DNA from: a virus
Length of the DNA stretch: 64,000 nucleotides
Virus record (IMG/VR): IMGVR_UViG_3300037961_005793
Span: 16,884 to 80,883 of that record
Strand: one strand, 5' to 3'
The notes beneath the pieces are model-generated. The model was given only the letters and a program-made list of their open reading frames with translations. It had not been told where the DNA came from and did no database searches. Positions 1 through 64,000 of this stretch are shown here, piece by piece; within the stretch, counting starts at the first letter, position 1; the number at the start of each line of letters is the position of its first letter. A program made the translations under genes and the position numbers.

Positions 1-175
1 TGTAGTCATCTAGTTTGTAACCAAATACTTGAGCTGGGTTACGTGTGATCTGGTTGATCGCAGCGTAAATAACCTCACGCTTTGAAGCGTCGGTCGTCGT
101 GGCGTTGAAAGTTACACCCTGCTGAGCCAGATAACTCTGGATCTGCTCTAGTTCGTTTTGGGTTAACTGCGCCAC
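1..175 (-). CDS. Hypothetical protein, truncated by window edge
   Basis: GTG at 175 opens a frame (VAQLTQNELEQIQSYLAQQG...) that runs off the window; not in ORF track. Confidence 0.6.
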   Translation of the reverse strand, partial: MAQLTQNELEQIQSYLAQQGVTFNATTTDASKREVIYAAINQITRNPAQVFGYKLDDY

Positions 176-197
176 GGTTTATAAAACATATATGTTT

Positions 198-668
198 TTA
201 TTCTACAAACACATCTCCAGTAGCAAAAACTTCATCCCAATCAATCCGCTTTACGGCTTTAAGTTGATCCAGTTTGGTGAATTTTTCACCTGGAAGACCT
301 TGTTTAAGGTCAATAATTTCTTTTGCAGTTTTAATACCAACGCCTGGAAGCACCTGAGTTAACCCCTCAGCAGTCAAGGTGTTGAGGTTGATCCGGTTGT
401 CAGTAGGGACCTGGGGTTTGACAACGACCTTCTTCTCAGACTTCGGTTGAGAAACTTTTCTGCGTCCACGGCGTGAAAGCCCTTGATTGACGCCCTCGTC
501 ATAACCTTTATCTTCTTCGGGAGGGTCGTTGACTTGATCTTTATGTGCAAAAAACACTTTCCCTGATGTGTCAGAGCGAACCATGTAGTACTCACCGTCG
601 TCATGAATTGACAGGACTGTGATTTTAATACCACTGGGTGTGTAGATTTTGCTGGTCATAACAATCAC
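198..668 (-). CDS. Helix-hairpin-helix (ComEA-like) DNA-binding protein
   Basis: C-terminal INLNT...LPGVGIKTAKEII HhH motif; likely start ATG 659. Confidence 0.75.
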   Translation of the reverse strand: MIVMTSKIYTPSGIKITVLSIHDDGEYYMVRSDTSGKVFFAHKDQVNDPPEEDKGYDEGVNQGLSRRGRRKVSQPKSEKKVVVKPQVPTDNRINLNTLTAEGLTQVLPGVGIKTAKEIIDLKQGLPGEKFTKLDQLKAVKRIDWDEVFATGDVFVE

Positions 669-726
669 TATACGAGCAGTAGCTTATATCAGGATGCATT
701 AAAATGGTGAGAGATTTTAAACTGTA

Positions 727-1215
727 ATGCCTGTTCAAGAATCTTTTGGATCTAGAACCAGGCGTTTAGCTGGAAAGGCTTTACCAGGGATACTCGATTC
801 CCTTGGACCCGCTGTAGAACTCTTTGCTAACCCAAGAGAACCTGACCCGAATCAAAGAGCTTTGAATTCATTGATCGTTGGCGGAGGTGATTTAGCGACA
901 TCTGTACTTACCGGCGGTCTCGACATTCCCGCTCAATTACTTCAAGCTTCAAGATTTTTATATAACGCAGCCGAACGAGACCCAGACTCAGCTTTGGGAA
1001 GGCTTCAAAGAGGAGCAGAAGTTTTTGATCCAGCTAATTATCTGAGATATGCCTCTCAGGCTATTGGTCAAGGGACATTTGACCCACAAGGTGAAGATGT
1101 TGAATATGCAAAAGAGGCTGTAAAAGATGGAATAAAAGCGTTAAACATGGATACACCAAAATATGTACCCATGGCACCTTCCATCGGGGGTCCGATGTTT
1201 ATGCCTCGTTTTTAA
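727..1215 (+). CDS. Hypothetical protein
   Basis: 162-aa ORF filling the gap between neighbouring genes. Confidence 0.6.
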   Translation: MPVQESFGSRTRRLAGKALPGILDSLGPAVELFANPREPDPNQRALNSLIVGGGDLATSVLTGGLDIPAQLLQASRFLYNAAERDPDSALGRLQRGAEVFDPANYLRYASQAIGQGTFDPQGEDVEYAKEAVKDGIKALNMDTPKYVPMAPSIGGPMFMPRF

Positions 1216-1502
1216 TTATCTTCGCCTGAGATACCTGCGTCCCACATGGGTCCGAAGCGTTGCTCTTTAACCTTCTCAAGATTCTCTAAAAATTTCATTC
1301 GCTTCTCCCAAGTGTCTCCTCCTTCAGAACCTTTCTGAGGGTTTATGCATTTGGGGTCGTTAGCCTTATTGCAAACTAAACCGGCTAAGTCTTTCTCGTT
1401 CCCTTTTGCCCCCGTGGCCCAGTAGTGCTGTCCGTTTAACCAACAAGCACCGCACTTTTCACACTCTTTTCTTTCAAGTGAAAGACTTGAAACCTCATCC
1501 AT
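1212..1502 (-). CDS. Cys-rich cyanophage-type hypothetical protein
   Basis: CxxC-WLNGQHYWATG...DLAGLVCN...CINP pattern recalled from cyanophage hypotheticals. Confidence 0.7.
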   Translation of the reverse strand: MDEVSSLSLERKECEKCGACWLNGQHYWATGAKGNEKDLAGLVCNKANDPKCINPQKGSEGGDTWEKRMKFLENLEKVKEQRFGPMWDAGISGEDN

Positions 1503-1576
1503 AGTGTTTAAAACTATGCCTGATGTAGGCTAGAACACCTATAAATATTTAACAGTGCTGATTATTAAATAAACAC

Positions 1577-1606
1577 AAAAAAAGACCCCTCCCGAAGGAG
1601 AGGTCT
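1577..1606 (-). terminator. Rho-independent terminator of capsid operon
   Basis: Minus strand AGACCTCTCC-TTCG-GGAGGGGTCT followed by a T-run. Confidence 0.85.
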
Positions 1607-1628
1607 GTTCTCGTCCGTCCTAAGAGTA

Positions 1629-2507
1629 TCAGGAAGGGGAGGTGCTGGTGTAGGTCGAAGACTCAACCAGACCGTCGGGTTGCAGAGCAACGTCCTGACG
1701 CTCGGGGGGTTCATCGGGGATGATCCAGCAGACTTCGCAGATTGCGAGAGCCTTGTCGTCACCAGACAGCTTGTTGGCTGCAGCGCGGGGATCATAGATA
1801 CCAGAGCCTTGAGCCAGACCGGAACCGGCAACGCCGCCCAGGTCGGTCGTGGTGAACAGCTTCCACTGAGTTTCAGAACCCAGAGCAGCCAGGCTGCTGG
1901 AGTCAATGATGTTGGTGGAAGCAGTGCTGCCGTTAGCGATAGCGCTGTTGGAGCCGGTGAGGGTGACACCGAACTGACCAGAAACGACAGTGCCGTCGTC
2001 TTTCAGACCTTCGCCCACAGCGGGAACGAGGGTCAGCTCAGGGGTGGCGTCAGTACCGGCAACACCGGAGCTAACGAGGTCACCGCCGCTGAGACGCAGG
2101 GATGCGCGATAGACGTAAGCAGTAGCCGGAACCTTGATGCCATCGGTGATGTCAGCCCGGACATCCTTATGGAAGTCGGGAGAAGGAACGATGACGTCAG
2201 CGTTCAGGAAAGGCTGCTCAGCGCTGTTCTGACCAGAGCCATAAGGCTTGGTGTAGTAGCTCATCTGGTTAGACGTGCCCAGAGCCTGGTAGCTCATGTC
2301 CACGTAACCAACGGCCTGTTGTGCGATCCAGCCAGGCTGGAAAACAACACCGACAGGGCCGCCGACGGGCTGGTTGGTCAGATTAGTATCGACGCCATTG
2401 GCGTTTTGATACTGAATCGTCTTTTCTTCGTGCCAGTAACGAAGAACGTTGGTGTAGTTGCCAGGATAGATCTTGGCAACGTGAAGCTGGTTAGAGTTGA
2501 TTGCCAT
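1629..2507 (-). CDS. Virion structural protein (capsid decoration or tube candidate)
   Basis: Directly after the capsid gene with SD GAGGAGG; G/S/T/A-rich; strong codon bias. Confidence 0.65.
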   Translation of the reverse strand: MAINSNQLHVAKIYPGNYTNVLRYWHEEKTIQYQNANGVDTNLTNQPVGGPVGVVFQPGWIAQQAVGYVDMSYQALGTSNQMSYYTKPYGSGQNSAEQPFLNADVIVPSPDFHKDVRADITDGIKVPATAYVYRASLRLSGGDLVSSGVAGTDATPELTLVPAVGEGLKDDGTVVSGQFGVTLTGSNSAIANGSTASTNIIDSSSLAALGSETQWKLFTTTDLGGVAGSGLAQGSGIYDPRAAANKLSGDDKALAICEVCWIIPDEPPERQDVALQPDGLVESSTYTSTSPS

Positions 2508-2521
2508 TGTTAGTTACCTCC

Positions 2522-3637
2522 TCAAGCGTCGAAAGAGTAACCAACGGTCACGAAGTCTGCGTTAAGCAGTTCGAAACCTGCATACAGCGACCAGATCATC
2601 TGAATGAAACGACTGAAATCGTCGTTGTTGTTCAGAAGCACCTGAGCGTTGTTGCCACCGATGCCGACGCCGACAGATTGCGGGCCGAAGAAGATACCGA
2701 TCGCAGCGTTGTAATCTGCGGCGGCACCAGCGATGGTAGCGTTTTGAGTCTGGGAAGGCATGTTGGTGGATTCGAAGAATCGCACGCCCTCGAAGACAAA
2801 TCCCGTAGGCATAATAGGCTCACCAGCCACGAAGCTGGCTTGGCCGAAGCCCTGACCCATGTAGATAGCAGCGTTAGGCTGCATAGCTGACATGAGGGGA
2901 TTGATTTGACCGTTACCGGGGTAGCGGGCCACCTCACGGAAGTCACTGTTCTGACGCAAGTGCATCAAGAAAGTGGGGTCACAAACGCAACGATAGAAGC
3001 CGTCCTGGTAGGTCGGGGTGTTGCGCTTACGCAGGGACTTGACCACACGGAGGAGGTCGTCCTTAACGTCAAATTTGGCTTGCTCAGCGTTGGTGTAGGT
3101 CAGAGCGCCGGTAGCCAGGTCGCCAGGGAAGTAGTAACCACCCTGTGAGTCAGAAGCCTGACCCTTGGAAACAGCTTTCAGGAGTTCGTTAATAAACACC
3201 CGATCTCGCCACCTTCTATAGTCGTCCAGCAGGGTCAGGCTGCCGATTGACTGGTGGAAGGTGGTCAGGTTGCCTGTATCGAGCAGCAGACGCTGCGCGG
3301 TGATCAGGGTTTCCCGAGCAATCTTGAAAGTAGAAGGCTGGGTGGGATCGTTCGGGTCTGCAGGTCCGGTGTACTCACGAAGAGTCACCAAAACTTTGTC
3401 TTTGACAATGTTCCGGCTGTTGGCCGTACCGATCGTCTGCTCAGCAGTCCGCTCGCGGGACTCCTTAGAGCCGGGGTTTCCGAAGAACCGGTAACGGTCA
3501 AGCTGAACCGTCTGACCAGGCTGTTTAGAGAAGTCATGGACAACGACGGGCTCAGCCGCCATTTCCACGATGTAAGCCGGGTGAGGCCGATATAACTCGG
3601 CACCGAGAATCTTCGGAAAATCATTATCGATGAACAT
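2522..3637 (-). CDS. Major capsid protein (HK97 fold, N4 gp56-like)
   Basis: 371 aa; PGQTVQLDRY, GFVFEGVRFFESTN and DDFSRFIQMIW motifs; strong codon bias; position in head module. Confidence 0.85.
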   Translation of the reverse strand: MFIDNDFPKILGAELYRPHPAYIVEMAAEPVVVHDFSKQPGQTVQLDRYRFFGNPGSKESRERTAEQTIGTANSRNIVKDKVLVTLREYTGPADPNDPTQPSTFKIARETLITAQRLLLDTGNLTTFHQSIGSLTLLDDYRRWRDRVFINELLKAVSKGQASDSQGGYYFPGDLATGALTYTNAEQAKFDVKDDLLRVVKSLRKRNTPTYQDGFYRCVCDPTFLMHLRQNSDFREVARYPGNGQINPLMSAMQPNAAIYMGQGFGQASFVAGEPIMPTGFVFEGVRFFESTNMPSQTQNATIAGAAADYNAAIGIFFGPQSVGVGIGGNNAQVLLNNNDDFSRFIQMIWSLYAGFELLNADFVTVGYSFDA

Positions 3638-3716
3638 CGATAAGTTCCGTAGAAACTACTTTGTAATCATAAAGGAGATTTGTAAAAGTCAGTATATAAG
3701 TGTTGCGTTTTTAGCG

Positions 3717-4925
3717 TTAAATACCTTTCTGATTCGAGCTATTGACGCTTGAGCTGAATGTTCGAACCATGCCTCGTACACCTTCTCCAAGAACACCATA
3801 AGCAGCACCGTAATTAGGAACGTATGTAGATGCTCTACCTCGGTACATTCCCCTGATTACGTCGTTCATTGTTCCTGGAACATTTGATCTCTCGGCTGAT
3901 GCAAAAGTCTGACAATATACCGGCGGCGCATACTCCCAGCTGGCTCTGCTTTGCCCTGATACGGCGGTGTTGTACAGCATCGGATAACCCCCACGGGGGT
4001 ACGTACCTGCGCCTCCTGTAGATCCGCCATTAAAAGCGTCCTGACCAAAAGGAGTATTAAAGGGGTCGTAACCCTGTGAGGAAGGGTGTGCTCCATTCCA
4101 ATACGTATAAGCTCCGATACTTTTCACTCCAGGAATCGGGCCAAACGCTGTTTGAACTGTCGCGTTCGCAGTGCTAATCATCGCCTGACGGCGATAACCG
4201 TTGTAAACCGTCAGTACACCAGAAGCGTGCTGCTCGTAGTTGTCATAATTAGTCCAATAACCGCTGATCGTCGGAGGAACAGCTCGCCATTCTGTGCTCT
4301 GGTAAATGGGTAAGTTATATGGAGGCGCATTAAACGAATAAACAGCCGATCCACCCATCCCTGAGTGAACAGTGCAATAAGGGTAAACAGCTCCTTGTTG
4401 CCCCTCAGGAACAACGATCTGTAAATACGCGCCTGGGTTACCTTGAACTCCAGAAGTCGTTACTCCGTTTGTAAATTCAACACCACTTGCCCAAATGCCG
4501 TAGTCAGTTTCACTTAAACGAAATGGATGACTGCTTGTGCTTGTATCTGATAAATCGAAAATGTACGTGCTTCCCTGAATCAGAGTAAGACTTTTTTGAG
4601 ACACACCGTCAATAGCAAACTTATTTCCACCGTCGCTTACAACTGTGACTTCTAAAGTTTTTGTTTCTGGGTAAGAAGTAGTTTCGATTCCTAAATCAGC
4701 GGGAAAAGCCTGAGGCGGTCCAGGAGTTACAACACCAAAATTTGCACCTGGTTCAGTCAACGCTACATAAGTCTGTTGTTCTCCGGATGCATAAACATAC
4801 CCACTCGAAGTCAAAACATAAGTGTCGGTAAGATCTAAATCGTTAGAAGTTCTTTGAGGACCGGACTGGATCTGATGGTAAATATTTTTGTCGTAACGCC
4901 AGTTTGTTAAAGCAGCGTAAGTCAT
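3717..4925 (-). CDS. Virion protein with cupredoxin-like domain
   Basis: LTLIQGSTYIFDLSD...HPFRLS...YCTVHSGMGG. Confidence 0.65.
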   Translation of the reverse strand: MTYAALTNWRYDKNIYHQIQSGPQRTSNDLDLTDTYVLTSSGYVYASGEQQTYVALTEPGANFGVVTPGPPQAFPADLGIETTSYPETKTLEVTVVSDGGNKFAIDGVSQKSLTLIQGSTYIFDLSDTSTSSHPFRLSETDYGIWASGVEFTNGVTTSGVQGNPGAYLQIVVPEGQQGAVYPYCTVHSGMGGSAVYSFNAPPYNLPIYQSTEWRAVPPTISGYWTNYDNYEQHASGVLTVYNGYRRQAMISTANATVQTAFGPIPGVKSIGAYTYWNGAHPSSQGYDPFNTPFGQDAFNGGSTGGAGTYPRGGYPMLYNTAVSGQSRASWEYAPPVYCQTFASAERSNVPGTMNDVIRGMYRGRASTYVPNYGAAYGVLGEGVRGMVRTFSSSVNSSNQKGI

Positions 4926-4986
4926 ACTGTTTAGTCATTTCTTTCACTCTAAATCGGTTTATCATTTATAAAGACAGAGAGGATGA

Positions 4987-5295
4987 ATGCTTGATAAGAT
5001 CCTCGACGTCATTGTGATTGACTGTGACATCGCAGGAGGATCTGTGGCAGGCTCCGTCAGCGAATCCATCGTTCACCCAAAAAAAGGTAAAGACATAGTT
5101 TTTCATTTTGCAAGAGCACTTTGCGTAGGTTGGGCTCTTGCTGTTTTTGTGTCTCCTGCAGTGTCAGAAAGATTCAAGCTAAGCAAATCCGAGTCGGTAG
5201 CAATCGCTTTTATCGGTGGTTACTGCGGTATAAGACTAATGAGCACTGCTGAAAAAGTTCTCCATAAAAAACTCTCTAAAGAAATTAAAGAGTAA
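4987..5295 (+). CDS. Small membrane protein, holin candidate
   Basis: Hydrophobic segments and a basic C-terminus. Confidence 0.5.
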   Translation: MLDKILDVIVIDCDIAGGSVAGSVSESIVHPKKGKDIVFHFARALCVGWALAVFVSPAVSERFKLSKSESVAIAFIGGYCGIRLMSTAEKVLHKKLSKEIKE

Positions 5296-5449
5296 TATTT
5301 TCATCAAACGACTCTGGTGCTTCCACGAGCTGCTGCTCTTCTACAGGTTCACGCACAGTTGCCCAAGCCGACTGCCTGACATGAGAAGATTTGCGTCGAC
5401 CATCGTGACGACGACCATCTCTACGACGTGGCTCTCTGCGACGGTTCAT
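5285..5449 (-). CDS. 54-aa protein with Arg-rich N-terminus and acidic C-terminus
   Basis: MNRRREPRRRDGRRHDGRRK...; read manually; TACACT upstream. Confidence 0.5.
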   Translation of the reverse strand: MNRRREPRRRDGRRHDGRRKSSHVRQSAWATVREPVEEQQLVEAPESFDENITL

Positions 5450-5476
5450 AACTAAGGTCTTTTCCTAAGTGTAGGC

Positions 5477-5514
5477 AAAAAAAGACCCTGTCAGATGGCG
5501 TGACTGACAGGGTT
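5477..5514 (-). terminator. Rho-independent terminator
   Basis: ACCCTGTCAG/CTGACAGGGT stem plus minus-strand T-run. Confidence 0.8.
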
Positions 5515-5538
5515 GGTTCTCTTCCTTTTTAAAGGTAA

Positions 5539-6453
5539 TCAGGAAGGTTCCATGAACAGGAGTTTGCTCCGTAAAGCTTCAGGTTGCATCTGGCTCAGGA
5601 CGCGCCAAGCGTTCTCAGGAGAACGGCTCATCACTTCACCAAACTGCTCCCAGGACTGACCATTGGGAACGCCGCCTTGACCAGCTGCGCCTACAGGAGG
5701 AGCAGGCATGTCGTACTGCTGTTGGTAAGCAGCAGCGTTGGGGTCGTACTCCATCTCGTAGTCATCCCCGATATCAACAGGGACCACTTCGGTAAAGTAA
5801 CGATCGGTGTAGTCGGCCAGGTGGTCGGGATCTGTCAGGATCTCTTCCATACTGGCGGCGACGTCGAGCACCGTGTCGGTCTTCTGAGCTTGCTCAACGA
5901 GCATGTCCTCGAGGGCACACGCGTAAGCATTCAAAATTCCAGGGGCCTCGATTCCGAAGTTACGAACGACCTCGGCGCTTGCCTCGCTTAGGCTCTGGTC
6001 CGTAGAATCCTGATAAGAAATCGGGGTCTGTGAGACGCTGGTAGGCGAGGTCTGCTGAACCGGCTGCTGGTAAGCCCAAGGCTGGACCTGCGAAGGCTGA
6101 CTGATCTGTGTTGTAGCCTGCTGTGGTGCCTGGGTCTGATACTGTGCTGCCTGGCTGAGGGATGGTGACTGGGAGGTTAGCACCCGCTCCAGGGAACCCA
6201 TCGCTGCTTCCCAAGGGTTGCTCGGGGAGGAGTTGTACGTTGACGGGTTGTACTGGGGATTGATAGAAGGATCCGAAGCCGGTGCCACCTGGGACGGCGG
6301 TTGGGCTGTAGGAACCGAAGCTACCGCCGGGGTAGCTCCTTGGACCACCCACTGCTGCGGAGAGACGGTTGTCGAGCCCTGGTCGCTGATTACCGCCGGG
6401 GCTGCCGCCGGGGAGACCGGGCTCGGGGTTGAAGCTTGGATCTGCTGGCTCAT
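5539..6453 (-). CDS. Putative capsid scaffolding protein
   Basis: Q/P/S-rich N-terminus, acidic helical C-terminus; lies between portal and capsid genes. Confidence 0.55.
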   Translation of the reverse strand: MSQQIQASTPSPVSPAAAPAVISDQGSTTVSPQQWVVQGATPAVASVPTAQPPSQVAPASDPSINPQYNPSTYNSSPSNPWEAAMGSLERVLTSQSPSLSQAAQYQTQAPQQATTQISQPSQVQPWAYQQPVQQTSPTSVSQTPISYQDSTDQSLSEASAEVVRNFGIEAPGILNAYACALEDMLVEQAQKTDTVLDVAASMEEILTDPDHLADYTDRYFTEVVPVDIGDDYEMEYDPNAAAYQQQYDMPAPPVGAAGQGGVPNGQSWEQFGEVMSRSPENAWRVLSQMQPEALRSKLLFMEPS

Positions 6454-8179
6454 AGCTACCCGAGTAAGTTAGTTCTTCCGCAAGGTGATCGAATGTCCTG
6501 TAAAGGAGCGGAGTGATATTCAGTCTAGGATCAGCCGCTAAAGGTTGATCAGGCGCAAGAGGATGCGGAGACTGCAACATCTGGTTTAATAATACCAGGA
6601 ACTGCTGCATTGACGACTGAACTTGTCCGACCATTCTGAAAGGAAATCCTTTCAACATTTCGGCACGTTCAGACTCATTTTTATCAGGGAAAAGGTATTT
6701 AAGAGCTTCTACACTCTCAACACCCAATTCCTGCATGTTGCGGACGACCATTGACTTTTGTAGGACGTCATAAGCAGTGTCTTCGTAGACATCACCCTGG
6801 TATCTGTAGCTGACATTACGGTCACCATCTTCTGGTAAACCAATAACACCACGAGGCACTTTATTTTCAGTAAGTGCCTTCTTCATCTCTTGATTCAGCT
6901 TGGTTTCGAATCGAATCTGGGCCTTGCGGAACCTTTCAACCGATTCTTCAGTAACTTCTTGAGGTTCTTTAGGTTCTTTTAAGTTAAGAGCCGCGATAAA
7001 TGACTCACGGAAAACTGTTTCTTGGTGATAAAGCATCATCTCCAAGAGAGAACAGAAACCGTAGGTCAAAAAGCTCTTATTCTTCCTTGTAGCAGTCGCT
7101 TGAGCGCGACCCATCAAGCCTTTGATCTCCGTAGCAGTAGCGCCTGCCGAAATAGAGATTTCATCGACTCCGCCGAGCGCTGTACGAATTTCTTCGCGTA
7201 AAAGAAGCGCGTAACGGTTCATATCACCACTGATCGGGTCCGGAGTCATGTAACCGACTCGATCAGAAGGCTCAACGTTGGCAATAATGCGTGGAACACG
7301 CAGACCACCACCCATAGCAGAGCCAAAAGGCTCCGCAACCCGTGTTGAAGGCGTATTTTGACCCGCAAAACCAGACTGAGAGCTGATTGTGGGTCTAAAA
7401 GTGCTTCCAGAGTCCGAAGCTTCGACTAAATCGGAGCGCGGACGGCTTGAAATCAGAGTTGGGTTACCAAAAAACTCAATATTTTTCGAAATATTCTTAA
7501 TCATTTGGTCATGAAGCACAATCTGCTCCATGAAGGGGTCAAAATCACCCTCTCCTTCTGTACCACTGGCGTTGGGCTTGTTTAAAACCTCAACAGCAGG
7601 GACAAATCCAAGTTGATTAGGTCTTTTTCGATCTGCAGTAAGCACTCCACCAGGCTCAAGCTCAAAACTAAGCTCAGTGTCGGACTCGTTTTCAGTAATC
7701 TCATTAGCGGTGATGCTTAGACGAACGTAACGTTTGTTCTGACCGTAAACATCACTGGGTAGACCCAAGTTATTGTTCTTTACCTTGTAATCGTAAAGAA
7801 TAACAACTTCGTCAATTTGACCATTAGCATCGTGATACACACGATATTGTTTCTTGTTGAAGAAATAAATCTGATACTTTAGTTTTGGATCTGGGCGAAA
7901 GTAAAAAAGACCGCACCCATCAATCAAAAAGTTTCTAATAATTGCAGGGAATCTTATATCAAGACGGTTTAACTCAATAACGTCGTGGATAAACTTGGTT
8001 CTGCTTTTATAAGTATCTTGATCACAATAAAAAGACAGACCCTTCTTGATCATCAAGAGGGTCATTTGTTGAAGGTGGCTTAAGACCACCATCGTGGCAG
8101 CTTGATTCGAACGATCTTGAGTTCGAGCGGCCTCAAGAATCTCTTCAAACTGATTACGGACGTCAACAGAGGCTGTCAT
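5960..8179 (-). CDS. Portal protein
   Basis: 739 aa; NQLGFVPAVEVLN and GEGDFDP motifs; position between terL and capsid gene. Confidence 0.75.
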   Translation of the reverse strand: MTASVDVRNQFEEILEAARTQDRSNQAATMVVLSHLQQMTLLMIKKGLSFYCDQDTYKSRTKFIHDVIELNRLDIRFPAIIRNFLIDGCGLFYFRPDPKLKYQIYFFNKKQYRVYHDANGQIDEVVILYDYKVKNNNLGLPSDVYGQNKRYVRLSITANEITENESDTELSFELEPGGVLTADRKRPNQLGFVPAVEVLNKPNASGTEGEGDFDPFMEQIVLHDQMIKNISKNIEFFGNPTLISSRPRSDLVEASDSGSTFRPTISSQSGFAGQNTPSTRVAEPFGSAMGGGLRVPRIIANVEPSDRVGYMTPDPISGDMNRYALLLREEIRTALGGVDEISISAGATATEIKGLMGRAQATATRKNKSFLTYGFCSLLEMMLYHQETVFRESFIAALNLKEPKEPQEVTEESVERFRKAQIRFETKLNQEMKKALTENKVPRGVIGLPEDGDRNVSYRYQGDVYEDTAYDVLQKSMVVRNMQELGVESVEALKYLFPDKNESERAEMLKGFPFRMVGQVQSSMQQFLVLLNQMLQSPHPLAPDQPLAADPRLNITPLLYRTFDHLAEELTYSGSYEPADPSFNPEPGLPGGSPGGNQRPGLDNRLSAAVGGPRSYPGGSFGSYSPTAVPGGTGFGSFYQSPVQPVNVQLLPEQPLGSSDGFPGAGANLPVTIPQPGSTVSDPGTTAGYNTDQSAFAGPALGLPAAGSADLAYQRLTDPDFLSGFYGPEPKRGKRRGRS

Positions 8180-8185
8180 TATTTA

Positions 8186-9007
8186 TTAGACCTCTTGACC
8201 GTCAGGTAAGAGGTAGTTCCGTACTCGCTCTATTCTAAGGGCTGCCTCTGGAAGTTTTGAAACTGGATAAGACGTAATTAAGTGATCCTCACGTCCTAGC
8301 ATGTCTGTGTTACCTTCTTTTGGCACAAAATCATCACATAGTTTCTGAACTTCTGGTTTATCCCAAATGTAATACTCCGCGATATTACGAAGCTTTGTTT
8401 TACGACGATCGCTGTCGCCCATCCAGCTCAAGTGCCAACCTGCATCTCGGTCGCCTACATACCAGTTATTCGTAGTAGCCCTCAACGATGAAAGAGTTCC
8501 AAAATCTCTTAGTTGACCGACAGTCGCCGCAGTGCCGCACCGCCAATCGAACTTTTCTCCTTCAGGCGAGACGAGCTGGCGGTCGGCTCTTCCGTAATGC
8601 ATAGACATAGATAATCTGACAGTCTTATCACAGTGAGTATCAACTGCTTCCTTAATCTCCTTCAGTTTTTCTGGGTTTGCGATCTCATCACAGTCACTAC
8701 ATATGAAATAAGCGTCATCGGGCAACATGAATAAACCCACACTCAGAGCATCTCGCTGTCCTCGCTCTCGTACCCATGGGTCAGGAGCTTCTTCGTAAGA
8801 AGGTAGTTCTACGTGCAGAACTTGAATCTTTTCTTCAGGCAGACCCAGTTCCTTAATGGTTTCTACGCAAGTGAATTCTTTAGGATCACCTCTGTGTGTG
8901 CGGTTTGCGTCTGTAATTAAAAAACCATCTACATGGTCTTTAAGGGTTTCTACGCGAAGCTCAAGAATCTCTCTTTCGTTGAAGTAAGGAAAGCAATCGA
9001 TCAGCAC
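8186..9007 (-). CDS. Glycosyltransferase family 17-like
   Basis: IDCFPYFNE-LELR, E-QRD, SDCDEI and GWHLSWMG motifs. Confidence 0.85.
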   Translation of the reverse strand: MLIDCFPYFNEREILELRVETLKDHVDGFLITDANRTHRGDPKEFTCVETIKELGLPEEKIQVLHVELPSYEEAPDPWVRERGQRDALSVGLFMLPDDAYFICSDCDEIANPEKLKEIKEAVDTHCDKTVRLSMSMHYGRADRQLVSPEGEKFDWRCGTAATVGQLRDFGTLSSLRATTNNWYVGDRDAGWHLSWMGDSDRRKTKLRNIAEYYIWDKPEVQKLCDDFVPKEGNTDMLGREDHLITSYPVSKLPEAALRIERVRNYLLPDGQEV

Positions 9008-9037
9008 TGCGCCAAAGCTTAGTAGCAGTATGTTACC

Positions 9038-9343
9038 TCAATTTTGCTCTGCATCACCCATGGCAAAACGTTTTTTACTTCTTTCAAGAAGTAAGTTTTT
9101 CATATCTTCTGTGTCCTGATCTTCTGGAGGAATGGATTCTGTTTGAAATTGTGCAGCTCCGTCGTTAGTCGAAGGCATTTCCGGAGGTGTGGGACCACCC
9201 ACCTCTTGGTTAAAACTACTTTGTTCGTAAGACTCAAAGTCTTCAGTTACAGGTTGCTCTTGTGCTCTCTGTTTATTTGCAGCACCGACCGCCTGGGCGT
9301 ACCTCTTGGCGAGAATATTACCGAACTCTTGAAAATCGCTCAT
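9038..9343 (-). CDS. Acidic hypothetical protein
   Basis: Stop/start-coupled ORF. Confidence 0.6.
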   Translation of the reverse strand: MSDFQEFGNILAKRYAQAVGAANKQRAQEQPVTEDFESYEQSSFNQEVGGPTPPEMPSTNDGAAQFQTESIPPEDQDTEDMKNLLLERSKKRFAMGDAEQN

Positions 9344-9630
9344 TAGTAAAGAACGACAACGCCGTTAACAGATCCGCCACTTAATGTTACGGCACCCCAC
9401 TCCAGCTGCATGTCACCAGCAACATTTTCTACGTGGAGGTACTCGTTAACAGCCATGTCGTTTAAGCGAACATAAAAGTCATCAGTTCCGGGGGTGCTTT
9501 TTGATTCAACAAAAAGTGCCCTACAAGTACCAAAAGTCGTCTCACCGTCAGCAGGCGTCCAAACAAACCCACTACACATCGGCAGTCGAGAAGTCTGTCC
9601 GTATACCGTCCCAAAAGCGCGGATGTCCAT
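9343..9630 (-). CDS. Small beta-rich protein, possibly structural
   Basis: 95 aa with beta-strand pattern (CRALFVE...VVVLY). Confidence 0.6.
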   Translation of the reverse strand: MDIRAFGTVYGQTSRLPMCSGFVWTPADGETTFGTCRALFVESKSTPGTDDFYVRLNDMAVNEYLHVENVAGDMQLEWGAVTLSGGSVNGVVVLY

Positions 9631-9647
9631 GAAGGATTATTTTTTTA

Positions 9648-9863
9648 TCAGTCTAACGTGCTTATTTCGATAAGTTTACTCAAGTACCACTGAGCTTTTT
9701 TCAGGTCCTCTACTCCGTTCTTGTGTTGAAACCGCCAGAGGTATTTAAAGCAAGAGAGGTGGCAAAAAGACTTGACCCCTTCAACACCTGCTGCTGACAT
9801 CATCGCGTCTATGCACTCGATGTCACCTTGTGAGTAGTGTGCGGGATGGTTTACTGCTTCCAT
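9648..9863 (-). CDS. DUF3310 / T7 gp1.7-like protein (putative nucleotide kinase)
   Basis: VNHPAHY..GDIECID...KYLWR..HKNGVEDLKKAQWYL. Confidence 0.85.
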   Translation of the reverse strand: MEAVNHPAHYSQGDIECIDAMMSAAGVEGVKSFCHLSCFKYLWRFQHKNGVEDLKKAQWYLSKLIEISTLD

Positions 9864-10735
9864 TACGTCAAAAACATGTTTTCGGTATGAATGGTATCTG
9901 ATCCTTCGTATAAAGCAGGGGAGTATTTAACATCAAGATGTCTAACCAAACCGCACGGGTGAATCTGAACTGAATCACCGCATTTAATTAACGGCACAAC
10001 TCGACGGTGCTCTTGGTTCGGTTTCAAACCCTCAAAAGCTAAACCCATAGAACTTCGGTCAGCGATCGGCCAGTTACGTTTGCCGACCACACGGTGACTC
10101 AGTTGAGGATGACAGCTTTCACTTTTTATATATTTCTCAGCATCTTCCTGGTCGAGAATCATCAAACCTGCGTAAGGGTTGCCTAGAGATGTGAAGCCAA
10201 TAAAGTTCTTGTCGTTTGGCGTCAGTATCGTCCCGCATTCGTAAGGGATATCACCCCACACATCGGGGGTAAGTCCATAAAGGTCCCACTTTTTGTAATT
10301 ATCAAAAGGTATATCTAGATCTCTGTACTCTTCATATCGGCAAAAACCAGGCTCAAGATTTAAAGGTTTGAGCACATCTTTGTAATCACGCCAGTAGACG
10401 AACTGTTTAGAGCCAAAGAGCATATCATTTTCTGAATACATATAAAAGTCATATTTTTTATCTCTTACTGCTTTTACAAAACTGGGTTTGTGAGCCCAAC
10501 AAAGTGCGAAGCCTGCGTAGGACTCATCTGCGACTGTGAAGCTAACCCTGTCGAGGTGAACATGACTTCCAACAATTAAAGAGAATTCGTCAAGATCATA
10601 CGAGTGCTCGTGATCGATGAAAAACTCTACATAAACCCTCAGAGGTAGAGTTTCGTAAGCTCGTAGGGCAGCAAGTGTCTTCTCGATACGAGCAAGGGGG
10701 TTGTGGGCAGTGACGGCTATATAAATAGATTGCAT
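9863..10735 (-). CDS. Putative GT-A fold glycosyltransferase
   Basis: YDFYMYSENDM (DxD-like) and NPYAGLMIL motifs. Confidence 0.55.
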   Translation of the reverse strand: MQSIYIAVTAHNPLARIEKTLAALRAYETLPLRVYVEFFIDHEHSYDLDEFSLIVGSHVHLDRVSFTVADESYAGFALCWAHKPSFVKAVRDKKYDFYMYSENDMLFGSKQFVYWRDYKDVLKPLNLEPGFCRYEEYRDLDIPFDNYKKWDLYGLTPDVWGDIPYECGTILTPNDKNFIGFTSLGNPYAGLMILDQEDAEKYIKSESCHPQLSHRVVGKRNWPIADRSSMGLAFEGLKPNQEHRRVVPLIKCGDSVQIHPCGLVRHLDVKYSPALYEGSDTIHTENMFLT

Positions 10736-12255
10736 CAGTACTCGACGTTGTAGTTGCCTCGTCTTTGGAGGTAGTTAATCAGATGCGTGTAAGCATCGAG
10801 CAAGTCATCGTGAGATGTTGCACCGACGTTCACGATCTGATCCATTAAAGCATCGAACTTACGGTATTTATTAAAGGTAACTTTTTTGTTTTCTAAAATT
10901 CCAAGGGTGCCTCTGAACCTGGCGATCTTGTCGCCCCTAAACCCTTTAACTTCGTGGATATTTAAGTTGCTTAACCCTCGCTCAACAAGAAGCACACGTT
11001 TTAAATCCGCCGCAAGTGACGCCTGATATGCAACTGCTTCAACTACAAGTGTGATTGTTGAGTAAGTCGGAAAATACTGATCACCTTGTAGCTCTAGGAT
11101 TCCCCATTCCACAAGCATGTCGCACAGCAAATCGATTTTTTCTAAGTTTCCAATCGACCTGACCTGATGAGAGTCGATAATGAAATATTTATCCTTTAGT
11201 CGTCCTCCTAGAACAAAAGCTGTGTAGTCAGAAGTCTCATTCTTACTAGCTGACAAGTCGATACCGACTGCAAGGGTGTCGAACTCAGTTTCAACTTCGC
11301 CTTTAACAAGAAGATCAGGTGAAAGAACAAGATCAGATGTCATCACCGGCTGTTGCTGATACTGGTAAGCAAACGCAACAGGATCTAATTCTTTTTGACC
11401 CATAAGGTAACTAACAGACCATTGCTCAGGCCAATAACTGACAGGTTCACCTTGTTTGTCGTACGTAAGGGCCTCCTGAGCCACCTGTTTCCAGCCTTTT
11501 TTAGGGATAAACATGGTCTTGTGGATATCCAAAGGATGGAATCTCGTGCCTAGACAAATCGAACGGCCACCCTCAAAAACAATCGGAGCGATAACTGACG
11601 ACCAGTTGTTATTCATCTCTTCCCGTACAGCGGGGTTTTTGATGTCAGAGCTTGATTTAATGGGGTCATCCACGATCACGAGGTGTGCCCTTTTCGAGGT
11701 AATAGATCCTCGAAGACCTGCTGCACGAAGTGTGAATTCTTCATCACCGATCCTGTCGATTCCGGCGTAGTCAAAGTCGATTGACCAACCGATGTCGCTC
11801 TGCATACCTGCTTTGAGCTTTACCTTTGGAAATATTTTTTTAAACGTGGATGAGTCGATGATCTGCTTGATGATTCGACTCTTGGGGATAGCAGTAGCGA
11901 TGTTGTAAGAACAATAGATAATCTGCAGAGGACGTTGTGCAGTTGTGTGCTTACCGATAACCCAAGCTGTAAATAGGTTAAGGACAGTCGATTTAGCCGA
12001 ACCTCGGGGGCTCAGAATATCAAGATTTGGCCCTGCGATATCTATTAGATATTTATTGCTGTCTCCTGTAATCAGTTCCTGATGCCACTCCAGCATATGC
12101 TTCGCTGGAGGTTTATCAAGAAGTGTACAGAATGTCAAAAAGTCATCCTGAGCACGATGAAAAACACTATCTATCGCAGAGTCATTACTATCGATAGCCC
12201 TTTGTGCTCGTGCTTTAAGAGCACGTCGATATGCGTAAGTTTCTCTACTAGGCAT
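10735..12255 (-). CDS. terL: Terminase large subunit
   Basis: Walker A PRGSAKST, Walker B VIVDDP, GTRFH, nuclease motifs GIDLS and HDDLLDA. Confidence 0.92.
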   Translation of the reverse strand: MPSRETYAYRRALKARAQRAIDSNDSAIDSVFHRAQDDFLTFCTLLDKPPAKHMLEWHQELITGDSNKYLIDIAGPNLDILSPRGSAKSTVLNLFTAWVIGKHTTAQRPLQIIYCSYNIATAIPKSRIIKQIIDSSTFKKIFPKVKLKAGMQSDIGWSIDFDYAGIDRIGDEEFTLRAAGLRGSITSKRAHLVIVDDPIKSSSDIKNPAVREEMNNNWSSVIAPIVFEGGRSICLGTRFHPLDIHKTMFIPKKGWKQVAQEALTYDKQGEPVSYWPEQWSVSYLMGQKELDPVAFAYQYQQQPVMTSDLVLSPDLLVKGEVETEFDTLAVGIDLSASKNETSDYTAFVLGGRLKDKYFIIDSHQVRSIGNLEKIDLLCDMLVEWGILELQGDQYFPTYSTITLVVEAVAYQASLAADLKRVLLVERGLSNLNIHEVKGFRGDKIARFRGTLGILENKKVTFNKYRKFDALMDQIVNVGATSHDDLLDAYTHLINYLQRRGNYNVEY

Positions 12256-12300
12256 TTTCTTAAGACTGCTCGTATACTGTTAGCGAAATTCTAACTCTGT

Positions 12301-13467
12301 ATGGCAAAGATACTCTGGTACGGTGATGCTGTTTCTAATACTGGCTTCGCTCGTGTAACCCATAGCGTTCTGAACCATTTAAAGAAAGATAATGAAGTCG
12401 TGGTGTATGGAATTAACTACCAAGGAGATCCTCACGACTATCCATTCAAAATTTACCCTGCATCAGCCCACAACCCTGGAGATCGCTTCGGGGTGGGACG
12501 CATTCAGCAAATTGTTGAAAAAGAAAAACCTGACTTCTTTATCTGTTTAAACGACATCTGGATCTGTAACCAGATCTGGGAACGCATTCACTTTCTCAAG
12601 GCTCAGTTCGACTTTAAATTTATTGCATACTTCCCTACCGATTCTGAGTGGTATCCGATGCCTATGCTTCGGTACATCAAAGACTGGGATTTTGCGATCA
12701 CCTTTACCATTGAGCAAGCTCAACGCTTGATGGCCCACGGAGTTCAACCCAAGAAAATGGGAGTGGTTCCCCATGGGCTAGACCGTGACAAGTTCTTTGA
12801 GATCGATCAAACCGAAGCTCGCAAACGTCTCGGATTACCTCAAGACAAATTCATTGTCTTCAACGGCAACCGTAATCAGCCACGTAAATGTATCGACCAG
12901 ACAATTAAGGCGTTTGCTGAGTTCTGTGTAGATAAAGAAGATGCTCTTCTCTACCTAAACATGGCTGAGAAAGACCTTGGCTGGCACATTAAAGAACTGC
13001 TTGAAACAGAGCTTCGTAGACGAGGGGTAGACCCGACTCAACGAGTGGCTTTGACTCCAAATATGAATTATCACGCTGCTCCACCAGACGAAGCACTTAA
13101 TCTCATCTACAACGCTTGCGACGTTGGTATTAACACCGCAAACGGTGAAGGCTGGGGTTTAGTTCCTTTCGAACACGCGATGTGTCGTAAAGCGCAAGTA
13201 GTGCCTAACCATACTTCCTGTAAGGACATCTGGAACGGAAGCGCATTACTTATTGATATCGGAGCCTGGGTAAACGACAAAGATCTAAACGTTGAGCGCG
13301 GCATTATCGACTACAAGCATGCCGCAAAACTACTGACAGATCTTTACGAGGACGAAACCTATCGCCAAAAAGTTGCAGACGATTGTTACAGAGTGACCCA
13401 AAACCCCCAGTACCGCTGGGAAGCTGTTGCTGAAGGTTTTGCCAAAGCTATGGAGGTGCTCAAGTGA
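12301..13467 (+). CDS. Glycosyltransferase family 4 (GT-B)
   Basis: TGFARV, NRNQPRK and GEGWGLVPFE motifs. Confidence 0.9.
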   Translation: MAKILWYGDAVSNTGFARVTHSVLNHLKKDNEVVVYGINYQGDPHDYPFKIYPASAHNPGDRFGVGRIQQIVEKEKPDFFICLNDIWICNQIWERIHFLKAQFDFKFIAYFPTDSEWYPMPMLRYIKDWDFAITFTIEQAQRLMAHGVQPKKMGVVPHGLDRDKFFEIDQTEARKRLGLPQDKFIVFNGNRNQPRKCIDQTIKAFAEFCVDKEDALLYLNMAEKDLGWHIKELLETELRRRGVDPTQRVALTPNMNYHAAPPDEALNLIYNACDVGINTANGEGWGLVPFEHAMCRKAQVVPNHTSCKDIWNGSALLIDIGAWVNDKDLNVERGIIDYKHAAKLLTDLYEDETYRQKVADDCYRVTQNPQYRWEAVAEGFAKAMEVLK

Positions 13468-14576
13468 CTCAGCAAGCACGTTACGAGACTATGCTCAGCT
13501 ACGTCGAGCACCCGGTCGACATTCGTTCAGGGTCAGGGTATCCCACGGTTTATCAGCAAGCGTCGGACATCGGAGGTACGTTCACACGTATCAAATACGG
13601 TCTGCCTGATCAATCAGTAGCAAACTTCAGTCCCTGTTTAATTTCTCACAAGGGTCATCGCTTGATCACCTGGAGAAACCAACCAGAGGCTTTCACATTT
13701 AGGCACGACAGCAAATATTTTTACTACAACAACACTCCTACTGAGGTTTATGTTGGTGAGTTGATCGGGGACGAAACAATTATCGGAGCGAAGAAAATTC
13801 GCGAAAATCCTCATCGGCTTAGCTACGAGGATCCACGTCTCTTTATCGCTCCTGACGACAATCTCTACTTGCAGTTCATCACGAGTTCCTACGCAAGCAA
13901 GTACGACTCATCAAAGCACAAAATGGTGAATCAACCAAAAGTGTGTGTAGGGCGTGTGGACGACTTCGGTAAAGTCGTTGACTGTGTTTACCCACCAGCA
14001 GGAGATAACCTTACTGAAGGTAAACCTGAGAAGAACTGGTGTTTTTTCAGCGAAGATCAAAATCTTCGTCTGCTTTATTCGACGATCCCTCTAACGATCA
14101 AAACCCCTGGACAACCCGACAAAACTATCGATTCAAGTAGCCTTAAAAAGGTTACTGGAGAGTATCCAACTTTTAATTCTACATCACCCATCAAAATCGG
14201 CAACGAATGGCTCGTATTTTTTCACTGGAAATATATGGCCTTCGACAGCAAACATCAGATTACATACCTTCTGTACCACTTAGGAGCGTATACGCTTGAC
14301 GAAAACTTTACCAAAATTACTCGTCAATGCACTGAAGCCCTATTTAGCGGTTCTACAAACGACCGTTTGACCTGGTGGACAGACGTTACAGGGCGTCCAA
14401 TCTCTAAACAACCCGCTTGTGTGCTGCCTTTTGGAGGTATTTATAACGAAGAAGACGACGAGATTGAACTAGCTCTTGGGGTCAACGACTCCTTCATGGG
14501 TATCTTCAAGTGCCCCCTCGTCAACATTCTCGCTCTCCTGGAGCCCACGGAAGTAGGCACAAATGAGATCTCTTAG
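13464..14576 (+). CDS. GH130-like beta-propeller glycosidase/phosphorylase
   Basis: EDPRLF, EKNWCFF and GVND motifs. Confidence 0.7.
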   Translation: MTQQARYETMLSYVEHPVDIRSGSGYPTVYQQASDIGGTFTRIKYGLPDQSVANFSPCLISHKGHRLITWRNQPEAFTFRHDSKYFYYNNTPTEVYVGELIGDETIIGAKKIRENPHRLSYEDPRLFIAPDDNLYLQFITSSYASKYDSSKHKMVNQPKVCVGRVDDFGKVVDCVYPPAGDNLTEGKPEKNWCFFSEDQNLRLLYSTIPLTIKTPGQPDKTIDSSSLKKVTGEYPTFNSTSPIKIGNEWLVFFHWKYMAFDSKHQITYLLYHLGAYTLDENFTKITRQCTEALFSGSTNDRLTWWTDVTGRPISKQPACVLPFGGIYNEEDDEIELALGVNDSFMGIFKCPLVNILALLEPTEVGTNEIS

Positions 14577-14684
14577 CTCGTTATAGCGTAAGTACCAGTC
14601 AGGTATGAGACCATAGTGGGGTAGACACTCTCTATCCCACTCTGTGTTCTCGATGTAATCGATAATTTCTTGACGACTGCTCAA
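14469..14684 (-). CDS. Hypothetical protein
   Basis: Start overlaps the stop of the 14681-15205 gene; 3' end overlaps the convergent gene. Confidence 0.4.
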   Translation of the reverse strand: MSSRQEIIDYIENTEWDRECLPHYGLIPDWYLRYNELRDLICAYFRGLQESENVDEGALEDTHEGVVDPKS

Positions 14685-15205
14685 GACTTCTCTTCACGCT
14701 CGATAGTCGACCAAACCACTAACGAGGCGTCCTCTAACAGGGATGCCACGGTTGGGGCGTCTTCGAAACTATTCAGAAGCTCACGTAAACAACGATCCGC
14801 ACCAGCAAGCAAAAGACCGCGACGATCAAGACCGTCAGTGAGCTGTCGTACGGCCTGAATATGTGATCTGAGTTCTTTTTGAAGTACGCTGATTTTCGTC
14901 GCTGCTGTGGCATGGTCGAGCATCCCTGTAAGGGTCATCTGCCTTACGTTATCGATATCGGTTTTCAAGGAATCGATCTCGATTAACAAGACCTTGCGTA
15001 AATCCTGCTTTGGGTACTTCTCTTGAATCCAAGCAGTGATATCTGCAATCGAGCCCTCGTACGAAGGGCGCATGAAACGAGCATACAAATAAGACTCAAT
15101 ATCACTCGTCGCGTTCTTTGCGTAGTGAAGAAAAGAGTCTTTTTGGGTTTTGTCGAGCGACTGCAGCCAGTCAGCCACAGTGGCTTGAACTTCAGTATCG
15201 ATCAT
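14681..15205 (-). CDS. Helical protein, terminase small subunit candidate
   Basis: Coiled-coil 174 aa; nearest substantial same-strand gene upstream of terL. Confidence 0.4.
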   Translation of the reverse strand: MIDTEVQATVADWLQSLDKTQKDSFLHYAKNATSDIESYLYARFMRPSYEGSIADITAWIQEKYPKQDLRKVLLIEIDSLKTDIDNVRQMTLTGMLDHATAATKISVLQKELRSHIQAVRQLTDGLDRRGLLLAGADRCLRELLNSFEDAPTVASLLEDASLVVWSTIEREEKS

Positions 15206-16020
15206 GCAAAGAAGTTGTGACCCGACATTGCCCTAGCCTGAGCATCTCTACGAAGATTAATAGTGGCGGCAGTGTTTCCCCTAATCAAAGCAAGTTTACC
15301 TTTGACGTTTGCTTGGTTACGCGTCAGATCACTAACGGTTTGGGCGTCGTTAAGAGCAAGGGCACCTGCAATACGTTGTGCGCCTGTCGCCAGATTACCT
15401 TCTGTAACTGCCCTGGTGCCCATCGCATAGTTCAAAGCATCAGCATATTTCTGGGCAATGTTGAGCTTGGCTCCTTCTTGTGCAGCTTTAATGCCTAAGT
15501 TGGTGCCTCCGAGAGCTTCGGCTAAACGATTATCTGCATTGAGAGAATCCGAAGCTGCTCTCGAAGCAAACGTTGGATTAAGCATCTCAGATGCCGTCTT
15601 CATCTGGCCGACTTCTGTCGCCAATGAACGACCAGCATCCAACATGCCCATAACTTCTCGCATCTGCCCTTGACGAGCAGCTTGAGAATCCGTGGCAGCA
15701 TCTTTGAGAATGGTCTTTTGACCAGAACTCAAACCTTCAAAATAAGTGCCTAAGGCACCCATGTTTGCACCTTGTTGCTGTGCAAAACGTTGAGCTGCAA
15801 GAGTGAGCGGTACGTTAGCTGCTGCAGCTTGAGCACCATAGAGTGTAAAGTATTCACCAGGAATAGCGGCTTGAGCACCACCTCCTCCTCCACCGCTAGG
15901 AGAACTACCGCCGCCCCCACCGAGACCGCCGCTAAGTGCGCCTACTACAGCTCCGCCAGGGCCACCTGAAAGAAACCCGGTAGCACCACCGAAAAGTGCG
16001 CCAGGAAGATTGAAACCCAT
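15202..16020 (-). CDS. Putative internal virion / DNA-ejection protein
   Basis: Gly-rich hydrophobic N-terminus, Ala/Gln-rich helical body. Confidence 0.55.
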   Translation of the reverse strand: MGFNLPGALFGGATGFLSGGPGGAVVGALSGGLGGGGGSSPSGGGGGGAQAAIPGEYFTLYGAQAAAANVPLTLAAQRFAQQQGANMGALGTYFEGLSSGQKTILKDAATDSQAARQGQMREVMGMLDAGRSLATEVGQMKTASEMLNPTFASRAASDSLNADNRLAEALGGTNLGIKAAQEGAKLNIAQKYADALNYAMGTRAVTEGNLATGAQRIAGALALNDAQTVSDLTRNQANVKGKLALIRGNTAATINLRRDAQARAMSGHNFFA

Positions 16021-16022
16021 GA

Positions 16023-16730
16023 TTAGTTAACCGCTTGACCAGGTTGGAAAGCACGCATCGCAGAGTCAGATGCGACGTTTAATGCACTTAAAACGTTAGC
16101 GTTAGGAGTCGCAGCGAGATAAGCGGTGTTCATCATGGCTGTTGCCATGACGGTGTTGGCGCGAATCTTCTCTTGCTGGATCTTGCGCCACCCGTCGATC
16201 ACATCACGACGAGTCTTCTCCCTCATCTGACCCATCTGGGCCTTTGAAAGAAGATCGGTGGCGTACGCTAATTCCTGTTGCCTACGACGCATTGCGTCGT
16301 CTAGGTATTCAGGAGAAGTAATTCGGTCTTGTCGTTGACCTCTTTGTCGTATTTCTTCTCGAAGAACATCAACTAAACCACCCAACCCATTGGTTGTGGG
16401 TTGCGGCTGATCACCCGGTAATCTTGTTGTCCGTTGTGGTTCAATCTTTGAGGAGCCTGTATAAGGATCTACCGGTAATGTTTGTGCAGGAGCAGGAATT
16501 AACTCACCTTTTTCTAAACGCTCTAGCTTACCGCGTACACTTTCAGCTCCTCCAGGGAGAAAACCGCCAAAAACATTTTTATCTAATTGACCGTAACCAC
16601 GTTCGATAGCCCGCTCAACCCCCTCGGGCAAAAATTTGAAGCCGTAGCGAGTAGGATCGAGCGGGTTATCTCCCATAGCCTCAGCCACGGAAGCAGCAAA
16701 AACTTGAGGGAGTCCTTCGTAAGTTGCCAT
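16023..16730 (-). CDS. Putative internal virion protein
   Basis: Coupled ORF, Cys-free, helical. Confidence 0.5.
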   Translation of the reverse strand: MATYEGLPQVFAASVAEAMGDNPLDPTRYGFKFLPEGVERAIERGYGQLDKNVFGGFLPGGAESVRGKLERLEKGELIPAPAQTLPVDPYTGSSKIEPQRTTRLPGDQPQPTTNGLGGLVDVLREEIRQRGQRQDRITSPEYLDDAMRRRQQELAYATDLLSKAQMGQMREKTRRDVIDGWRKIQQEKIRANTVMATAMMNTAYLAATPNANVLSALNVASDSAMRAFQPGQAVN

Positions 16731-16735
16731 AATAT

Positions 16736-17257
16736 TCAGAAACCTCTGCTTAAGTTTGCAAGTGCCTGATTAGATCCTACTGGATCTTGAGCTAAAACTT
16801 TATTAATTGCAGTTTGAAGAGTTCTTTCTCCTTCTTGGCCCAAGTTTCCGAGAGTAGCAATGCCTTGACCGATATTCAGCTGTTCACCTTTAACGCGGGC
16901 GAGGTAGGCTTCTCGACGCGCAGCTTCTTCAAGAGCAGCGTTATTACGCGCAATAGTTGTATCTAAGATCTGGTCAGCATCCAAGTATTCATAATTTGCT
17001 CCCATAGCATTGGCTGCTGCCCGAAGTTTATTTTGTTTTTCAACAAACTGGTATAAACCCAAAACATCAGACTGTGGAATAGTAAACTTACTTGCCGTAC
17101 CTACTTGTGCCGGGGTGGAACGTAAAGCGCCTCCCTGACCAAAAAGCCCTTGGATTAAAGCTGCAGCCAGTGTGCTTCCACCTAAGGAATTTAAAAGACC
17201 AGCTTTAGTTAAGCCAGCAGCAGGAAGAGCAGGAAGGGCAGCAGCAGGACCAGGCAT
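16736..17257 (-). CDS. Putative internal virion protein
   Basis: Ala/Gly/Leu-rich N-terminus. Confidence 0.5.
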   Translation of the reverse strand: MPGPAAALPALPAAGLTKAGLLNSLGGSTLAAALIQGLFGQGGALRSTPAQVGTASKFTIPQSDVLGLYQFVEKQNKLRAAANAMGANYEYLDADQILDTTIARNNAALEEAARREAYLARVKGEQLNIGQGIATLGNLGQEGERTLQTAINKVLAQDPVGSNQALANLSRGF

Positions 17258-17493
17258 TAGTTCACTCCAGGTTTGTCGTACTGTGTTCCGCTAAGCGGTT
17301 TCTTTATCGATTTTAAGTCATTTTCACCAGGAAGCATCGGCGCAACTTGGGATTCCCTCTGCTGTCTAGAAGCAATAGCAGCTGTTTGTGGGAAGTTAGA
17401 AGCTAGATAACGACGTAAGAAGTCACCAGCATCCACACCGGGAACGTTGTTTCGAATGTCCCGTTCGCGTAGTTGTTGTTCGCGGTGGTTCAT
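17257..17493 (-). CDS. Hypothetical protein
   Basis: Coupled ORF. Confidence 0.55.
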   Translation of the reverse strand: MNHREQQLRERDIRNNVPGVDAGDFLRRYLASNFPQTAAIASRQQRESQVAPMLPGENDLKSIKKPLSGTQYDKPGVN

Positions 17494-17999
17494 CAGCTCA
17501 GTTGTTGATACTGAATAGAGGGAGGAATGTTATTACTCGAAGGAGCATTCAGCATCGAATAGTTATCACCCATGTTGGGCGTGTCGTACTCTGCAGGGCG
17601 TTGAGAAGAAAGTTCGTCCATGTGCCTGTCGCTCTGCTGCTCAAGCATGTCCAGGAACATCAACATCTCATCCATGAGATCGGGACGCTGACAGACTCGT
17701 TCGAGAAGCTCGACGAGAACAGGGTCCATCGAAGGAGGCTCAACCTCTTCAACACGCAGTCGTGCAGCTAATTGGTTGCGACCCATGGGGTCATCAACAT
17801 CTGGGTAAGAATTGATCGACCGTGTGGCTCCGGTATACATGCCACCGGGCTCTCCTTCTAGATTCGGAGCCCGTCCTTGTGCGTACTTACGCAAGACCTC
17901 AGCCACGACGGGGGCTGCAGCAGCTTGCTCGTCCGGAGTAACCGGCGTCGGAAGACCGAGTAAACGAGCCGCAAAAGCGTAATCTTCCCTAGAAAACAC
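17493..17999 (-). CDS. Hypothetical protein
   Basis: Coupled ORF. Confidence 0.6.
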   Translation of the reverse strand: MFSREDYAFAARLLGLPTPVTPDEQAAAAPVVAEVLRKYAQGRAPNLEGEPGGMYTGATRSINSYPDVDDPMGRNQLAARLRVEEVEPPSMDPVLVELLERVCQRPDLMDEMLMFLDMLEQQSDRHMDELSSQRPAEYDTPNMGDNYSMLNAPSSNNIPPSIQYQQLS

Positions 18000-18264
18000 C
18001 GGAACCTACAGCAACAGATAACCCCATTGTACTCTGTATTGCTAAAACGTCGCCGGGAGAAACATCCAACGTCAAACAGATCTTCTCCAACACATCCGGA
18101 GACGGGATATAACGTTCATCAGTACATATTTTTCTGGTCGTTGTCGGCGAAAGACTTGCCTGTTTACTCAACGCAAAAGAAGAAATATCCTTTTGCAGGA
18201 GTAAGTCTTTGAGGTTATTAATTAAATAACCACTAGCTGTATGTGCGGAGTAAAAAGGCATCAC
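17989..18264 (-). CDS. Cro/C1-type HTH transcriptional regulator
   Basis: LKDLL...LSKQASLSPTT...LEKICLTLDVSPGDVL. Confidence 0.85.
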   Translation of the reverse strand: MMPFYSAHTASGYLINNLKDLLLQKDISSFALSKQASLSPTTTRKICTDERYIPSPDVLEKICLTLDVSPGDVLAIQSTMGLSVAVGSGVF

Positions 18265-18941
18265 CCAAGCTTTAGACCTTCAGAAATGTCAACTAAACCT
18301 GTACCGCTGAAATGACCAAATGAAGTGAGATCAACCTTCGGTGAAGATATAAGTCTCCACAACGGTTGTTCAGTAATCCACTTAATGTCATCCAGGAGCA
18401 GCCAACGTGGTTTAGTGGGAAACTTTAACGTTGAAAGTTTACTCAAAAAAGTTCTCTCAAAGATACCGTCCTTTGGCCCATCACACATAATAAAGTCAGC
18501 CTCAGTAAGAAGCTTTGCTCGTCTTATAAAAACATCATGCTCTTTAAGATCTTCTACTCGTTGAGTGAGTTTTGAAGAAAAGTCTTCTTCAGTGAGGTAT
18601 GTTTGAGTTGGTGAGGTGTATGGAACTACATCGAACGTGGTGACCCGATCCTTTTGATCGGAAAAGTCCAGCATCACCCGAGCAGAAGTTCCGTAGTGTG
18701 TTCCAATGTCGACCATACTGACTGGTCCATTAGAACGATCCAGGTTGAAGATAAGACCAGCAAGAAGCTTATAATGATCACCAGGGAAACAATTAACAAA
18801 AGTTCCGTCACAATCAATATGACACTGAGTAGCGGTCTTAATACTTCTGAGAACATAATCCCATCCTTGAAAAGTTTGGGCAGCCTGGTCGTCATCAACA
18901 GACCAACATTCGCTCGGGATACGGTGACGTACGTTTTTCAT
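18261..18941 (-). CDS. SAM-dependent methyltransferase (Methyltransf_24-like)
   Basis: VDIGTHYGTSA, IMCDG and LLLDDI motifs. Confidence 0.75.
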   Translation of the reverse strand: MKNVRHRIPSECWSVDDDQAAQTFQGWDYVLRSIKTATQCHIDCDGTFVNCFPGDHYKLLAGLIFNLDRSNGPVSMVDIGTHYGTSARVMLDFSDQKDRVTTFDVVPYTSPTQTYLTEEDFSSKLTQRVEDLKEHDVFIRRAKLLTEADFIMCDGPKDGIFERTFLSKLSTLKFPTKPRWLLLDDIKWITEQPLWRLISSPKVDLTSFGHFSGTGLVDISEGLKLG

Positions 18942-18943
18942 GA

Positions 18944-19714
18944 TCAGAACCCGAGATGCTTGCGGCGGACAAAGCTTAAATCGAATGTCGTGAAACTCGG
19001 TGGCATTTCCTCAAGATTGAATGGTGTTTTATAAGTTTCCCCCTCAACGTGAGACTGCCAGGACTCATTCCACTTCAGATGAAGATATCGCTTGTTCAGC
19101 TCGTGGGCTACGTGAATACCTTGAGCAATCGCTGGTTCGGATCGCCAAGTCTGTGAGCCATCGGAATAATCGTTCTTTTTAGAACCGTGGTAGTAATCAG
19201 CTTCAAGATCAAGTATTCGTTTAACGTCGTCATGGATAAACCTCATGCCGTAGTCCATGTCTTCGCAATAACCGGGATATAGATTTTCATCAAAAAGACC
19301 GTACTTCTGAACCATCCAATCTTTTAACAAGAAAATATCCCAACCACCGCCTGAACCATGGACAATACCGACTTCCTGGTCTTGAGCTTTCTCATTCATT
19401 TCTTTGAGAAAACCTGGCTCAAACCTCACATCGTGGTTTGAAATAACCCAGTAAGGGGCTTTCATAAAACATTTAATAATTAAGTTCCAAGCGCCACTAC
19501 AACCAACATTTGCAGGGAGGTGGCAAATATGTACGTTCTTTACGTGACTATTAGGTATCTCTTTTAGGAGATCGACTTCATGATTAATTTGACCGCGACC
19601 GTTGTTATTAAAAACGACAAAGTTTTCAACTGGATAATCGATACTCATGTACAGACGATGCAGCCAGTAAGGAGTATTAACGATCGCAGTACCTAGAACA
19701 GGAATGCTATTCAT
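18944..19714 (-). CDS. Glycosyltransferase family 2-like
   Basis: NVGCSGAWN, SNHD and GLFDENLYPGYCEDMDY motifs. Confidence 0.85.
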   Translation of the reverse strand: MNSIPVLGTAIVNTPYWLHRLYMSIDYPVENFVVFNNNGRGQINHEVDLLKEIPNSHVKNVHICHLPANVGCSGAWNLIIKCFMKAPYWVISNHDVRFEPGFLKEMNEKAQDQEVGIVHGSGGGWDIFLLKDWMVQKYGLFDENLYPGYCEDMDYGMRFIHDDVKRILDLEADYYHGSKKNDYSDGSQTWRSEPAIAQGIHVAHELNKRYLHLKWNESWQSHVEGETYKTPFNLEEMPPSFTTFDLSFVRRKHLGF

Positions 19715-19737
19715 GAAGCATCAGCAGTAGCAGCATG

Positions 19738-19926
19738 CTAACACAAATTGAAGTTATCGCCATCTGAATCAATTTGATTCTGAAGATGTCTGTAGAAAGC
19801 ACCTCGCCTCGGTCTGAACTTGCGTGCGGGCTTTTTACTTTGGTTTCTTTTGTATACTTTGACACCTAGTTCATTAATGTAATATTCACCGCCTCTAGCT
19901 CCCTTAATCCACTTTTTCTCTTCCAC
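19738..19926 (-). CDS. Small basic protein (PBCV basic-adaptor-like motif)
   Basis: GARGGEYYINELGVKVY. Confidence 0.5.
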   Translation of the reverse strand: MEEKKWIKGARGGEYYINELGVKVYKRNQSKKPARKFRPRRGAFYRHLQNQIDSDGDNFNLC

Positions 19927-19971
19927 GGAGAAACAAGCAACTTTAAAAATATTAACCTGCGTCAGAGGCGG

Positions 19972-20466
19972 TCAAGACCGCTTCTTAAACAAGTTGCAAT
20001 CTTGTGAGTCAGGAGTCATGTACTCAGGAGTCTCAAAATCACAGCACATCTTCTCTCGATCGTTGTGCATACACATTTGACAAATGAGTGAACTTTTGTC
20101 CACAAGCGTATGAGCTTCTGTCTCAGGCAACTCCACCGTGGTTAGACGGTAATTACAGTTAAGACAGTGTTTCTTGCGACGTCGATGACCTTGCTTGTTA
20201 AGCCTGGTCTCTACAACAGCTAAAAACCTTTCACCGCAGTTAGGACACTTCTCTCTTAGTCCAGCACGAGCCGCCTTTATCCGTTCTGGTTCTGTCTTGC
20301 GTTCGTAAAACTTAGGCGGCGTCTTGCCAGCACATACAGCAGAACAAAAAGTTTTGGTACGTCCTTTCTTTTGATTTGAACGATGTTCTGAAGCTCTGCG
20401 TTTGAATTTGACTCCACAGCAATCGCAAGTCAGTTCAACCCAAGAAGTAGAAGTTCGGAGTGCCAT
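19972..20466 (-). CDS. Multi-zinc-finger protein with NrdR-like zinc ribbon
   Basis: CPNCG...VVETR...RRRKKHCLNCNYRLTTVE plus two other Cys clusters. Confidence 0.7.
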   Translation of the reverse strand: MALRTSTSWVELTCDCCGVKFKRRASEHRSNQKKGRTKTFCSAVCAGKTPPKFYERKTEPERIKAARAGLREKCPNCGERFLAVVETRLNKQGHRRRKKHCLNCNYRLTTVELPETEAHTLVDKSSLICQMCMHNDREKMCCDFETPEYMTPDSQDCNLFKKRS

Positions 20467-20477
20467 AAAAAATGAAA

Positions 20478-20563
20478 TGCCTGAGGCGAGACTTGAACTC
20501 GCATGACCTTTGCAGGTCGAGGGATTTTAAGTCCCTTGTGTCTACCGATTCCACCACTCAGGC
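20478..20563 (-). tRNA. trnL: tRNA-Leu(UAA), intronless, no encoded CCA
   Basis: GCCTGAG/CTCAGGC acceptor stem, D-loop GG, anticodon arm AGGGA-CTTAAAA-TCCCT, long variable arm, GTTCAAG T-loop. Confidence 0.95.
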
Positions 20564-20667
20564 TATAGCTGATGTGCCAGCACCGGCTGACGTGCGAAAT
20601 ATACCCCAAAAAATCCGTTGCTCAACCGTTTGTGACTGTTACCATGCTGATGTTTACAAGATGACAA

Positions 20668-21384
20668 GTGACTGCATCCTCTTTCCAAGACCTGATGGGT
20701 CAGCTTAAAGAAAATACCAGCGTTAAAATCGAAACCAAGAGCAAAAAACAACTGAGTGACCGTTATACCTTCACCGAAGGGTGGTACGACGCCCTGCTAA
20801 ACAGTGAACATGTAATACAAAACAACAACACCGACAAAAAAATCGAATTAGATGCTACAAAGAGGCTCCAAATCGTTGAAATCGGCGTTTATGAAGGTGC
20901 TTCGAGCTGTTTTTGGTCGGATTTTTATCTCAATCATCCTGATTCTCGTCTTATTTCTATTGACCCCTTTACAGGTAGCGAAGAACATCTACGTGAGCCC
21001 GAGAAGTACCCCGGATTATCTCAGCTCGAAGTAACTGCGCGGGATAACATCGCCAAATCTGATAACGCAGGCAAAGTTGAGATTATCAAAGGTTACTCAC
21101 ACTTAATTTACCCACATCTACACCACCGTTACGGTGAAGAACCGTGGATCGATATCCTTTATATCGATGGAGCACATGATTCGACTTCAGTTGCTCGTGA
21201 CGTTACTTTATACGTGCCTATGGTTAAGCCTGGCGGGGTGGTCTTTTTCGACGATTACGCGCATCCTGACGTTAAAAGGGCAGTTGATATGTCTCTGAAC
21301 GCTTTCGCTTCGTTTGACATTGCCATGTTCACTGGATGGCAGCTCGTAGGAAAAGTAGCTGACTATAAAAAATCACACGGATGA
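20668..21384 (+). CDS. SAM-dependent methyltransferase (Methyltransf_24)
   Basis: VEIGVYEGASS, LYIDGAH and KPGGVVFFDDY motifs. Confidence 0.88.
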   Translation: MTASSFQDLMGQLKENTSVKIETKSKKQLSDRYTFTEGWYDALLNSEHVIQNNNTDKKIELDATKRLQIVEIGVYEGASSCFWSDFYLNHPDSRLISIDPFTGSEEHLREPEKYPGLSQLEVTARDNIAKSDNAGKVEIIKGYSHLIYPHLHHRYGEEPWIDILYIDGAHDSTSVARDVTLYVPMVKPGGVVFFDDYAHPDVKRAVDMSLNAFASFDIAMFTGWQLVGKVADYKKSHG

Positions 21385-21476
21385 CACTAAGTGAATTAGG
21401 GACATTAATTCTTTTATTAAGTCCTTTAATGCTCCCTAGCATTCTTCTACTATTTACATTAGTAGCGGGAGGTTAG
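21381..21476 (+). CDS. 31-aa single-pass membrane microprotein
   Basis: MTLSELGTLILLLSPLMLPSILLLFTLVAGG; ATGA overlap with the upstream stop. Confidence 0.6.
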   Translation: MTLSELGTLILLLSPLMLPSILLLFTLVAGG

Positions 21477-21477
21477 G

Positions 21478-21678
21478 GTGCATCTTTTTGCTCTCTTAGG
21501 TGCGGTTGTAATTATCAACCACACGCCTTCTCACTGGTATATGTCCTGTGCAAGATGGCGAGAGCAAGCATCAAAAATACTCGTTGATCAAAGACTTCCA
21601 GAAGAAGCAAGAGTCAAATTGGTTTTATATCTTCGCGGCAAAGTCAAAGGCAAGTGCGACTTAATTGTCGGTAAATAA
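21478..21678 (+). CDS. Small protein with hydrophobic N-terminus
   Basis: Closely coupled ORF with two Cys. Confidence 0.55.
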   Translation: MHLFALLGAVVIINHTPSHWYMSCARWREQASKILVDQRLPEEARVKLVLYLRGKVKGKCDLIVGK

Positions 21679-22002
21679 CGCTTCAAGGCCGCCGTACACG
21701 AGAGCGGCCCATCCACGGAAACTGACACTGTCTTGTGTTACAGCACATCACAGTGTGGGGGATCCAGTTTCAAACAGATGATACCGCTTCATACTCTTGG
21801 TGCAAGGCTGCGCCCACAGAATATTTTGCACTAGCCAGCCAGGTACGTCGTTTTTTTTTAAAACCCCTTGCACATCCCTTTACCTCTTGCTGCTTGCGCT
21901 CTCCCCGTTTTTATTGCAGCTTGCACTACACAAGTAAATACACCGTAGCCCCTACTGCCACGCTCGTTAAAACTACGACTTAACTTGTAACTTACGAATA
22001 AA

Positions 22003-22740
22003 TTAAACGATTAACCCAGCAGCACCTAATGCTCGTGATGCAAATTGATTTGCAATAGCAGGTAAGCCCGCAGCCATCTGCTTAGACACACGGTCTTCTT
22101 CAGTTTCATACCCTTTATCTTCTTCCTCACCATCTACCGCACCGTAACCAAAGGTTTCAAGGTAAGCAGGGTTTTGAGTAGCCTGCATGAAACTTGGCAT
22201 ATCATCTGGCACAACACCAGCGGGACTGCCGTCCTCAATTAAGAATTTCTCATCCCCGAAGTATCGCGTGGCACCTCCCCTGTCCGGATCACCCATGTAG
22301 TAGTCCGCAGGATTGCTAGGATCACCACCAACGAAATCAAAATAAGATCCTCGGAAAGGAGCATAAGTTGCTTCCTCTTCTCGGACTGGGAAAGGAACCG
22401 GAATACCATCATCTGCAGGAATCGGGTCAACACTTACGGGTTGATCTGAATCCTCGTCTTTCAAATAACCACGAAGCTTATCCAAAGCAGCTTCCGTGGC
22501 CCCACCCTGTCTTGAATAGGGTTCAACTTCTTCTGCGTAGTCAATAACATATCGAGCAACATCCGACTTCGAGCCGCCAAGATCCCGACCCTTGTCGAAC
22601 ATCTTACGAACATCTAAACCACTAAAACGATCTGTAGGTGGTTTCTTATCAGAACCTGCACCAAAAGCTGTACGGTCATAGTCCCGCATATACTTTTCAA
22701 ACTTCCGGATATCAAACTTTTCACCAGCTTGACGTGCCAT
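22003..22740 (-). CDS. Acidic protein sharing a domain with the 42404-44266 product
   Basis: YMRDYDRTAFGAGS...TDRFS.LDVRKMF. Confidence 0.7.
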   Translation of the reverse strand: MARQAGEKFDIRKFEKYMRDYDRTAFGAGSDKKPPTDRFSGLDVRKMFDKGRDLGGSKSDVARYVIDYAEEVEPYSRQGGATEAALDKLRGYLKDEDSDQPVSVDPIPADDGIPVPFPVREEEATYAPFRGSYFDFVGGDPSNPADYYMGDPDRGGATRYFGDEKFLIEDGSPAGVVPDDMPSFMQATQNPAYLETFGYGAVDGEEEDKGYETEEDRVSKQMAAGLPAIANQFASRALGAAGLIV

Positions 22741-22781
22741 ATTTCTACTGAGCAGATATCTTCTACTTTAGCTTAATCACC

Positions 22782-23645
22782 CTAAACAAATCCAGGTAAT
22801 TGCGGACCTGCGTTACGAGGTACAGGTGGTGTCATAGGGACAAAACCACGTTTAATACGTTCATCCATAAAAGGTGAATCAAAATTAGGTGGAGGAGATC
22901 CAAATACACCGCCCGGTCTATAACTACCGCGAATGTAACGAGGCATCTCAGCCATCAAATCACCGTCCATCGAACTAGCGCGTCCACGGTTGTATTTCTG
23001 CCTTTCCAGATCCCGAATAGCTTTTTGAATGTTCGGATCAGTTAAAGGACCGATCTCGCCCTTACGTAAGGAACGGAGAAGCAATTCACCTGTGGGATCC
23101 AACTGCGCCATTTCGTCGTTGTTAAGCGTACCATCATCAGGATTAGCATAACGACCAAACATTTGAGTCTTAGGACCCATCACTTCTTTGTTTTGCTCAA
23201 GGTACTGATACAAGTAATCGCGCTTACCAGTCTCTGGAGTCAAAGGCTGAACTTCAACCTTATCTTCAGGACGGTAAACAGGCTTTCTTATATCAAAGTT
23301 ATCTGTGGGGCGAAACAGTAAATCCTTTAATGCGTCTTGCTTACCACGCGGATCTAACATTTCATAAATACGCATGAAGCTATTTACTTCATCAAGACCT
23401 TTTTTAAATTCATCTAGACCGCGCATTTCCGTTGATACACCCATCGGGTTAGAGCCCGGTGTAATTGATGGACCGCGTGGATCAACTCCGCGTCCATAAC
23501 CACGAGGCTCTGGCTCCACACCGTACGGATTTGGGTCCGGAGTAAATTGACGAGTATCTGGCCCATGAACAGGTCCTCCAAAACGGGGGCGGCTGTAGAT
23601 CTGCCCGTTTCTAAAAATACGTTCACGGGTGTCTTGAATACTCAC
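22782..23645 (-). CDS. Pro/Gly/Arg-rich hypothetical (internal virion candidate)
   Basis: 287-aa ORF. Confidence 0.6.
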   Translation of the reverse strand: MSIQDTRERIFRNGQIYSRPRFGGPVHGPDTRQFTPDPNPYGVEPEPRGYGRGVDPRGPSITPGSNPMGVSTEMRGLDEFKKGLDEVNSFMRIYEMLDPRGKQDALKDLLFRPTDNFDIRKPVYRPEDKVEVQPLTPETGKRDYLYQYLEQNKEVMGPKTQMFGRYANPDDGTLNNDEMAQLDPTGELLLRSLRKGEIGPLTDPNIQKAIRDLERQKYNRGRASSMDGDLMAEMPRYIRGSYRPGGVFGSPPPNFDSPFMDERIKRGFVPMTPPVPRNAGPQLPGFV

Positions 23646-23674
23646 AACACTCTGACAAAAACAATAAATTTAGT

Positions 23675-23851
23675 TTAGTCGATACGAAGGTTGCCATCTT
23701 CGTCCCAAGTTAAATGAGCCATTAATTGGTAGTTCACCCGGCACCCGCGTTCATCACAACAAATCAAAGATTTGCATTCACCGTGGTTAACTAGCGGAAA
23801 CAGCTTGGACAGCGGTTCCCACACAGAAGAACCCAAAAGCTTGTCAAGCAC
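23675..23851 (-). CDS. 58-aa hypothetical protein
   Basis: GTG start, TAGACT 21 nt upstream; read manually. Confidence 0.45.
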   Translation of the reverse strand: MLDKLLGSSVWEPLSKLFPLVNHGECKSLICCDERGCRVNYQLMAHLTWDEDGNLRID

Positions 23852-23899
23852 TGCGTTTTTTGTCGCTGATTTAGTCTATGTGCCCTAGTGTACGCTCGT

Positions 23900-24226
23900 C
23901 TAATCTCTAAACCCTTCGTCATCTACGAACCACTTGCGCTTAGACGTAAACCACTCAGCAATAGAAGTTGGATCTTGCGGGCCAACTAAGTGATCTGTGG
24001 GGTCAGGATCGCCGATATCCATATCATCAAGAAATTGATCTAACCCTCCGGCAGCTTGGTCACCTCTGAGAGCTTCTCTCCTGGCCCTACGAAGCATCGA
24101 ATCGACACTGTGGTTGCTTTTCGCCCATTTTTGTATCCAAATCATGTCTGAAACTTGTACTTCCGCCCCGTTTGCTATTCGATTACAAATATATTCCGCC
24201 TTTTTCCGTACTTCAGTCGAAAGCAT
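23900..24226 (-). CDS. Conserved picocyanobacterial/cyanophage hypothetical protein
   Basis: MLST...IC.RIANG.EV...DMIW.QK.AK...LRRARR...LD.FL..MD.GDPDP. Confidence 0.8.
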   Translation of the reverse strand: MLSTEVRKKAEYICNRIANGAEVQVSDMIWIQKWAKSNHSVDSMLRRARREALRGDQAAGGLDQFLDDMDIGDPDPTDHLVGPQDPTSIAEWFTSKRKWFVDDEGFRD

Positions 24227-24261
24227 CCAACTATCCCTTTGTTACCAGTCTAGTTAAGCTT

Positions 24262-24441
24262 TTATTCGTCTAGAAGCAACTCTAAAAGAGCTTTATCTAA
24301 CTCAGTACGCATCGCGACAAGCGAAACTTGCTCCTGCGGATCACCGCCAGGCCACCTTTCTAAGAAATACGCGACAGACTTCCTCAGTAAACGCAGTGAG
24401 GCCACGTCGGCTGAGAACTCAACGCGTGATCTGTCGTCCAT
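24262..24441 (-). CDS. 59-aa cyanophage-type protein
   Basis: WPGGDPQEQ motif; TAATG-coupled to the upstream stop; read manually. Confidence 0.7.
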   Translation of the reverse strand: MDDRSRVEFSADVASLRLLRKSVAYFLERWPGGDPQEQVSLVAMRTELDKALLELLLDE

Positions 24442-26663
24442 TAGCGTCCAAAGATGAGTTCACTAAGACCAAACTCACCGCGCCGTGGATTAAACCGTTC
24501 TCCAGCTAAATCAGTCCTGAACTGAATCTCATCCCTGAACTTCTGAAGACCACTCCGAGGCTCAGCAATACCCAGAGTTGGGATGGGTTCTGGCTTTGTA
24601 GGAATCTCGTAAGGTTTATCTGCTAAACCAGTCCTCTGTCGAGTCCCTAAAAATTGACGCAACTTAGGAGCAATGCCTTCACCCGTCTCTTGGCGCACCG
24701 CTTCATCCGCTGCTTCCACAGCTGCAGAACCAATTAAACCTAAACCAACACCAGGAGCCAAAGGAGCAACTGCAGGATTAGCTAAAACTGGTGTTAGTGC
24801 GGCAGAAACAGGTAAACCAGCAACAAAATCCTGTGCCATTTGTTTACCCATTGCTTCAGGTCCCTGCTCATAACCTGCGCGAACAGCTTCAGCACTAGGA
24901 ATCAGATCAGCAACACCAGGCGCAAGAGAAGAAGGTGTGCGTCGAATGTCCTTAGCTAAGTTAGCTAAGTTATCGGGCGTTACACCAGGAACTAAGGTTG
25001 AATAAAATCTTGGCTGAGAACTATAAGGAGCCGCAGGTCTAGAAAAAGCTCCTTGCTCATCGACAAGAACACGACCAACTAACGGACTTTCAGGAGGTTC
25101 CATTTGAAGAGGAACCGCGTTGCCTTCTATATCGATGTATGTAAGCTGATCACCTTGTCTAGAAACAGGACCGTAACCAGCCAAAGTGTATGCCTTCCCT
25201 CTAATAGAAGGAGCAAAAACATTCTTAGCTTCAAACGGTGCAGCTGATCTTAAGTAACTACTTGTCTTTTCATCTAAACCCTGCTCCCTAGCTCTCTCAA
25301 GTAAGTCTGTGTTATCCATCGGATGGTTATAAAGCATCGATCCTGCTCGTCTATCAGCCATCGATGCTTCTTGCACGTAACGCATAATCGGACGCTTCAT
25401 ATTCTCAGGCAAATCTTCTAGGGTCGTATAAGACATCTCCTCCCCAGGAGTTCCAATTTTGAACAACACATCTTGTGCTACATAACCGGGGTTATCTTTC
25501 AAGAACCTAACTACGTTTCTTGATACTGGATAATCCTCAGGTATTGATTCAAGATCTTCGAGACGATTTCGATTAACCCCCCTACCCACGCTGACTTTGT
25601 AGCCGTCTGCGTCGAACTCATCGATTTCATCAATAAACTCTGTGGGAGAATAAAAAGTTCTTTCTGTATCTGTGTAATATTCAGGTCGATTTATTCCTGG
25701 AAACTCTCTTTCAAGCAAGTCCCCAGTTCTAAAATCCATATTCCTCAAAAATTCATCTACGTCCGAAGCCCTCTGTCTGATGTATTTAATGTCATCACTT
25801 TCTTTAGGTGTTGTATACCCACCGCCGCCGATGATTGGTTTTCTTTCCTGAAAAGCAGGTTTTTCGATTAGAGCAATATCAACTCCAAGATCCATCATCT
25901 TCTCACGACCAGCCTGCTGTAACTTGGGGTCTCCTGATGTATACAGCTGCTCTGCTTCCGCTAGTTCTGGGGTGGCATCATAACCATCGTCACCTAAAGA
26001 CTTAATAACACGGCTATAAAGATTTTGACGAGCTGTGGGATCAGAGTATTTTTGTTCTAAATCTGTGTACTGCTTATACTTTTCAAACGACTTAGGGTCA
26101 ATACGCGAAGCTACTTTGCCGAAATTTTCTACAGGCAGACGATAAAACGCATCTAATTCAGGATATTTTTGAAGTAAATTACGAAAGCTTTGAACTCCTT
26201 GTTGAGTTCTTATATTTCTTATTTTCTCATTCGAATCAACAATTTGGCTAGATAAACCAGGAATTATTTCTTGATAAACATCTCCTCCTACAAATTCTGA
26301 GGTGAAAGGCACCCGAGTCTCCTGTGGACGCACCCTTTCTTCGTAATCGATTAAGGGTTGACGCCTGTCTGCACGACGAGCATCTGCTCTGCGTCGACCA
26401 CGGATTTCATTGATAACATCATCACGCCCTTGTTCACCAAGTGCCTCGAACACCTGAGGCAACATAGAACCTCTTATAAAATCTGCCTCATCGAAATATT
26501 GCATAGACGAAGAAGCCTCTGGACTCAGAGGAAACTGCCTTTGCATCTGCTGTGGGCCTTGACGCGGCGAACTCGCCGGACGATACAAACCCTCTGATTG
26601 AGATTCACGACCTCGGTTTAACTCACGATCAAGAAATTTATATCCGTACTCAGGAGCAGGCAC
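24441..26663 (-). CDS. Large hypothetical protein (internal virion candidate)
   Basis: 740 aa, Cys/Trp-free, hydrophobic segment near the C-terminus. Confidence 0.65.
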   Translation of the reverse strand: MPAPEYGYKFLDRELNRGRESQSEGLYRPASSPRQGPQQMQRQFPLSPEASSSMQYFDEADFIRGSMLPQVFEALGEQGRDDVINEIRGRRRADARRADRRQPLIDYEERVRPQETRVPFTSEFVGGDVYQEIIPGLSSQIVDSNEKIRNIRTQQGVQSFRNLLQKYPELDAFYRLPVENFGKVASRIDPKSFEKYKQYTDLEQKYSDPTARQNLYSRVIKSLGDDGYDATPELAEAEQLYTSGDPKLQQAGREKMMDLGVDIALIEKPAFQERKPIIGGGGYTTPKESDDIKYIRQRASDVDEFLRNMDFRTGDLLEREFPGINRPEYYTDTERTFYSPTEFIDEIDEFDADGYKVSVGRGVNRNRLEDLESIPEDYPVSRNVVRFLKDNPGYVAQDVLFKIGTPGEEMSYTTLEDLPENMKRPIMRYVQEASMADRRAGSMLYNHPMDNTDLLERAREQGLDEKTSSYLRSAAPFEAKNVFAPSIRGKAYTLAGYGPVSRQGDQLTYIDIEGNAVPLQMEPPESPLVGRVLVDEQGAFSRPAAPYSSQPRFYSTLVPGVTPDNLANLAKDIRRTPSSLAPGVADLIPSAEAVRAGYEQGPEAMGKQMAQDFVAGLPVSAALTPVLANPAVAPLAPGVGLGLIGSAAVEAADEAVRQETGEGIAPKLRQFLGTRQRTGLADKPYEIPTKPEPIPTLGIAEPRSGLQKFRDEIQFRTDLAGERFNPRRGEFGLSELIFGR

Positions 26664-26761
26664 TTTACTTACCGCACTTTTATCTATTTTAAACCGTATT
26701 TATAAACTACCTGCCTCCACGGGGTGCTATATTTGCGGCTTGCACAGCGCACCGTTTTTTC

Positions 26762-27097
26762 TTGAACAACTCCATGATGATTATCGAGATCTACAGGCAC
26801 CATGGCACATGGGCTTTCACTGATCCCTACAAAGGACTTGAAAACGAACCGTTTGTGGCGGGCATACCGGAAATCATCGACGAATTCATCGAAAAATTCA
26901 GTGACAAGACCCAAGAGACGCACCGAATCACCTTTTCTTCGTCTGATTTCCCTGGTTCACACGGGAAACTAACCAAAACAAACCCCGAACAAGGAGGTGC
27001 TTGGTACAAATACGGCAAAAAAGAAGGTTGGTTGTGTCCGGCCACGCTGCACTACTTCCCAGAACACCCTGAGGAGCTTTTCGTACGGTTTAGCTAG
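26762..27097 (+). CDS. DUF6717-like protein
   Basis: GTWAFTD..GL..EPFVAGIPEIID...GWLCPA. Confidence 0.7.
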   Translation: MNNSMMIIEIYRHHGTWAFTDPYKGLENEPFVAGIPEIIDEFIEKFSDKTQETHRITFSSSDFPGSHGKLTKTNPEQGGAWYKYGKKEGWLCPATLHYFPEHPEELFVRFS

Positions 27098-27351
27098 CCT
27101 GATTTTTTTTCAGGCCGCTGTTATTATATTGCTACCCTAGAACTTTTACCCCCAAAATACCTAGAAGATACCCAGACCCTTCTCGCCCACGCCGTCGTAT
27201 ATGTCAAATAAGTAAAAAAAGGCAACATTGCGGGGTGCCGGGGAGGGGGGATAAGTATACCTTATGGATAAATGTAGTAAGGGGTAGTGTGACTTGGTGG
27301 GGGAGTCTCCTCCTATCATTGTTTCAATTGGTGAACCACGGTGGGGTGGTG

Positions 27352-27360
27352 TGATACAAT
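27352..27360 (+). promoter_or_regulatory. Extended -10 promoter for the early region
   Basis: TG-A-TACAAT. Confidence 0.5.
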
Positions 27361-27366
27361 CGCGCA

Positions 27367-28170
27367 CGCGCACGCAGTTCCTCTTAGTTACAAGGAGCGA
27401 ACACAATGTGCCAATCACATCTCCGCACACCATTCTCACCAACGTCACCGGATCCGTGGTCTACTTAATGGTGTCGAAGGGAGAGCGAGGCATGAGACCT
27501 CAGCACCGGAGACAATCTTCGAACTGTCACCAGTTCTTGCCGAGTTCGGCACAATCCCGTAACTTGGTTCACAAGTCAGGCAACTGACCCACAATCCAAC
27601 CAGCTTTGTTCAGTCCTTCGGGACATGTAACTAAGGCAGAACCTCGACAATCGAATCAGGATTAGCTAAGGGCAAAGGAGTTCCTCCTCCCTGGTGTGGC
27701 AATTGCCTCGCTTTAGTTATCTCCTGCTCTTCTTAATAGTTATGTGCCAGGTGTGTAGGGATAGCCTGCACTGCCACACGTCCGGCGTTCCGGTGTGGAG
27801 GGTGAACAGTAATGTTCTGATCGGCGGAATCGTCCGAGCCCAGCAGCACAGTTTTTAGTTACCTTCCCCATACAGGCGTGGTGTCTCTGTACATCAGGCC
27901 CCAGGGGGAAAGCTTCCTATCCTCATTTTGCTTCAGACCATACAATTTAATACTTTTGACATCATTTTGTGCGCTTTATGCGCTCTTTTTTGTTTTTGCT
28001 GGGTAGGGTTGACTTATGTCTAAGGGTTTGCAGTCTTGTAGTACCCATAGATACAGCAGCTCTACCTCAGTTTATGTTGTGATCATCCGTGATCATGACC
28101 TTTTCTGGAGTTTATGAATCCTCCCATGAGCCTTTTCGGTTCATTGAAGGACTCTAATCCTTCACCAATT
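27367..28170 (+). ncRNA. Candidate large structured RNA or early leader
   Basis: No credible long ORF; more than 15 helices including UUCG and GNRA tetraloops and G-U pairs favouring the plus strand. Confidence 0.55.
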
Positions 28171-28190
28171 GTTCTACGTTCATTCCAAAC

Positions 28191-28526
28191 ATGCGTAAGA
28201 TCGAAACTCTCATGAACAAAGCCCTCATTAACAGCAAGAACTGGAAACTTGCAAACACTGAGGTTACTTTCGACCAAGAATCTGGTCACTCTCGTGTATA
28301 TCTACATGGCAACCACATTGCCACCCTTGGTGAAACCTTCCTCACAATTACAGACGCTGGGTATCAAACAAGGACCACAAAGTCACGACTAAATGCAATC
28401 ATCCGCACATTTTGTTTCGAGGGTGAGAGTATTTATCAGAAACGTGGCGAGTGGTTTGTGAAGAAGCAAACAGTAGATGGTAAAGACTTTGAGAACATTC
28501 CTTTTTACGGTACTTACACTTTCTGA
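28191..28526 (+). CDS. Early phage hypothetical protein
   Basis: MRKIE...VYLHGNHIA...TTKSRLNAI, a common phage early-gene pattern. Confidence 0.8.
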   Translation: MRKIETLMNKALINSKNWKLANTEVTFDQESGHSRVYLHGNHIATLGETFLTITDAGYQTRTTKSRLNAIIRTFCFEGESIYQKRGEWFVKKQTVDGKDFENIPFYGTYTF

Positions 28527-28531
28527 TAATC

Positions 28532-28861
28532 ATGTCATCTCTCACAATCAAGACAAACAATCATCCACGCCAGCTTATGTCTGGTCTCACGCTAGATCTG
28601 CATGTGGGTGAGAAGAAGGCTGTTGAGATTCGTCAGCAGTTTGATTACCTGAACGACGAAGAATTTGAGAACGAAGACTTCATAACTTACAAAGGTTATA
28701 CATATGCTATGTGTGACTTTATGCGAAACAATGATCATCCTGACAGCGAGTTTGCAAAGTGGGATGGGTATCACGCTGACTCTTATTTCAGCGGAGTTCT
28801 TCTCAAATATGTAGAAGATTCTGACTACAACGAAGTTATTCTTGCCACCTATTTTTCTTGA
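28532..28861 (+). CDS. Early phage hypothetical protein
   Basis: WDGY..DSYFSGVL motif. Confidence 0.75.
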   Translation: MSSLTIKTNNHPRQLMSGLTLDLHVGEKKAVEIRQQFDYLNDEEFENEDFITYKGYTYAMCDFMRNNDHPDSEFAKWDGYHADSYFSGVLLKYVEDSDYNEVILATYFS

Positions 28862-28863
28862 TC

Positions 28864-29046
28864 ATGGCTTCAACTTACATCACCAAAGCCCAGCGCAAAA
28901 TCTTGATCGACTCTTATATAGAGTGCGCTGACGAGATGGGTCTTGATGACCTGGATGAAACTCAAGCAAGACTTGAGAAGCTAAGCAACACAAAGCTCAT
29001 CGCAGAATGTGTTGCATTTGTGCCTGATTGCATGGAGGAAATTTGA
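28864..29046 (+). CDS. Small early protein
   Basis: TGATCATG-coupled ORF. Confidence 0.65.
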   Translation: MASTYITKAQRKILIDSYIECADEMGLDDLDETQARLEKLSNTKLIAECVAFVPDCMEEI

Positions 29047-29048
29047 TC

Positions 29049-29198
29049 ATGATTATTGAATTAAACAACGACGAGATCGAACTTCTTTATTACTGTCTGG
29101 AACAACAGGAGTATGAATTCAACTTTGACGAACAAACATTGTGTAATCAAATGATTTGTAAGTTTCAAACTGCTCAAGCAAACTCGACTGAATCATGA
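29049..29198 (+). CDS. 49-aa acidic early protein
   Basis: MIIELNNDEIELLYYCLEQ...; coupled at both ends; read manually. Confidence 0.65.
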   Translation: MIIELNNDEIELLYYCLEQQEYEFNFDEQTLCNQMICKFQTAQANSTES

Positions 29199-29407
29199 AC
29201 ATCCAACTGAACTACGATCAGATTCTGACTGTTACTCTTCCTGATGGTCAGACTGTCGAGATTGACGCTCGATCCCGTGCCGAAACTGACATTTATGTCA
29301 ACAATCCGCATGGTGATTGCTATGAGTCACTAAGCTTTGCAGAGTGGCAAGACGATCAACCTGATCCCTCTCTGTCTGCCACTGAACGTAACCCTAACCT
29401 CCGCTGA
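29195..29407 (+). CDS. Small early protein
   Basis: Coupled ORF. Confidence 0.65.
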   Translation: MNIQLNYDQILTVTLPDGQTVEIDARSRAETDIYVNNPHGDCYESLSFAEWQDDQPDPSLSATERNPNLR

Positions 29408-29409
29408 TC

Positions 29410-29694
29410 ATGACTCCTGAACAACGCAACCAGCTGATCAAGGACTACTGCTATGCAGCTGTGATGGATTTATCTGTCAACGAACTGTGCGAATTTGTCG
29501 TTGAGCTGATGATTGATGGCTTTGCTGAAACCTCAGATGCAGATCTGATCAAGCAAGTGAAAGCAAACTATCCCGAAGTTTTCGAGGACAATGATGATGA
29601 CGATGCTGATGTTGGCTCTGTTGTAATTAAATCTAAGCCTGCACCTGTTTCAAAATCTGCACCACCTTGGGCACCTAAAGGATTCAAGAATTGA
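29410..29694 (+). CDS. Small acidic early protein
   Basis: Coupled ORF. Confidence 0.65.
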   Translation: MTPEQRNQLIKDYCYAAVMDLSVNELCEFVVELMIDGFAETSDADLIKQVKANYPEVFEDNDDDDADVGSVVIKSKPAPVSKSAPPWAPKGFKN

Positions 29695-29954
29695 CCATGG
29701 ATTTACAACAACGTTACCAAGAGTATTTAAGTGACTTTGATCCCACGCCTCAGTATCTCTACGACGAACCTTATTCGCCGCTTGAGTATGAAGAATGGGT
29801 CGAAGAATCACACCCTGAGATGCTCACACAGTTGACTTATTCGCAACTGAATGATGCACACCATCAAACGTTAGTTGCTGATGCACACACTCCCATGTGG
29901 TGCAGATACTTCTACGCTTACCTGGAATTTATCACGGACAATGATCATGACTGA
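29691..29954 (+). CDS. Small acidic early protein
   Basis: Coupled ORF; likely ATG 29697. Confidence 0.6.
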   Translation: MTMDLQQRYQEYLSDFDPTPQYLYDEPYSPLEYEEWVEESHPEMLTQLTYSQLNDAHHQTLVADAHTPMWCRYFYAYLEFITDNDHD

Positions 29955-30171
29955 CAAGAATTCTCCGCTGACTGTGGATGAGATCAGCAAAGCTGCTGAT
30001 GAATTCTTTCCTCTCTTCAATGAGATTCTGACTCGTATGCCAGACGGTTCAAAGATCGAAGACACTCTCAAAGTTATGGAGAATGTCGCTCGTGTTGCAC
30101 AGCGCAATCGTGCTGAGGAACGTGAGAAGTTTGGCTTTAACAAACTGAACGGAGGTAATGCTGATGGCTAA
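29947..30171 (+). CDS. Small early protein
   Basis: MTDKNSPLT...EDTLKVME.VA...GF, cyanophage-type pattern. Confidence 0.7.
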   Translation: MTDKNSPLTVDEISKAADEFFPLFNEILTRMPDGSKIEDTLKVMENVARVAQRNRAEEREKFGFNKLNGGNADG

Positions 30172-30352
30172 GAGAATCAAACGCATCATTATCACTCGCA
30201 CGATTGTTTACGACCGTGTTGTATTTGATCAGAAGCAAGGTATCACCGACGACGAACAGTTTGTTCGATGGGTGAACGACGTTGCTGATGATGATTTCAA
30301 GTATCCATCTAATTTCACAGAAGACTTTTCACTTCAACAATCAAATGGCTAA
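30158..30352 (+). CDS. Small early protein
   Basis: Coupled ORF. Confidence 0.55.
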   Translation: MLMAKRIKRIIITRTIVYDRVVFDQKQGITDDEQFVRWVNDVADDDFKYPSNFTEDFSLQQSNG

Positions 30353-31037
30353 ACCAAACGGCTACGTTCTTCAGCGTGGTTTCTCTCCTATTGACGGGAA
30401 ACCTTTCGTGGTGATCATGACCATGAACAGCAACAATCGCAAGACCGGGAAGATGCTTCAGGTCTGGATTCTTAACGAGAGTGTGAATCCTGTGGAAGCT
30501 ATCGCAACAGGAGCAGACTACACAATCTGCGGAGATTGCCCACACCGCAAGCAATCTGACGGTTCACGCTCTTGTTATGTAAATGTGGGTCAGGCCCCAA
30601 ACAGTATCTGGAAAGCTTACAAACGTGGTAGCTACGGCAACTTGTCCGACCTTGATCTGGCTGACATCAAAGGCAAGCGCATCAGGTGGGGAGCTTACGG
30701 CGATCCATCCATCATCGATCGCTACTTAGTTAAAGCACTCAATAAACATGCTGCTGGTCACACTGGTTACACACATCAGTGGAGACAACCATGGGCACAA
30801 TGGTGCAAAGGTTTGTTTCAAGCATCGTGTGATGGCATGGCTGACTACTTAGATGCAACAGCTCACGGCTGGAAAACATTTGCTGTGATCCCGCAAGGTG
30901 GTGAGGCATACAGTGGTAAACTCTGCCCTGCCACGGCTGACAACAGTCAGGCAACTTGTGCGACATGTAAGCTCTGCGATGGTGCCAAGACTGACATCTT
31001 CGTAGAGGCTCACGGGACTGGCGCTAAGTACGTCTAA
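30345..31037 (+). CDS. Cys-rich, probably Fe-S/metal-binding enzyme (gp88-like)
   Basis: N.KTG, CGDCPH...CYV, RWGAYGDP, GYTHQW and CPA...CATCKLC motifs. Confidence 0.7.
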   Translation: MAKPNGYVLQRGFSPIDGKPFVVIMTMNSNNRKTGKMLQVWILNESVNPVEAIATGADYTICGDCPHRKQSDGSRSCYVNVGQAPNSIWKAYKRGSYGNLSDLDLADIKGKRIRWGAYGDPSIIDRYLVKALNKHAAGHTGYTHQWRQPWAQWCKGLFQASCDGMADYLDATAHGWKTFAVIPQGGEAYSGKLCPATADNSQATCATCKLCDGAKTDIFVEAHGTGAKYV

Positions 31038-31085
31038 CCGTAGATCTCATTACTCTCTTCTCTCTAGTATTAACTTGGTTCAATT

Positions 31086-31280
31086 ATGGGAATGATCATG
31101 GATCTTTCTACAACAGAAGCTAACTTTCTTGCACATGCTGTTGAAGTTTGGTCGGGTGTCCAGCCAGGAGAGAAGGACGGCAAGCTAACCTACATCGACA
31201 CGAAGGACGAGAAGATCTTGCTCACCAGTGACGAGATCGAATCCCTTTACAAACGACTCGAATTCAGGAGCTGCACTTGA
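31086..31280 (+). CDS. Small early protein
   Basis: ORF in co-directional cluster. Confidence 0.55.
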   Translation: MGMIMDLSTTEANFLAHAVEVWSGVQPGEKDGKLTYIDTKDEKILLTSDEIESLYKRLEFRSCT

Positions 31281-31489
31281 AACGCAACCACAGAGCTAAG
31301 ACGGTTCTTTATATCCAGAAGCGCAGTTTTAACTCAGCAGGCAGGGTTCAAATTGAAACTGTCGCTGAGTGCAAAACTAACAAGGAGGCCATCAAACTTA
31401 TCAACAAATTCTCCTCTGAGGATCCCAACGCAAAGTATTACACAATGCACCGTCCTTGTGACGCGTACATAAATCAAACCAACACCTAA
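31277..31489 (+). CDS. Small early protein
   Basis: Coupled ORF. Confidence 0.55.
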   Translation: MKRNHRAKTVLYIQKRSFNSAGRVQIETVAECKTNKEAIKLINKFSSEDPNAKYYTMHRPCDAYINQTNT

Positions 31490-31495
31490 TTTCAA

Positions 31496-31774
31496 ATGGC
31501 TAAAACTTACAAACTTCCGATGTCTCGTGAAGACTGGCAGTGTTACTTAGACACACCGCAAGAAGTTGTTGATCTGATCAACACCAGCTGCCAGCGAGCA
31601 CTCAAAGCATCACAAGATCCGCACACAGGTCTACGCCGTGTTTACATGGTTCTGAATGACTTCGTGGAGTTCGGTCTGCGAGACACAGAGTGTGACCACG
31701 TTGCTGTTGCTGTGGTTAACGCACACTTCAAAGATCAACCTGACGTCAACAGGTATTCAGTTGGTTTCGTTTGA
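31496..31774 (+). CDS. Small early protein
   Basis: FGLRDTE motif. Confidence 0.65.
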   Translation: MAKTYKLPMSREDWQCYLDTPQEVVDLINTSCQRALKASQDPHTGLRRVYMVLNDFVEFGLRDTECDHVAVAVVNAHFKDQPDVNRYSVGFV

Positions 31775-31784
31775 ACATCATCAC

Positions 31785-31814
31785 TTGACACCATCTGCAT
31801 TTTGCTTTTATATT
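31785..31814 (+). promoter_or_regulatory. Sigma70-type promoter
   Basis: TTGACA-N18-TATATT in intergenic DNA. Confidence 0.65.
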
Positions 31815-31845
31815 GCCAACGTTGGCACAATCCCATCAAAACAAC

Positions 31846-31962
31846 ATGACCTTACGCTCCTGGCGCATCAGTGAGAACAACTTCGTGACGACTGACATCT
31901 ACAAGTCACCACGCTTGCGTCACACTCTCGCTCGTTTCATTGCACGTTTGCTCCGTATCTAA
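31846..31962 (+). CDS. 38-aa basic microprotein
   Basis: MTLRSWRISENNF...ARLLRI; read manually; TAATCATG-coupled to the next gene. Confidence 0.55.
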   Translation: MTLRSWRISENNFVTTDIYKSPRLRHTLARFIARLLRI

Positions 31963-31964
31963 TC

Positions 31965-32141
31965 ATGAAACTAACTAAGTACGACATCAACTTGCTCATT
32001 CAGAAACTTGATGATGATCTTGATGAACTGAGGAAAGGTAACTGGTGGTCAGTTGCTGCTGCTCAGGCACAGATCGTTGAGATTCAAAGCAAGTTGTACA
32101 ACCATCTCGTGGAAGTTTTGGAGGAGGATCCAGGCGAATGA
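31965..32141 (+). CDS. 58-aa helical protein
   Basis: MKLTKYDINLLIQKL...; coupled at both ends; read manually. Confidence 0.65.
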   Translation: MKLTKYDINLLIQKLDDDLDELRKGNWWSVAAAQAQIVEIQSKLYNHLVEVLEEDPGE

Positions 32142-32548
32142 CAACTAAGATCGACGAGAAACTCTCAAATGCAATTCTCACAGGGTGTGATCTCAAGGCC
32201 AGCAAGTACCGAGTGGATCACTTTAAGTTCCCTTGGCTACCTGAGACTGAGATACAATCTCGCATCGACATCTACTTCCAAGACAAACGCATCGTTGAGA
32301 TAACTGACGAACACGTCAGGATGAATCACCAGGGCTTTAACACTCAAGCTTTTGCATCTCGCTTGCGGTGCATTTTCAAAACGGCTTGTGACAATCTCCA
32401 CGACATCCAATATGGAAACGGGAGGATCTATGTTAGAACACCGAGTGATGTAGAAGGTATTCAATACAACTTCTACTTACTTGATCAAGATCCAAACTGG
32501 GTCACAGTCAGACGCCCTTCACACAAAGAATCTAATGTCAACGACTGA
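32138..32548 (+). CDS. Hypothetical protein
   Basis: Coupled ORF; possible distant paralog of 28191-28526 (GFNTQAFASRL vs GYQTRTTKSRL). Confidence 0.65.
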   Translation: MTTKIDEKLSNAILTGCDLKASKYRVDHFKFPWLPETEIQSRIDIYFQDKRIVEITDEHVRMNHQGFNTQAFASRLRCIFKTACDNLHDIQYGNGRIYVRTPSDVEGIQYNFYLLDQDPNWVTVRRPSHKESNVND

Positions 32549-32738
32549 TGAGGTTTACACAGAGGCAATTCTGTTCATGCTCGATAGCATCGCGCCTACC
32601 GAACGCTTGAACATCAAGAATGATCTGAAGCTTAAGCTCGAACGAGCATACGAACTACAGCCTTCAACCCTTGCTGGACTGAAGGCTCTAGAACGTATTC
32701 TTTTGGCGTCAGACTTCTCACGCCAGCTCAGTGGTTAA
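32535..32738 (+). CDS. Hypothetical protein
   Basis: In-frame ATG 32535. Confidence 0.5.
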   Translation: MSTTDEVYTEAILFMLDSIAPTERLNIKNDLKLKLERAYELQPSTLAGLKALERILLASDFSRQLSG

Positions 32739-32885
32739 CTTCACGTAAGGGACACCGCGATAGACGAGAACTTGTTCTTTGACCACAGCGTTCTCCATCA
32801 TCATGCGGTCGAGTTGGTTTTTCACTTCAGCGCGATGGGCACGAGCCTTGTTGCGGTTGAGGTGAAGCAGGAAAGCAGCGTTCAT
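32718..32885 (-). CDS. 55-aa DUF4278-like protein
   Basis: MNAAFLLHLNRNKARAHRAEVKNQLDRMMMENAVVKEQVLVYRGVPYVKLTTELA; LxYRGVxY motif; missing from ORF track. Confidence 0.7.
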   Translation of the reverse strand: MNAAFLLHLNRNKARAHRAEVKNQLDRMMMENAVVKEQVLVYRGVPYVKLTTELA

Positions 32886-32899
32886 GACGTTTGCAAACT

Positions 32900-32913
32900 G
32901 TAGTAATTGCTAC
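32900..32913. promoter_or_regulatory. NtcA-type box overlapping the putative -10 of the DUF4278-like gene
   Basis: GTA-GTAATTGC-TAC; minus-strand TG-T-TAAAGT overlaps it. Confidence 0.5.
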
Positions 32914-32957
32914 TTTAACACTGCACATTCTTCTTTGTAGTTCACTCTGTAACACAA

Positions 32958-33176
32958 ATGAACAACCAAAACCTATCACCATTTTTCACGTTTGGTCTCG
33001 CGGGACTGGCAGGATTTGTCCTTTGCATGGCAACCACGCGGATCATGGTTGAAGTAGCAAACTCGAAAGCTCGACAAGAATGTCGGGTCAACCATCATCG
33101 CAGATACATTTACATGCACACTGTCGTCGGTGACACCTGGCACTGCGTACCTGCTCACTTCTTCCATCAAGAATGA
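32958..33176 (+). CDS. Small membrane-anchored protein
   Basis: N-terminal transmembrane segment, C...VGDTWHC. Confidence 0.65.
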   Translation: MNNQNLSPFFTFGLAGLAGFVLCMATTRIMVEVANSKARQECRVNHHRRYIYMHTVVGDTWHCVPAHFFHQE

Positions 33177-33502
33177 TGAAATTGTCTCAACTCATGCGAA
33201 TTGTTGACGAGCACAAACTTACACCGTCTGCGATGCGTTTGTTCTTTCTTGTCTGTGAAGAATATCCTGTGGGTGTTGACCAGTCTCAAGTTGCTAAATA
33301 CCCTCCCACGCTCGGTATGTCTGCATCTTCAATTGGACGACACCTTCGCAAGTTCGAAGAGCTGGGTTGGCTGAAACGGTCTCTCGTAGATAAGAAATCA
33401 TTTCAAATTGATCTAACTCATCGAGGTTTAACTCTGTGGCATCAATTCTCAGACTATAGTGTTCCCGAGATCACCCACGCTCACATAAATGATCCTGCCT
33501 GA
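33173..33502 (+). CDS. MarR-like winged-helix protein
   Basis: SASSIGRHLRKFEELGWL...LTHRG. Confidence 0.75.
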   Translation: MMKLSQLMRIVDEHKLTPSAMRLFFLVCEEYPVGVDQSQVAKYPPTLGMSASSIGRHLRKFEELGWLKRSLVDKKSFQIDLTHRGLTLWHQFSDYSVPEITHAHINDPA

Positions 33503-34007
33503 TTTCGAAATTGCTCGTATGTGTTTGGGCGGATTAGTAACTCCTTTTGACTCGACACTAATCAACCCGGCATCACTCGATGTTCGTCTGGGCGACAAGG
33601 TTTTACTCGAAGTCGAAGATCAAAGAAACTTCAGAGCATTTGATATCTCTATTTACAACCGAGACACACCCTTTTTACTTGATCCAGGAGAGTTTATTTT
33701 GGCTCACACTCTTGAAACTTTTAACGTCCCTGATGACGTAGCGGGTCAGTTTGCACTCAAAAGCTCAGTTGCGAGGAGCGGAATCGAACATTTGATGGCC
33801 GGTTATATAGATCCTGGATTTAACAATAGTGTTCTTACGCTTGAGTTAAAGAACGCAAGAAGAAGTCATCCAGTGTTCTTGTGGCCTGGGATGCGGATTG
33901 GTCAAATCATTTGGCAAAGAATGGCAGCGACACCGACAACAAGTTACCGAGAGTCAGGTAGGTACAACGGAGACAAGTCAGTCACAGCATCAAAAGGACT
34001 TCTATAG
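33489..34007 (+). CDS. dcd: dCTP deaminase
   Basis: NPASLDVRLG, KSSVARSG, GYIDPGF, LTLEL and GMRIGQ motifs. Confidence 0.92.
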   Translation: MILPDFEIARMCLGGLVTPFDSTLINPASLDVRLGDKVLLEVEDQRNFRAFDISIYNRDTPFLLDPGEFILAHTLETFNVPDDVAGQFALKSSVARSGIEHLMAGYIDPGFNNSVLTLELKNARRSHPVFLWPGMRIGQIIWQRMAATPTTSYRESGRYNGDKSVTASKGLL

Positions 34008-34183
34008 GAGTCTCGTGCGAACGACGGACGGTCTTGAGGTATTTAATAGACCTCAGCTTATTTAACTAACGTAAACAAACGTCAATCGATGGTAAACAAT
34101 CTCTTGTATAGAAAAGTTTTTTTATTAACACTTTTGAGTTTGGTATCTCATCACGGTATCCGTAGTTACATCCTGTAAAATGC

Positions 34184-34212
34184 TTGACACCAGCTAACTC
34201 CTGGCATACACT
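34184..34212 (+). promoter_or_regulatory. Sigma70-type promoter of the MoxR-VWA operon
   Basis: TTGACA-N17-TACACT. Confidence 0.75.
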
Positions 34213-34262
34213 GCTCTCAGTGACAAACCAAGTCACTCAAATGTACATCAACAGTCTTTTGT

Positions 34263-34676
34263 ATGAAACTCTCTGAACTCATCAACCGAGGTCACGACAC
34301 TGCTCTTAAGTGGAGCGAGTGCGACGAAGCATTGGTGGCCGTAAACGAAACTTTCGGTGAGCCCTACGAGTCAGCTCGCAAAGCTCTTCACAACGATCTT
34401 TTGGTTGCCACGTCGCGTGAGATTCCTCTCGATACTTTCAAAGGAGATAACAATCCGCTTCGCTTTGAAGACCTCAAAGTGCTTGTGGTTGTAAAACCTT
34501 CGCTCGTACCCGCACCAGATAAGAAACTCGAAAACATCGACACAAGAATCGAAAGGCTCGAACAAGAGTTGAAACTCGCTCGAACCGAGCGCAAGTCGAT
34601 CATCGAGAAGCTCAAGATCAAAGATCATGAGTTTGTTATCAGTCAAATCAGCACACAATTCCGCCACATCAAATGA
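34263..34676 (+). CDS. Hypothetical coiled-coil protein
   Basis: First gene after the promoter. Confidence 0.7.
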   Translation: MKLSELINRGHDTALKWSECDEALVAVNETFGEPYESARKALHNDLLVATSREIPLDTFKGDNNPLRFEDLKVLVVVKPSLVPAPDKKLENIDTRIERLEQELKLARTERKSIIEKLKIKDHEFVISQISTQFRHIK

Positions 34677-35881
34677 ACCAAGATCAAGTTTTCATTCTTC
34701 ACTGCTCGATCAGCGCAAGTGTTCGGCAGAGTGTACAGATTGCTTTCGAAGACTACAAACTTCCTCAGGATGTTGTAGAGACACTTCGGGAAGCTAACTC
34801 AATCTCGATTCGACCCAACCTTTCTCAAGCACTTAAGAAATCACTTGATGAGCTTCGGCTCATGCAAAGATATCTTTACGACCGATGCACTATTCACCAC
34901 GGTGATGTTCACTTTCTCCACGCTGATTATTTCGACGAAGCAAAGCAACGCATCGAAGAAATCAAGGAGCATGCATCAACTTCTAATGCCAAACTTCGTG
35001 AAGCGTGGGCTGAAGAACTAGAGAAGTGGAAACAAACAGTTGATAACTTCTTCTCTCCTTTATTTACAGACGAAGAACAGTTAGCGTTGGTAAGAGAAGC
35101 GTATCTACGCATCTTCCCGACACAGAAAGAATACAGTAATCCTATTTCTGTAAACGTCGTTGGTCCTTACCCAGCTGTTATTGAACGTTGTGATGACCCG
35201 CAAGATGTTCAACAGATTATCGCCAACGAAGCTTCGATAAATACTGAGCAGGTTCTCAAAGCCGCCCGAGAGGGAGCAGTTGATTCGAGTCTGGGTAAAA
35301 TCGCAGAGCTTCTGGACGATTTGGATGCACGCCCTGCAAACAAAGTAGGAGAGCGAGTGCTTAGCGATAACCCTAAGAAGCGGGGTACGTGGCAAATAAT
35401 CGCACAAGAGATATCTCTTGCTGCTAAACACAATCCAATGCTCGTGGACATGGCGAAGCTTTGTGAAGACCTTCTCAAAGTTGGAGAACTTATGCGCGAT
35501 CCGTCGTCTGGTTCAGTCAGAGCTGCTGCGTTTCAACGTTATACAGATGTCAGGCAAGACATCGCAGATGAAGCTAAGAACCTTATGCTCAAGGCTTCGT
35601 CATCTAAGGGTCTTGAACAACTTCAAAAATCCGTTGCTTTGACTGGAACTTACCAGTCACTGATTGGAGACCTCGCTGGTTGTCAGACAGAAGAAGAGTT
35701 AACTCTTCTGAAAGATAAGATTGACACAGAAACATCTATCTACAAACACCGTGCGAAACATCTTTCGAGGCTTCTTCAGAAGGTTGAGGAACGAATGGCT
35801 TTATCTGACGCTATCGCCGACGCTACTGTTTCTCTACAGGAAGCCATCGACGAAAACAAATCGTTCGAGGTAGATTTCTGA
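34673..35881 (+). CDS. Helical protein, DUF3150-like candidate
   Basis: 402 aa all-helical pattern; adjacent to MoxR/VWA. Confidence 0.55.
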   Translation: MNQDQVFILHCSISASVRQSVQIAFEDYKLPQDVVETLREANSISIRPNLSQALKKSLDELRLMQRYLYDRCTIHHGDVHFLHADYFDEAKQRIEEIKEHASTSNAKLREAWAEELEKWKQTVDNFFSPLFTDEEQLALVREAYLRIFPTQKEYSNPISVNVVGPYPAVIERCDDPQDVQQIIANEASINTEQVLKAAREGAVDSSLGKIAELLDDLDARPANKVGERVLSDNPKKRGTWQIIAQEISLAAKHNPMLVDMAKLCEDLLKVGELMRDPSSGSVRAAAFQRYTDVRQDIADEAKNLMLKASSSKGLEQLQKSVALTGTYQSLIGDLAGCQTEEELTLLKDKIDTETSIYKHRAKHLSRLLQKVEERMALSDAIADATVSLQEAIDENKSFEVDF

Positions 35882-35902
35882 GTCGACTTAGCTAAGTCGA
35901 CT
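35881..35902. repeat. Perfect 22-bp palindrome
   Basis: AGTCGACTTAGCTAAGTCGACT. Confidence 0.9.
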
Positions 35903-35938
35903 AAGCTCACCTGAAACTAATCACCCTTCATCAATCAA

Positions 35939-37144
35939 ATGAACAACACTTTGTTTACCAACTTCCAGAGCTTTCGTGCCTCACTGAACGGATCGTTCCT
36001 TGACAGATCAGATGTTATCGACGGTCTACTGACAAGCCTCATAACTAAACAGAATGCATTTTTGTTTGGTCCGCCAGGAACAGGTAAGTCTGAGCTGGTT
36101 CGTGCAATTACTGGTGGCTTCGACGGATCAAAGTATTTCGGGTATTTGCTGAGCCCAACCACAGATCCATCAGAACTGTATGGTCCTGTCGCTGTCAGCA
36201 AACTTCTCAAAGACGAGTACACCCGCGATGTTTCTGGTTATCTGCCAGATTGCAACGTTGCTTTTCTTGATGAGTTGTTCAGAGGTTCTTCAGCTGTCTT
36301 AAATTCCCTGCTGCAGATCCTGAACGAAAGAACATTTAATAACGGCAAGCAAGCTATCGACACTGAGATACAGTCGATCGTCGCTGCGACTAACTCGTTC
36401 CCAACTGAAGAAGCACTTCAGGCATTTTGTGATCGCTTCTTGTTTCGTCCAACAATTACTGGGTTGAAATCACCTACACATAAACGAACGCTCATGCGTT
36501 GGGCGGTGGCTCAGGACAACGAAAATAGTCGCCCTGAAGTTCAGTCAACTTTGACTTACAAAGATCTGGTTGAGCTTCAGAAACAAGCTGCGAAAACAAC
36601 TGTGCCTGATGCTTTCATCGATCAGTTTGCAGAAATCCTCGACATGTTGGAGTCACGAGGTATCTCAGTGTCTGATCGTCGACGAGTTCAAATTCTTTCT
36701 TTTATGAAAGGTTGGGCTGTCGTTCAGGGTGAGACAGAGGTCCACGCTGCCATGCTTCATCAGACCTTAAAACATATTATTTACACCAACCCTGACGAAA
36801 TTGAAGACATCAATGAGGTCGTTAAACAAGTTGTTCCAACTGCGGAAGAGTTTATGGCTGGTGTTAAAAGAGCAGCTCAAAATACCATGCGTAGATTCGA
36901 ATCGACTAAACAATCGATCAACGACAGAACTGCCAGTGTCGGTGATTTAAACCGAGCAGTCACAGAGTTCGGAGACATGCTTCGCGAGTTAAAGTTACTG
37001 AACCAAAAAGCAGAAGAAGAGTTAGATAACGGCAACCTTAAATTCACCGCAGCTGCACGCCTTAAGTTCACCAAAATTATTCGTGAACTTGACGTCAATA
37101 TCAGCACCATCACCACCACCATCTCACGTTTCAAAAACGATTGA
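35939..37144 (+). CDS. MoxR-family AAA+ ATPase (RavA-like)
   Basis: GPPGTGKS, TDPSELYGP, AFLDE, LNSLL.ILNER and DRF motifs. Confidence 0.9.
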   Translation: MNNTLFTNFQSFRASLNGSFLDRSDVIDGLLTSLITKQNAFLFGPPGTGKSELVRAITGGFDGSKYFGYLLSPTTDPSELYGPVAVSKLLKDEYTRDVSGYLPDCNVAFLDELFRGSSAVLNSLLQILNERTFNNGKQAIDTEIQSIVAATNSFPTEEALQAFCDRFLFRPTITGLKSPTHKRTLMRWAVAQDNENSRPEVQSTLTYKDLVELQKQAAKTTVPDAFIDQFAEILDMLESRGISVSDRRRVQILSFMKGWAVVQGETEVHAAMLHQTLKHIIYTNPDEIEDINEVVKQVVPTAEEFMAGVKRAAQNTMRRFESTKQSINDRTASVGDLNRAVTEFGDMLRELKLLNQKAEEELDNGNLKFTAAARLKFTKIIRELDVNISTITTTISRFKND

Positions 37145-38682
37145 ACATGCAAAACGAAACTATTCGCCTCAACACTGAGCCTCCTCTTGTTCTGAAAGTC
37201 GGGGCCATGACTGATTTTCTTTGGCCCTCTTTTGTTCGTGAGATGAAACCTCGCGTTCAATATCTGGCTGATCGGTTTGACATCAAACGTCTCTCACGTT
37301 TTGGAAAAGAACTGTTCGAGTTCCTCTACATGGGTGGAGACGTTGATCCTGTAGTGAGTCTCGACGCGGTAGAAGAATATTTTCGGGCTAAACAAGATGG
37401 ACAAAGCGTTGAGTACCCACGCGGGTACAAACCTGAAAATGCACTGTGGCATTTGATTCTGGAGGATGTAATGAACAGTCCTGTGTATCACACAATGCAA
37501 CGACACTGCCTTGGTGATCACTTCAACTCAGGTAACAACGCAGTCAATATATTGAATGAGCTTGGTCAAGTAGTAGAAAATATGCTTGGCGAAGACACGG
37601 TTCTTACAGATGCTTTGGCTGAAAAAGGAGAGCAGCTGGAGCAGATTCGCTCTCAGTTCGTTGACGCTATGCAACAGGGTGACAGCAAGTCTGCTGCAGA
37701 GTTGAGAGCAAAAGGCAAGCAAATCGGTGAAGAAATGGAGGAGATTCTCAACGCTCTTCACAAAGGCAAGCAGGCAAGTATCCAGAAGGGTATCGAGAAA
37801 GCTCACGAGGATGCTGTTGACCAGCAAAACGCAATGTCGAAGCTGGCAGGCAATGGTGATGGTTTTGGTCATAAGCTCGACAACATCGATGACAAGATAA
37901 AACTTGCCAAGAAACTTCAAAGCAGCCGATTCTTACAGCTGTTTATCGATCGTCTTGGCGCTTTTAAAGCTGCTTGGACTCAACGCAAAAGGGAAAGAAC
38001 AGTCAAATCTAATTATTCAAATATTGTTGGGGCTGAACTTTCCAACAACATCACTAAAACATTTCCGTCTGAGCTTGCGTTAGCAGCCACGGATGAAGGT
38101 AAGGCTCTTTTCGCCCTGAAGTATGCACAGAAAACAATGCTGTGCAAAGACTTCGAAGCGAAGAGTAAAAATGTCCAGCAAGGTCCTGTCGTTATGTACG
38201 TTGACGTAAGTGGATCTATGCACGGTGATGACGAACTGTGGTCTAAAGCTCTCACTTACTGCGTGGTTGAAGAATGCACTAACAACAATCGTCCAATTTA
38301 CGTGCGTCTTTTCAACAGTACTATTGCAGACTCAATCGATATCAAACCAAATACAAAAGACAGCGACGACCTTTTGAAATTTATTATGAAATGGGGCACA
38401 TCAGGTGGCACTTCTTTCAATCGAGTGATGGTAGACGCTCGACAACTGAAACCAGAGATGACCAAAGCCGACATTCTCATCATTACCGATGGGGAGTGCG
38501 AGGTCGAAGACAGACATGTGCGAGAGTTCAACAAATTTGTGGACTCTCATAAAATCGATGTGCGTGGTTTTTGTATTGGTAAGAAGTCAGAGTCGATGGA
38601 AAAGTTCTGTGATGAAGTCGTTCTTGTAAACACTTCTAACGACACAGAGATGTCTGAGATATTTCAGAAGGCAATCGGATAA
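37141..38682 (+). CDS. VWA-domain protein (ViaA-like)
   Basis: MIDAS DVSGS, GGTSF and IITDG motifs. Confidence 0.88.
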   Translation: MNMQNETIRLNTEPPLVLKVGAMTDFLWPSFVREMKPRVQYLADRFDIKRLSRFGKELFEFLYMGGDVDPVVSLDAVEEYFRAKQDGQSVEYPRGYKPENALWHLILEDVMNSPVYHTMQRHCLGDHFNSGNNAVNILNELGQVVENMLGEDTVLTDALAEKGEQLEQIRSQFVDAMQQGDSKSAAELRAKGKQIGEEMEEILNALHKGKQASIQKGIEKAHEDAVDQQNAMSKLAGNGDGFGHKLDNIDDKIKLAKKLQSSRFLQLFIDRLGAFKAAWTQRKRERTVKSNYSNIVGAELSNNITKTFPSELALAATDEGKALFALKYAQKTMLCKDFEAKSKNVQQGPVVMYVDVSGSMHGDDELWSKALTYCVVEECTNNNRPIYVRLFNSTIADSIDIKPNTKDSDDLLKFIMKWGTSGGTSFNRVMVDARQLKPEMTKADILIITDGECEVEDRHVREFNKFVDSHKIDVRGFCIGKKSESMEKFCDEVVLVNTSNDTEMSEIFQKAIG

Positions 38683-38686
38683 AACG

Positions 38687-39130
38687 ATGTATGCTTTAAA
38701 TAGTTCTCACTTTCTAAAAGTGAACAGTCTCACAAAAAATTACCAGTGGATAAACGAGCTTGGTAATAAGTATGGAGACTATGCGTGTGACAGTGAACTA
38801 AAAGGTTGGCTAACAATCTGTTTGCTGAGCGATGAATTTGATGTGATGAGTATGTCCTTCGAGAGTTTCATCGTCACTTATGTTTCATCGTCTGAGTTGT
38901 TTAATGTGATAAACCTTACTACAGAGGACATTACAGATAAGGAGAAGACAGTACTGATTGATAAACACATCATTAAAAATTTCGGAGTGTCTAACCTCAA
39001 GGAGTTACGTAAAAGCACTCTGTGCTCTACATGCGATATATGCACATTAATAGACGATATTGAGAGTGACATACGAGGTTGCTTTGTAGTTGACGGAATG
39101 TTCAAGAACCGTAAGCTGACTGGCAGTTGA
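38687..39130 (+). CDS. Hypothetical protein
   Basis: AT-rich 147-aa ORF. Confidence 0.5.
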   Translation: MYALNSSHFLKVNSLTKNYQWINELGNKYGDYACDSELKGWLTICLLSDEFDVMSMSFESFIVTYVSSSELFNVINLTTEDITDKEKTVLIDKHIIKNFGVSNLKELRKSTLCSTCDICTLIDDIESDIRGCFVVDGMFKNRKLTGS

Positions 39131-39930
39131 ACTTTTTTTCAATGAATGTCCAATTCAATCTGAATGGAATCAGTTTGAAACAATCTGAAGCTGAGACACT
39201 GCTTGCCACAGCAGGTACTCCTTCAATCCAGCTTGACATCGGCAAGTACTTGAGCAAAGGGCAAGTAAGCGTTAAGAAGCTATTCGATCTAAGCATTGAA
39301 AAGCAACGTCCTGAACTCGCTGCTCTTGCGGCCAAGCTTGCGATCCAAGCTCCCGCACATCAGCAAGACTTTCCAGAACCTAAAGCACGTCAGCGCAGAA
39401 AAGGAATTCGACGTCTTCATGAAATTGAGGCTACGGATGCTCCGGCGATCGAGTGTCTTGACTATCTCCTAACTCATAAGAAGCTTGGCTCGATCGGAGC
39501 GGCGATGATTATTGAGGCTGTAGGGAGCGGACGACCAACAACTCTGCGCGACATTGCGGTCATGCAAGTAAACAAAGCGTGGAACAAAGGAATTACTGAG
39601 CACTCCACGATCTTTAGAGGCTTCGAGGACGACGGTAAATCTTTTGTCCCGATTGTGACCCGTGCAGAAAAGGGAGGTACTACTTTTCACGCCTCTCCGT
39701 TGTACAACGCTTTGCGAGAAGGGTTGAAGTACCTAGTGAAGAATGGCCTCGCTGAGGCGACGGCAAAAACGAGCTGGGGCTCTGACGACAAGGAGCTTAC
39801 CGAGAACGAGAAACAGCTTTGTAGAACCGTCTACGAAGTCAACCTCAGCAGCAAAGGAAAGGAGCTTAATGAGATCTGGGGAGACGCTGAGAAGTTTATT
39901 TACTCTTATTGGGAAGAGCGAGTGGTCTGA
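39127..39930 (+). CDS. Hypothetical protein (possible winged helix)
   Basis: 267-aa ORF followed by a terminator. Confidence 0.65.
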   Translation: MNFFSMNVQFNLNGISLKQSEAETLLATAGTPSIQLDIGKYLSKGQVSVKKLFDLSIEKQRPELAALAAKLAIQAPAHQQDFPEPKARQRRKGIRRLHEIEATDAPAIECLDYLLTHKKLGSIGAAMIIEAVGSGRPTTLRDIAVMQVNKAWNKGITEHSTIFRGFEDDGKSFVPIVTRAEKGGTTFHASPLYNALREGLKYLVKNGLAEATAKTSWGSDDKELTENEKQLCRTVYEVNLSSKGKELNEIWGDAEKFIYSYWEERVV

Positions 39931-39950
39931 CAAAAGCGGACTAACATTCA

Positions 39951-39978
39951 GGGGCTGCGACGGAAGCAGCCCTTTTTT
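39951..39978 (+). terminator. Rho-independent terminator
   Basis: GGGCTGC-loop-GCAGCCC followed by TTTTTT. Confidence 0.8.
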
Positions 39979-39984
39979 AATGCC

Positions 39985-41880
39985 ATGCAACTTCGCTACA
40001 TAACCACGCGGGACCAGCTCGAACAAGCCTTCACAGAGTTGTGGACAATCCCCAAGCTTTGCTTAGACACGGAAACTACAGGACTAGACGCAAGAGTTTG
40101 TGACGTTCGTCTTCTTCAACTTTGTACGACCCAGGCAGATGTAGAAGACCGTGTGGTTTATGTTATTGATTTATTCAAATGCAAAGACATCGATGGTTTG
40201 AAAGCGTTGATCGAATCACGCGAAATGATTCTGGGACACAACCTGAACTTTGATCTCCAGTTCTTACTTCAATTAGGTATCGACTTTAAACACAAAATAT
40301 TTGACACATTTATAGCCGAACGTTGTTTAGTAGCTGGTTCCAAAGAAAAGAAAGTGTCTCCGAAAACTGAGAAGGTTTTCTTCGGGGAAATCAGCTGTTC
40401 CCTCAAGGCAGTTGTTGATAGGAGATTGAATTTAGAAATCTCAAAAGAACAACAAGTTTCGGACTGGAGCAAGCTTGACTTAGATATCGAACAGATCGAA
40501 TACGCAGCAAAGGACGTAGATATCCTCCCACAGGTTGCGAAGATTCAATTAGCTGAACTGGCTTCTGAAAACCTAGTTGAGGTCTACAGTTTAGAGAGTA
40601 AGGTCATACGACCAGTGGCGTTAATGTGTCACTATGGTTTTGGTGTAGATGTCAGTAAAGTAAGAGAACTAAAAGCCAAGAAGCAGCAAGAACTTGACAG
40701 AGCGACTAAATTGTTCTGTGAGTCTCTTGATGATCGACTTCCTGATGGATTCAAATTACCGAGACAGGATGACGGATCTATCGCCGTGGGAAAGAACGCT
40801 AAAAAGGAATTTAATCCTGGATCAAATATTCAATGCGTCAAATACTTCAACCAAATCGGCACTGCTTTACCAATTGATGATCGAACAGGAAAACAGACAC
40901 TGTCGCAGGTAGCTCTTTCAGAGTTTGACAGCGAAGATATTACGCTCAATCTCCTCAGAAAGAGAACAAAAATTGAGACAGCCTTAGCTCACGTTGAAAA
41001 AATTCTTGACAACATAAACCCCATATCAGACCGAATGCACAGTGGGTACAACACCTACGGAGCAAACAGCGGAAGATTTACAAGCTCAGGATCTAAAAGA
41101 GTCACTGGCAAAAAGAAAAAAGAAACTTGGGGCATCAACATTCAACAAGTTCCAAGAGATAAAGAATTTAGAGAGTGCTTTGTACCGACGCCTGGTTACA
41201 AATTTATAATCGCTGACTACTCGCAGATCGAATTACGACTGGCAGCAGAGCTTGTAAACATCCCCCAAATGATCAAAGCTTTCAACGAAGGGTTAGATTT
41301 ACACAGTCTTACAGCGAGTCTCATTTACCATGTTGAGATTGACAAAGTTGAAAAGCAGCAACGTCAAATGGGCAAGACTTTGAACTTTGCATTGTTGTAC
41401 GGCATGGGGTTCAGAAAATACAAAACATATAGTGCTCAGTCAGGGAATATAATCACCTTGAGTGAAGCGAAGACTGCTCACGCTGGTTTCCACAGGGCGT
41501 ACCCTCGACTAAGGGAGTGGCACAGAGAACGGAGTGCCATGGTGGATGACGGTTGGACATATGTAAGGACTCCCATCGGTCGCAGAAGGCTGTTGAGTTA
41601 CGACGATGCAACAATGAGTGCGTGTGCAAACACCTTGATACAAGGTGCTGGTGCAGATATTTTAAAGATAGCAATTGCAAATCTAGGTAAGCATGTGAAT
41701 CAAAAGTTTAGACCTATAGCCACAGTTCACGATGAGCTAATCTTCGAGGCACTGGAAGAGAAAGCAGAAGAGTATAAGGTGATACTGGAGACAGAAATGA
41801 AAGAGGCTGCTTTGTCGGTTCTCCGTAAGGTCCCAGTAAAATGCGATGCTAACGTTGCCGAATCCTGGGCCGAAAAGTAA
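39985..41880 (+). CDS. polA: DNA polymerase family A with 3'-5' exonuclease
   Basis: DTETT, ADYSQIELR, RQMGKTLNFALLYG (Phe at the 762-equivalent) and VHDEL motifs. Confidence 0.95.
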   Translation: MQLRYITTRDQLEQAFTELWTIPKLCLDTETTGLDARVCDVRLLQLCTTQADVEDRVVYVIDLFKCKDIDGLKALIESREMILGHNLNFDLQFLLQLGIDFKHKIFDTFIAERCLVAGSKEKKVSPKTEKVFFGEISCSLKAVVDRRLNLEISKEQQVSDWSKLDLDIEQIEYAAKDVDILPQVAKIQLAELASENLVEVYSLESKVIRPVALMCHYGFGVDVSKVRELKAKKQQELDRATKLFCESLDDRLPDGFKLPRQDDGSIAVGKNAKKEFNPGSNIQCVKYFNQIGTALPIDDRTGKQTLSQVALSEFDSEDITLNLLRKRTKIETALAHVEKILDNINPISDRMHSGYNTYGANSGRFTSSGSKRVTGKKKKETWGINIQQVPRDKEFRECFVPTPGYKFIIADYSQIELRLAAELVNIPQMIKAFNEGLDLHSLTASLIYHVEIDKVEKQQRQMGKTLNFALLYGMGFRKYKTYSAQSGNIITLSEAKTAHAGFHRAYPRLREWHRERSAMVDDGWTYVRTPIGRRRLLSYDDATMSACANTLIQGAGADILKIAIANLGKHVNQKFRPIATVHDELIFEALEEKAEEYKVILETEMKEAALSVLRKVPVKCDANVAESWAEK

Positions 41881-42398
41881 TGCTGACTGTATGGCTGCCT
41901 GAATCCAAGGGCAAAGAGGTGTTCACCGCTAAAACAGACAGCGGTTATGTGGGTTGCGTACAAACCAACGAGTGTTTCTTGATGACAACCAAATTTTTTG
42001 ACAAACCATTAGAAGCAGCGAATGCTGCACGAAAACTGAAAAAACAAATGAAAGAAAAAGGTTCTTTAACAGCTACAGTACAAGTAAAAACTGTAAAAGA
42101 TAAGACAAAATTAAAATCACATGTAAAGTTAACAGGTCGTTTGTACACCCAGTACGACACAGAAGCTATGCCTTTGCTTAGTTTCCAGGAAATTTGGGTT
42201 CTTACGCATCCGAAAGGATATGTATACGACTGTCTAAATCAAAAAAAGAAACAACTTGTTGCTTTTACATCTGACAGGGAAAAAGCTAAGCGTTTTAAAA
42301 GCCACGAGGAGGCATGTAGGATCATGCGTACGCTCAAAGGAGTAGTTGGTCCAGGGTTTAACCTCACACGTTTTTATATCAAACTAGATAGTGATTAG
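41880..42398 (+). CDS. Basic hypothetical protein
   Basis: TAATG-coupled to polA. Confidence 0.65.
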   Translation: MLTVWLPESKGKEVFTAKTDSGYVGCVQTNECFLMTTKFFDKPLEAANAARKLKKQMKEKGSLTATVQVKTVKDKTKLKSHVKLTGRLYTQYDTEAMPLLSFQEIWVLTHPKGYVYDCLNQKKKQLVAFTSDREKAKRFKSHEEACRIMRTLKGVVGPGFNLTRFYIKLDSD

Positions 42399-42403
42399 AA
42401 TTA

Positions 42404-44266
42404 TTGGGTATAAAAAGACAGCTGGGTTTAGGTTCGATGAAATTTGCGCCAGGTACACCTAGATCTGTAGCCGAAGCTGCGTTAATTAGAGCTGGATATC
42501 CTGCGCCAAGAAGACCAGGACCGAAAAGTTTTGTTATGGACACTAGGGGGGTTGACCCTGGTTCTTATGATGCTTTTCCTCGTGCTACCGACTATGCACC
42601 TGGTGTGTCTGCGCCTAAGACGCCTAAGAAGAACAACTATGGCACGGCGATTGATCTGCCTCCAGGTTCGGCAATAACGCAAGTCTTTTTAGACAGTGAT
42701 CGAGATGGTGTTGATGATCGATTTCAAACTGGTCCTGGTATGCCTGATTCGCGTGGTGTAAAACCACCAGGAAAAACTATAATTGACAAAGGTACGAGTA
42801 ACAACCGATCCATGTCTTCCTCATATCGGTCAGTAAAAGATAGTGGGTTTGATCCGGCTGCTTACGGTAATCCCGATATTGGTCTGAAAGATGTCTACGA
42901 ACTGCGGAAACGCGGTTTTAATCGGAAAGAAATTCAAGATTACGTTGATTATAAGAAAAAAGGAGGAATGAATATCGGTGCGAGAGTCCAGGGCGGCTTA
43001 TCGCTGATGGGTACTCAAGGCGATAAGAAAGGATCGATCGCTGACTCCGGGTACAGTTATAAAGATTTTGGTGACGGCAAGGGCGTTGGCTTCCACGACC
43101 TCGTGGAACTCACCGGACGAGGCTACGGAAAACAAGCAATCTCAGATTATATTGAGGGGCAGCGAAAACAAGGCACCACTATCGGCGGAGCAGTTTCCGA
43201 CTTGATGGGTTTGGTGGGACCAGTCGGAGGGAGAGATAAAAAACCTGAAACTCCTGTTACTCCTACCCCGACTCCGACTAAAGTTGTAAACAAGGAAGTC
43301 TCGTCCGGAAATAAAGGACAAGGTGCTGGAAGCACAGTTGATAACAGGATCAACATAAAAGCCGCTCCTGCGATGAAAGCACCTGCTGCAGCCCCAATGG
43401 CAGGCGCAAAGTTTGGCTTAGCTCCCACAGAAGTGGTTGAGCAAACTCGCGGTCGTGGCTATGGGTTGACATATAGCCCTCAACAGAGAGACGCACAGAC
43501 CGTTAAATACGGTGGTGGTCCTCAGAACGTCATCAACTTCAACCCAAATATGGTCCAACAGGCCAACCCCAACATTAACGTTGCGGGTTCTAAGGCTATC
43601 AATAAACCGACCACGACAAATACAAACATTACCGAAAGTGGTAAAGGTGGTATTGACTATGCCCCTGGTGGTAGTGGAGGAAGCGGTGGCGGCGGTGGCG
43701 GTGGAGGAACCGCACCCGGAAGCGGTGGCGGCGGTGGCGGTGGAGGAACCGCACCCGGAAGCGGTGGCGGCGGTAACCAACCTGGCGCTGGTGGCGGTAA
43801 CCAACCTGGCGCTGGTGGCGGTAACCAACCTGGCGGCGGTGGCGGTAACCAACCTGGCGGCGGTGGCGGTAAAAACTACCGAAAGAAGATGAACCGCTAC
43901 ATGCGGACGTTTGACCGTACTGCAGAAGGAGCCGGTTCCAAGAAAGGGACTGATCGTTTCAGTGCTAAAGACATCCGCACGATGTTTAAGGCTGGTCGGA
44001 AAAGGGGTGGCAGCAAAAAGCAAGTCGCAAGAGACGTTCTTGCTTATGCACGTCGCAACCGTAAGAAGACCAAAATGGGTGGTAAGGCCAAGGCTCAGCT
44101 TGACAAGCTGCAGAGGATGCTGGGCGCGAGGAGGAAAGAGGAGAAGAAACGTAAGTCAATGACCGCTAAACAACAGCGGAAATTAGATCGGAAGCAACGC
44201 AAGCGGGCGAAGAAGAAGGTCCGGAAGTACCTGAAGCGTCGTCGCAACAAGCGGAAGAACCGCTGA
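42404..44266 (+). CDS. Large basic protein with repeated domain, Gly repeats and protamine-like tail
   Basis: Internal repeats, GGNQPG repeats, K/R-rich end; start uncertain. Confidence 0.7.
   Translation: MGIKRQLGLGSMKFAPGTPRSVAEAALIRAGYPAPRRPGPKSFVMDTRGVDPGSYDAFPRATDYAPGVSAPKTPKKNNYGTAIDLPPGSAITQVFLDSDRDGVDDRFQTGPGMPDSRGVKPPGKTIIDKGTSNNRSMSSSYRSVKDSGFDPAAYGNPDIGLKDVYELRKRGFNRKEIQDYVDYKKKGGMNIGARVQGGLSLMGTQGDKKGSIADSGYSYKDFGDGKGVGFHDLVELTGRGYGKQAISDYIEGQRKQGTTIGGAVSDLMGLVGPVGGRDKKPETPVTPTPTPTKVVNKEVSSGNKGQGAGSTVDNRINIKAAPAMKAPAAAPMAGAKFGLAPTEVVEQTRGRGYGLTYSPQQRDAQTVKYGGGPQNVINFNPNMVQQANPNINVAGSKAINKPTTTNTNITESGKGGIDYAPGGSGGSGGGGGGGGTAPGSGGGGGGGGTAPGSGGGGNQPGAGGGNQPGAGGGNQPGGGGGNQPGGGGGKNYRKKMNRYMRTFDRTAEGAGSKKGTDRFSAKDIRTMFKAGRKRGGSKKQVARDVLAYARRNRKKTKMGGKAKAQLDKLQRMLGARRKEEKKRKSMTAKQQRKLDRKQRKRAKKKVRKYLKRRRNKRKNR
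43679..43870 (+). repeat. Coding tandem repeats (39 bp x2, 24 bp x4)
   Basis: Encode GSGGGGGGGGTAP x2 and GNQPG(A/G)GG x4. Confidence 0.9.
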
Positions 44267-44345
44267 ACGAGGTAAAAGATTATGAAAAACTTTCTAACTG
44301 AGCTTAAGTTCTGGATTAATCTTTACCGCGTAGTTAAGCGAATGG

Positions 44346-44963
44346 ATGCTGAGGAGAGAGCGAATCTCCTCAGTTTTCCATCAAACGATGTTTACTGAGA
44401 ACTATCAAGTCTCATTCACTCGTTCAAACAAAACAATAAAGCTTGCTGTCACAGCTCAGGATGTTGCCCACGCGCAGGCGCAAGCTTTAGACATAACCAG
44501 GAGTCTCGAAGCTGACAAGTTCGAGCTGGGTTATGGTGCTTGTAAAAACAGTCAGTTAAGTGACCTATACAAAAAACTAGCGTACAACGACTTTAGTCAC
44601 GACCATTGTTACGAATGGGAGAGTTCTTTAACTAATGGTGTGCCTTCTGTATACGCATTTGGAAGAAGGTATTATGTAAGACCTTTGATACTAGGTTATT
44701 TAGATATTCAAAAAGATCAAATAGTAAAAAACACATGCGGTAATACAAAGTGCATCAACCCATACCATAATCATTACATGCATTTCAAAAACTCAAAACT
44801 TGGTGGCGGGGACATGCAGATCGCCCTAGCATTCCGAAGCCAAGGCGTGTCTGTTCCGCAGATCGCCAAGGTGCTTAAAGTCCACCGCTCAACGATTTAC
44901 AGAGCCCTAAAAAATGAACGTCTTCTTATTGGGGATAAGGGTCACCGACAAGGCGATCCTTGA
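44346..44963 (+). CDS. Degenerate HNH/His-Cys domain fused to HTH
   Basis: CYEW...TCGNTKCINPYH and QIAKVLKVHRSTIYRAL; likely ATG 44388. Confidence 0.7.
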   Translation: MLRRERISSVFHQTMFTENYQVSFTRSNKTIKLAVTAQDVAHAQAQALDITRSLEADKFELGYGACKNSQLSDLYKKLAYNDFSHDHCYEWESSLTNGVPSVYAFGRRYYVRPLILGYLDIQKDQIVKNTCGNTKCINPYHNHYMHFKNSKLGGGDMQIALAFRSQGVSVPQIAKVLKVHRSTIYRALKNERLLIGDKGHRQGDP

Positions 44964-45561
44964 AGACGGCAAAGCCAACGTCATCGCGGAAGCTCTGCCA
45001 TCTTCAAACAAACGTGTCTCAACTAAAGTCCAACTAATCCAAAAAGCTGACCACTACGTAGGAAAGCTCCTTCAAGACCTTCAAGAAAAGCAGGAAGTTC
45101 TTGCACTGGGTCCTGTAAAACCCACGCCGGATGGTGTGTTGGTAATGCAGCCTATGCTTGTTATCAGCAAAGAAAACTTCTCTGACCTTCTCGCCGTCAA
45201 TGCCTTCATGGCATGCGGAGGTCTTGGACCAAAGTCTCAAGAAAATGAAGTAGGAGAATCGACCGTCACCAATCGCTCGATTGCGTGGCAGATTCCAGGT
45301 GAAACTGAGACGAATTGGTTCAAGCTCACAGCGTGGAACGAACTATCGACTCAGTTAGCCGAACTTCCCAACGGCACGCCAACTATTGCAGTGGGTCGTG
45401 TAAGCACGAGCGAAAAAGAAAACAAGCAGTACCTGAACTACCAAGCTGACCAAATTCTTTATCTACCTAAGGGCACGAAGTCCGCGCCCAAAAAGGCTGC
45501 CGATCCTGAGAAAGGTCAAGTGGCAGCAGCGGCTCTCGGTTCAATCGACTTTAACCTCTGA
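44914..45561 (+). CDS. ssb: Single-stranded DNA-binding protein, probable tandem OB folds
   Basis: ETNWFKLTAW...GTPTIAVGR in the second half; similar pattern in the first half. Confidence 0.7.
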   Translation: MNVFLLGIRVTDKAILEDGKANVIAEALPSSNKRVSTKVQLIQKADHYVGKLLQDLQEKQEVLALGPVKPTPDGVLVMQPMLVISKENFSDLLAVNAFMACGGLGPKSQENEVGESTVTNRSIAWQIPGETETNWFKLTAWNELSTQLAELPNGTPTIAVGRVSTSEKENKQYLNYQADQILYLPKGTKSAPKKAADPEKGQVAAAALGSIDFNL

Positions 45562-45563
45562 TC

Positions 45564-46373
45564 ATGGTATTTATCGCAGGCAAGTTTGCGGCAGATGAAA
45601 TTCTCTGCCAAGTCCCTCCGCACACTCTCCGAATCGATCTGCAGCAACGCAGGTGGAAGAGTGATAACGATCCCGATCAAGCGATCACAGACTCGAACGA
45701 CAATGGGATCCCTATCGAGTTTATTCTCCTCGGGTTTACTCCCTTCTACGGAAACCTTGGAATGCGTTCCCACGAGGAGTTCATTCGGATTGCATACATT
45801 GGTGTTTCTCCTTCGCACCGTCTGCTTCCTCCTCGATGTGTTTCAACTAGCGTTATATCCGGTAAGAGTAGTCAAAAGAATTTCATCTCATATTTCCAGA
45901 CGCTTTACAACAACCGTATCAACGTTGCGGAAGTTGTGACTGCGACTAAATTTGTGCAACGTAGCTTCACTCAAACCGACCCTGTGTCGGGAGCTGACGT
46001 CGGTAAGGTCAATTACAATGTCCTAGAGTTTTCTGATCGTCCAGTAAACGGCGACGATGAAGAAAACCTGGTTAAAGACATTGCGACTTGGCTTACCGGA
46101 GACGGAGGAGAGCTGGTTTCAGCTTCACTTCGTAGTCATATCTCCGGTGCGAATCTGGTTGAGCTACCTCTCGGAACAGACCACGAGGAGATTAAAAATG
46201 CTTTTAACGAAGCTCATCCAAAACTGGAGGGTTCTAAGGCGCAAGGTCTTAGCGCTCTTCCTGCTGGAGCGGGCGAACCTAAAGCGGCTCCTCCAGAACC
46301 TAAGTCAGACAAACCTAAGGAATTGACTAAGGAACAAAAGGAGGCGCTCAAAGCAGCCGGTTTAGAAGTATGA
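45564..46373 (+). CDS. Hypothetical replication/recombination protein
   Basis: Follows SSB; followed by a terminator. Confidence 0.65.
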   Translation: MVFIAGKFAADEILCQVPPHTLRIDLQQRRWKSDNDPDQAITDSNDNGIPIEFILLGFTPFYGNLGMRSHEEFIRIAYIGVSPSHRLLPPRCVSTSVISGKSSQKNFISYFQTLYNNRINVAEVVTATKFVQRSFTQTDPVSGADVGKVNYNVLEFSDRPVNGDDEENLVKDIATWLTGDGGELVSASLRSHISGANLVELPLGTDHEEIKNAFNEAHPKLEGSKAQGLSALPAGAGEPKAAPPEPKSDKPKELTKEQKEALKAAGLEV

Positions 46374-46412
46374 TCTGACCGGGCGTCGAGCCTTCTGATG
46401 TTCGGGGTTTTG

Positions 46413-46445
46413 AGACGGGTGTTTGCAGCACCCGTCTTTTTATTT
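46413..46445 (+). terminator. Rho-independent terminator
   Basis: AGACGGGTG-loop-CACCCGTCT followed by a T-run. Confidence 0.8.
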
Positions 46446-46679
46446 GCCCAGAAGTTTTGCTATCGACGGAAGGGGATAACCCTCTGAGGCAACGTACCGA
46501 GCAAGCTCTTTAAACAGTTGCTTCTGCACTAAATAATTTGCATGAAGGAGATCTATAATTTCATGTAACTCATCTGCATCTCTCAGCTGTCTCGTTTTAT
46601 TCATAAATTTATGGTGGTAGAACTCTGATTCCACAGCCATATAATCCCTTAAGCGACCGACAAGATCTTCAGATTCCAT
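46440..46679 (-). CDS. Hypothetical protein
   Basis: 79-aa ORF filling the gap. Confidence 0.55.
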   Translation of the reverse strand: MESEDLVGRLRDYMAVESEFYHHKFMNKTRQLRDADELHEIIDLLHANYLVQKQLFKELARYVASEGYPLPSIAKLLGK

Positions 46680-47247
46680 GAGCTTTTATCAGGTCCCTCA
46701 ACAGATTTTAAACCCGGTCCTCGATCTCAGGATCTTAAGTGGAAGAATCGTATTACCAACAGACCTCGATAAGGGTCTTGCAAAGCAACTTACGAGTGCG
46801 GGATTTGACGATCTTGTAAGCGCAGACGAGTACTCCAACCACATTGACAGATCTTGGTGGCAAGGTCTACCACCTTTTGACTGGACAATCGCCATTACAC
46901 AAGGCATGGGTGAATCCATCGATTGGATTCTTGAACCAGGGTACGAGCTTTCGAAAAAGGGTCTTATAGTTCTTGACAGGATTACTTTCTTGGAACCAAC
47001 GAGGAAAAGGTTTAACTTTCTTCAGAAACGACCTTTAAGCAACCTAGTAATTTTAAACCCAAGACCTGAATTCCGTGCGGATCAGAGAAAGTCAAAAGAC
47101 TCTGTGACTTCTGCGTGGTTTGTATACAACAAAGAAAGTTCGGCTTCGAAAGATACAAATATAAACTTCGATGTAAACTGGCAGCGACCGCAACCTTTTT
47201 CTGAAAGTGAAAGGACGCCTACAACTTCTGCTAACGCAGTACATTGA
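46678..47247 (+). CDS. DNA methyltransferase-like protein, catalytic motif absent
   Basis: RITFLEP...R..F...DSVTSAWFVY pattern but no NPPY/F. Confidence 0.6.
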   Translation: MSFYQVPQQILNPVLDLRILSGRIVLPTDLDKGLAKQLTSAGFDDLVSADEYSNHIDRSWWQGLPPFDWTIAITQGMGESIDWILEPGYELSKKGLIVLDRITFLEPTRKRFNFLQKRPLSNLVILNPRPEFRADQRKSKDSVTSAWFVYNKESSASKDTNINFDVNWQRPQPFSESERTPTTSANAVH

Positions 47248-47512
47248 AGAGCAGCAGAAAACTAACAAAGCACTCGAACGAATTGCTGCGCTTCTTATTA
47301 GCAACCAGCTTCTTCAAGAATGCATCGACCACGCTGGTAAACCTCGTGAAGCCGATGTCGTCGCTGAGTTGGTGGCAGATTCTTATTCTGCTGGTCTTTG
47401 TTTACTCAACGAGCTAGAGCAGAGAAACAAAGAATATGACTACCAAAAATCAGAGTTCTTTGTTGACGAAGAAACAGGCGTAAGCAAGAACGACTCACTC
47501 GAATCATTCTGA
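47207..47512 (+). CDS. Hypothetical protein
   Basis: 101-aa helical ORF. Confidence 0.6.
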   Translation: MKGRLQLLLTQYIEEQQKTNKALERIAALLISNQLLQECIDHAGKPREADVVAELVADSYSAGLCLLNELEQRNKEYDYQKSEFFVDEETGVSKNDSLESF

Positions 47513-47515
47513 AGC

Positions 47516-48301
47516 ATGTCAGACACTAGGAAAACAATTAACGGGCTACGTCATTACCTGTGTCCTGGTGTACCTGATTATTTACCTTCTGTAACTTCGA
47601 TTCTTAGCGCGACTCAGTCTGCTAAGACTCAACAAAAACTTGCTCACTGGAACATAATGAATCCAGGTGCTGCTGATGAGGCAGCGGAGCGAGGCAGCTT
47701 CATCCACAACAGTGTTGAAAATCACCTTCGAGGACTTCGAGTCGTTCCTCCCGAAAAATATGAGCCTTTTTGGCGAGGAGTTCCGGAGTGCGTAGATAAC
47801 TTGCTAGATGGTGGTCGAGTGCTTTGGTCTGAACGACCTTTTAATCAACCCAGCTGGTCAAAGTATGTTGGCGACGATGGTGTAGGTAGGATTTTTTATT
47901 ACGATCAAAGTAATAAACAAGGTTACGCAGGTTGTTGTGATCTTATTTATATGGACAGTAATGCTGAAATCATTCTCGCGGACTTTAAGACAAGCGCTGG
48001 TCCTTACAGTACGAGGTTCCCTAATAAAAAAACTGAAGTTGACGAAAAGACTAAGAAGGCACTCATCTCAGGAGTATTTAAAGCGAAAAAAACAAGGCTT
48101 CAACTAGCTGCTTATAAACTTGCAGCGGAAACATGCTTAGGAATTAAAATTAACAAGACCCAGATAATCGTAAGCACACCATTAGAACAGTACCAAACTC
48201 AGGTTTTTACATTTGGTGAGACCGAGGTCGCAAAAGACGAAGAGAACTGGCTTGCGTTAGTAGACAAGTACTACACAGAGGTCTTCCCAAAACACTGCTG
48301 A
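47516..48301 (+). CDS. PD-(D/E)XK exonuclease
   Basis: PSVTSIL, RGSFIH, GYAGCCD, DFKTS and QLAAY motifs. Confidence 0.88.
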   Translation: MSDTRKTINGLRHYLCPGVPDYLPSVTSILSATQSAKTQQKLAHWNIMNPGAADEAAERGSFIHNSVENHLRGLRVVPPEKYEPFWRGVPECVDNLLDGGRVLWSERPFNQPSWSKYVGDDGVGRIFYYDQSNKQGYAGCCDLIYMDSNAEIILADFKTSAGPYSTRFPNKKTEVDEKTKKALISGVFKAKKTRLQLAAYKLAAETCLGIKINKTQIIVSTPLEQYQTQVFTFGETEVAKDEENWLALVDKYYTEVFPKHC

Positions 48302-48326
48302 CAAAGCAGAATTAAAACTAAATTAA

Positions 48327-51152
48327 ATGGGTGCAGGAACGCCCTGGATACGGCAGACTACTGTCACGACAAGCACTCCAATGAATTTCATTTGCTCAAT
48401 CAACTCCAAGGTAGCCTATGCACTAAACAAAAGTACAGGCAAGATTGAAGCAGGTGGTGACTTTAGTGCGTTCAACTCTGGCTGGCAGCAAAAAGACATT
48501 CCAATTGGCGATATAGCCAGTGAAGTTGGTAACTCTCATGGTCTTTGCGCTTGGCATCTTATCGATGGCAAACGAGAGAAGAATAACACCACGCCGCTCC
48601 AGGCTGGTCTTGTCATCATTGATATTGATAACCAAGCAGATCACAAAGACGACAAAGGTAATAAAGTTCAAAAACAAGAACTCACTTGGGAGCAAGCAGA
48701 GCAATTAGAAATTTGTCAAAAATATCTTTCTCTTGCATACAACTCACCCTCAACTTCAGATGGTTGGCCTAGATTTCGTCTCGTATTTGGTTTAGAAAAA
48801 CCAATTACAGATCCTGAGTTTTATCAGTGGTTTGTAAGAGCTATTGCAAAAGATATCCCTGGTTCAGATATCAGAGCCACGCAAGCGGTCAACCTTTTTT
48901 ATGGTGCTAAAAGTCAATCAGAAATTCTCTCAATAACAGATAAATTTATACCCTCTGAAAAGATCACCAAGGCTCATAAACATTTCCTTTCTCTTCCAAA
49001 AGAAAACAAGGGAGATAAAGGTGACGTATCTCAAGCGCTCCGTGATATTAACGTCGCATCCGACACTGGAACCGACCTGACAAGGCTTTTGTCTAAGTCA
49101 GTTCGCGACATGCTTGACGGCGAACCTGTTGATGATAGATCGCTTGCGGTTACACGAGCGATCAAAGAGATCCTCGGTTGGAGGAACTGGCTTCATGAAA
49201 ATAATATCACTGTAAACGTCTCACCATTGACAGTAGCACATGATGTGTTCTATGCTGTCTACCAGTACCCGGCGGAGGTGGACGGAAAATTTTCGCGGAT
49301 CATCGACAGCATCCGTGACGTTGACTCAGTGATGCCTTCGGTCATGATGGCATCAGAACACCGAGAACTGGCTGCTTGGCAACGTCTCAAAAAATGCGAC
49401 AAGCAGACTTTTGAGAAAGTCGCAACCGCAGAAACCAAAGCCAGTCTCACCAAAACAAAACCAAAACCGAAAAACTCGATTCTTAATATCGAAGATTTTT
49501 CAACTGACGTCTCCTCTGCCACAGCGGTAGAAGACTCAACATCAACACCGACATCAAATCAAAAAATGAGTACTCCTCAAACCCCAGCCCAGCTGGTCAA
49601 TCTGGCTAATGCTCAGCAGCAGCAACGTGCGTTCGCAGAAAACGACGTAGCTGAGCTGATCGCCACCAACCAAGGTGACGATTACCTATACGACAGCACA
49701 CACGATAATTTCTACACCTACGACTCTGATCTCGGTACTTGGTATGTGCAGGATGAAATGCACATCAAAAGACGGATCGTCAAAGCTCTCGATACTTTTG
49801 TAGCTGCGGGTGTTCTGCCGAAATACCAGTCCTCGACTGTCAACAGCGTCTATGCGATGCTCCAAGCGAGGATGCTTAAGTCACTCGACGGTGGTCGCAC
49901 CAGTGTTTTCTCGACTGGTAAAAGGTATATTCCCTTTGCCAATGGCGCTCTCAACAGCGACACGTTCGAGTTCGAAGAGGGAAAAAACAAAGATCTCTAT
50001 TTCCGCAGCCGTCTTTTCTACGACTGGAACGAAAACGCAAGCTGCCCAAAGTTTCTCCAATGGATGAAAGATTCTCTTCGTCCTAACCAAGAGAAACTGA
50101 TCCAAGCATTCTGTCGTGCGCTTCTCACTGGCTACACATCTGGAGAACGTTTCCTCCACTTAGTTGGTCCTGGTGGTACGGGTAAATCAACGATGCAGCA
50201 GTTGATGATCGCTCTTGCTGGCTTTGGGAGTACCCACACGTCGAGCCTTGAGCTTATTGAAATGAATAAGTTTGAGACATACAACCTGATCGGCAAACGT
50301 CTTTTGCTTCTCACCGACGAATCAAACTACAACAAGCGTATGGACGTGCTTAAAAAGCTGACGTCTGCGTCAGACACACTTCGTGCTGAGAGAAAATACG
50401 GCAAAGAGATCATCAGTTTTAAACCAGAGTGTCTTGTTTGTATCGCCTCCAACGAACACATCAGTTCTAACGACTCTACGAGTGGTCTTGAACGACGTCG
50501 TCTGACCATCATCATGGATAAAGTCGTCGCTCCAAGCAAAAGGCGTCAACTCCTTGACGTTTATGACGACCGCCTTGAAGGGGAATTTTCTGAAGAGATG
50601 TCTGGCATTGTGAGTTGGGCTCTCGACATGACGTATGAAGAAATGAGAGACACGCTTGCTAACCCTGTTAAGCATGCTCCTTCACTCGCACGTACTAACA
50701 TCGATGCTCTGGTCTTCAATAACCCTTACGTTTCCTGGATGGCTGAGTGCTGTCTTTACGCTCCTAATTATTCCACGCTGATCGGTCGTGGTGCAGCTCG
50801 GCCTAGCACCGACGAGTCTGAGAAAGGTATGTACGTCAAAAACGCTTATTCCGAACTATTTGCAAGCTATGCGAACTACTGTAAAGCCTGTGGTTATAAG
50901 CCCGCTGCGAAACCTCGTTTCGTAGAGAGAACTATGGAGACTTTAAACAACATCCTGAAACTCCCAAACTGCTCTACAACTACTCTTAAGGGTCTCCCGG
51001 CAATCAAAGGTTTACGACTTAAGCCGTATGACTTAAGCTCTGATCGCGCTTCTCACGGACCTGATCGTCTTCCTAACCCTGTGGAGTTCGCTCAGGAACC
51101 TGATTTCGAGAAGTGGGAAACCTCTTTCCAAAAACATGACACCGCTGATTAA
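48327..51152 (+). CDS. AEP primase fused to D5-like SF3 helicase
   Basis: IDIDN, RFRLVF, Walker A GPGGTGKST, LLTDE and RR motifs; likely ATG 48381. Confidence 0.88.
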   Translation: MGAGTPWIRQTTVTTSTPMNFICSINSKVAYALNKSTGKIEAGGDFSAFNSGWQQKDIPIGDIASEVGNSHGLCAWHLIDGKREKNNTTPLQAGLVIIDIDNQADHKDDKGNKVQKQELTWEQAEQLEICQKYLSLAYNSPSTSDGWPRFRLVFGLEKPITDPEFYQWFVRAIAKDIPGSDIRATQAVNLFYGAKSQSEILSITDKFIPSEKITKAHKHFLSLPKENKGDKGDVSQALRDINVASDTGTDLTRLLSKSVRDMLDGEPVDDRSLAVTRAIKEILGWRNWLHENNITVNVSPLTVAHDVFYAVYQYPAEVDGKFSRIIDSIRDVDSVMPSVMMASEHRELAAWQRLKKCDKQTFEKVATAETKASLTKTKPKPKNSILNIEDFSTDVSSATAVEDSTSTPTSNQKMSTPQTPAQLVNLANAQQQQRAFAENDVAELIATNQGDDYLYDSTHDNFYTYDSDLGTWYVQDEMHIKRRIVKALDTFVAAGVLPKYQSSTVNSVYAMLQARMLKSLDGGRTSVFSTGKRYIPFANGALNSDTFEFEEGKNKDLYFRSRLFYDWNENASCPKFLQWMKDSLRPNQEKLIQAFCRALLTGYTSGERFLHLVGPGGTGKSTMQQLMIALAGFGSTHTSSLELIEMNKFETYNLIGKRLLLLTDESNYNKRMDVLKKLTSASDTLRAERKYGKEIISFKPECLVCIASNEHISSNDSTSGLERRRLTIIMDKVVAPSKRRQLLDVYDDRLEGEFSEEMSGIVSWALDMTYEEMRDTLANPVKHAPSLARTNIDALVFNNPYVSWMAECCLYAPNYSTLIGRGAARPSTDESEKGMYVKNAYSELFASYANYCKACGYKPAAKPRFVERTMETLNNILKLPNCSTTTLKGLPAIKGLRLKPYDLSSDRASHGPDRLPNPVEFAQEPDFEKWETSFQKHDTAD

Positions 51153-51720
51153 TTTCTACTCTGCCACGCTCGCTCTTGGAGGCGCAGTCAGTCTTGCTGT
51201 TGGTATTACTTCTCCTAGCTTTGTTGCTGCTCCTCTCACTTTTGTTGGGGGTGGGTTAGCCGGTGCTGCCGTTATCGAAAAACGCCGCTACGAACAAAAA
51301 GAAAATTTGACCACGGCGGGTCGAGTCACTGGTGCTTTTCGAGTTCTATACGAGCGTAACCGTGGTGTAGTTAGCCCTACTGAGTTAGCTATTTACTCAG
51401 ACATTGATATTGAGACCTCTCAAAATTATTTGGTTGCACTCTCCGAAGATACAAACGGTCAAAAGATACAAGATCCGGCTTCTGGTCAGACCATCTTCTC
51501 GTTTCCACATGGTCAGAATGTCTTAGATGAGCTTTCAAAAAACGCTCAAGACTGGGCTCAGTCTCAGGTACAAGCCCAAAGCCAACAGAGCGAGATCCTT
51601 GCAAGGCAGTTGGATGAAGCTAATCAAATGATTCGCGCTGCTCAGATGGCGCAGGTCACAGCTCCTCGCCAGACTGTTAACAGGGTTACCAACGATGATT
51701 TATGGGCTCAGGGGGAATAA
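51136..51720 (+). CDS. Membrane protein
   Basis: Two N-terminal hydrophobic helices, Gln-rich C-terminus. Confidence 0.65.
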   Translation: MTPLINFYSATLALGGAVSLAVGITSPSFVAAPLTFVGGGLAGAAVIEKRRYEQKENLTTAGRVTGAFRVLYERNRGVVSPTELAIYSDIDIETSQNYLVALSEDTNGQKIQDPASGQTIFSFPHGQNVLDELSKNAQDWAQSQVQAQSQQSEILARQLDEANQMIRAAQMAQVTAPRQTVNRVTNDDLWAQGE

Positions 51721-51899
51721 AGACTGAAATCGATTTTGTAGACGAAGATATTTATAAAGTAACGGCTGAGATGGATGGCATAAGTGCGTACACTTTTTGT
51801 TCAAGCATGCACCTTGTTGACGATAAAGTAAAACAACTTACTTTATGTATACAAGAACAGGCTCGAAAAGCTTATCTGGAGGGTTTCGACGATGTCTGA
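51702..51899 (+). CDS. Hypothetical protein
   Basis: Coupled ORF. Confidence 0.55.
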   Translation: MGSGGIKTEIDFVDEDIYKVTAEMDGISAYTFCSSMHLVDDKVKQLTLCIQEQARKAYLEGFDDV

Positions 51900-52101
51900 A
51901 GAAAAAACCCCTGACGATCTTGATTTAGATCTCACGCCAGAGGAAGAACAGGAGTTGCTTGACCAGGCACTCGCAAACCTGTGCAAGTTTGTGGAAGAAG
52001 AGACTAGCCTCAGTCTTTGGGAAGAGGGTGAATGGACAGCCATCCCCGGAGAGGACTCTCCTCAGGGTCCTGAGCAGCCTCACGAGCAAGAGCCTGAGTA
52101 A
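51892..52101 (+). CDS. Highly acidic small protein
   Basis: D/E-rich coupled ORF. Confidence 0.5.
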   Translation: MSEEKTPDDLDLDLTPEEEQELLDQALANLCKFVEEETSLSLWEEGEWTAIPGEDSPQGPEQPHEQEPE

Positions 52102-52723
52102 CAATCGGAAGCTCAATCGCAAGAATAGTGCCGATCTGAAAAGCGATGTCTCTATGCTCCTTCTGAGTTTCTTGCGCCCCTCGAAGGCCGACGTAGTGAG
52201 CCCAGGAACGTATCGTGCCGTTCATGTGTAACTTTGTAGGCGTGTACAAAGGACATACATTTCTTGCACATTCCCTTGCCACACCAGCTTCAGTCATTCG
52301 TCTGTACAAGTCCCAGAGCTGAGCATCGATGATGCTTAAGTCTTCCCGAAACCTCGCTTCCAGAGCAGGGTCAATGGGATCGGTGCTCGACTGGCGGTTC
52401 TTCTCAGCCTGCTTACGCATCTCAAACTTCTGAGCTTCGCAGGGGTCAGAACTTATAACTTCCCACGGATTGGCATATCGTTGACTCAGTTCCTGAAATG
52501 TAAACGTTTTGTGCCTAAGTATCTGAGGTGATATTGCCCGTGTAGTTATGATCTCAAATGATGCATTAGCCTGCTCAAAAATAGACCAATGTCCCTTTCT
52601 AATACAAAACTTAAGTAAGCGTTCGTACTCAGGGCGATCAGGTTTAGCAGTAGAAACTCGCGCATGGCGAGCAATGACCTGCTCTGAATCAGGAGTGATC
52701 CAATCAAGCTTTACTGTGTGCAT
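52010..52723 (-). CDS. thyX: FAD-dependent thymidylate synthase
   Basis: GHWSIFE, RHKTFTFQELSQRY, GVARECAR and Q.EH motifs. Confidence 0.93.
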   Translation of the reverse strand: MHTVKLDWITPDSEQVIARHARVSTAKPDRPEYERLLKFCIRKGHWSIFEQANASFEIITTRAISPQILRHKTFTFQELSQRYANPWEVISSDPCEAQKFEMRKQAEKNRQSSTDPIDPALEARFREDLSIIDAQLWDLYRRMTEAGVARECARNVCPLYTPTKLHMNGTIRSWAHYVGLRGAQETQKEHRDIAFQIGTILAIELPIVTQALAREAAQDPEESPLRGWLSIHPLPKD

Positions 52724-52751
52724 AAGCCCAGTTGATCTGGGCTAACTTAGC

Positions 52752-52877
52752 TCAGCTTCTAGGGAAAGTCTGCTGATAACGAAGTCTTGCAGTCAATTCT
52801 GAAGGATTCGATACAGCGCGAGACATATCAGCAGGGTGCATACCCAGCCTCATCCCAGCCATGCGCATGGGTTGCAT
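52752..52877 (-). CDS. 41-aa hypothetical protein
   Basis: MQPMRMAGMRLG...; read manually. Confidence 0.45.
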   Translation of the reverse strand: MQPMRMAGMRLGMHPADMSRAVSNPSELTARLRYQQTFPRS

Positions 52878-52881
52878 ACCA

Positions 52882-53397
52882 TTAGATTGCATCACCACCT
52901 CCCACGATTTGTTGTTGTAGGGAAAGGTTGTCAGACATTCGATAGTCCTGGAGAGGCATCTTCGAATCTGCGGTGGTGACGTCGTAGAAGTTCTGTTGAG
53001 GGAGCACAGAAAGTGCAGCGACGTTCAGACGCATAGTCGGATCGAATTTGTTTGCCTCCTCCATTACGTAACGTTCTTTCGGCATGTCCTCTGGACGAAG
53101 AGGCATAGGCATTTCTTTATGGTTGTATCCAGCGGGACCGTTCACGGCGTTTGATTTAACGACATTGCCAATCCCGTACTCCACAGGGCTTACCGGACTA
53201 CGAAGGTAAGAACCGTGATCAACGTTGTATTGAGAAAAAACTCGATTGATATTATCGAGAGTTTGTGTTTGACGCGCCCTGATACTAATGTCATCGTTGA
53301 GATAACTAGCAGGGTTTGCCATCGACATACCGATTGGCTTCAACTGTGCAACAGGACCCAAACCGCCTGGTTGCTGTAAAGGAGAAAAGTTTTCCAT
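52882..53397 (-). CDS. Hypothetical protein
   Basis: 171-aa ORF. Confidence 0.65.
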   Translation of the reverse strand: MENFSPLQQPGGLGPVAQLKPIGMSMANPASYLNDDISIRARQTQTLDNINRVFSQYNVDHGSYLRSPVSPVEYGIGNVVKSNAVNGPAGYNHKEMPMPLRPEDMPKERYVMEEANKFDPTMRLNVAALSVLPQQNFYDVTTADSKMPLQDYRMSDNLSLQQQIVGGGDAI

Positions 53398-53406
53398 GAG
53401 TTTATT

Positions 53407-53640
53407 TTAACTACGTTTTGGTTGTTTCTCGCGATTAGTTTTAGCTTTAACTACCCGAAGATTCGAAGAGTTGTTGTTCTCCGGGTTGAAGTCTTTGTGG
53501 TCGACTTCTTTTCCGTCTCCCCTAGATACTCTGCCAGACCTTTCCATATGTCTACGAGCCTTGTTACGCGCTGCTCTACGTTTCTTTTGACGTTCTGTAC
53601 CATGGTAATCATTATATTCCTTTTTGTAATTACGAGCCAC
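53407..53640 (-). CDS. Small HNH-motif protein
   Basis: GDGKEVDHKD..P.NN..SNLRV...NR. Confidence 0.8.
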   Translation of the reverse strand: MARNYKKEYNDYHGTERQKKRRAARNKARRHMERSGRVSRGDGKEVDHKDFNPENNNSSNLRVVKAKTNREKQPKRS

Positions 53641-53655
53641 TTTACACCCTTCTTA

Positions 53656-53841
53656 CTATTTCATATTACACGAAAGAAAGAAATCTTTTCGTGCCTGCTC
53701 TCCGCACGCCTTGCAAAACTCAGTCCACAAATCAGTGAAAAGGCCGTTAGTGCGTCCAGATTTTTCATAGAGGTATTCCATGAAAACCGCTTTCTTGTGC
53801 TCAGCTAAAGCGTCCCAACCTTTCAAATAATCAGTATTCAC
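53656..53841 (-). CDS. Hypothetical protein
   Basis: E.LY..SGR.NGL.T.LW pattern. Confidence 0.6.
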   Translation of the reverse strand: MNTDYLKGWDALAEHKKAVFMEYLYEKSGRTNGLFTDLWTEFCKACGEQARKDFFLSCNMK

Positions 53842-55085
53842 TTTTTAGCCTTGATAAACCAACCCGAACTATACCCTTTTTCGACCATCCAACGAGGTCC
53901 TAAATTCTTTTTTGAATAGAAAAGATACTTTCCATCACCGCTTATGTACCTGCCTGTAACTAAATCAAGATCACCAAACGGATCGTGAACTAAAATTTTC
54001 GACTTGTCGGCTGACAAGCCCACGGCGCAGATCCAATGACCTCCTCCAGTGGGGTTGGTTACTCCTCCGTGGTGCAAAATCCCAAGGGGAACTGGAATAC
54101 CTTTCTCTAAAAGTTCTTCGACCTCGCTCCAGGAACCGTCCTGTCTAAACTCTGTCTCAATTCCATACTGCTCAAGAGCACGCACTTGAACCCACGCTTC
54201 TGTAGTGTCACCGATTTCGAAAACCGTTTGGATATATTCATCGTCGTTACTAATGACGTCGGGTTTTAAACCAGACAAAAGCATCGCGCAAGCAGAACTA
54301 AAACAGGTGCGGTTGGCATCTCGGTAATTATCCCGTTGAGAGTAATAAGGAACTTCTAATTTAATTTCACTATTCTTTTTACGAGTAACAGTTCCCTCAG
54401 GTATATCGTTAATGATTTTCCAGTGAGGGCTGTAAAAATACCAACTTTTACCAGGCTGAGCAGTGAGCCTTACCTCGTAATGAGCAGCATTGGCAAACAT
54501 CGTTATTTGATCCCATTCCCACGCTCCGCCTTTAGGGACAAAAAGTTTTTCTTCGGGGAGAAGATCTGTTGATTGAGAAGGGCGCGTTTTAAGCCACGTA
54601 TCGTTCTTAGCCAATATGGATCGACCGAGCATCGGATGCCTTTCTGGCTTAGTCAAAAATAATTTTTTTTCTTCAGCCCTTCTACGCACAAGTCCTGGGA
54701 GATCTGTACCGTCGCCTCCTTTTGTCCAACGTCCAAACTCATCAGCAACTTCTTTTTTATCTACACCTCCGTTCAGTAAACGAAGAAGCGTAGAGTTTCT
54801 ATATGCGTTGCAGCCTACGTTGTACGTAAAAGAAACTAGAGCATCATATTCATTTTGATTTAGTTTGACTGTCGTGTAGTTACTTACTGCAGACTCATAC
54901 GAAGACACATCTTTTCTAAGCAGCATTTCTGCTTCTTCTTCGGTAATTTTTGAACCCTCCACTACGTCAGGTCCAGTGTGTCCGTAACCGATCGTCCAAA
55001 CACCAGAAGGACAAACGTAAGCACGAAGACGCATACCTTCGAACTTCTTGATTAGCTCAAGACCGGGAGTTGAAAGCCGTGCCAT
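53838..55085 (-). CDS. Endolysin: GH24 lysozyme plus C39-like peptidase
   Basis: FEG...YVCPSGVWTIGYG and GLVRRR; SQRDN..RTCFSS, GHW and HDP motifs. Confidence 0.9.
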   Translation of the reverse strand: MARLSTPGLELIKKFEGMRLRAYVCPSGVWTIGYGHTGPDVVEGSKITEEEAEMLLRKDVSSYESAVSNYTTVKLNQNEYDALVSFTYNVGCNAYRNSTLLRLLNGGVDKKEVADEFGRWTKGGDGTDLPGLVRRRAEEKKLFLTKPERHPMLGRSILAKNDTWLKTRPSQSTDLLPEEKLFVPKGGAWEWDQITMFANAAHYEVRLTAQPGKSWYFYSPHWKIINDIPEGTVTRKKNSEIKLEVPYYSQRDNYRDANRTCFSSACAMLLSGLKPDVISNDDEYIQTVFEIGDTTEAWVQVRALEQYGIETEFRQDGSWSEVEELLEKGIPVPLGILHHGGVTNPTGGGHWICAVGLSADKSKILVHDPFGDLDLVTGRYISGDGKYLFYSKKNLGPRWMVEKGYSSGWFIKAKK

Positions 55086-55086
55086 T

Positions 55087-55479
55087 TCATCCAGGCATCC
55101 GTTTAATTCTGCCTAGAGTTAAATGAAATATCAACGCAAGTACGGAAGCTGAAACAGCTGTTGCCGCAGCTTCTGCCCACGGAGGACCAAAATGCGTAGG
55201 ATGCGTGAGTAGATCGCTGACGAATGTAAATACACCTGTAAGAAGAAGGTTTTTTAGCAGCGTGACCTTTTTAAAAAAGAGCACACAGAAACAATAGATA
55301 ATAGCTGCTTTATAACCAGTAGTATATGCAACAACTACATGCTTCCATGTAATTGCTGATAAATTACCTTCAACCATGAAGTACATGCACGGAAGCCATG
55401 CCTCCCAAAATTTCTCCAGAAAATTTTTGGGAGTTTTTGCAAGGCGATTATGCAGCTGTATAAGTGACACGGTATTCAC
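55087..55479 (-). CDS. Multi-pass membrane protein next to the endolysin
   Basis: Three to four hydrophobic segments; start uncertain. Confidence 0.55.
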   Translation of the reverse strand: MNTVSLIQLHNRLAKTPKNFLEKFWEAWLPCMYFMVEGNLSAITWKHVVVAYTTGYKAAIIYCFCVLFFKKVTLLKNLLLTGVFTFVSDLLTHPTHFGPPWAEAAATAVSASVLALIFHLTLGRIKRMPG

Positions 55480-55849
55480 ATGGGCTACGATCTGTCTTAG
55501 TCACATACAGATAATTAGCGATACTCGCGCCCACACTGAAAGTGAACGACACGTCTGAGCGATTTGAGATCTTAGGAGCGTCCACCTCCCCAAGCACAGA
55601 TCCGTTAACTCCGGACAAGATAAAGACTTTACCAACGCTTTTAGAACCAGCAAAAAGTGTCACTGTGCCAGTTCCAGTAGCACTTGAAGTAACAGTAAAA
55701 ACATCTGCGGTTTCGAAAGAACCGTCTGAAGCGAACTCACGGGTGGCGTCCACTGTTACATTCCCACCGTCCTCGGTACGCAGCTGACCGAATCGGGTGA
55801 TACCTGCGGGAGCAGCACCTAATTCACGGTTGAAAGTAGTTTCTGCCAC
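55448..55849 (-). CDS. Putative structural protein
   Basis: T/S/G/V-rich beta pattern. Confidence 0.6.
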   Translation of the reverse strand: MAETTFNRELGAAPAGITRFGQLRTEDGGNVTVDATREFASDGSFETADVFTVTSSATGTGTVTLFAGSKSVGKVFILSGVNGSVLGEVDAPKISNRSDVSFTFSVGASIANYLYVTKTDRSPCEYRVTYTAA

Positions 55850-55920
55850 AACTAATTAGATTTATTTAACTCAATAATAGCGCAGCTTATCTATAAAATA
55901 AGTTCAACAAAATTACAACA

Positions 55921-56250
55921 ATGAACTACAACAGATTAAATGCGCTCGTATACGAAGCGATTCAGTTTATTTCAAGGTTTTGGCCGAACATAAAATTCAA
56001 TCCTTGGATCAAATTAGCTCTTGAGAATTGTTTAGATGACTGGGTCGAGTTTAGGACACAAATAACACTGAAAGAGATAGATAACGATATAGAAGAACTG
56101 CACGCAGAGTGGGACAGGGAGGAAGCAGAGCACTTCGAGTACGTTTTTACCGAAGAAGAACCTGACGACTCAGAAGCTCAAAGATTATTAGGTGGACCAA
56201 TGCGACTCAGCGTCCCTTGGAACTCCGATAAGAACGAGCCTTCTTCTTAG
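55921..56250 (+). CDS. Hypothetical protein
   Basis: 109-aa ORF with acidic C-terminus. Confidence 0.6.
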   Translation: MNYNRLNALVYEAIQFISRFWPNIKFNPWIKLALENCLDDWVEFRTQITLKEIDNDIEELHAEWDREEAEHFEYVFTEEEPDDSEAQRLLGGPMRLSVPWNSDKNEPSS

Positions 56251-56338
56251 CTCTTACGCAATTGGGCACGTTTCTTCCGTTCTTTTTCTTGTATCCTTCC
56301 TGTACATAACCTTTCCAACAGGTTCCTCGTTTAGCCAT
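56207..56338 (-). CDS. 43-aa basic protein with CWKGY...VPNCV motif
   Basis: Read manually; motif recalled from cyanophage proteins. Confidence 0.7.
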   Translation of the reverse strand: MAKRGTCWKGYVQEGYKKKNGRNVPNCVRAKKKARSYRSSKGR

Positions 56339-56546
56339 TTTTCCTAGATGCTTTGTACGCACGAGCTTTTTTGCCTGCCCGTTTGGCTTTTTCAGTATTC
56401 GCTACGTGAGTATTTACAGGTTTACCTCGCGTAGCTCGCTTCTTTTTTTCGTCGGTTGCACGACGTTCCTCCTTTGACATGGAAGCCCACGCGGACTTAG
56501 GAAGATACCGCTCTGTACGTCCTTTTTCACGCGCTCGGTCAGCCAT
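56331..56546 (-). CDS. DUF5872-like, C-terminal half
   Basis: RYLPKSAW..MS.EE...T..KK...VANT. Confidence 0.7.
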   Translation of the reverse strand: MADRAREKGRTERYLPKSAWASMSKEERRATDEKKKRATRGKPVNTHVANTEKAKRAGKKARAYKASRKNG

Positions 56547-57123
56547 TAACTCGCATAGAGTTTTTTAGCATCTCAAGTCTATTCGCTTGGTTTCGATGTG
56601 TCCGTGACGCCTTGTCTAGTTGGCTCACAATATCAGTCAATTCGTTTTCGACTCCTGTCTCATACGCTGGCTCTTGTTGTTGATCTCTAATTGGACCTCC
56701 GTGTAACCACGCATCACAGGTTCGAGCAGCAGCACACTTGAATTTGAATAATTGACAATAACCCAAATCAGCAAGATCTAAAACATCTTGTGGATCTGCT
56801 GCGTTAGTTTCGTTAATTCCTTTTTCTATACAACTCATAACGACGCTTGACTGGTCAAAAGCTGCGCAGTTGCCGCAACGAGCAGTCTTTACAGTTTGGT
56901 CATCTGTACCCCAAAGAGCTGCTTTCTCCTCCCAAAAACCGGGATCAGGAGAGTCTGGATTCAAGGGGCCATATCCAAATTTCTTAATAGTCCAGTCTCT
57001 GTTTTTAATATTTTCCTCTATATCTACTGTCGCTAAAGGACACTTAGGGGATACCTCGGTTACTTTCTTTCCTAAGAGTATTTTTCCTCTAAGGTCTACA
57101 TCTGTATTAGAAGAGTCTTTCAT
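56539..57123 (-). CDS. Cys-motif phage protein
   Basis: YGPLNP, RCGNCAAF and GYCQLFKFKCAAARTCDAW motifs. Confidence 0.75.
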   Translation of the reverse strand: MKDSSNTDVDLRGKILLGKKVTEVSPKCPLATVDIEENIKNRDWTIKKFGYGPLNPDSPDPGFWEEKAALWGTDDQTVKTARCGNCAAFDQSSVVMSCIEKGINETNAADPQDVLDLADLGYCQLFKFKCAAARTCDAWLHGGPIRDQQQEPAYETGVENELTDIVSQLDKASRTHRNQANRLEMLKNSMRVNG

Positions 57124-57129
57124 TGTATT

Positions 57130-57360
57130 TTATTTTTTATCTTTTTTCTCGTACTCTTCACGAGTCTGCCAGTCTTCTTTGCTCCATTTTGAGAGTTTAT
57201 TTTTGGAAGACTTCTTGCCTTCGTATTTACCTCCCATATCCTTGTAATATTTTGTCGCAAGCTGCATGGCACGGGCGGAGTGACCGCCCATTTTCTTACG
57301 AGCTTTAGCTTTTGCCCGTGCCCACTTAGCAGGATCTTTTTTCTTGGCTGTTTCAGCCAT
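57130..57360 (-). CDS. DUF5872-like, N-terminal half
   Basis: SARAMQLA...YK..GG.Y...L.KW.KEDWQT; true start likely ATG 57360. Confidence 0.7.
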   Translation of the reverse strand: MAETAKKKDPAKWARAKAKARKKMGGHSARAMQLATKYYKDMGGKYEGKKSSKNKLSKWSKEDWQTREEYEKKDKK

Positions 57361-57508
57361 AGTATTCCATACCCTCTTCTTCCATACCTTCTCCATCGAG
57401 TTCTTCGATCTTACGGGCGAGAAGATCCCTGCCACGCTCTTGAATCATGGCGTCATCTTCCTCCATCATGGGACCAGGAGCGAAGGAACCGGGATTGTTA
57501 GGCATCAT
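57353..57508 (-). CDS. 51-aa acidic protein
   Basis: MMPNNPGSF...EEEGMEYYG; coupled at both ends; read manually. Confidence 0.55.
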   Translation of the reverse strand: MMPNNPGSFAPGPMMEEDDAMIQERGRDLLARKIEELDGEGMEEEGMEYYG

Positions 57509-57642
57509 GACCGAATGGACTCAAGCTTCTTGTGTATCTTAGCTGCTTTCTTAATCAACTTCTGAGCCTCTTGACGAGTCAAACACTCAGAAGCAAGGAC
57601 ACTGACTTTTGCAAGTTTTTTATGTTGTTTTTCTGGATTCAT
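57505..57642 (-). CDS. 45-aa basic protein
   Basis: ECLTRQEAQKLIKKA; coupled; read manually. Confidence 0.6.
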   Translation of the reverse strand: MNPEKQHKKLAKVSVLASECLTRQEAQKLIKKAAKIHKKLESIRS

Positions 57643-57902
57643 CAGTCTCTGTCGGAGGTGTTACGTTCATCTTTTCGACCGCGCTCACGCTCGATCTTGT
57701 ATTTTTTAGCACGAGTTTTTGCTCTGGTCTGCTTGGACATTTCACCACGGCGCTTACCTTTCTCGGTAGCTTTATTTGTACCCTCTTTTAAATCACCTGA
57801 TTTCTGGAGTGACTTAGTGGCGATAGCATAAGCTGCGCCTTTCTTCATGTCAGGGTTTTCTTTCATGATGCTTTTTACAGCATCCTCGAGAATGGCGGGC
57901 AT
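57642..57902 (-). CDS. Small basic protein
   Basis: AYAIATKSLQKSG.LK.G...T.KG. Confidence 0.7.
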   Translation of the reverse strand: MPAILEDAVKSIMKENPDMKKGAAYAIATKSLQKSGDLKEGTNKATEKGKRRGEMSKQTRAKTRAKKYKIERERGRKDERNTSDRD

Positions 57903-57907
57903 TTTAT

Positions 57908-58123
57908 ATGATCAGCTATATTGATATTGTAACTCGCTCTAAAAGAGTGGACTTTTTATTATCTAACTGGGGTGAAATTGTAAGTATCGCTGGAGCAGTC
58001 CACCTCCTTGCTTTGGCGATCGTAAATTTAACTCCTACACCGAAAGACGACGAAATCTACGGGAAGGTGTACAAAGTCATTGAAAAAGTGGCTGGTATTG
58101 TCACCAAAATTGCTAAGAAGTAA
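57908..58123 (+). CDS. Small membrane protein, holin-like
   Basis: Transmembrane segment then LTPTPKDD. Confidence 0.65.
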   Translation: MISYIDIVTRSKRVDFLLSNWGEIVSIAGAVHLLALAIVNLTPTPKDDEIYGKVYKVIEKVAGIVTKIAKK

Positions 58124-58519
58124 TCAAGCAGTCTCTGGAAGTAAAAGGGCTTTTGGTTCCATCCAATTAGTCCATACGACAGAGGGAGGATCAGGTTCTG
58201 GTTGCTGGTTAATCCAGCTCAGAATCCTGTCCTCCCTTTCTGGTGTCCAAAAAACTTGACCTCGATACCAAACAAACCAATCAAGGTCGCTTTTTTCAAG
58301 ATTACATGCTCCACAGGCTCCGATTAGGTTCTTTCGGTCCTGTTTACCTCCTCTCGCACGAGGCACTACATGGTCAAGTGTCGTTGGATGGTGCCTCCCG
58401 CAATACGCACACTCGGGCCACTCATCCAAAATACTTCGTCGAAAACGTTTTCTAGCAGACCTCTTCTGTAAACATTGAAGATTGAAGACTAAATCGTTTT
58501 CGAAGTCGACCATAGACAA
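58124..58519 (-). CDS. HNH endonuclease
   Basis: CAYCG, TLDHVVP..RGG and NL..AC..CN..K motifs. Confidence 0.9.
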   Translation of the reverse strand: MSMVDFENDLVFNLQCLQKRSARKRFRRSILDEWPECAYCGRHHPTTLDHVVPRARGGKQDRKNLIGACGACNLEKSDLDWFVWYRGQVFWTPEREDRILSWINQQPEPDPPSVVWTNWMEPKALLLPETA

Positions 58520-58559
58520 TGGTGCGGCTTGATTAAAGTCTAGTTAGTAATTGATAACT

Positions 58560-60998
58560 TTACCGCGCACGGGAAGTTTTAAACGGATGTTCAGCAAAAG
58601 CAGCATAGATAAGCCTTTGACCGCTCGAGTTTGCATCTACGCCTGCTTGTCGAATTTTGAACCCGTTTGAAAGCAGGTCAACGCCAATAGAGAAAGACCC
58701 TTGCGCTGATCCATCGAATTCAGCACCACTTGTATTAGCCCTCAAAATTCCATCAGTTTCATTGTATTCAGGTCTACGGTAGTCAAAAATGTTCCAATTA
58801 CCTGCATAAGTTTCACTCTTTACCATAACCCAGTTTGGTCTAAAACCGGTGTACACAAACGGACCATTGGTTGAACCGTTGCCGGTGAACACACCAAAAT
58901 TGCTAAAACCGTCGACAGGGGCAAAGCAGTAAGCAACATATGTATAACTGCTAGCATTTGTGTCGTTATCAGTTCCAACATTAACTACTGAACTTGTAGG
59001 TGCGGTGTTGTTCCAAAAAGGGCCGGCATCGGTTGAGCTAACTGCGTTTCCAGAATTTAAATATGCGTATAGTTCTGCTGGGGTAGCTCCTCCCACGCTG
59101 TTCGATGCGTGGTAAACAGCCCAGTTTTGGGTATTGCTGCGAGATTTAACGATTACAAATTCTGGAGTTGCACCCAAACCATGGCCGAATGTTGCATTTG
59201 AGCCAGTGCCGGTATAGGTAACAATCGAGCACCCAGCAGACGTATTGACGCGGACATTAGTTGTGATGCTGCCGTCAGTGTTGCTGGCTGTTGACGTTCC
59301 ACAGTCCCACGTCCAACCAACGTAAGTTCGTCCATTTGTGTTAAAATCACCTCCTGATCCTAAACTAAATCCTGTTGCGCTAGTGCTTGTAACACCATTT
59401 GTGTCGGTATAATCTGCACGAGCTTGGTTAGTCTCCTGAACCTCTGAAATACCTCTAACTGTGTCAACTAATTTGCTATCAACAGCGTGACTACGTGTTT
59501 TTGTCCAGATAATATCAGGATTGAAGTTCAAAGACGAAACCGTCTGAGAGCTACCGTTACCGGTCCACAAAGCGACATCAAACGCCGTCAAACCATCGGC
59601 AATCGTTGGGTCCGGAAAATTCGTTGTGCAGAGTGACTTGTAGCCTGTTGGGATAGAAGAGATTGCAAACTGGCGTTGGCCGAAATTCCAGTTGCCAGCT
59701 TGACCCGATCCAGCACTTTCGCCGCCACCAAAAAAGTATGGACCGCTTGTTAATCCTGTGTACGCAGCAGTGCCGCTATTTTGAACAATGCCGTTTTTAT
59801 AGAAATAAATATTTCCACCGTCAGCATCAAACGCTACGCCAATCGTGTCTCCGGCACCGAATGAATCACCGTAGGTAGCGCCAGTCGCATTATTGTACTT
59901 TTTGCCATTATTGTAATAAACGTAGTCGCCAGAACCCTGTCCCAAATAGCCGTTGCTGAGAATTGGATTATTTGTAATGCCTACGTTTGCGTTACTCGTT
60001 GTAAGAGTAAATTCAACGTACCATTTGCCACTTGATACACCTATTGTGCTGACAAAAATTGCATTGTTTGATCCTGAATGAGATACGTCTAAATTACCAT
60101 TCGACAGCGTAATGCTCGAACCTTTTTGCAGCGGATTCAACGTCGCATAGTTGCCGCCGTTATTGCCGGACGCTGCTGTGTAGTTTGTCGGTGTGTCGAT
60201 CAGGCTGTCGTTATCCTCACCTGCTGTAACTGAAATGTTATTAACCGTCCAATTGTTACCGTTGCCGCTGGTATCAGTTCCAAGCGCAGAAGCACTGCTG
60301 TTATCAGAAAAATTTAGATAAAAACCATTTGTTCCGTACGTCAAATTATCTTTGCAGTCCTTAGGGTTCCAGTTGTTGTCGGAGTCATATTCGCCGAACT
60401 CAGTCGGAGCGAGTCCTTGACCGTCAACAAAATGCATTTCTGCTACATAAATATCTCCCGGTATCTGTGGGCTACCTGCTGACTGGTTAGCGGCAATAAA
60501 GTTATGGGTGTCCCCAAATATAAGCGCAGAACCGTCTTGGCCTGGATACGATGCTGTATTAAAGGCAGTAACCTGCGAACCGTTTACGTAAAATTTAATT
60601 CGATCGCTAGATGAGGCTTGCGTAGTGTCAAACGCAAGGACAAAATGATACCAAGCTGATGGATCTCTGAAAACCTGAGTAGTTTCAAAGGTTTGGCCTA
60701 CGTTGTTCCCACAAGAAATCGTATCGTTAGCTTGAAATTCAATATTGCAGAACGTGTAACTGCCGCCAATGCTTCCATATCCAGAAAAAAGTGTATTTCT
60801 AAACCCTACTTTTCCGCGTTTAACCCAAAAGGAAAGAGTGCTTTTGGTTGAAGAAGTTGAGCTGGAGAAAGACTTATAAAGGTTGGCAGTATCATTACTG
60901 TTAAAGCGCAAACTACGGTCTACTTGATAACTGCTTCCTCCCGAAGCAACGTTTGCAGCGCCAACGATTGCGGAAGTTACACCGTTAAGAGCTGACAT
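58560..60998 (-). CDS. Tail fibre / receptor-binding protein (LamG-like plus SPRY-like domains)
   Basis: SLRFN, FRDPSAWYH, GKWYVE, NFGQ and terminal AFAEHPFK motifs. Confidence 0.8.
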   Translation of the reverse strand: MSALNGVTSAIVGAANVASGGSSYQVDRSLRFNSNDTANLYKSFSSSTSSTKSTLSFWVKRGKVGFRNTLFSGYGSIGGSYTFCNIEFQANDTISCGNNVGQTFETTQVFRDPSAWYHFVLAFDTTQASSSDRIKFYVNGSQVTAFNTASYPGQDGSALIFGDTHNFIAANQSAGSPQIPGDIYVAEMHFVDGQGLAPTEFGEYDSDNNWNPKDCKDNLTYGTNGFYLNFSDNSSASALGTDTSGNGNNWTVNNISVTAGEDNDSLIDTPTNYTAASGNNGGNYATLNPLQKGSSITLSNGNLDVSHSGSNNAIFVSTIGVSSGKWYVEFTLTTSNANVGITNNPILSNGYLGQGSGDYVYYNNGKKYNNATGATYGDSFGAGDTIGVAFDADGGNIYFYKNGIVQNSGTAAYTGLTSGPYFFGGGESAGSGQAGNWNFGQRQFAISSIPTGYKSLCTTNFPDPTIADGLTAFDVALWTGNGSSQTVSSLNFNPDIIWTKTRSHAVDSKLVDTVRGISEVQETNQARADYTDTNGVTSTSATGFSLGSGGDFNTNGRTYVGWTWDCGTSTASNTDGSITTNVRVNTSAGCSIVTYTGTGSNATFGHGLGATPEFVIVKSRSNTQNWAVYHASNSVGGATPAELYAYLNSGNAVSSTDAGPFWNNTAPTSSVVNVGTDNDTNASSYTYVAYCFAPVDGFSNFGVFTGNGSTNGPFVYTGFRPNWVMVKSETYAGNWNIFDYRRPEYNETDGILRANTSGAEFDGSAQGSFSIGVDLLSNGFKIRQAGVDANSSGQRLIYAAFAEHPFKTSRAR

Positions 60999-60999
60999 A

Positions 61000-61788
61000 T
61001 CAAACGTTCAGAACGGACGTTGTAATAATGGTACTCGCATCCTGAACGTAGTACAGAAGCGCATCTTGCCCACTAGCGGCGGTGGTCAAAGTGGGTGCGG
61101 TGCCTCCGGCGAACGCGAAAACGGCGTTATAAGCAAGCGTACGAGATCCCGTACCGTCTTGAAGAATATAAATAGCTCCAGACTGACCGCCACTAGCGTT
61201 TGTAGGAGCACCAAGTGTACCGTTTCCGGTCAGGGTCATATCGAAATTATTTGATGATCCAAAATCGAGGGTAATTGTGCCGCTTTCGAGCCCTTCAGCT
61301 TTAATGTCAGAATAAGACTGAGACTGAACGCGAACGTTCCCCGAAATCGGGCCGCCAGTTTTGTCATATTTACCGCTTACGTCGGTGAGAGCGGCATTAC
61401 CAGAAGCTAAAGCAGTAGAAGCGTCGACTAATGCTGCGTTTCCAGATGCAAGTGCGGTGGCTGCATCAACTAAGGCTGCATTACCAGAAGCGAGTGCGCC
61501 CTCTTCGGCAACCGCAAGAGTTAAAGCTGCGTTACCAGAGGCAAGAGCTTCAGCAGCATCAACAAGAGCCGCGTTTCCTGAAGCAGAAGCTCCAGTTAAA
61601 TCTGCAAGAGCAGCATTACCTGAGGCAAGTGCGGTAATTGCAGTTCCGTCATACCCAAGTTCACCGCCAAGTGTATATAAACCACTTGGATTACTTATTA
61701 GAGTTACACTCGCACCAATAATTCCGTCGCCCGGAGGCAGTTCAGCGAAAGCGCCGCTGACTAAAACAATAGGCTGACGATCTGCCAT
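61000..61788 (-). CDS. Tail-associated protein with ALASGNAAL repeats
   Basis: Six repeats plus a QDGTGSRT...GGTAPTLT domain. Confidence 0.7.
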   Translation of the reverse strand: MADRQPIVLVSGAFAELPPGDGIIGASVTLISNPSGLYTLGGELGYDGTAITALASGNAALADLTGASASGNAALVDAAEALASGNAALTLAVAEEGALASGNAALVDAATALASGNAALVDASTALASGNAALTDVSGKYDKTGGPISGNVRVQSQSYSDIKAEGLESGTITLDFGSSNNFDMTLTGNGTLGAPTNASGGQSGAIYILQDGTGSRTLAYNAVFAFAGGTAPTLTTAASGQDALLYYVQDASTIITTSVLNV

Positions 61789-61818
61789 GACGGAATATTT
61801 TAATTACAGTCTAACAAC

Positions 61819-62316
61819 TTAGGTGCTTAAGAAAACAGGACCATCGATCTCTAAGTGAATATCAGACTGAGTAAGAGCCATGCCCACAAGGGTCGAAGCT
61901 TGGAAACCGCCTGAGAAAGAGATACCTGAAGGTTCAGTTAATGTAACTTGTCCAGGAATGTTGGATAAATAGTAATAACGCCCAGGAGTTAAAGTGCTCT
62001 GGTGTGTGATGTTCTGGCTATCGACGGTAGCGACTTCGTCTGTGACAACAGGAACGGTTGCGCCTGCATTTCCAGAAACTGTCGTGATACCCACGGCGTA
62101 CGCTGCGTCAGCAATAGTGCCTGAAGCGGCGGAAGCAGCAAAAATGACCGATCCGCTCACATAAACGACTGAACCAGAGTCGAGGTTTTCGCCGAGTTCA
62201 AAATCGAACGTCGGATTTAACGAAGATGAAATACCAGCGCCGTTAACTAACCAAACCTGAGTGCCTGCTGGCTCATAAGACGTATAACGCCTGTTGAAAA
62301 TGGATCGGTTGGACAC
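61819..62316 (-). CDS. Virion fibre/structural protein
   Basis: LTPGRYYYLS..PG motif. Confidence 0.65.
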   Translation of the reverse strand: MSNRSIFNRRYTSYEPAGTQVWLVNGAGISSSLNPTFDFELGENLDSGSVVYVSGSVIFAASAASGTIADAAYAVGITTVSGNAGATVPVVTDEVATVDSQNITHQSTLTPGRYYYLSNIPGQVTLTEPSGISFSGGFQASTLVGMALTQSDIHLEIDGPVFLST

Positions 62317-62326
62317 TGTTTACACC

Positions 62327-62929
62327 TCAGAAACTAATGACGTCGTCACCAAAAGCAGCTGTAATACCAGCAGAAGTGGCATTACTTTCGAAGGTGACGC
62401 CACTGTCAGAGGTTCCTCCATCAACCGGAGGATCTACTTCTTCTTCAGGCGGTTCCACAACAGGTTGATCAGGGTCAGCAGGCCAAAATGAATAGTCACT
62501 TTCAGCTCCGGACACCGTGACAATATAAGCTTCAAACTCAGTTACAGAAGTTGTTGCAGTAAGAGCAGCGATTTTGGTTTGAGCAGCTTCGCGAATGCTC
62601 TGACGCCATTCTGTCCATCCAGCGGGAACTTCAGCACCGGAGTCGGCTTTACGAACAATCATCCAATCACTTGGAGTGAGGATTTTATTTGCTGTTTCGT
62701 TCGTTGTGTTAGTCCACAGTGTTTTTAAACCGTCTAAATCCTTCGGTAACCCAGGACCCCACCAGAAACGTTGGTCATAAGCGGGAACCACGGGGTCGGG
62801 AACTTCCTCAATGCCAATGGCTTCTTTTTCAGCCAGAGTCGTTAAGCGAAGCCAGTTCGCAGGGTAGTTATAACCGGCGTGTGAAAACGGACGGTCATAC
62901 TGCAGTGTTTTTCCGTCGAGAACTAACAC
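62327..62929 (-). CDS. Tail fibre assembly chaperone-like protein
   Basis: YPANWL, L.PSDW...R and WP motifs. Confidence 0.7.
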   Translation of the reverse strand: MLVLDGKTLQYDRPFSHAGYNYPANWLRLTTLAEKEAIGIEEVPDPVVPAYDQRFWWGPGLPKDLDGLKTLWTNTTNETANKILTPSDWMIVRKADSGAEVPAGWTEWRQSIREAAQTKIAALTATTSVTEFEAYIVTVSGAESDYSFWPADPDQPVVEPPEEEVDPPVDGGTSDSGVTFESNATSAGITAAFGDDVISF

Positions 62930-62977
62930 GGCGACTTTGATTCTTTTATAAGTTAAGTATAACCGTTAAATTAAATC

Positions 62978-64000
62978 TTATCGAGCGCGGGCGGTTTTGA
63001 AGGGATGCTCAGCAAATGCGGCGTAGATATAACTCGTGCTACTTGCATTCATCTGGCTGTGATCATGTTTTATCTTAAATCCGTTAGAAAGTATATCTGT
63101 CTGATAAGCAATACCAAGCGCATTGCCCTCCGCGTTTGAAGTATTTGCTTCAAGATCTATTTGGCCTCCGTTATATCCATTGCGCTCATCGTCAAGCAGA
63201 ATCCAGCTTTTTGCAGTATCAACTGACTTAATCAGTAAATATGCGGGCCTAAACCCGGTATACACAAACGGGCCATTAGATGAACCGTTTCCGGTGTACG
63301 AACCAAACGCGCTATAGCCTGCGACAGGTGCAAAAGCATATAGGACAATATCGCTATTCCAAGCAGCGGTTGGACCGGGCGGCAAGTAAATTACGGAAGA
63401 CGTAGGAGTTGTAACGTCATTACTTGAAGCAGCATCAGTTGAATTAAGGCTAAGACGGTTCGCTCCTAGTGACGTATGCCATACCACCCATGACGATGCA
63501 GTGTCACGATGCTTCCAAATCCACATAGCTGGGGGGACATTAAGTCCATGACCAACTGAATAATTAGAGCTAGTTTGTGCAGGAGTCGTCGCAGTCACTA
63601 CAGAAAATCCAGCAGACGCATTGGCGCGGACACTTGAAGTGATGCTGCCGTCAGTGTTGCTGGCCGTTGACGTTCCGGCGTCCCAAGTCCAGGCGACAAG
63701 GTTGGCACCGCTTGCATTAAGTCCAACGTCATTTCCTATGCTAAAGCCGTCGGAATTGAATGACGTTAAAAGTTGTGTTTCTGTTGCCTCAGCATTAGTG
63801 TTGTCGGAGATAAGTACCTTATTAGAACCACGGACTACATCGAATAACTTGTGAGTATAAGCATTAACACGGTCTTTGATCCAAACAAAGTCAGGTTGAA
63901 AATCAAGACCCGTAATCGACTGAGCACTACCGGTGCCCGTGTAGGTCACAGCATCAAACGCCGTCGAACCATCGGCAATCGTTGGGTCCGGAAAATTCGT
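62978..64000 (-). CDS. Second tail fibre paralog, 5'-truncated by window edge
   Basis: Frame open to the window end; homologous to the C-terminal part of 58560-60998. Confidence 0.8.
   Translation of the reverse strand, partial: TNFPDPTIADGSTAFDAVTYTGTGSAQSITGLDFQPDFVWIKDRVNAYTHKLFDVVRGSNKVLISDNTNAEATETQLLTSFNSDGFSIGNDVGLNASGANLVAWTWDAGTSTASNTDGSITSSVRANASAGFSVVTATTPAQTSSNYSVGHGLNVPPAMWIWKHRDTASSWVVWHTSLGANRLSLNSTDAASSNDVTTPTSSVIYLPPGPTAAWNSDIVLYAFAPVAGYSAFGSYTGNGSSNGPFVYTGFRPAYLLIKSVDTAKSWILLDDERNGYNGGQIDLEANTSNAEGNALGIAYQTDILSNGFKIKHDHSQMNASSTSYIYAAFAEHPFKTARAR

Follow-up and report, generated by a model that had tools for sequence, protein, structure and literature searches.

A probable folded, untranslated early leader RNA with a host-like boxA in an uncultured marine phage lineage

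Results

The window, by which we mean the whole stretch of 64,000 nucleotides that was analysed, belongs to an uncultured phage genome of 80.9 kb whose hosts are probably marine picocyanobacteria. Positions 27100-28190 form a 1.1-kb gap without conserved ORFs, separating a late gene block on the minus strand from an early block on the plus strand. The first early gene (28191-28526, plus strand) encodes a protein of the Kyano_Gp96 family (PF23790, E = 2.6e-40), and the phage also carries a D5-type primase-helicase and a DNA polymerase A. The polymerase shows at most 27% identity to any record and there is therefore no cultured relative for comparison. Moreover, a blastn search of 27100-28200 against cultured phages returned no match. 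One plan is shared by the variants, ~19 in number, that were recovered on viral and marine metagenome contigs: an extended -10 is followed by hairpins in a mosaic chain, then an intrinsic terminator, a long rod, the palindrome TGATCA-N4-TGATCA and the first early gene, which in some relatives differs from Gp96.

Upstream of the promoter lies a near-invariant non-coding block (27120-27300), given here as context as it may lie outside the RNA. It is nearly identical across 11 relatives, and the Gp96-family first protein is 66-92% identical where it is carried. The block is unstructured (folding z near 0) and contains two copies of ATACCYAG (27157 and 27168), ATACCTTA at 27257 and the palindrome ATAAG-N5-CTTAT (27251-27265). 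A 23-mer from the block, CCCCAAAATACCNNNAAGATACC, was used as the search query and matched 15 viral and 37 metagenome contigs; L144 and two further human-gut contigs were chance matches to the 23-mer and were left out. No counterpart of the block was found in five picocyanobacterial genomes. An attP or otherwise host-derived block was rejected, as 27110-27370 gave chance matches only (E > 0.3) against five picocyanobacterial genomes.

The extended -10 that the original prediction placed ahead of the stretch can be read from the sequence as TGTGATACAAT at 27350-27360 (plus strand), followed by a GC-rich CGCGC stretch. Relatives keep it at the equivalent place as TGTGATACAAT, TGGTATAAT, TGATTTAAT or TGCTATATA, and transcription would start near 27367. 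The host rrn promoter region, when compared, was unlike that of the phage. Two further promoter candidates, one inside the leader (27568-27595) and one between the terminator and the first gene, were rejected because their hexamers are not conserved.

The first unit of the leader is rich in hairpins and ~620 nt long (27367-27995, plus strand); it is defined by its folding, by the lack of a conserved ORF and by mosaic homology in ~19 variants. Close to its 5′ end, CTTAGTTAC (27383-27391) is the first direct copy of the motif YTTAGTTAY and is complementary to 27627-27635 (11 bp). This motif occurs seven times in the 64-kb window, with two expected, and four of the copies fall within 27383-27862. 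It is followed by the conserved motif TGTGCCAATC (27407-27416), present as the full 10-mer in 10/20 variants, as the core GTGCCAAT in 13/20 and in the looser form GTG[CA]CA[AG], at one relative position, in 14/20. Hairpin A, ACACCATT ... AATGGTGT (27427-27474), is kept, with G-U variants, in module type A1 and is exchanged for a different module in L098, L099, L133, L139 and L140. A conserved linear motif with the consensus CCAATCGCCAAACCGTCACAAG then leads into B1 (27512-27563 together), a three-tier hairpin at 27526-27563 with the top TTGCC-N6-GGCA. Across 16 variants, 8/14 pairs of B1 have changed on both sides and 71% of cells are paired, compared with 24-48% when the partner is slid. The GAACTG/CAGTTC stem (27521-27536) is a feature of this genome alone, and its formation competes with that of the conserved B1. 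A second hairpin of the B1-top type was not found in relatives, whose loci are mostly too short. Next is the GNRA hairpin GTCAG-GCAA-CTGAC (27575-27588), whose loop is GCGA or GUAA in relatives and whose stem is compensated in L139 (GCCAG/CTGGC).

Next in this unit is a boxB-type hairpin with a UUCG loop (27603-27637), within which the predicted GTCC-TTCG-GGAC stem is present and whose 3′ arm carries the inverted motif GTAACTAAG (27627-27635). The boxA GAACCTCGACAA (27639-27650) starts one base after the end of the hairpin and some 280 nt downstream of the extended -10. We use the boxB-boxA-D4 nomenclature of Iteman et al. as employed in PMC8461337. In rrn operons boxB precedes boxA, and boxC is dispensable in E. 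coli (PMC8632103). The boxA is single copy: a second was found neither in the 80.9-kb genome nor near the Gp96 homologues of other phage types. GAACCT[N]GACAA occurs at the equivalent position, with varying flanks, in 10/16 variants and as a near-match in two; 6/16 are without a recognisable boxA there (L099, L140, L084, L085 and L135, with L133 holding a near-match only). The hairpin, whose sequence differs between sites, closes 1-2 nt 5′ of boxA at 14/14 folded host rrn sites and in the majority of 12 phage variants; the minimum-energy folds of L133, L118 and L127 show it in a different form. No complement of boxA was found downstream in the leader.

The phage boxA closely resembles that of the presumptive hosts. 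The spacer boxA-D4 of marine picocyanobacteria is GAACCTTGACAACTGCATAG (a primer in PMC9769826) and a C at boxA position 10 marks this group (PMC9769826); we found that the 20-mer matched almost solely Prochlorococcus and Synechococcus genomes. One Synechococcus rrn leader, AAGGCAGAACCTGGACAATCGAA, is shared by the window at 22/23 bases and by L093 at 19/19, whilst L118 shares 18/19 bases with a Prochlorococcus leader, CAGAACCTGGACAACTTAA. boxA itself reads GAACCTGGACAA in host leaders, GAACCTTGACAA in host spacers and GAACCTCGACAA in the window; position 7, which varies among the phages, is C in the window and G or T at host sites. When 20 leaders were compared with 80 host rrn loci by blastn-short, boxA and its flanks were the sole match. 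Wider rrn mimicry in sequence was thus rejected, the surrounding 600 nt being without similarity to host rrn. Neither the host leader 3′ flank AAAGTTTAGGAACTGA beside the phage boxA nor a boxC was found. Among the proteins scanned, which included 13 early ORFs, none had a recognisable N-like or Nus-like domain; this is weak evidence, since N proteins are small and diverse.

Module C (27651-27853) is a multibranch domain that holds TTTAGTTAT (27712-27720) and a GUAA-capped hairpin. It is common only to L133 (93%) and L093 (84%); elsewhere there is unrelated folded sequence. The candidate 3′ strand of a long-range helix, TTTAGTTAC (27854-27862), has its partner at 27626-27636, and directly 3′ of it stands the module D hairpin TTCCCC...GGGGAA (27864-27910). 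In L093, L146, L133 and L097 the long-range pair switches to GTCGTTAA/TTAACGAC; its other form is GTAACTAAG/TTAGTTAC, the complement lying 180-250 nt downstream of the pre-boxA segment. For both this helix and the boxB stem the registers differ between variants. Swaps of modules C and D distinguish close relatives, and much of 27650-27960 is poorly conserved, with modules that are non-homologous between relatives.

The first unit ends at an intrinsic terminator (27969-27995, plus strand), a GC-rich hairpin with the stem GTGCGC-TTTAT-GCGC and the T-run TCTTTTTTGTTTTT. Hairpin and T-run are present in 12/12 aligned variants and can be read in the distant L135, L124 and L111; 93% of cells are paired, with one compensated pair (CG to UA). 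The terminator divides the stretch into the ~620-nt unit and a second of ~190 nt. Strong plus-strand terminators are also found within the early block at 39950 and 46412.

The second unit opens with the rod (27998-28071), an imperfect hairpin of ~30 bp and a candidate RNase III-type processing site. It folds in 12/12 variants (-26 to -43 kcal/mol), with changes on both sides in 12/32 pairs. A four-helix structure had 81.7% of its cells paired compared with 37-46% when slid; the figure for the rod alone was 74%. RNAalifold on the 3′ unit partly recovered the rod, and the structure supplied came from per-sequence folds, which somewhat favours that structure. The rod most probably serves RNA processing or stability and would set the leader apart from the mRNA. 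An NtcA box, GTA-N8-TAC (28041-28054), lies within the 3′ arm of the rod; it is confined to the closest relatives and is not supported as a conserved site. The palindrome GTGATCA-TCCG-TGATCAT (28079-28096) is invariant and occurs once in the window; it is found in 15 variants, the distant G009 group included. Five of its seven pairs never vary, only the loop changes and there is no covariation; the palindrome may act as a hairpin in the RNA or as an operator in the DNA. The last leader hairpin, GAAGGA-CTCTAA-TCCTTC (28146-28163), stands 28 nt before the start codon, with 94% of cells paired and 2/6 pairs compensated.

Folding of the leader stretch clearly exceeds that of shuffled sequence. The minimum free energy of 27367-28170 is -274 kcal/mol, whereas shuffles gave -232 +/- 8; with only 20 shuffles behind each figure, z is -5.25 for the plus strand and -2.56 for the minus strand. 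A 150-nt scan was strongest over the rod, at 27975-28124 (z -6.25 on the plus strand, -2.2 on the minus strand), and gave a steady z of -1 to -3 over 27300-27975. The leaders of four divergent relatives had plus-strand z of -6.0, -4.7, -5.1 and -7.5 and, in the same order, minus-strand z of -2.2, -3.3, -4.9 and -4.9. These data bear out most of the original prediction. On inspection, every stem that it listed is present where it was placed, and this includes the rod (near 28000-28070) as well as the 28105-28165 hairpins; the excess of folding is biased to the plus strand, for which it proposed selection; and compensatory changes are seen in the rod, B1, the terminator and the last hairpin. Its statement that the sequence folds almost continuously holds for the excess of folding, but the terminator splits the stretch into two units.

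The stretch had also been described as ORF-poor, and no leader ORF is kept beyond a few of 18 variants: an all-versus-all comparison of ORFs of at least 25 aa in the 18 leaders found none that is conserved. Hidden coding was rejected, since such ORFs are common to at most 4-5 close variants and track nucleotide identity. Rfam searches at the gathering score found only a tRNA in the whole window (20478-20563). With Rfam 15 at permissive E, 26900-28400 gave nothing below E = 1 beyond chance matches to miRNA hairpins, and nine relatives likewise gave such matches only; GOLLD, ROOL, OLE, HEARO and the other Rfam 15 covariance models had no match in the window or these relatives. Contigs from three metatranscriptome studies contain parts of the leader and the start of the first gene only, which is weak evidence, their strand and ends being unreadable and DNA carry-over possible; within the 3 kb compared, coverage by contigs X6, X8 and X10 is limited to 27150-27296, 27452-27593 and 27993-28404, the remainder being uninformative, and the rod is present in X8 and X10. 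We conclude that the heavy folding is real and that the stretch is probably an untranslated early leader RNA of ~0.8 kb.

Discussion

We favour, with a probability of roughly 0.6, the view that this RNA is an rrn-style Nus-factor antitermination leader by which the phage borrows host machinery. The phage boxA copies the host boxA, therefore the virus probably uses the host's rrn antitermination machinery. Moreover, such antitermination has a target, given the conserved terminator at the 3′ end of the first leader unit and the plus-strand terminators at 39950 and 46412. Antitermination was one of three functions offered by the original prediction, and it gains direct support from the boxB-boxA module at 27603-27650 and the conserved terminator downstream. 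The same module qualifies the earlier statement that the RNA matches no known class, which stands as far as Rfam is concerned.

The proposed sequence of events draws on analogy with rrn operons and the nut sites of lambda, and transcription, Nus binding, read-through and cleavage are all inferred. Host RNA polymerase would start at the extended -10 (27350-27360). Some 270 nt on, the transcript would present a boxB-type hairpin and then a single-stranded boxA, copying the signal of host rrn leaders and spacers. This boxA may bind host NusB-NusE(S10), and NusA and NusG would join to give a fast, termination-resistant polymerase that may also act as an RNA-folding chaperone. Thus modified, the polymerase would pass the terminator at 27969-27995 and the later ones of the early block, whilst unmodified polymerase would stop at 27969-27995 and leave an RNA of ~620 nt. 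Antitermination in the rrn operons of E. coli acts mainly against Rho. Cyanobacteria are not known to possess Rho, and hence read-through of intrinsic terminators is an extrapolation. The boxA accounts for ~40 nt of the leader, and 600 nt of folded, modular RNA are left over.

This remainder is addressed by a reading that we think unlikely on balance, in which the locus is a miniature mimic of an rrn operon that makes a non-coding RNA and is not a gene leader. Promoter, boxB-boxA and a leader-trailer-type helix (27626-27636/27852-27862) would bracket a folded RNA ending at the terminator. Its product would be module C (~200 nt), perhaps with module D, made and folded like host rRNA, and the early genes would be under their own control at the TGATCA palindrome. 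That the unit is closed by a conserved terminator fits, as does the co-variation of the pre-boxA segment and its downstream complement in two forms. At host rrn loci, boxA of the leader forms pairs, together with its flank, with a part of the spacer that begins beyond the 16S gene (16 + 10 bp, 112-160 nt past the 16S end), and the core of that pairing, UUUAGGAAC/GUUCCUAAA, is similar to the motif pair of the phage; it has been proposed that elongation complexes on rrn operons promote long-range pairing of this kind (PMC8632103). It is conceivable, if doubtful, that boxB-boxA and the helix are modelled on the 16S processing stem and load the host machinery for rRNA transcription and folding. 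The exchange of modules C and D between close relatives also suits this reading, and we would entertain only tentatively that strains exchange them under diversifying selection, one example being RNAs that act as decoys against a host factor or a defence system; decoy, sponge and guide are the candidate roles for such an RNA, and its variability would reflect an arms race. On the anti-defence decoys of the original prediction, the variability of the modules is the one observation that bears. However, the helix has only 7-12 bp, with a per-variant p of 0.07-0.35 in 5/8 variants with the motif pair. Three direct copies of the motif are present as well, and its order is flipped in L084 and L085, which would fit protein-binding sites equally well. 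Nor did the interval 27995-28191 yield a promoter. The large non-coding RNA of the original prediction retains some ground here, as there is no Rfam match and the greater part of the folded RNA has no explanation, but the swapping of modules between relatives disfavours a single conserved tertiary fold of the GOLLD/ROOL type.

It is quite improbable that the region acts mainly as DNA, as a replication origin or a set of repeated protein-binding sites of which the hairpins are inverted-repeat by-products. The setting would suit an origin, between divergent gene blocks in a phage with its own primase-helicase and DNA polymerase. Repeats are also plentiful, with four copies of YTTAGTTAY, the upstream ATACCYAG-type repeats and TGATCA-N4-TGATCA with its GATC sites, the last a palindrome without covariation. 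Beside the block, the distant G009 has an AT-rich array with ATACCTA and ACTTAAGTA repeats, and TTGCC-N6-GGCACAATCCC recurs directly 3′ of a strong promoter at 31785-31814. However, folding is strand-asymmetric, the rod, B1, the terminator and the last hairpin show G-U pairs and compensatory substitutions, the conserved promoter and terminator share one direction, and the boxA match to host rrn is sensible only as RNA. Most of the DNA-type features fall outside 27367-27995, and the two readings are thus compatible. That these are functionless chance hairpins in drifting non-coding DNA, as the poor conservation and non-homologous modules of 27650-27960 might suggest, is hardly credible given the length and plan kept in ~19 variants, the strongly negative z in five independent sequence types, the covariation and the boxA identity.

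That lambda uses host Nus factors by way of boxA is textbook knowledge. Our literature search found no paper on such use in cyanophages. As with lambda nutL and nutR and their N protein, the site lies in early-leader RNA and a host-like boxA stands ahead of terminators; unlike lambda, where boxA precedes boxB, the order is reversed, there is a single site and no N-like protein is recognised. The closer likeness is to cyanobacterial rrn signals: a 12-nt boxA including the C at position 10, up to 22/23 bases with flanks, boxB before boxA, a single-stranded boxA, a predicted setting in untranslated structured RNA behind a promoter and, possibly, a long-range helix of the leader-trailer type. The phage leader differs in heading protein genes rather than rRNA, in lacking the host flank and, in the window, in lacking D4. 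In coliphage T7, several hundred untranslated nucleotides lie behind the A promoters, and the RNase III site R0.3 precedes gene 0.3. The present leader shares with it the untranslated length, the use of host polymerase (here predicted) and a long imperfect hairpin before the first early gene, but lineage and host are unrelated and it is far more structured and modular. GOLLD and ROOL are similar in size class and phage context, and differ in that our leader has no Rfam match and no conserved core, its modules being exchanged. Like put of HK022, the nascent leader is predicted to act on the polymerase, whereas here a factor-dependent boxA is present.

The leader is a naturally occurring example of a folded RNA that is both long and modular and is predicted to be among the first expressed in infection, and new RNA functions may reside in its variable modules. 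The flanks of boxA in the phage variants are of the Synechococcus-leader, the Prochlorococcus-leader or the spacer type, and flank type could mark the host in this uncultured and widespread lineage of ~80-kb marine phages. In L082, L146 and L124, boxA is followed by CTAGCA[T/C]C, which is reminiscent of D4.

Results and Discussion

The window corresponds to bases 16884-80883 of an 80,883-bp IMG/VR record that CheckV rates as complete. Genes to the left of 26.7 kb, terminase among them, lie on the - strand, and from 28191 onwards the + strand encodes small unknown proteins, a MoxR/VWA pair, DNA polymerase A and a D5-type primase-helicase. The folded stretch (27367-28170) occupies a 1.1-kb gap bordered on the left by a DUF6717 gene (26762-27097, +) and on the right by a gene of the Kyano_Gp96 family (28191-28526, +), the first early gene. 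As blastn returned no match to cultured phages and the identity of the DNA polymerase to any record does not exceed 27%, this phage has no close cultured relative.

Relatives were gathered through the first gene, two invariant words of the non-coding block upstream (27120-27300) and the records behind those loci. Thirty-three loci that extend 700 nt or more beyond the block yielded 20 sequence types; one type, from human-gut contigs, was a chance word match and was dropped, leaving about 19. Plan and spacing are retained among relatives. An extended -10 is followed, counting from the block start, by GTGCCAA at ~305 nt, AACCGTCAC at 420-460 nt and GAACCTTGAC at 527-575 nt, and the 3′ end consists of a terminator, an imperfect hairpin (the rod) and TGATCA-N4-TGATCA at 880-1060, then the first gene. 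The region behind the block is a mosaic in which 100-250-nt chunks are combined differently between relatives; the multibranch module C (27640-27860) is found in L133 and L093 only. Many metagenome contigs stop at scattered points 40-300 nt behind the block, and in a complete relative (G007, 80,498 bp) a contig self-overlap of 750 nt at 98.9% identity (L109 1-749, L113 1573-2322) falls exactly on the leader region. We interpret the scattered ends and the self-overlap as assembly breaks where strains differ rather than as a physical end of the genome; for G007 the overlap points to a genome that is circular or terminally redundant and was broken in assembly at strain variation. The first early gene itself varies: L096, L097, L098, L146 and L113 carry a gene for a protein starting MTDFDCHAATELELH instead of the Gp96-family gene, downstream of an otherwise homologous leader end.

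The original prediction described the stretch as densely structured RNA, and every stem that it named is present in the sequence. Folding goes beyond that of shuffled sequence, with -274 kcal/mol against -232 ± 8 for the + strand of 27367-28170 (z -5.25) and a z of -2.56 for its reverse complement (20 dinucleotide shuffles per strand). In 150-nt windows the + strand lies below its own shuffles throughout 27300 to 28270, most extremely at 27975-28124 (z -6.25 on +, -2.2 on -), and z is near zero in the flanking genes and 27075-27300. Leaders of four divergent types gave z(+) of -6.0, -4.7, -5.1 and -7.5 against z(-) of -2.2, -3.3, -4.9 and -4.9. No conserved ORF was found in the leaders.

The rod (27998-28071) forms in 12/12 variants at -26 to -43 kcal/mol, and 12 of its 32 pairs are altered on both sides (sequence alignment, with structure from per-variant folds). 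The same applies to 8 of 14 pairs in B1, a three-tier hairpin at 27526-27563 that is 71% paired against 24-48% when slid, and whose top stem forms across variants as UUGCC/GGCA, CGUC/GAC and GAACC/GGUUC. For a four-helix structure, 81.7% of cells are paired (rod alone 74%) against 37-46% with slid 3′ partners, and there are 15 compensated pairs against 6-11, values reached by no shuffle; since the alignments are small and the sequences related, these covariation counts are support rather than proof. A terminator-like hairpin with a long T-run (27969-27995, +) and the last hairpin are retained with 1-2 compensated pairs each, and a GNRA hairpin (27575-27588) has loops GCAA, GCGA and GUAA on a compensated stem. 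B1 has a competitor in the GAACTG/CAGTTC stem, which only the window has. A candidate NtcA box, GTA-N8-TAC (28041-28054), is not supported as a conserved site; it lies inside the rod 3′ arm and is retained only in the closest relatives.

Three metatranscriptome studies contain short contigs of the stretch or its relatives. Those from sponge and marsh libraries span 27993-28198 and those from a seawater library 27452-27593 and 28160-28404, although strand and ends are not readable from such contigs and DNA carry-over is possible.

Rfam holds no family for any part of the stretch, just as the original prediction had been unable to place it in a known class, but one part is recognisable. Compared with host rrn loci, the hairpin at 27603-27637 together with AGAACCTCGACAA (27639-27650) reads as an rrn-style boxB-boxA module. 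The general cyanobacterial spacer consensus has GAACCTTGAAAA as boxA and CTGCATA as D4 (PMC8461337), and a boxA motif "highly conserved in all known marine picocyanobacteria" has served as a primer target, with GAACCTTGACAACTGCATAG as the primer complement (PMC9769826). The C at boxA position 10 is common to GAACCTTGACAACTGCATAG and the phage variants. The 20-mer of this primer, scanned against one genome per prokaryote species, hit among the matches listed almost only Prochlorococcus, Synechococcus and related cyanobacteria. When 20 phage leaders were compared with 80 host loci taken from these matches, nothing rose above noise except matches at boxA. These involved two host sites, one in the spacer and another, ~2.35 kb upstream of it, that is the rrn leader. 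One Synechococcus rrn leader, AAGGCAGAACCTGGACAATCGAA, is matched by the window and L139 (22/23 each) and by L093 (19/19), and one from Prochlorococcus, CAGAACCTGGACAACTTAA, by L118 and L127 (18/19). A third group (L082, L146, L124) continues with GACAACTAGCA[T/C]C, a sequence reminiscent of the spacer boxA-D4.

Hairpins of unrelated sequence close 1-2 bases 5′ of boxA at 14/14 host sites and in the majority of 12 phage variants, and this arrangement agrees with the rrn order of boxB then boxA (PMC8632103). Among phages, boxA is fixed except at position 7, where T, C, G and A all occur. There is a single copy in the genome, and no complement to it further down the leader; five variants lack boxA at the conserved place, and there is a near-match only in L133. 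By its sequence and arrangement, the module qualifies as a putative nut-like site of the rrn type.

An antitermination leader was among the options raised originally, and one of the rrn type is the best-supported reading of the stretch, with a probability that we put at about 60%. On this reading, boxA in the nascent RNA would draw in host NusB-NusE with its partners, and the polymerase thus modified would pass the conserved leader terminator and, within the early block, two further strong ones (39950 and 46412). These two intrinsic terminators (39950-39974 and 46412-46438) are on the + strand inside the early/replication gene block, the former 10 nt ahead of the DNA polymerase gene. The E. 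coli rrn complex is mainly anti-Rho and, to our knowledge, Rho is missing from cyanobacteria; to extend its effect to the hosts' intrinsic terminators is thus an extrapolation. The rod, which immediately follows the terminator, is a plausible candidate for an RNase III-type processing site, resembling the long imperfect hairpins of T7 that are cut by RNase III ahead of the first early gene. No paper describing boxA in cyanophages turned up in our literature search.

A further motif, YTTAGTTAY, is present in 7 copies across the window, where 2 would be expected, and three direct copies and one inverted copy fall within 27383-27862. The inverted copy (27627-27635) is the boxB 3′ arm; its complementarity to the copy at 27383 extends over 11 bp, and it is also complementary to those at 27712 and 27854. 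In L093, L146, L133 and L097 the pre-boxA segment is GTCGTTAA, with its partner TTAACGAC 180-250 nt downstream (8-12 bp). The copies in L084 and L085 are arranged with the inverted one ahead of the direct ones. Host loci of marine picocyanobacteria (L230, L159, L162, L188, L194, L225, L172, L226, L175 and L214) have a 16S leader-trailer helix in which boxA of the leader, together with the flank 3′ of it, is paired to spacer sequence 112-160 nt past the 16S end (10 + 16 bp; ACCUGGACAA/UUGUCUAGGU and AAAGUUUAGGAACUGA/UCAGUUCCUAAACUUU), so that the host boxA itself lies within this helix. Its core resembles the phage motif pair, and this likeness, along with the co-variation of the pair around boxA in phage leaders, would fit a phage RNA that also imitates the host processing stem, bracketing boxA and module C. 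However, repeated protein-binding sites changing in concert would give the same pattern, and we therefore rank such imitation as a rival, and an unlikely one. A lambda-type nut is dismissed because its boxes stand in the opposite order and no N protein was recognised among the phage proteins scanned.

Origin or operator function at the level of DNA is compatible with an antitermination leader, and the features concerned (the block, the TGATCA palindrome and a second copy of TTGCC-N6-GGCACAATCCC at 31813-31834) are mostly outside the RNA unit. The block at 27120-27300 is almost invariant, against 66-92% identity of the first early protein (Gp96 family) in its carriers. It is unstructured, contains ATACCYAG-type repeats and an ATAAG-N5-CTTAT palindrome, is absent from five picocyanobacterial genomes, and may be an origin, packaging site or regulatory site. 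In the G009 group the block repeats expand into an AT-rich array; in L111 (G009), AT-rich ATACCTA, ACTTAAGTA and TAACTAAG words ~150-430 nt behind the block take the place of the window's G-rich segment, and this array looks iteron-like. The TGATCA palindrome (28079-28096) shows zero covariation and so is maybe a DNA site.

The second copy of TTGCC-N6-GGCACAATCCC (31813-31834) is directly behind a near-consensus promoter. There, TTGACA-18-TATATT is followed at once by TTGCCAACGTTGGCACAATCCC (31785-31834), which repeats the B1 top of the leader (27537-27558) with 18/22 identical positions and could reflect an operator or an RNA hairpin common to both places. Lastly, TGAGATACAATCTCGCA at 32248-32264, inside ORF 32138-32548, is identical at 15/17 positions to the leader promoter word TGTGATACAATCGCGCA and may be an internal early promoter.

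Follow-up and report, generated by a model that had tools for sequence, protein, structure and literature searches.

A local cluster of GTA-N8-TAC boxes in the early non-coding DNA of a marine phage, with one conserved site in a divergent intergenic gap

Autoregulated divergent operators are typical of the MarR family, as in the case of MarR at marO and of the MepR operator. In cyanophages, Pho boxes are found upstream of pstS and phoA, and the genes regulated in this way are host-derived nutrient-acquisition genes. The Pho-box consensus is quoted in a 2010 paper that also predicts 'NtcA sites' from intergenic GTA-N8-TAC matches in the genomes of T4-like marine cyanomyophages (Sullivan et al. 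2010, PMC3037559). NtcA is reported to contact, through R191, a guanine 3 bp from the dyad that is present in about 50% of Anabaena sites (PMC11850224). The NtcA sites of induced Synechocystis genes cluster at -41 to -44, and repressive NtcA sites are reported anywhere between -69 and +83, with a local peak near -30 (PMC5714215). Among the titles and abstract openings that literature searches listed, none pointed to a direct test of NtcA binding to phage genes.

The window, which is the whole 64-kb stretch of viral DNA analysed here, has four GTA-N8-TAC boxes in its early non-coding DNA. A sequence-only reading had seen in them a possible phage nitrogen-sensing regulon and a nitrogen analogue of Pho control; the latter is not new, given that putative intergenic NtcA sites of cyanophages were described in 2010 (PMC3037559). 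The box positions are directly established: all four (4/4) lie where that reading placed them and are intergenic, outside self-trained gene calls.

28041..28054, no strand: site 1, GTACCCATAGATAC, with C5 and G10
31040..31053, no strand: site 2, GTAGATCTCATTAC, with neither C5 nor G10, between the stop of the ORF at 30282-31037 and an ATG at 31086
32900..32913, no strand: site 3, GTAGTAATTGCTAC, the sole conserved box, with the pattern GTA-N4-TTG-Y-TAC
34156..34169, no strand: site 4, GTATCCGTAGTTAC, with C5 and G10

We give a probability of roughly 40% to the reading that this cluster consists of one real operator (site 3) and three incidental or weak matches.

The same gene calls leave 1170 bp of early non-coding DNA within 27449-34262, less than the roughly 1.5 kb first supposed. 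Its 23 GTA and 15 TAC triplets predict 0.29 boxes, and 4 are observed (Poisson P = 2.5e-4). At spacer 8, GTA-N8-TAC ranks first of the 64 palindromic triplet pairs, and among 704 pattern-by-spacer controls it alone reaches 4; the excess that had been noticed by eye is thus real at the local level. Four of the genome's five intergenic boxes fall in the early 11% of its intergenic DNA (P = 6e-4). Since both the motif and the region were picked post hoc, these local P values are optimistic.

The 64-kb window holds 15 boxes, against 8.6 +/- 3.2 in shuffles, a count reached by 2 of 100 shuffles. No excess is found in the whole genome, where the reversed control pattern has 19 matches and the box 20, in all intergenic DNA (rank 14 of 64), in Synechococcus phage S-EIVl or in 25 distant relatives (20 boxes, rank 21 of 64), and the peak at spacer 8 is limited to the clade of this phage (7 boxes against 0-2 at other spacers). 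In L002, a close relative, only 2 boxes fall in early DNA that is clearly non-coding, and an unbiased word search returned no further strong motif. Together with the choice of motif and region after looking, the genome-wide parity with the control, the L002 count and the word search favour a reading that we consider unlikely, in which there is no dedicated regulator site, the four boxes are chance matches, and site 3 is kept as a set of ordinary promoter elements. This has to be set against the local excess, the single top of all controls. Even three incidental boxes in 1.2 kb are improbable (P of at least 3, given 0.29, about 0.003), and two or more of the boxes may therefore be functional.

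A guanine 3 bp from the dyad (C5/G10), a feature that is supportive for NtcA sites but not defining, marks 5 of the 8 half-sites in the early boxes, compared with 4 of 32 in boxes elsewhere in the genome (Fisher P = 0.008). This enrichment speaks against chance and, favouring an NtcA-type reader, against the reading we prefer; it fits both the R191-guanine contact and the 'perfect' box GTATCAGCTGATAC (PMC11850224). A rather unlikely alternative is that a host NtcA dimer, activated by 2-oxoglutarate, binds at least two of the boxes, so that the early transcription of the phage follows nitrogen status. It would repress the leftward gene P0001 from site 3 and there act as a class II-like activator of P0002-P0003; its role at sites 2 and 4 would be to modulate or repress. 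The local excess of the exact consensus and the precedent of T4-like cyanophages (PMC3037559) are in keeping with this. It is weakened by the lack of excess genome-wide, in the 25 distant relatives and in S-EIVl, by the absence of enrichment of TGTA/TACA flanks and of T4/A11 in the early boxes, and by Picossi's published top-40 logo, which has A, not G, at position 10. A nearby nitrogen-metabolism gene was not found.

NtcA control presupposes a suitable host. The best named matches of TerL (45%) and of the primase are to Synechococcus phage S-EIVl, 381 of the 395 records matching a Gp96-like gene are from cyanophages, and the phage occurs in marine metagenomes. A fibre-like DUF7483 protein also matches phages of Pelagibacter, Roseobacter and Methylophilales. 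The phage is an S-EIVl-like marine virus that has genes in common with picocyanobacterial phages, which makes an NtcA-bearing host plausible; on the NtcA reading, this would probably be a marine picocyanobacterium.

Site 3 is located in a 72-bp divergent gap, with the leftward P0001 on one side and the rightward P0002-P0003 pair on the other; promoters and transcription starts are predictions throughout.

32718..32885, minus strand: P0001, 55 aa, divergent from site 3
32912..32917, minus strand: -10-like hexamer overlapping the TAC half of site 3, part of the predicted P0001 promoter
32937..32944, plus strand: invariant GTAGTTCA block, always 23 nt after site 3
32958..33176, plus strand: P0002, a 72-aa protein with a hydrophobic N-terminus
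33173..33502, plus strand: P0003, 109 aa, a MarR-like winged-helix protein

The conservation of site 3 was observed directly: the box is kept in 9 of 9 genomes, in six distinct spacer variants, with GTA, TTG and TAC invariant and box positions 4-7 and 11 variable. The GTAGTTCA block is likewise invariant in 9/9 genomes, and no indel separates it from site 3. Selection clearly acts on site 3. A point against the operator reading is that the conservation of the box exceeds that of the flanking DNA only a little (invariant columns in seven genomes: 9 of 14 in site 3 against 25 of 48 downstream), and that about half of the columns to its right are invariant anyway favours chance. In the chance reading, the TAC would be part of the leftward -10, the TTG a -35-like element and the GTA the start of the leftward transcript. 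The hexamer has the sequence TAAAGT both in the window and in L002, L004 has TATAGT and L005 has TAAGGT, so that TAC overlaps a TAN3T in all four diverged genomes. However, the GTA half has no obvious promoter role and is nevertheless invariant in all nine genomes, and, given the local rate of conservation, invariance of all six GTA/TAC columns has a P of about 0.02. One box had been said to overlap a -10 in a repression geometry, which is what is seen here; any dimer bound at site 3 should shut off P0001.

For NtcA, the invariance of GTA, G10 and TAC at site 3 is as expected, whereas the invariant TT at positions 8-9 is no NtcA feature. Within the GTAGTTCA block, TAGTTC, at a fixed gap of 24 nt from site 3, is invariant and atypical, lacking the final T. 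It is a possible atypical -10, in which case the seventh base of site 3 would lie near -44, matching the range of induced Synechocystis genes (PMC5714215). Among the four boxes, site 3 comes nearest to the canonical NtcA activator layout.

The genes on both sides bear on what might bind there. P0001 is conserved at the protein level (65-96% identity) in five aligned relatives (L002, L004, L005, L034 and L035), and its differences fall preferentially at third codon positions (11/5/25 in the comparison with L004, for example); by this codon pattern it evolves as a coding gene. Its model is a helix plus a beta-hairpin (pLDDT 82), and family and fold searches gave no match. P0003 has a Pfam match to MarR_2 that falls short of the curated cut-off (E = 4e-4), as well as a match to a PHROG transcriptional regulator (E = 2e-3). 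Shown by modelling, its fold is that of a winged helix of the MarR family (pLDDT 74.8), the best Foldseek matches being MepR, MarR, OhrR and SlyA, with E from 4e-4 and TM 0.55-0.63. Both P0003 and P0001 are present in genomes with site 3 and in none of 25 distant MoxR loci, and P0003 is confined to the clade carrying site 3. A MarR-type winged-helix regulator is thus encoded next to site 3, which has the placement of a MarR operator: a palindrome in a divergent gap, over the predicted leftward -10.

In the reading we favour, only site 3 would be a selected protein-binding operator within the 72-bp divergent control region, and we infer that the phage's own MarR-like P0003 binds it, forming an autoregulatory switch. 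The invariant triplets of site 3, the TAN3T hexamer retained over it, the rigid 23-nt spacing to GTAGTTCA and the coding-type evolution of P0001 speak for this reading. Only adjacency and the habits of the MarR family link P0003 to site 3, which counts against it. P0003, which sits beside the sole conserved box, is at least as good a candidate binder as host NtcA and may be the likeliest, with NtcA a close second. It is tempting to speculate that host NtcA with 2-oxoglutarate flips the divergent switch at the 32900 box, so that P0001 is silenced while P0002, P0003 and, further downstream, the genes of nucleotide metabolism and of the MoxR-VWA operon are turned on. An S-EIVl-like lineage of marine cyanophages would in this way sense the C/N status of the host as infection begins, and early promoters nearby would bear weaker NtcA boxes that evolve fast. 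We regard this scenario as quite unlikely.

Site 1 has a different explanation.

28001..28067, plus strand: long hairpin whose 3' arm includes site 1

The site is kept in L002, L041 and L043 (4/4 genomes including the window), with flanks 96% identical. The fold of 28000-28195 has -63.8 kcal/mol (z = -4.5). Covariation was observed directly: the pair 28021-28049 changes from U-A to C-G in L002, a compensatory change, the pairs 28022-28048 and 28007-28061 show wobble-compatible changes, and no pair-disrupting change is seen among the compared relatives. In the favoured reading, site 1 is conserved because it is one arm of an RNA or DNA hairpin; this counts against NtcA, and the nearest TAN3T (TATGTT) is 18 nt away.

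Sites 2 and 4 have the following surroundings.

31065..31070, plus strand: TAGTAT, a putative -10-like hexamer 11 nt after site 2, conserved in L002
34132..34144, plus strand: invariant TTTTGAGTTTGGT block, just upstream of site 4
34184..34212, plus strand: predicted sigma-70-type promoter TTGACA-17-TACACT of the operon below
34263..38682, plus strand: operon of two unknown ORFs, MoxR and VWA

Site 2 is kept in L033 (99% flank identity) and L034 (96%), i.e., in 3 of 5 genomes including the window, and is absent in L002 and L036 (TAC to TTA) despite about 90% flank identity, a loss in 2 of 4 covering relatives. With TAGTAT as a -10, it would lie near -31, a repression-type position. Site 4 is kept in L033, L034, L035 and L004 (5/8 genomes including the window) and lost in 3 of 7 relatives (L002, L036 and L005). 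It ends 14 nt before TTGACA, with its centre near -56.5, in agreement with the earlier description of a box just upstream of the -35 of the MoxR operon. CTTGACA is invariant in four genomes, and the near-consensus promoter needs no activator, a point against NtcA. The TTTTGAGTTTGGT block, a single exact copy in the window, shows no change between the window, L002, L004 and L005, in contrast to the neighbouring site 4. In L005, where site 4 is gone, a new perfect palindrome, GTAGCACCTGCTAC, is present in the same intergenic region, and this favours NtcA, as does the reported range of repressive sites (PMC5714215), which accommodates sites 2 and 4. Their loss in close relatives argues in the other direction; both appear evolutionarily labile and would be chance matches or, at most, weak secondary sites.

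The class II layout, with a centre at about -41.5 and TAN3T some 22 nt downstream, is not found at sites 1, 2 and 4, and site 3 is borderline (24 nt, TAGTTC without the final T), taking predicted starts. No box lies 22 nt from a TAN3T, as the sequence-only reading had observed, which also weakens the case for NtcA. Across related genomes, site 3 is kept (9/9), sites 2 and 4 are each lost in some, and site 1 is kept but lies within a hairpin. What survives of the nitrogen regulon is that the boxes are real, intergenic and locally in excess, that site 3 is selected and that a cyanobacterial host is plausible; the four-box set does not survive. Because related phages retain just one of them, the boxes do not demonstrate a phage-wide circuit for nitrogen sensing.

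Binding by NtcA would mean that the use of host nitrogen sensing reaches beyond T4-like cyanomyophages, into an S-EIVl-like marine lineage that is uncultured and unrelated to them. The 72-bp region, with its two divergent promoters and single box, would then offer a compact switch open to testing, which is of use given that predictions of NtcA control over phage genes date back to 2010. If the binder is the phage MarR-like protein, this would be an ordinary phage-encoded early switch. Counting intergenic GTA-N8-TAC, the criterion in published cyanophage annotations, over-calls sites, since three of the four boxes here fail conservation or have another explanation.

The locus resembles MarR/marO and MepR in that a small winged-helix gene adjoins a short palindrome, a candidate operator, in a divergent gap over a -10. 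It differs in that P0003 has 109 aa (a typical MarR has about 140) and a Pfam score below the cut-off, and the palindrome has only 3-bp outer half-sites. If NtcA binds, a phage promoter would use a host nutrient-stress regulator as with cyanophage Pho boxes, although the neighbours here are unknown early genes, a MarR-like regulator, a dCTP deaminase and the MoxR-VWA operon. The boxes share with cyanobacterial NtcA promoters, as reported (PMC5714215, PMC3898017, PMC11850224), the core GTA-N8-TAC, and sites 1 and 4 have the high-affinity form GTAnC-N4-GnTAC. On predicted starts, site 3 would lie near -44 of a -35-less promoter, with sites 2 and 4 in the repressive range. Unlike those promoters, they are predicted sites on a phage, with no TAN3T at 22 nt. 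As in the T4-like cyanomyophages described in PMC3037559, intergenic GTA-N8-TAC can be read as exploiting the host NtcA/2-oxoglutarate response, which is a prediction in both cases. Unlike in that description, the phage is S-EIVl-like, its boxes keep to the early region and have no 2OG-related genes close by, and their conservation, tested here, mostly fails.

Four copies of GTA-N8-TAC (the box), taken by the sequence-only reading as sites for the cyanobacterial nitrogen regulator NtcA, are present in the early part of the window, and all four fall between self-trained gene calls. We read this cluster, from sequence comparison, as one selected operator (site 3) and three boxes that are otherwise explained or evolutionarily labile.

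The four boxes and their fate in related loci (L-numbers)
Site 1, 28041-28054: kept in L002, L041 and L043; lost in none; flanks 96% identical
Site 2, 31040-31053: kept in L033 and L034 (nearly identical); lost in L002 and L036 (TAC to TTA)
Site 3, 32900-32913: kept in 9 of 9 genomes with six spacer variants; lost in none; GTA, TTG (positions 8-10) and TAC invariant
Site 4, 34156-34169: kept in L033, L034, L035 and L004; lost in L002, L036 and L005

The early non-coding DNA (27449-34262, by self-trained gene calls) amounts to 1170 bp with 23 GTA and 15 TAC, and its four boxes compare with 0.29 expected (P = 2.5e-4). GTA-N8-TAC ranks top there among the 64 palindromic triplet pairs at spacer 8 and alone reaches four among 704 pattern-by-spacer controls, while GTA...TAC at other spacers occurs once or never. 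Of the five intergenic boxes in the genome, four fall within the early 11% of intergenic DNA (P = 6e-4). An unbiased search of the early intergenic DNA for 4-7-mers found no word stronger than the box; the top words, ACAATC (5 versus 0.51 expected) and TAGTTA (4 versus 0.34), are not significant over 4096 words. The whole genome holds 20 boxes versus 19 for the reversed control pattern, the window holds 15 versus 8.6 +/- 3.2 in shuffles (15 being reached by 2 of 100), and across all intergenic DNA the box ranks 14th of 64 palindromic pairs. Since these wider counts show little or no enrichment, the proposed excess stands for the early non-coding DNA but not genome-wide or for intergenic DNA as a whole; it is local, and it was detected after looking.

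Searches with MoxR and with P0003, a gene beside site 3, provided 30 viral loci and five metagenome loci for comparison. L002 (~88% nucleotide identity), L004 (~71%) and L005 (~65%) are collinear with the early region, and L033-L037 are closer relatives. The close clade has a sharp spacer-8 peak, with seven boxes versus 0-2 at other spacers, consisting mostly of boxes orthologous to sites 1, 3 and 4; the seven include an L002 box at 3549 that was rejected as intergenic, the orthologous window position being inside ORF 30158-30352. The 25 distant loci, with 61.6 kb of intergenic DNA by loose calling, contain 20 boxes (rank 21 of 64, mean 17.4) and show no spacer-8 peak. Synechococcus phage S-EIVl likewise has no intergenic excess (five counted, rank 12 of 64). 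Its site 3-like box at 23912 (GTAACAATTGTTAC) was dropped because it falls within an apparent leftward ORF that the annotation lacks, and because the neighbouring genes show no homology to those flanking site 3. The region concerned (L031 23794-24018) is annotated as intergenic, yet holds an unbroken leftward ORF of ~70 aa (MSSSVTREQQ...) and may be an unannotated gene.

Conservation of the boxes held for site 3 and, as far as retention goes, for site 1; sites 2 and 4 have been lost in relatives, site 2 in L002 and L036 although flank identity is ~90%. The retention of site 1 is attributable to a conserved hairpin, since the site is contained in the 3' arm of a hairpin 67 nt long (28001-28067); the 196-nt segment around this hairpin has a folding z of -4.5. 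The hairpin shows compensatory changes among four genomes, and its region is 96% identical to L002 versus ~88% elsewhere. Within site 1 the window and L002 differ twice, at 28047 and 28049; the latter change is paired with one at 28021, converting U-A to C-G. Two other variable pairs change wobble-compatibly, and there are no pair-breaking changes. An Rfam scan of the window left this hairpin unmatched. The stretch 27969-28099, before the first early ORF, comprises a terminator-like hairpin (27969-27983) with a T run, followed by strong hairpins at 28001-28067 and 28076-28099.

Beside site 4, TTTTGAGTTTGGT and CTTGACA are invariant in four of four diverged genomes. Upstream of the MoxR-operon promoter, TTTTGAGTTTGGT (34132-34144) and AAAAGTTTT (34100-34125) are invariant in relatives of ~65-88% identity and better conserved than the adjacent box; they may represent an UP-like element or a site for some factor. 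A search for exact copies of TTTTGAGTTTGGT returned a single copy only. L005, which is without site 4, has a perfect 6-2-6 palindrome, GTAGCACCTGCTAC (5440-5453), in the same intergenic region just 3' of the promoter -10, reflecting either box turnover inside one intergenic region or coincidence.

No box has the canonical activation layout, as was already apparent in the sequence-only reading: sites 1, 2 and 4 are offset, and the hexamer TAGTTC that follows site 3 is without the final T. Site 1, inside the hairpin, lies 18 nt ahead of TATGTT, and site 2, 11 nt ahead of a conserved TAGTAT, would be near -31. Site 4 does lie upstream of the MoxR-operon promoter (TTGACA-17-TACACT), centred at about -56.5; this near-consensus promoter should need no activator. 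Repressive NtcA sites are described as ranging from -69 to +83, and those of induced Synechocystis genes from -41 to -44 (PMC5714215). Position is weakly informative, since all four boxes fit the wide repressive range. Another near-consensus promoter, TTGACA-18-TATATT (31785-31814, 11 of 12 matches), in a 38-bp gap before ORF 31813-31962/31965-32141, is without a box.

Site 3 lies in a 72-bp gap between divergent genes.

Genes flanking site 3
32718-32885, minus strand: P0001, 55 aa, 65-96% identity in relatives
Right of site 3, rightward: P0002, 72 aa
Right of site 3, rightward: P0003, 109 aa, weak MarR_2 and PHROG 'transcriptional regulator' matches

P0001 is considered a real gene because of this conservation and the third-position bias of its differences. 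Its N-terminal helix is basic (LNRNKARAHR...), its C-terminal beta-hairpin includes an invariant YRGVPY, and the protein might itself be DNA-binding. As to its function, a PHROG search gave no match, a DUF4278 match was weak (E = 0.14), an atlas lead to bZIP-like clusters scored 0.87, under the 0.9 threshold, and Foldseek gave no match at E <= 0.001. The P0003 model (pLDDT 74.8) resembles MepR, MarR, OhrR and SlyA; a profile scan for its distant relatives gave just the same three viral contigs.

The claim that one box overlaps a -10 applies to site 3, whose TAC half overlaps a leftward TAN3T hexamer (TAAAGT, TATAGT or TAAGGT in diverged genomes). Because of this overlap, a dimer bound at site 3 should occlude the promoter inferred for P0001. 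On the rightward side, an invariant GTAGTTCA comes 23 nt past site 3 in every case, and TAGTTC as a -10 would put the seventh base of the site near -44, within the range described for induced Synechocystis genes. Site 3 is not much better conserved than the DNA downstream (9 of 14 versus 25 of 48 invariant columns, seven genomes).

Likeness to NtcA sites beyond the core was judged by logo features as described in papers. In the NtcA-DNA structure, R191 is described as contacting a guanine that lies 3 bp off the dyad (GTAnC-N4-GnTAC) and that roughly half of the NtcA promoters of Anabaena possess (PMC11850224). This guanine occurs in five of eight early half-sites (on both halves at sites 1 and 4) versus 4 of 32 in the genome's other 16 boxes (P = 0.008 by Fisher's test, P = 0.016 by a binomial test against background). 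Early and other half-sites do not differ in TGTA/TACA flanks (3/8 and 10/32) or in T4/A11 (2/8 and 7/32). The top-40 logo for Anabaena is given as T4, C5, A10 and A11 (PMC3898017), which leaves C5 as the sole feature shared by the two descriptions. The C5/G10 signal lends modest support to an NtcA-type reader; at site 1 these bases double as stem G-C pairs. Conservation does not support a four-box NtcA regulon, but this signal and the local box excess both speak in its favour and leave it about one chance in four.

The virus record is 80,883 bp long (the window covers its bases 16884-80883), and the window has gene content of the tailed-phage type.

Features assigned by gene-family annotation or domain match
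10735-12255, minus strand: large terminase (TerL)
In the window: family A DNA polymerase
In the window: D5-type primase/helicase
In the window: ThyX and dCTP deaminase
In the window: lysozyme
In the window: MoxR-VWA pair
28191-28526: first early ORF, Kyanoviridae Gp96 domain

S-EIVl is the best named relative of both TerL (44.7% identity) and the primase. The Gp96-domain ORF matched 395 phage records, 381 of them Synechococcus, Prochlorococcus or 'Cyanophage', and the metagenomes with this phage DNA are marine, estuary and ballast-water. These three lines make a marine picocyanobacterium a plausible host. A fibre-like DUF7483 protein has matches not only in Synechococcus phages but also in those of Pelagibacter, Roseobacter and Methylophilales, and megablast of 27000-37000 against cultured phages gave zero matches. 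RNA-type runs X15-X17 and X20 held short contigs only, from relatives 90-99% alike, without starts, strands or levels.

The Gp96-like family (phrog_554), nearly restricted to Synechococcus and Prochlorococcus phages, has two early paralogues, 28191-28526 and the more weakly matching 32138-32548. The S-EIVl terminase gene (L040 14080-16620) is 2541 bp long. The 506-aa TerL encoded in the window matches it as two separate segments, and S-EIVl may have an insertion there, for example an intein or extra domain. A tRNA-Leu (anticodon TAA; 20478-20563, minus strand) is the sole Rfam or ARAGORN match in the window.

As the reader of site 3, we lean slightly to the adjacent MarR-like P0003, because gene, box and clade-specific spacer-8 peak coincide and because divergent autoregulated operators are a habit of the MarR family. 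Host NtcA comes close behind as a candidate binder. Titles and abstract openings from a literature search indicated no direct test of NtcA binding to phage DNA. Control of phage genes by NtcA had already been proposed by Sullivan et al. 2010 (PMC3037559), who describe 1-16 intergenic GTA-N8-TAC 'NtcA sites' per genome in 16 T4-like cyanophages and suggest that phages turn the nitrogen-stress response of their host to their own use; a 2020 study annotates such sites upstream of viral focA/nirA.
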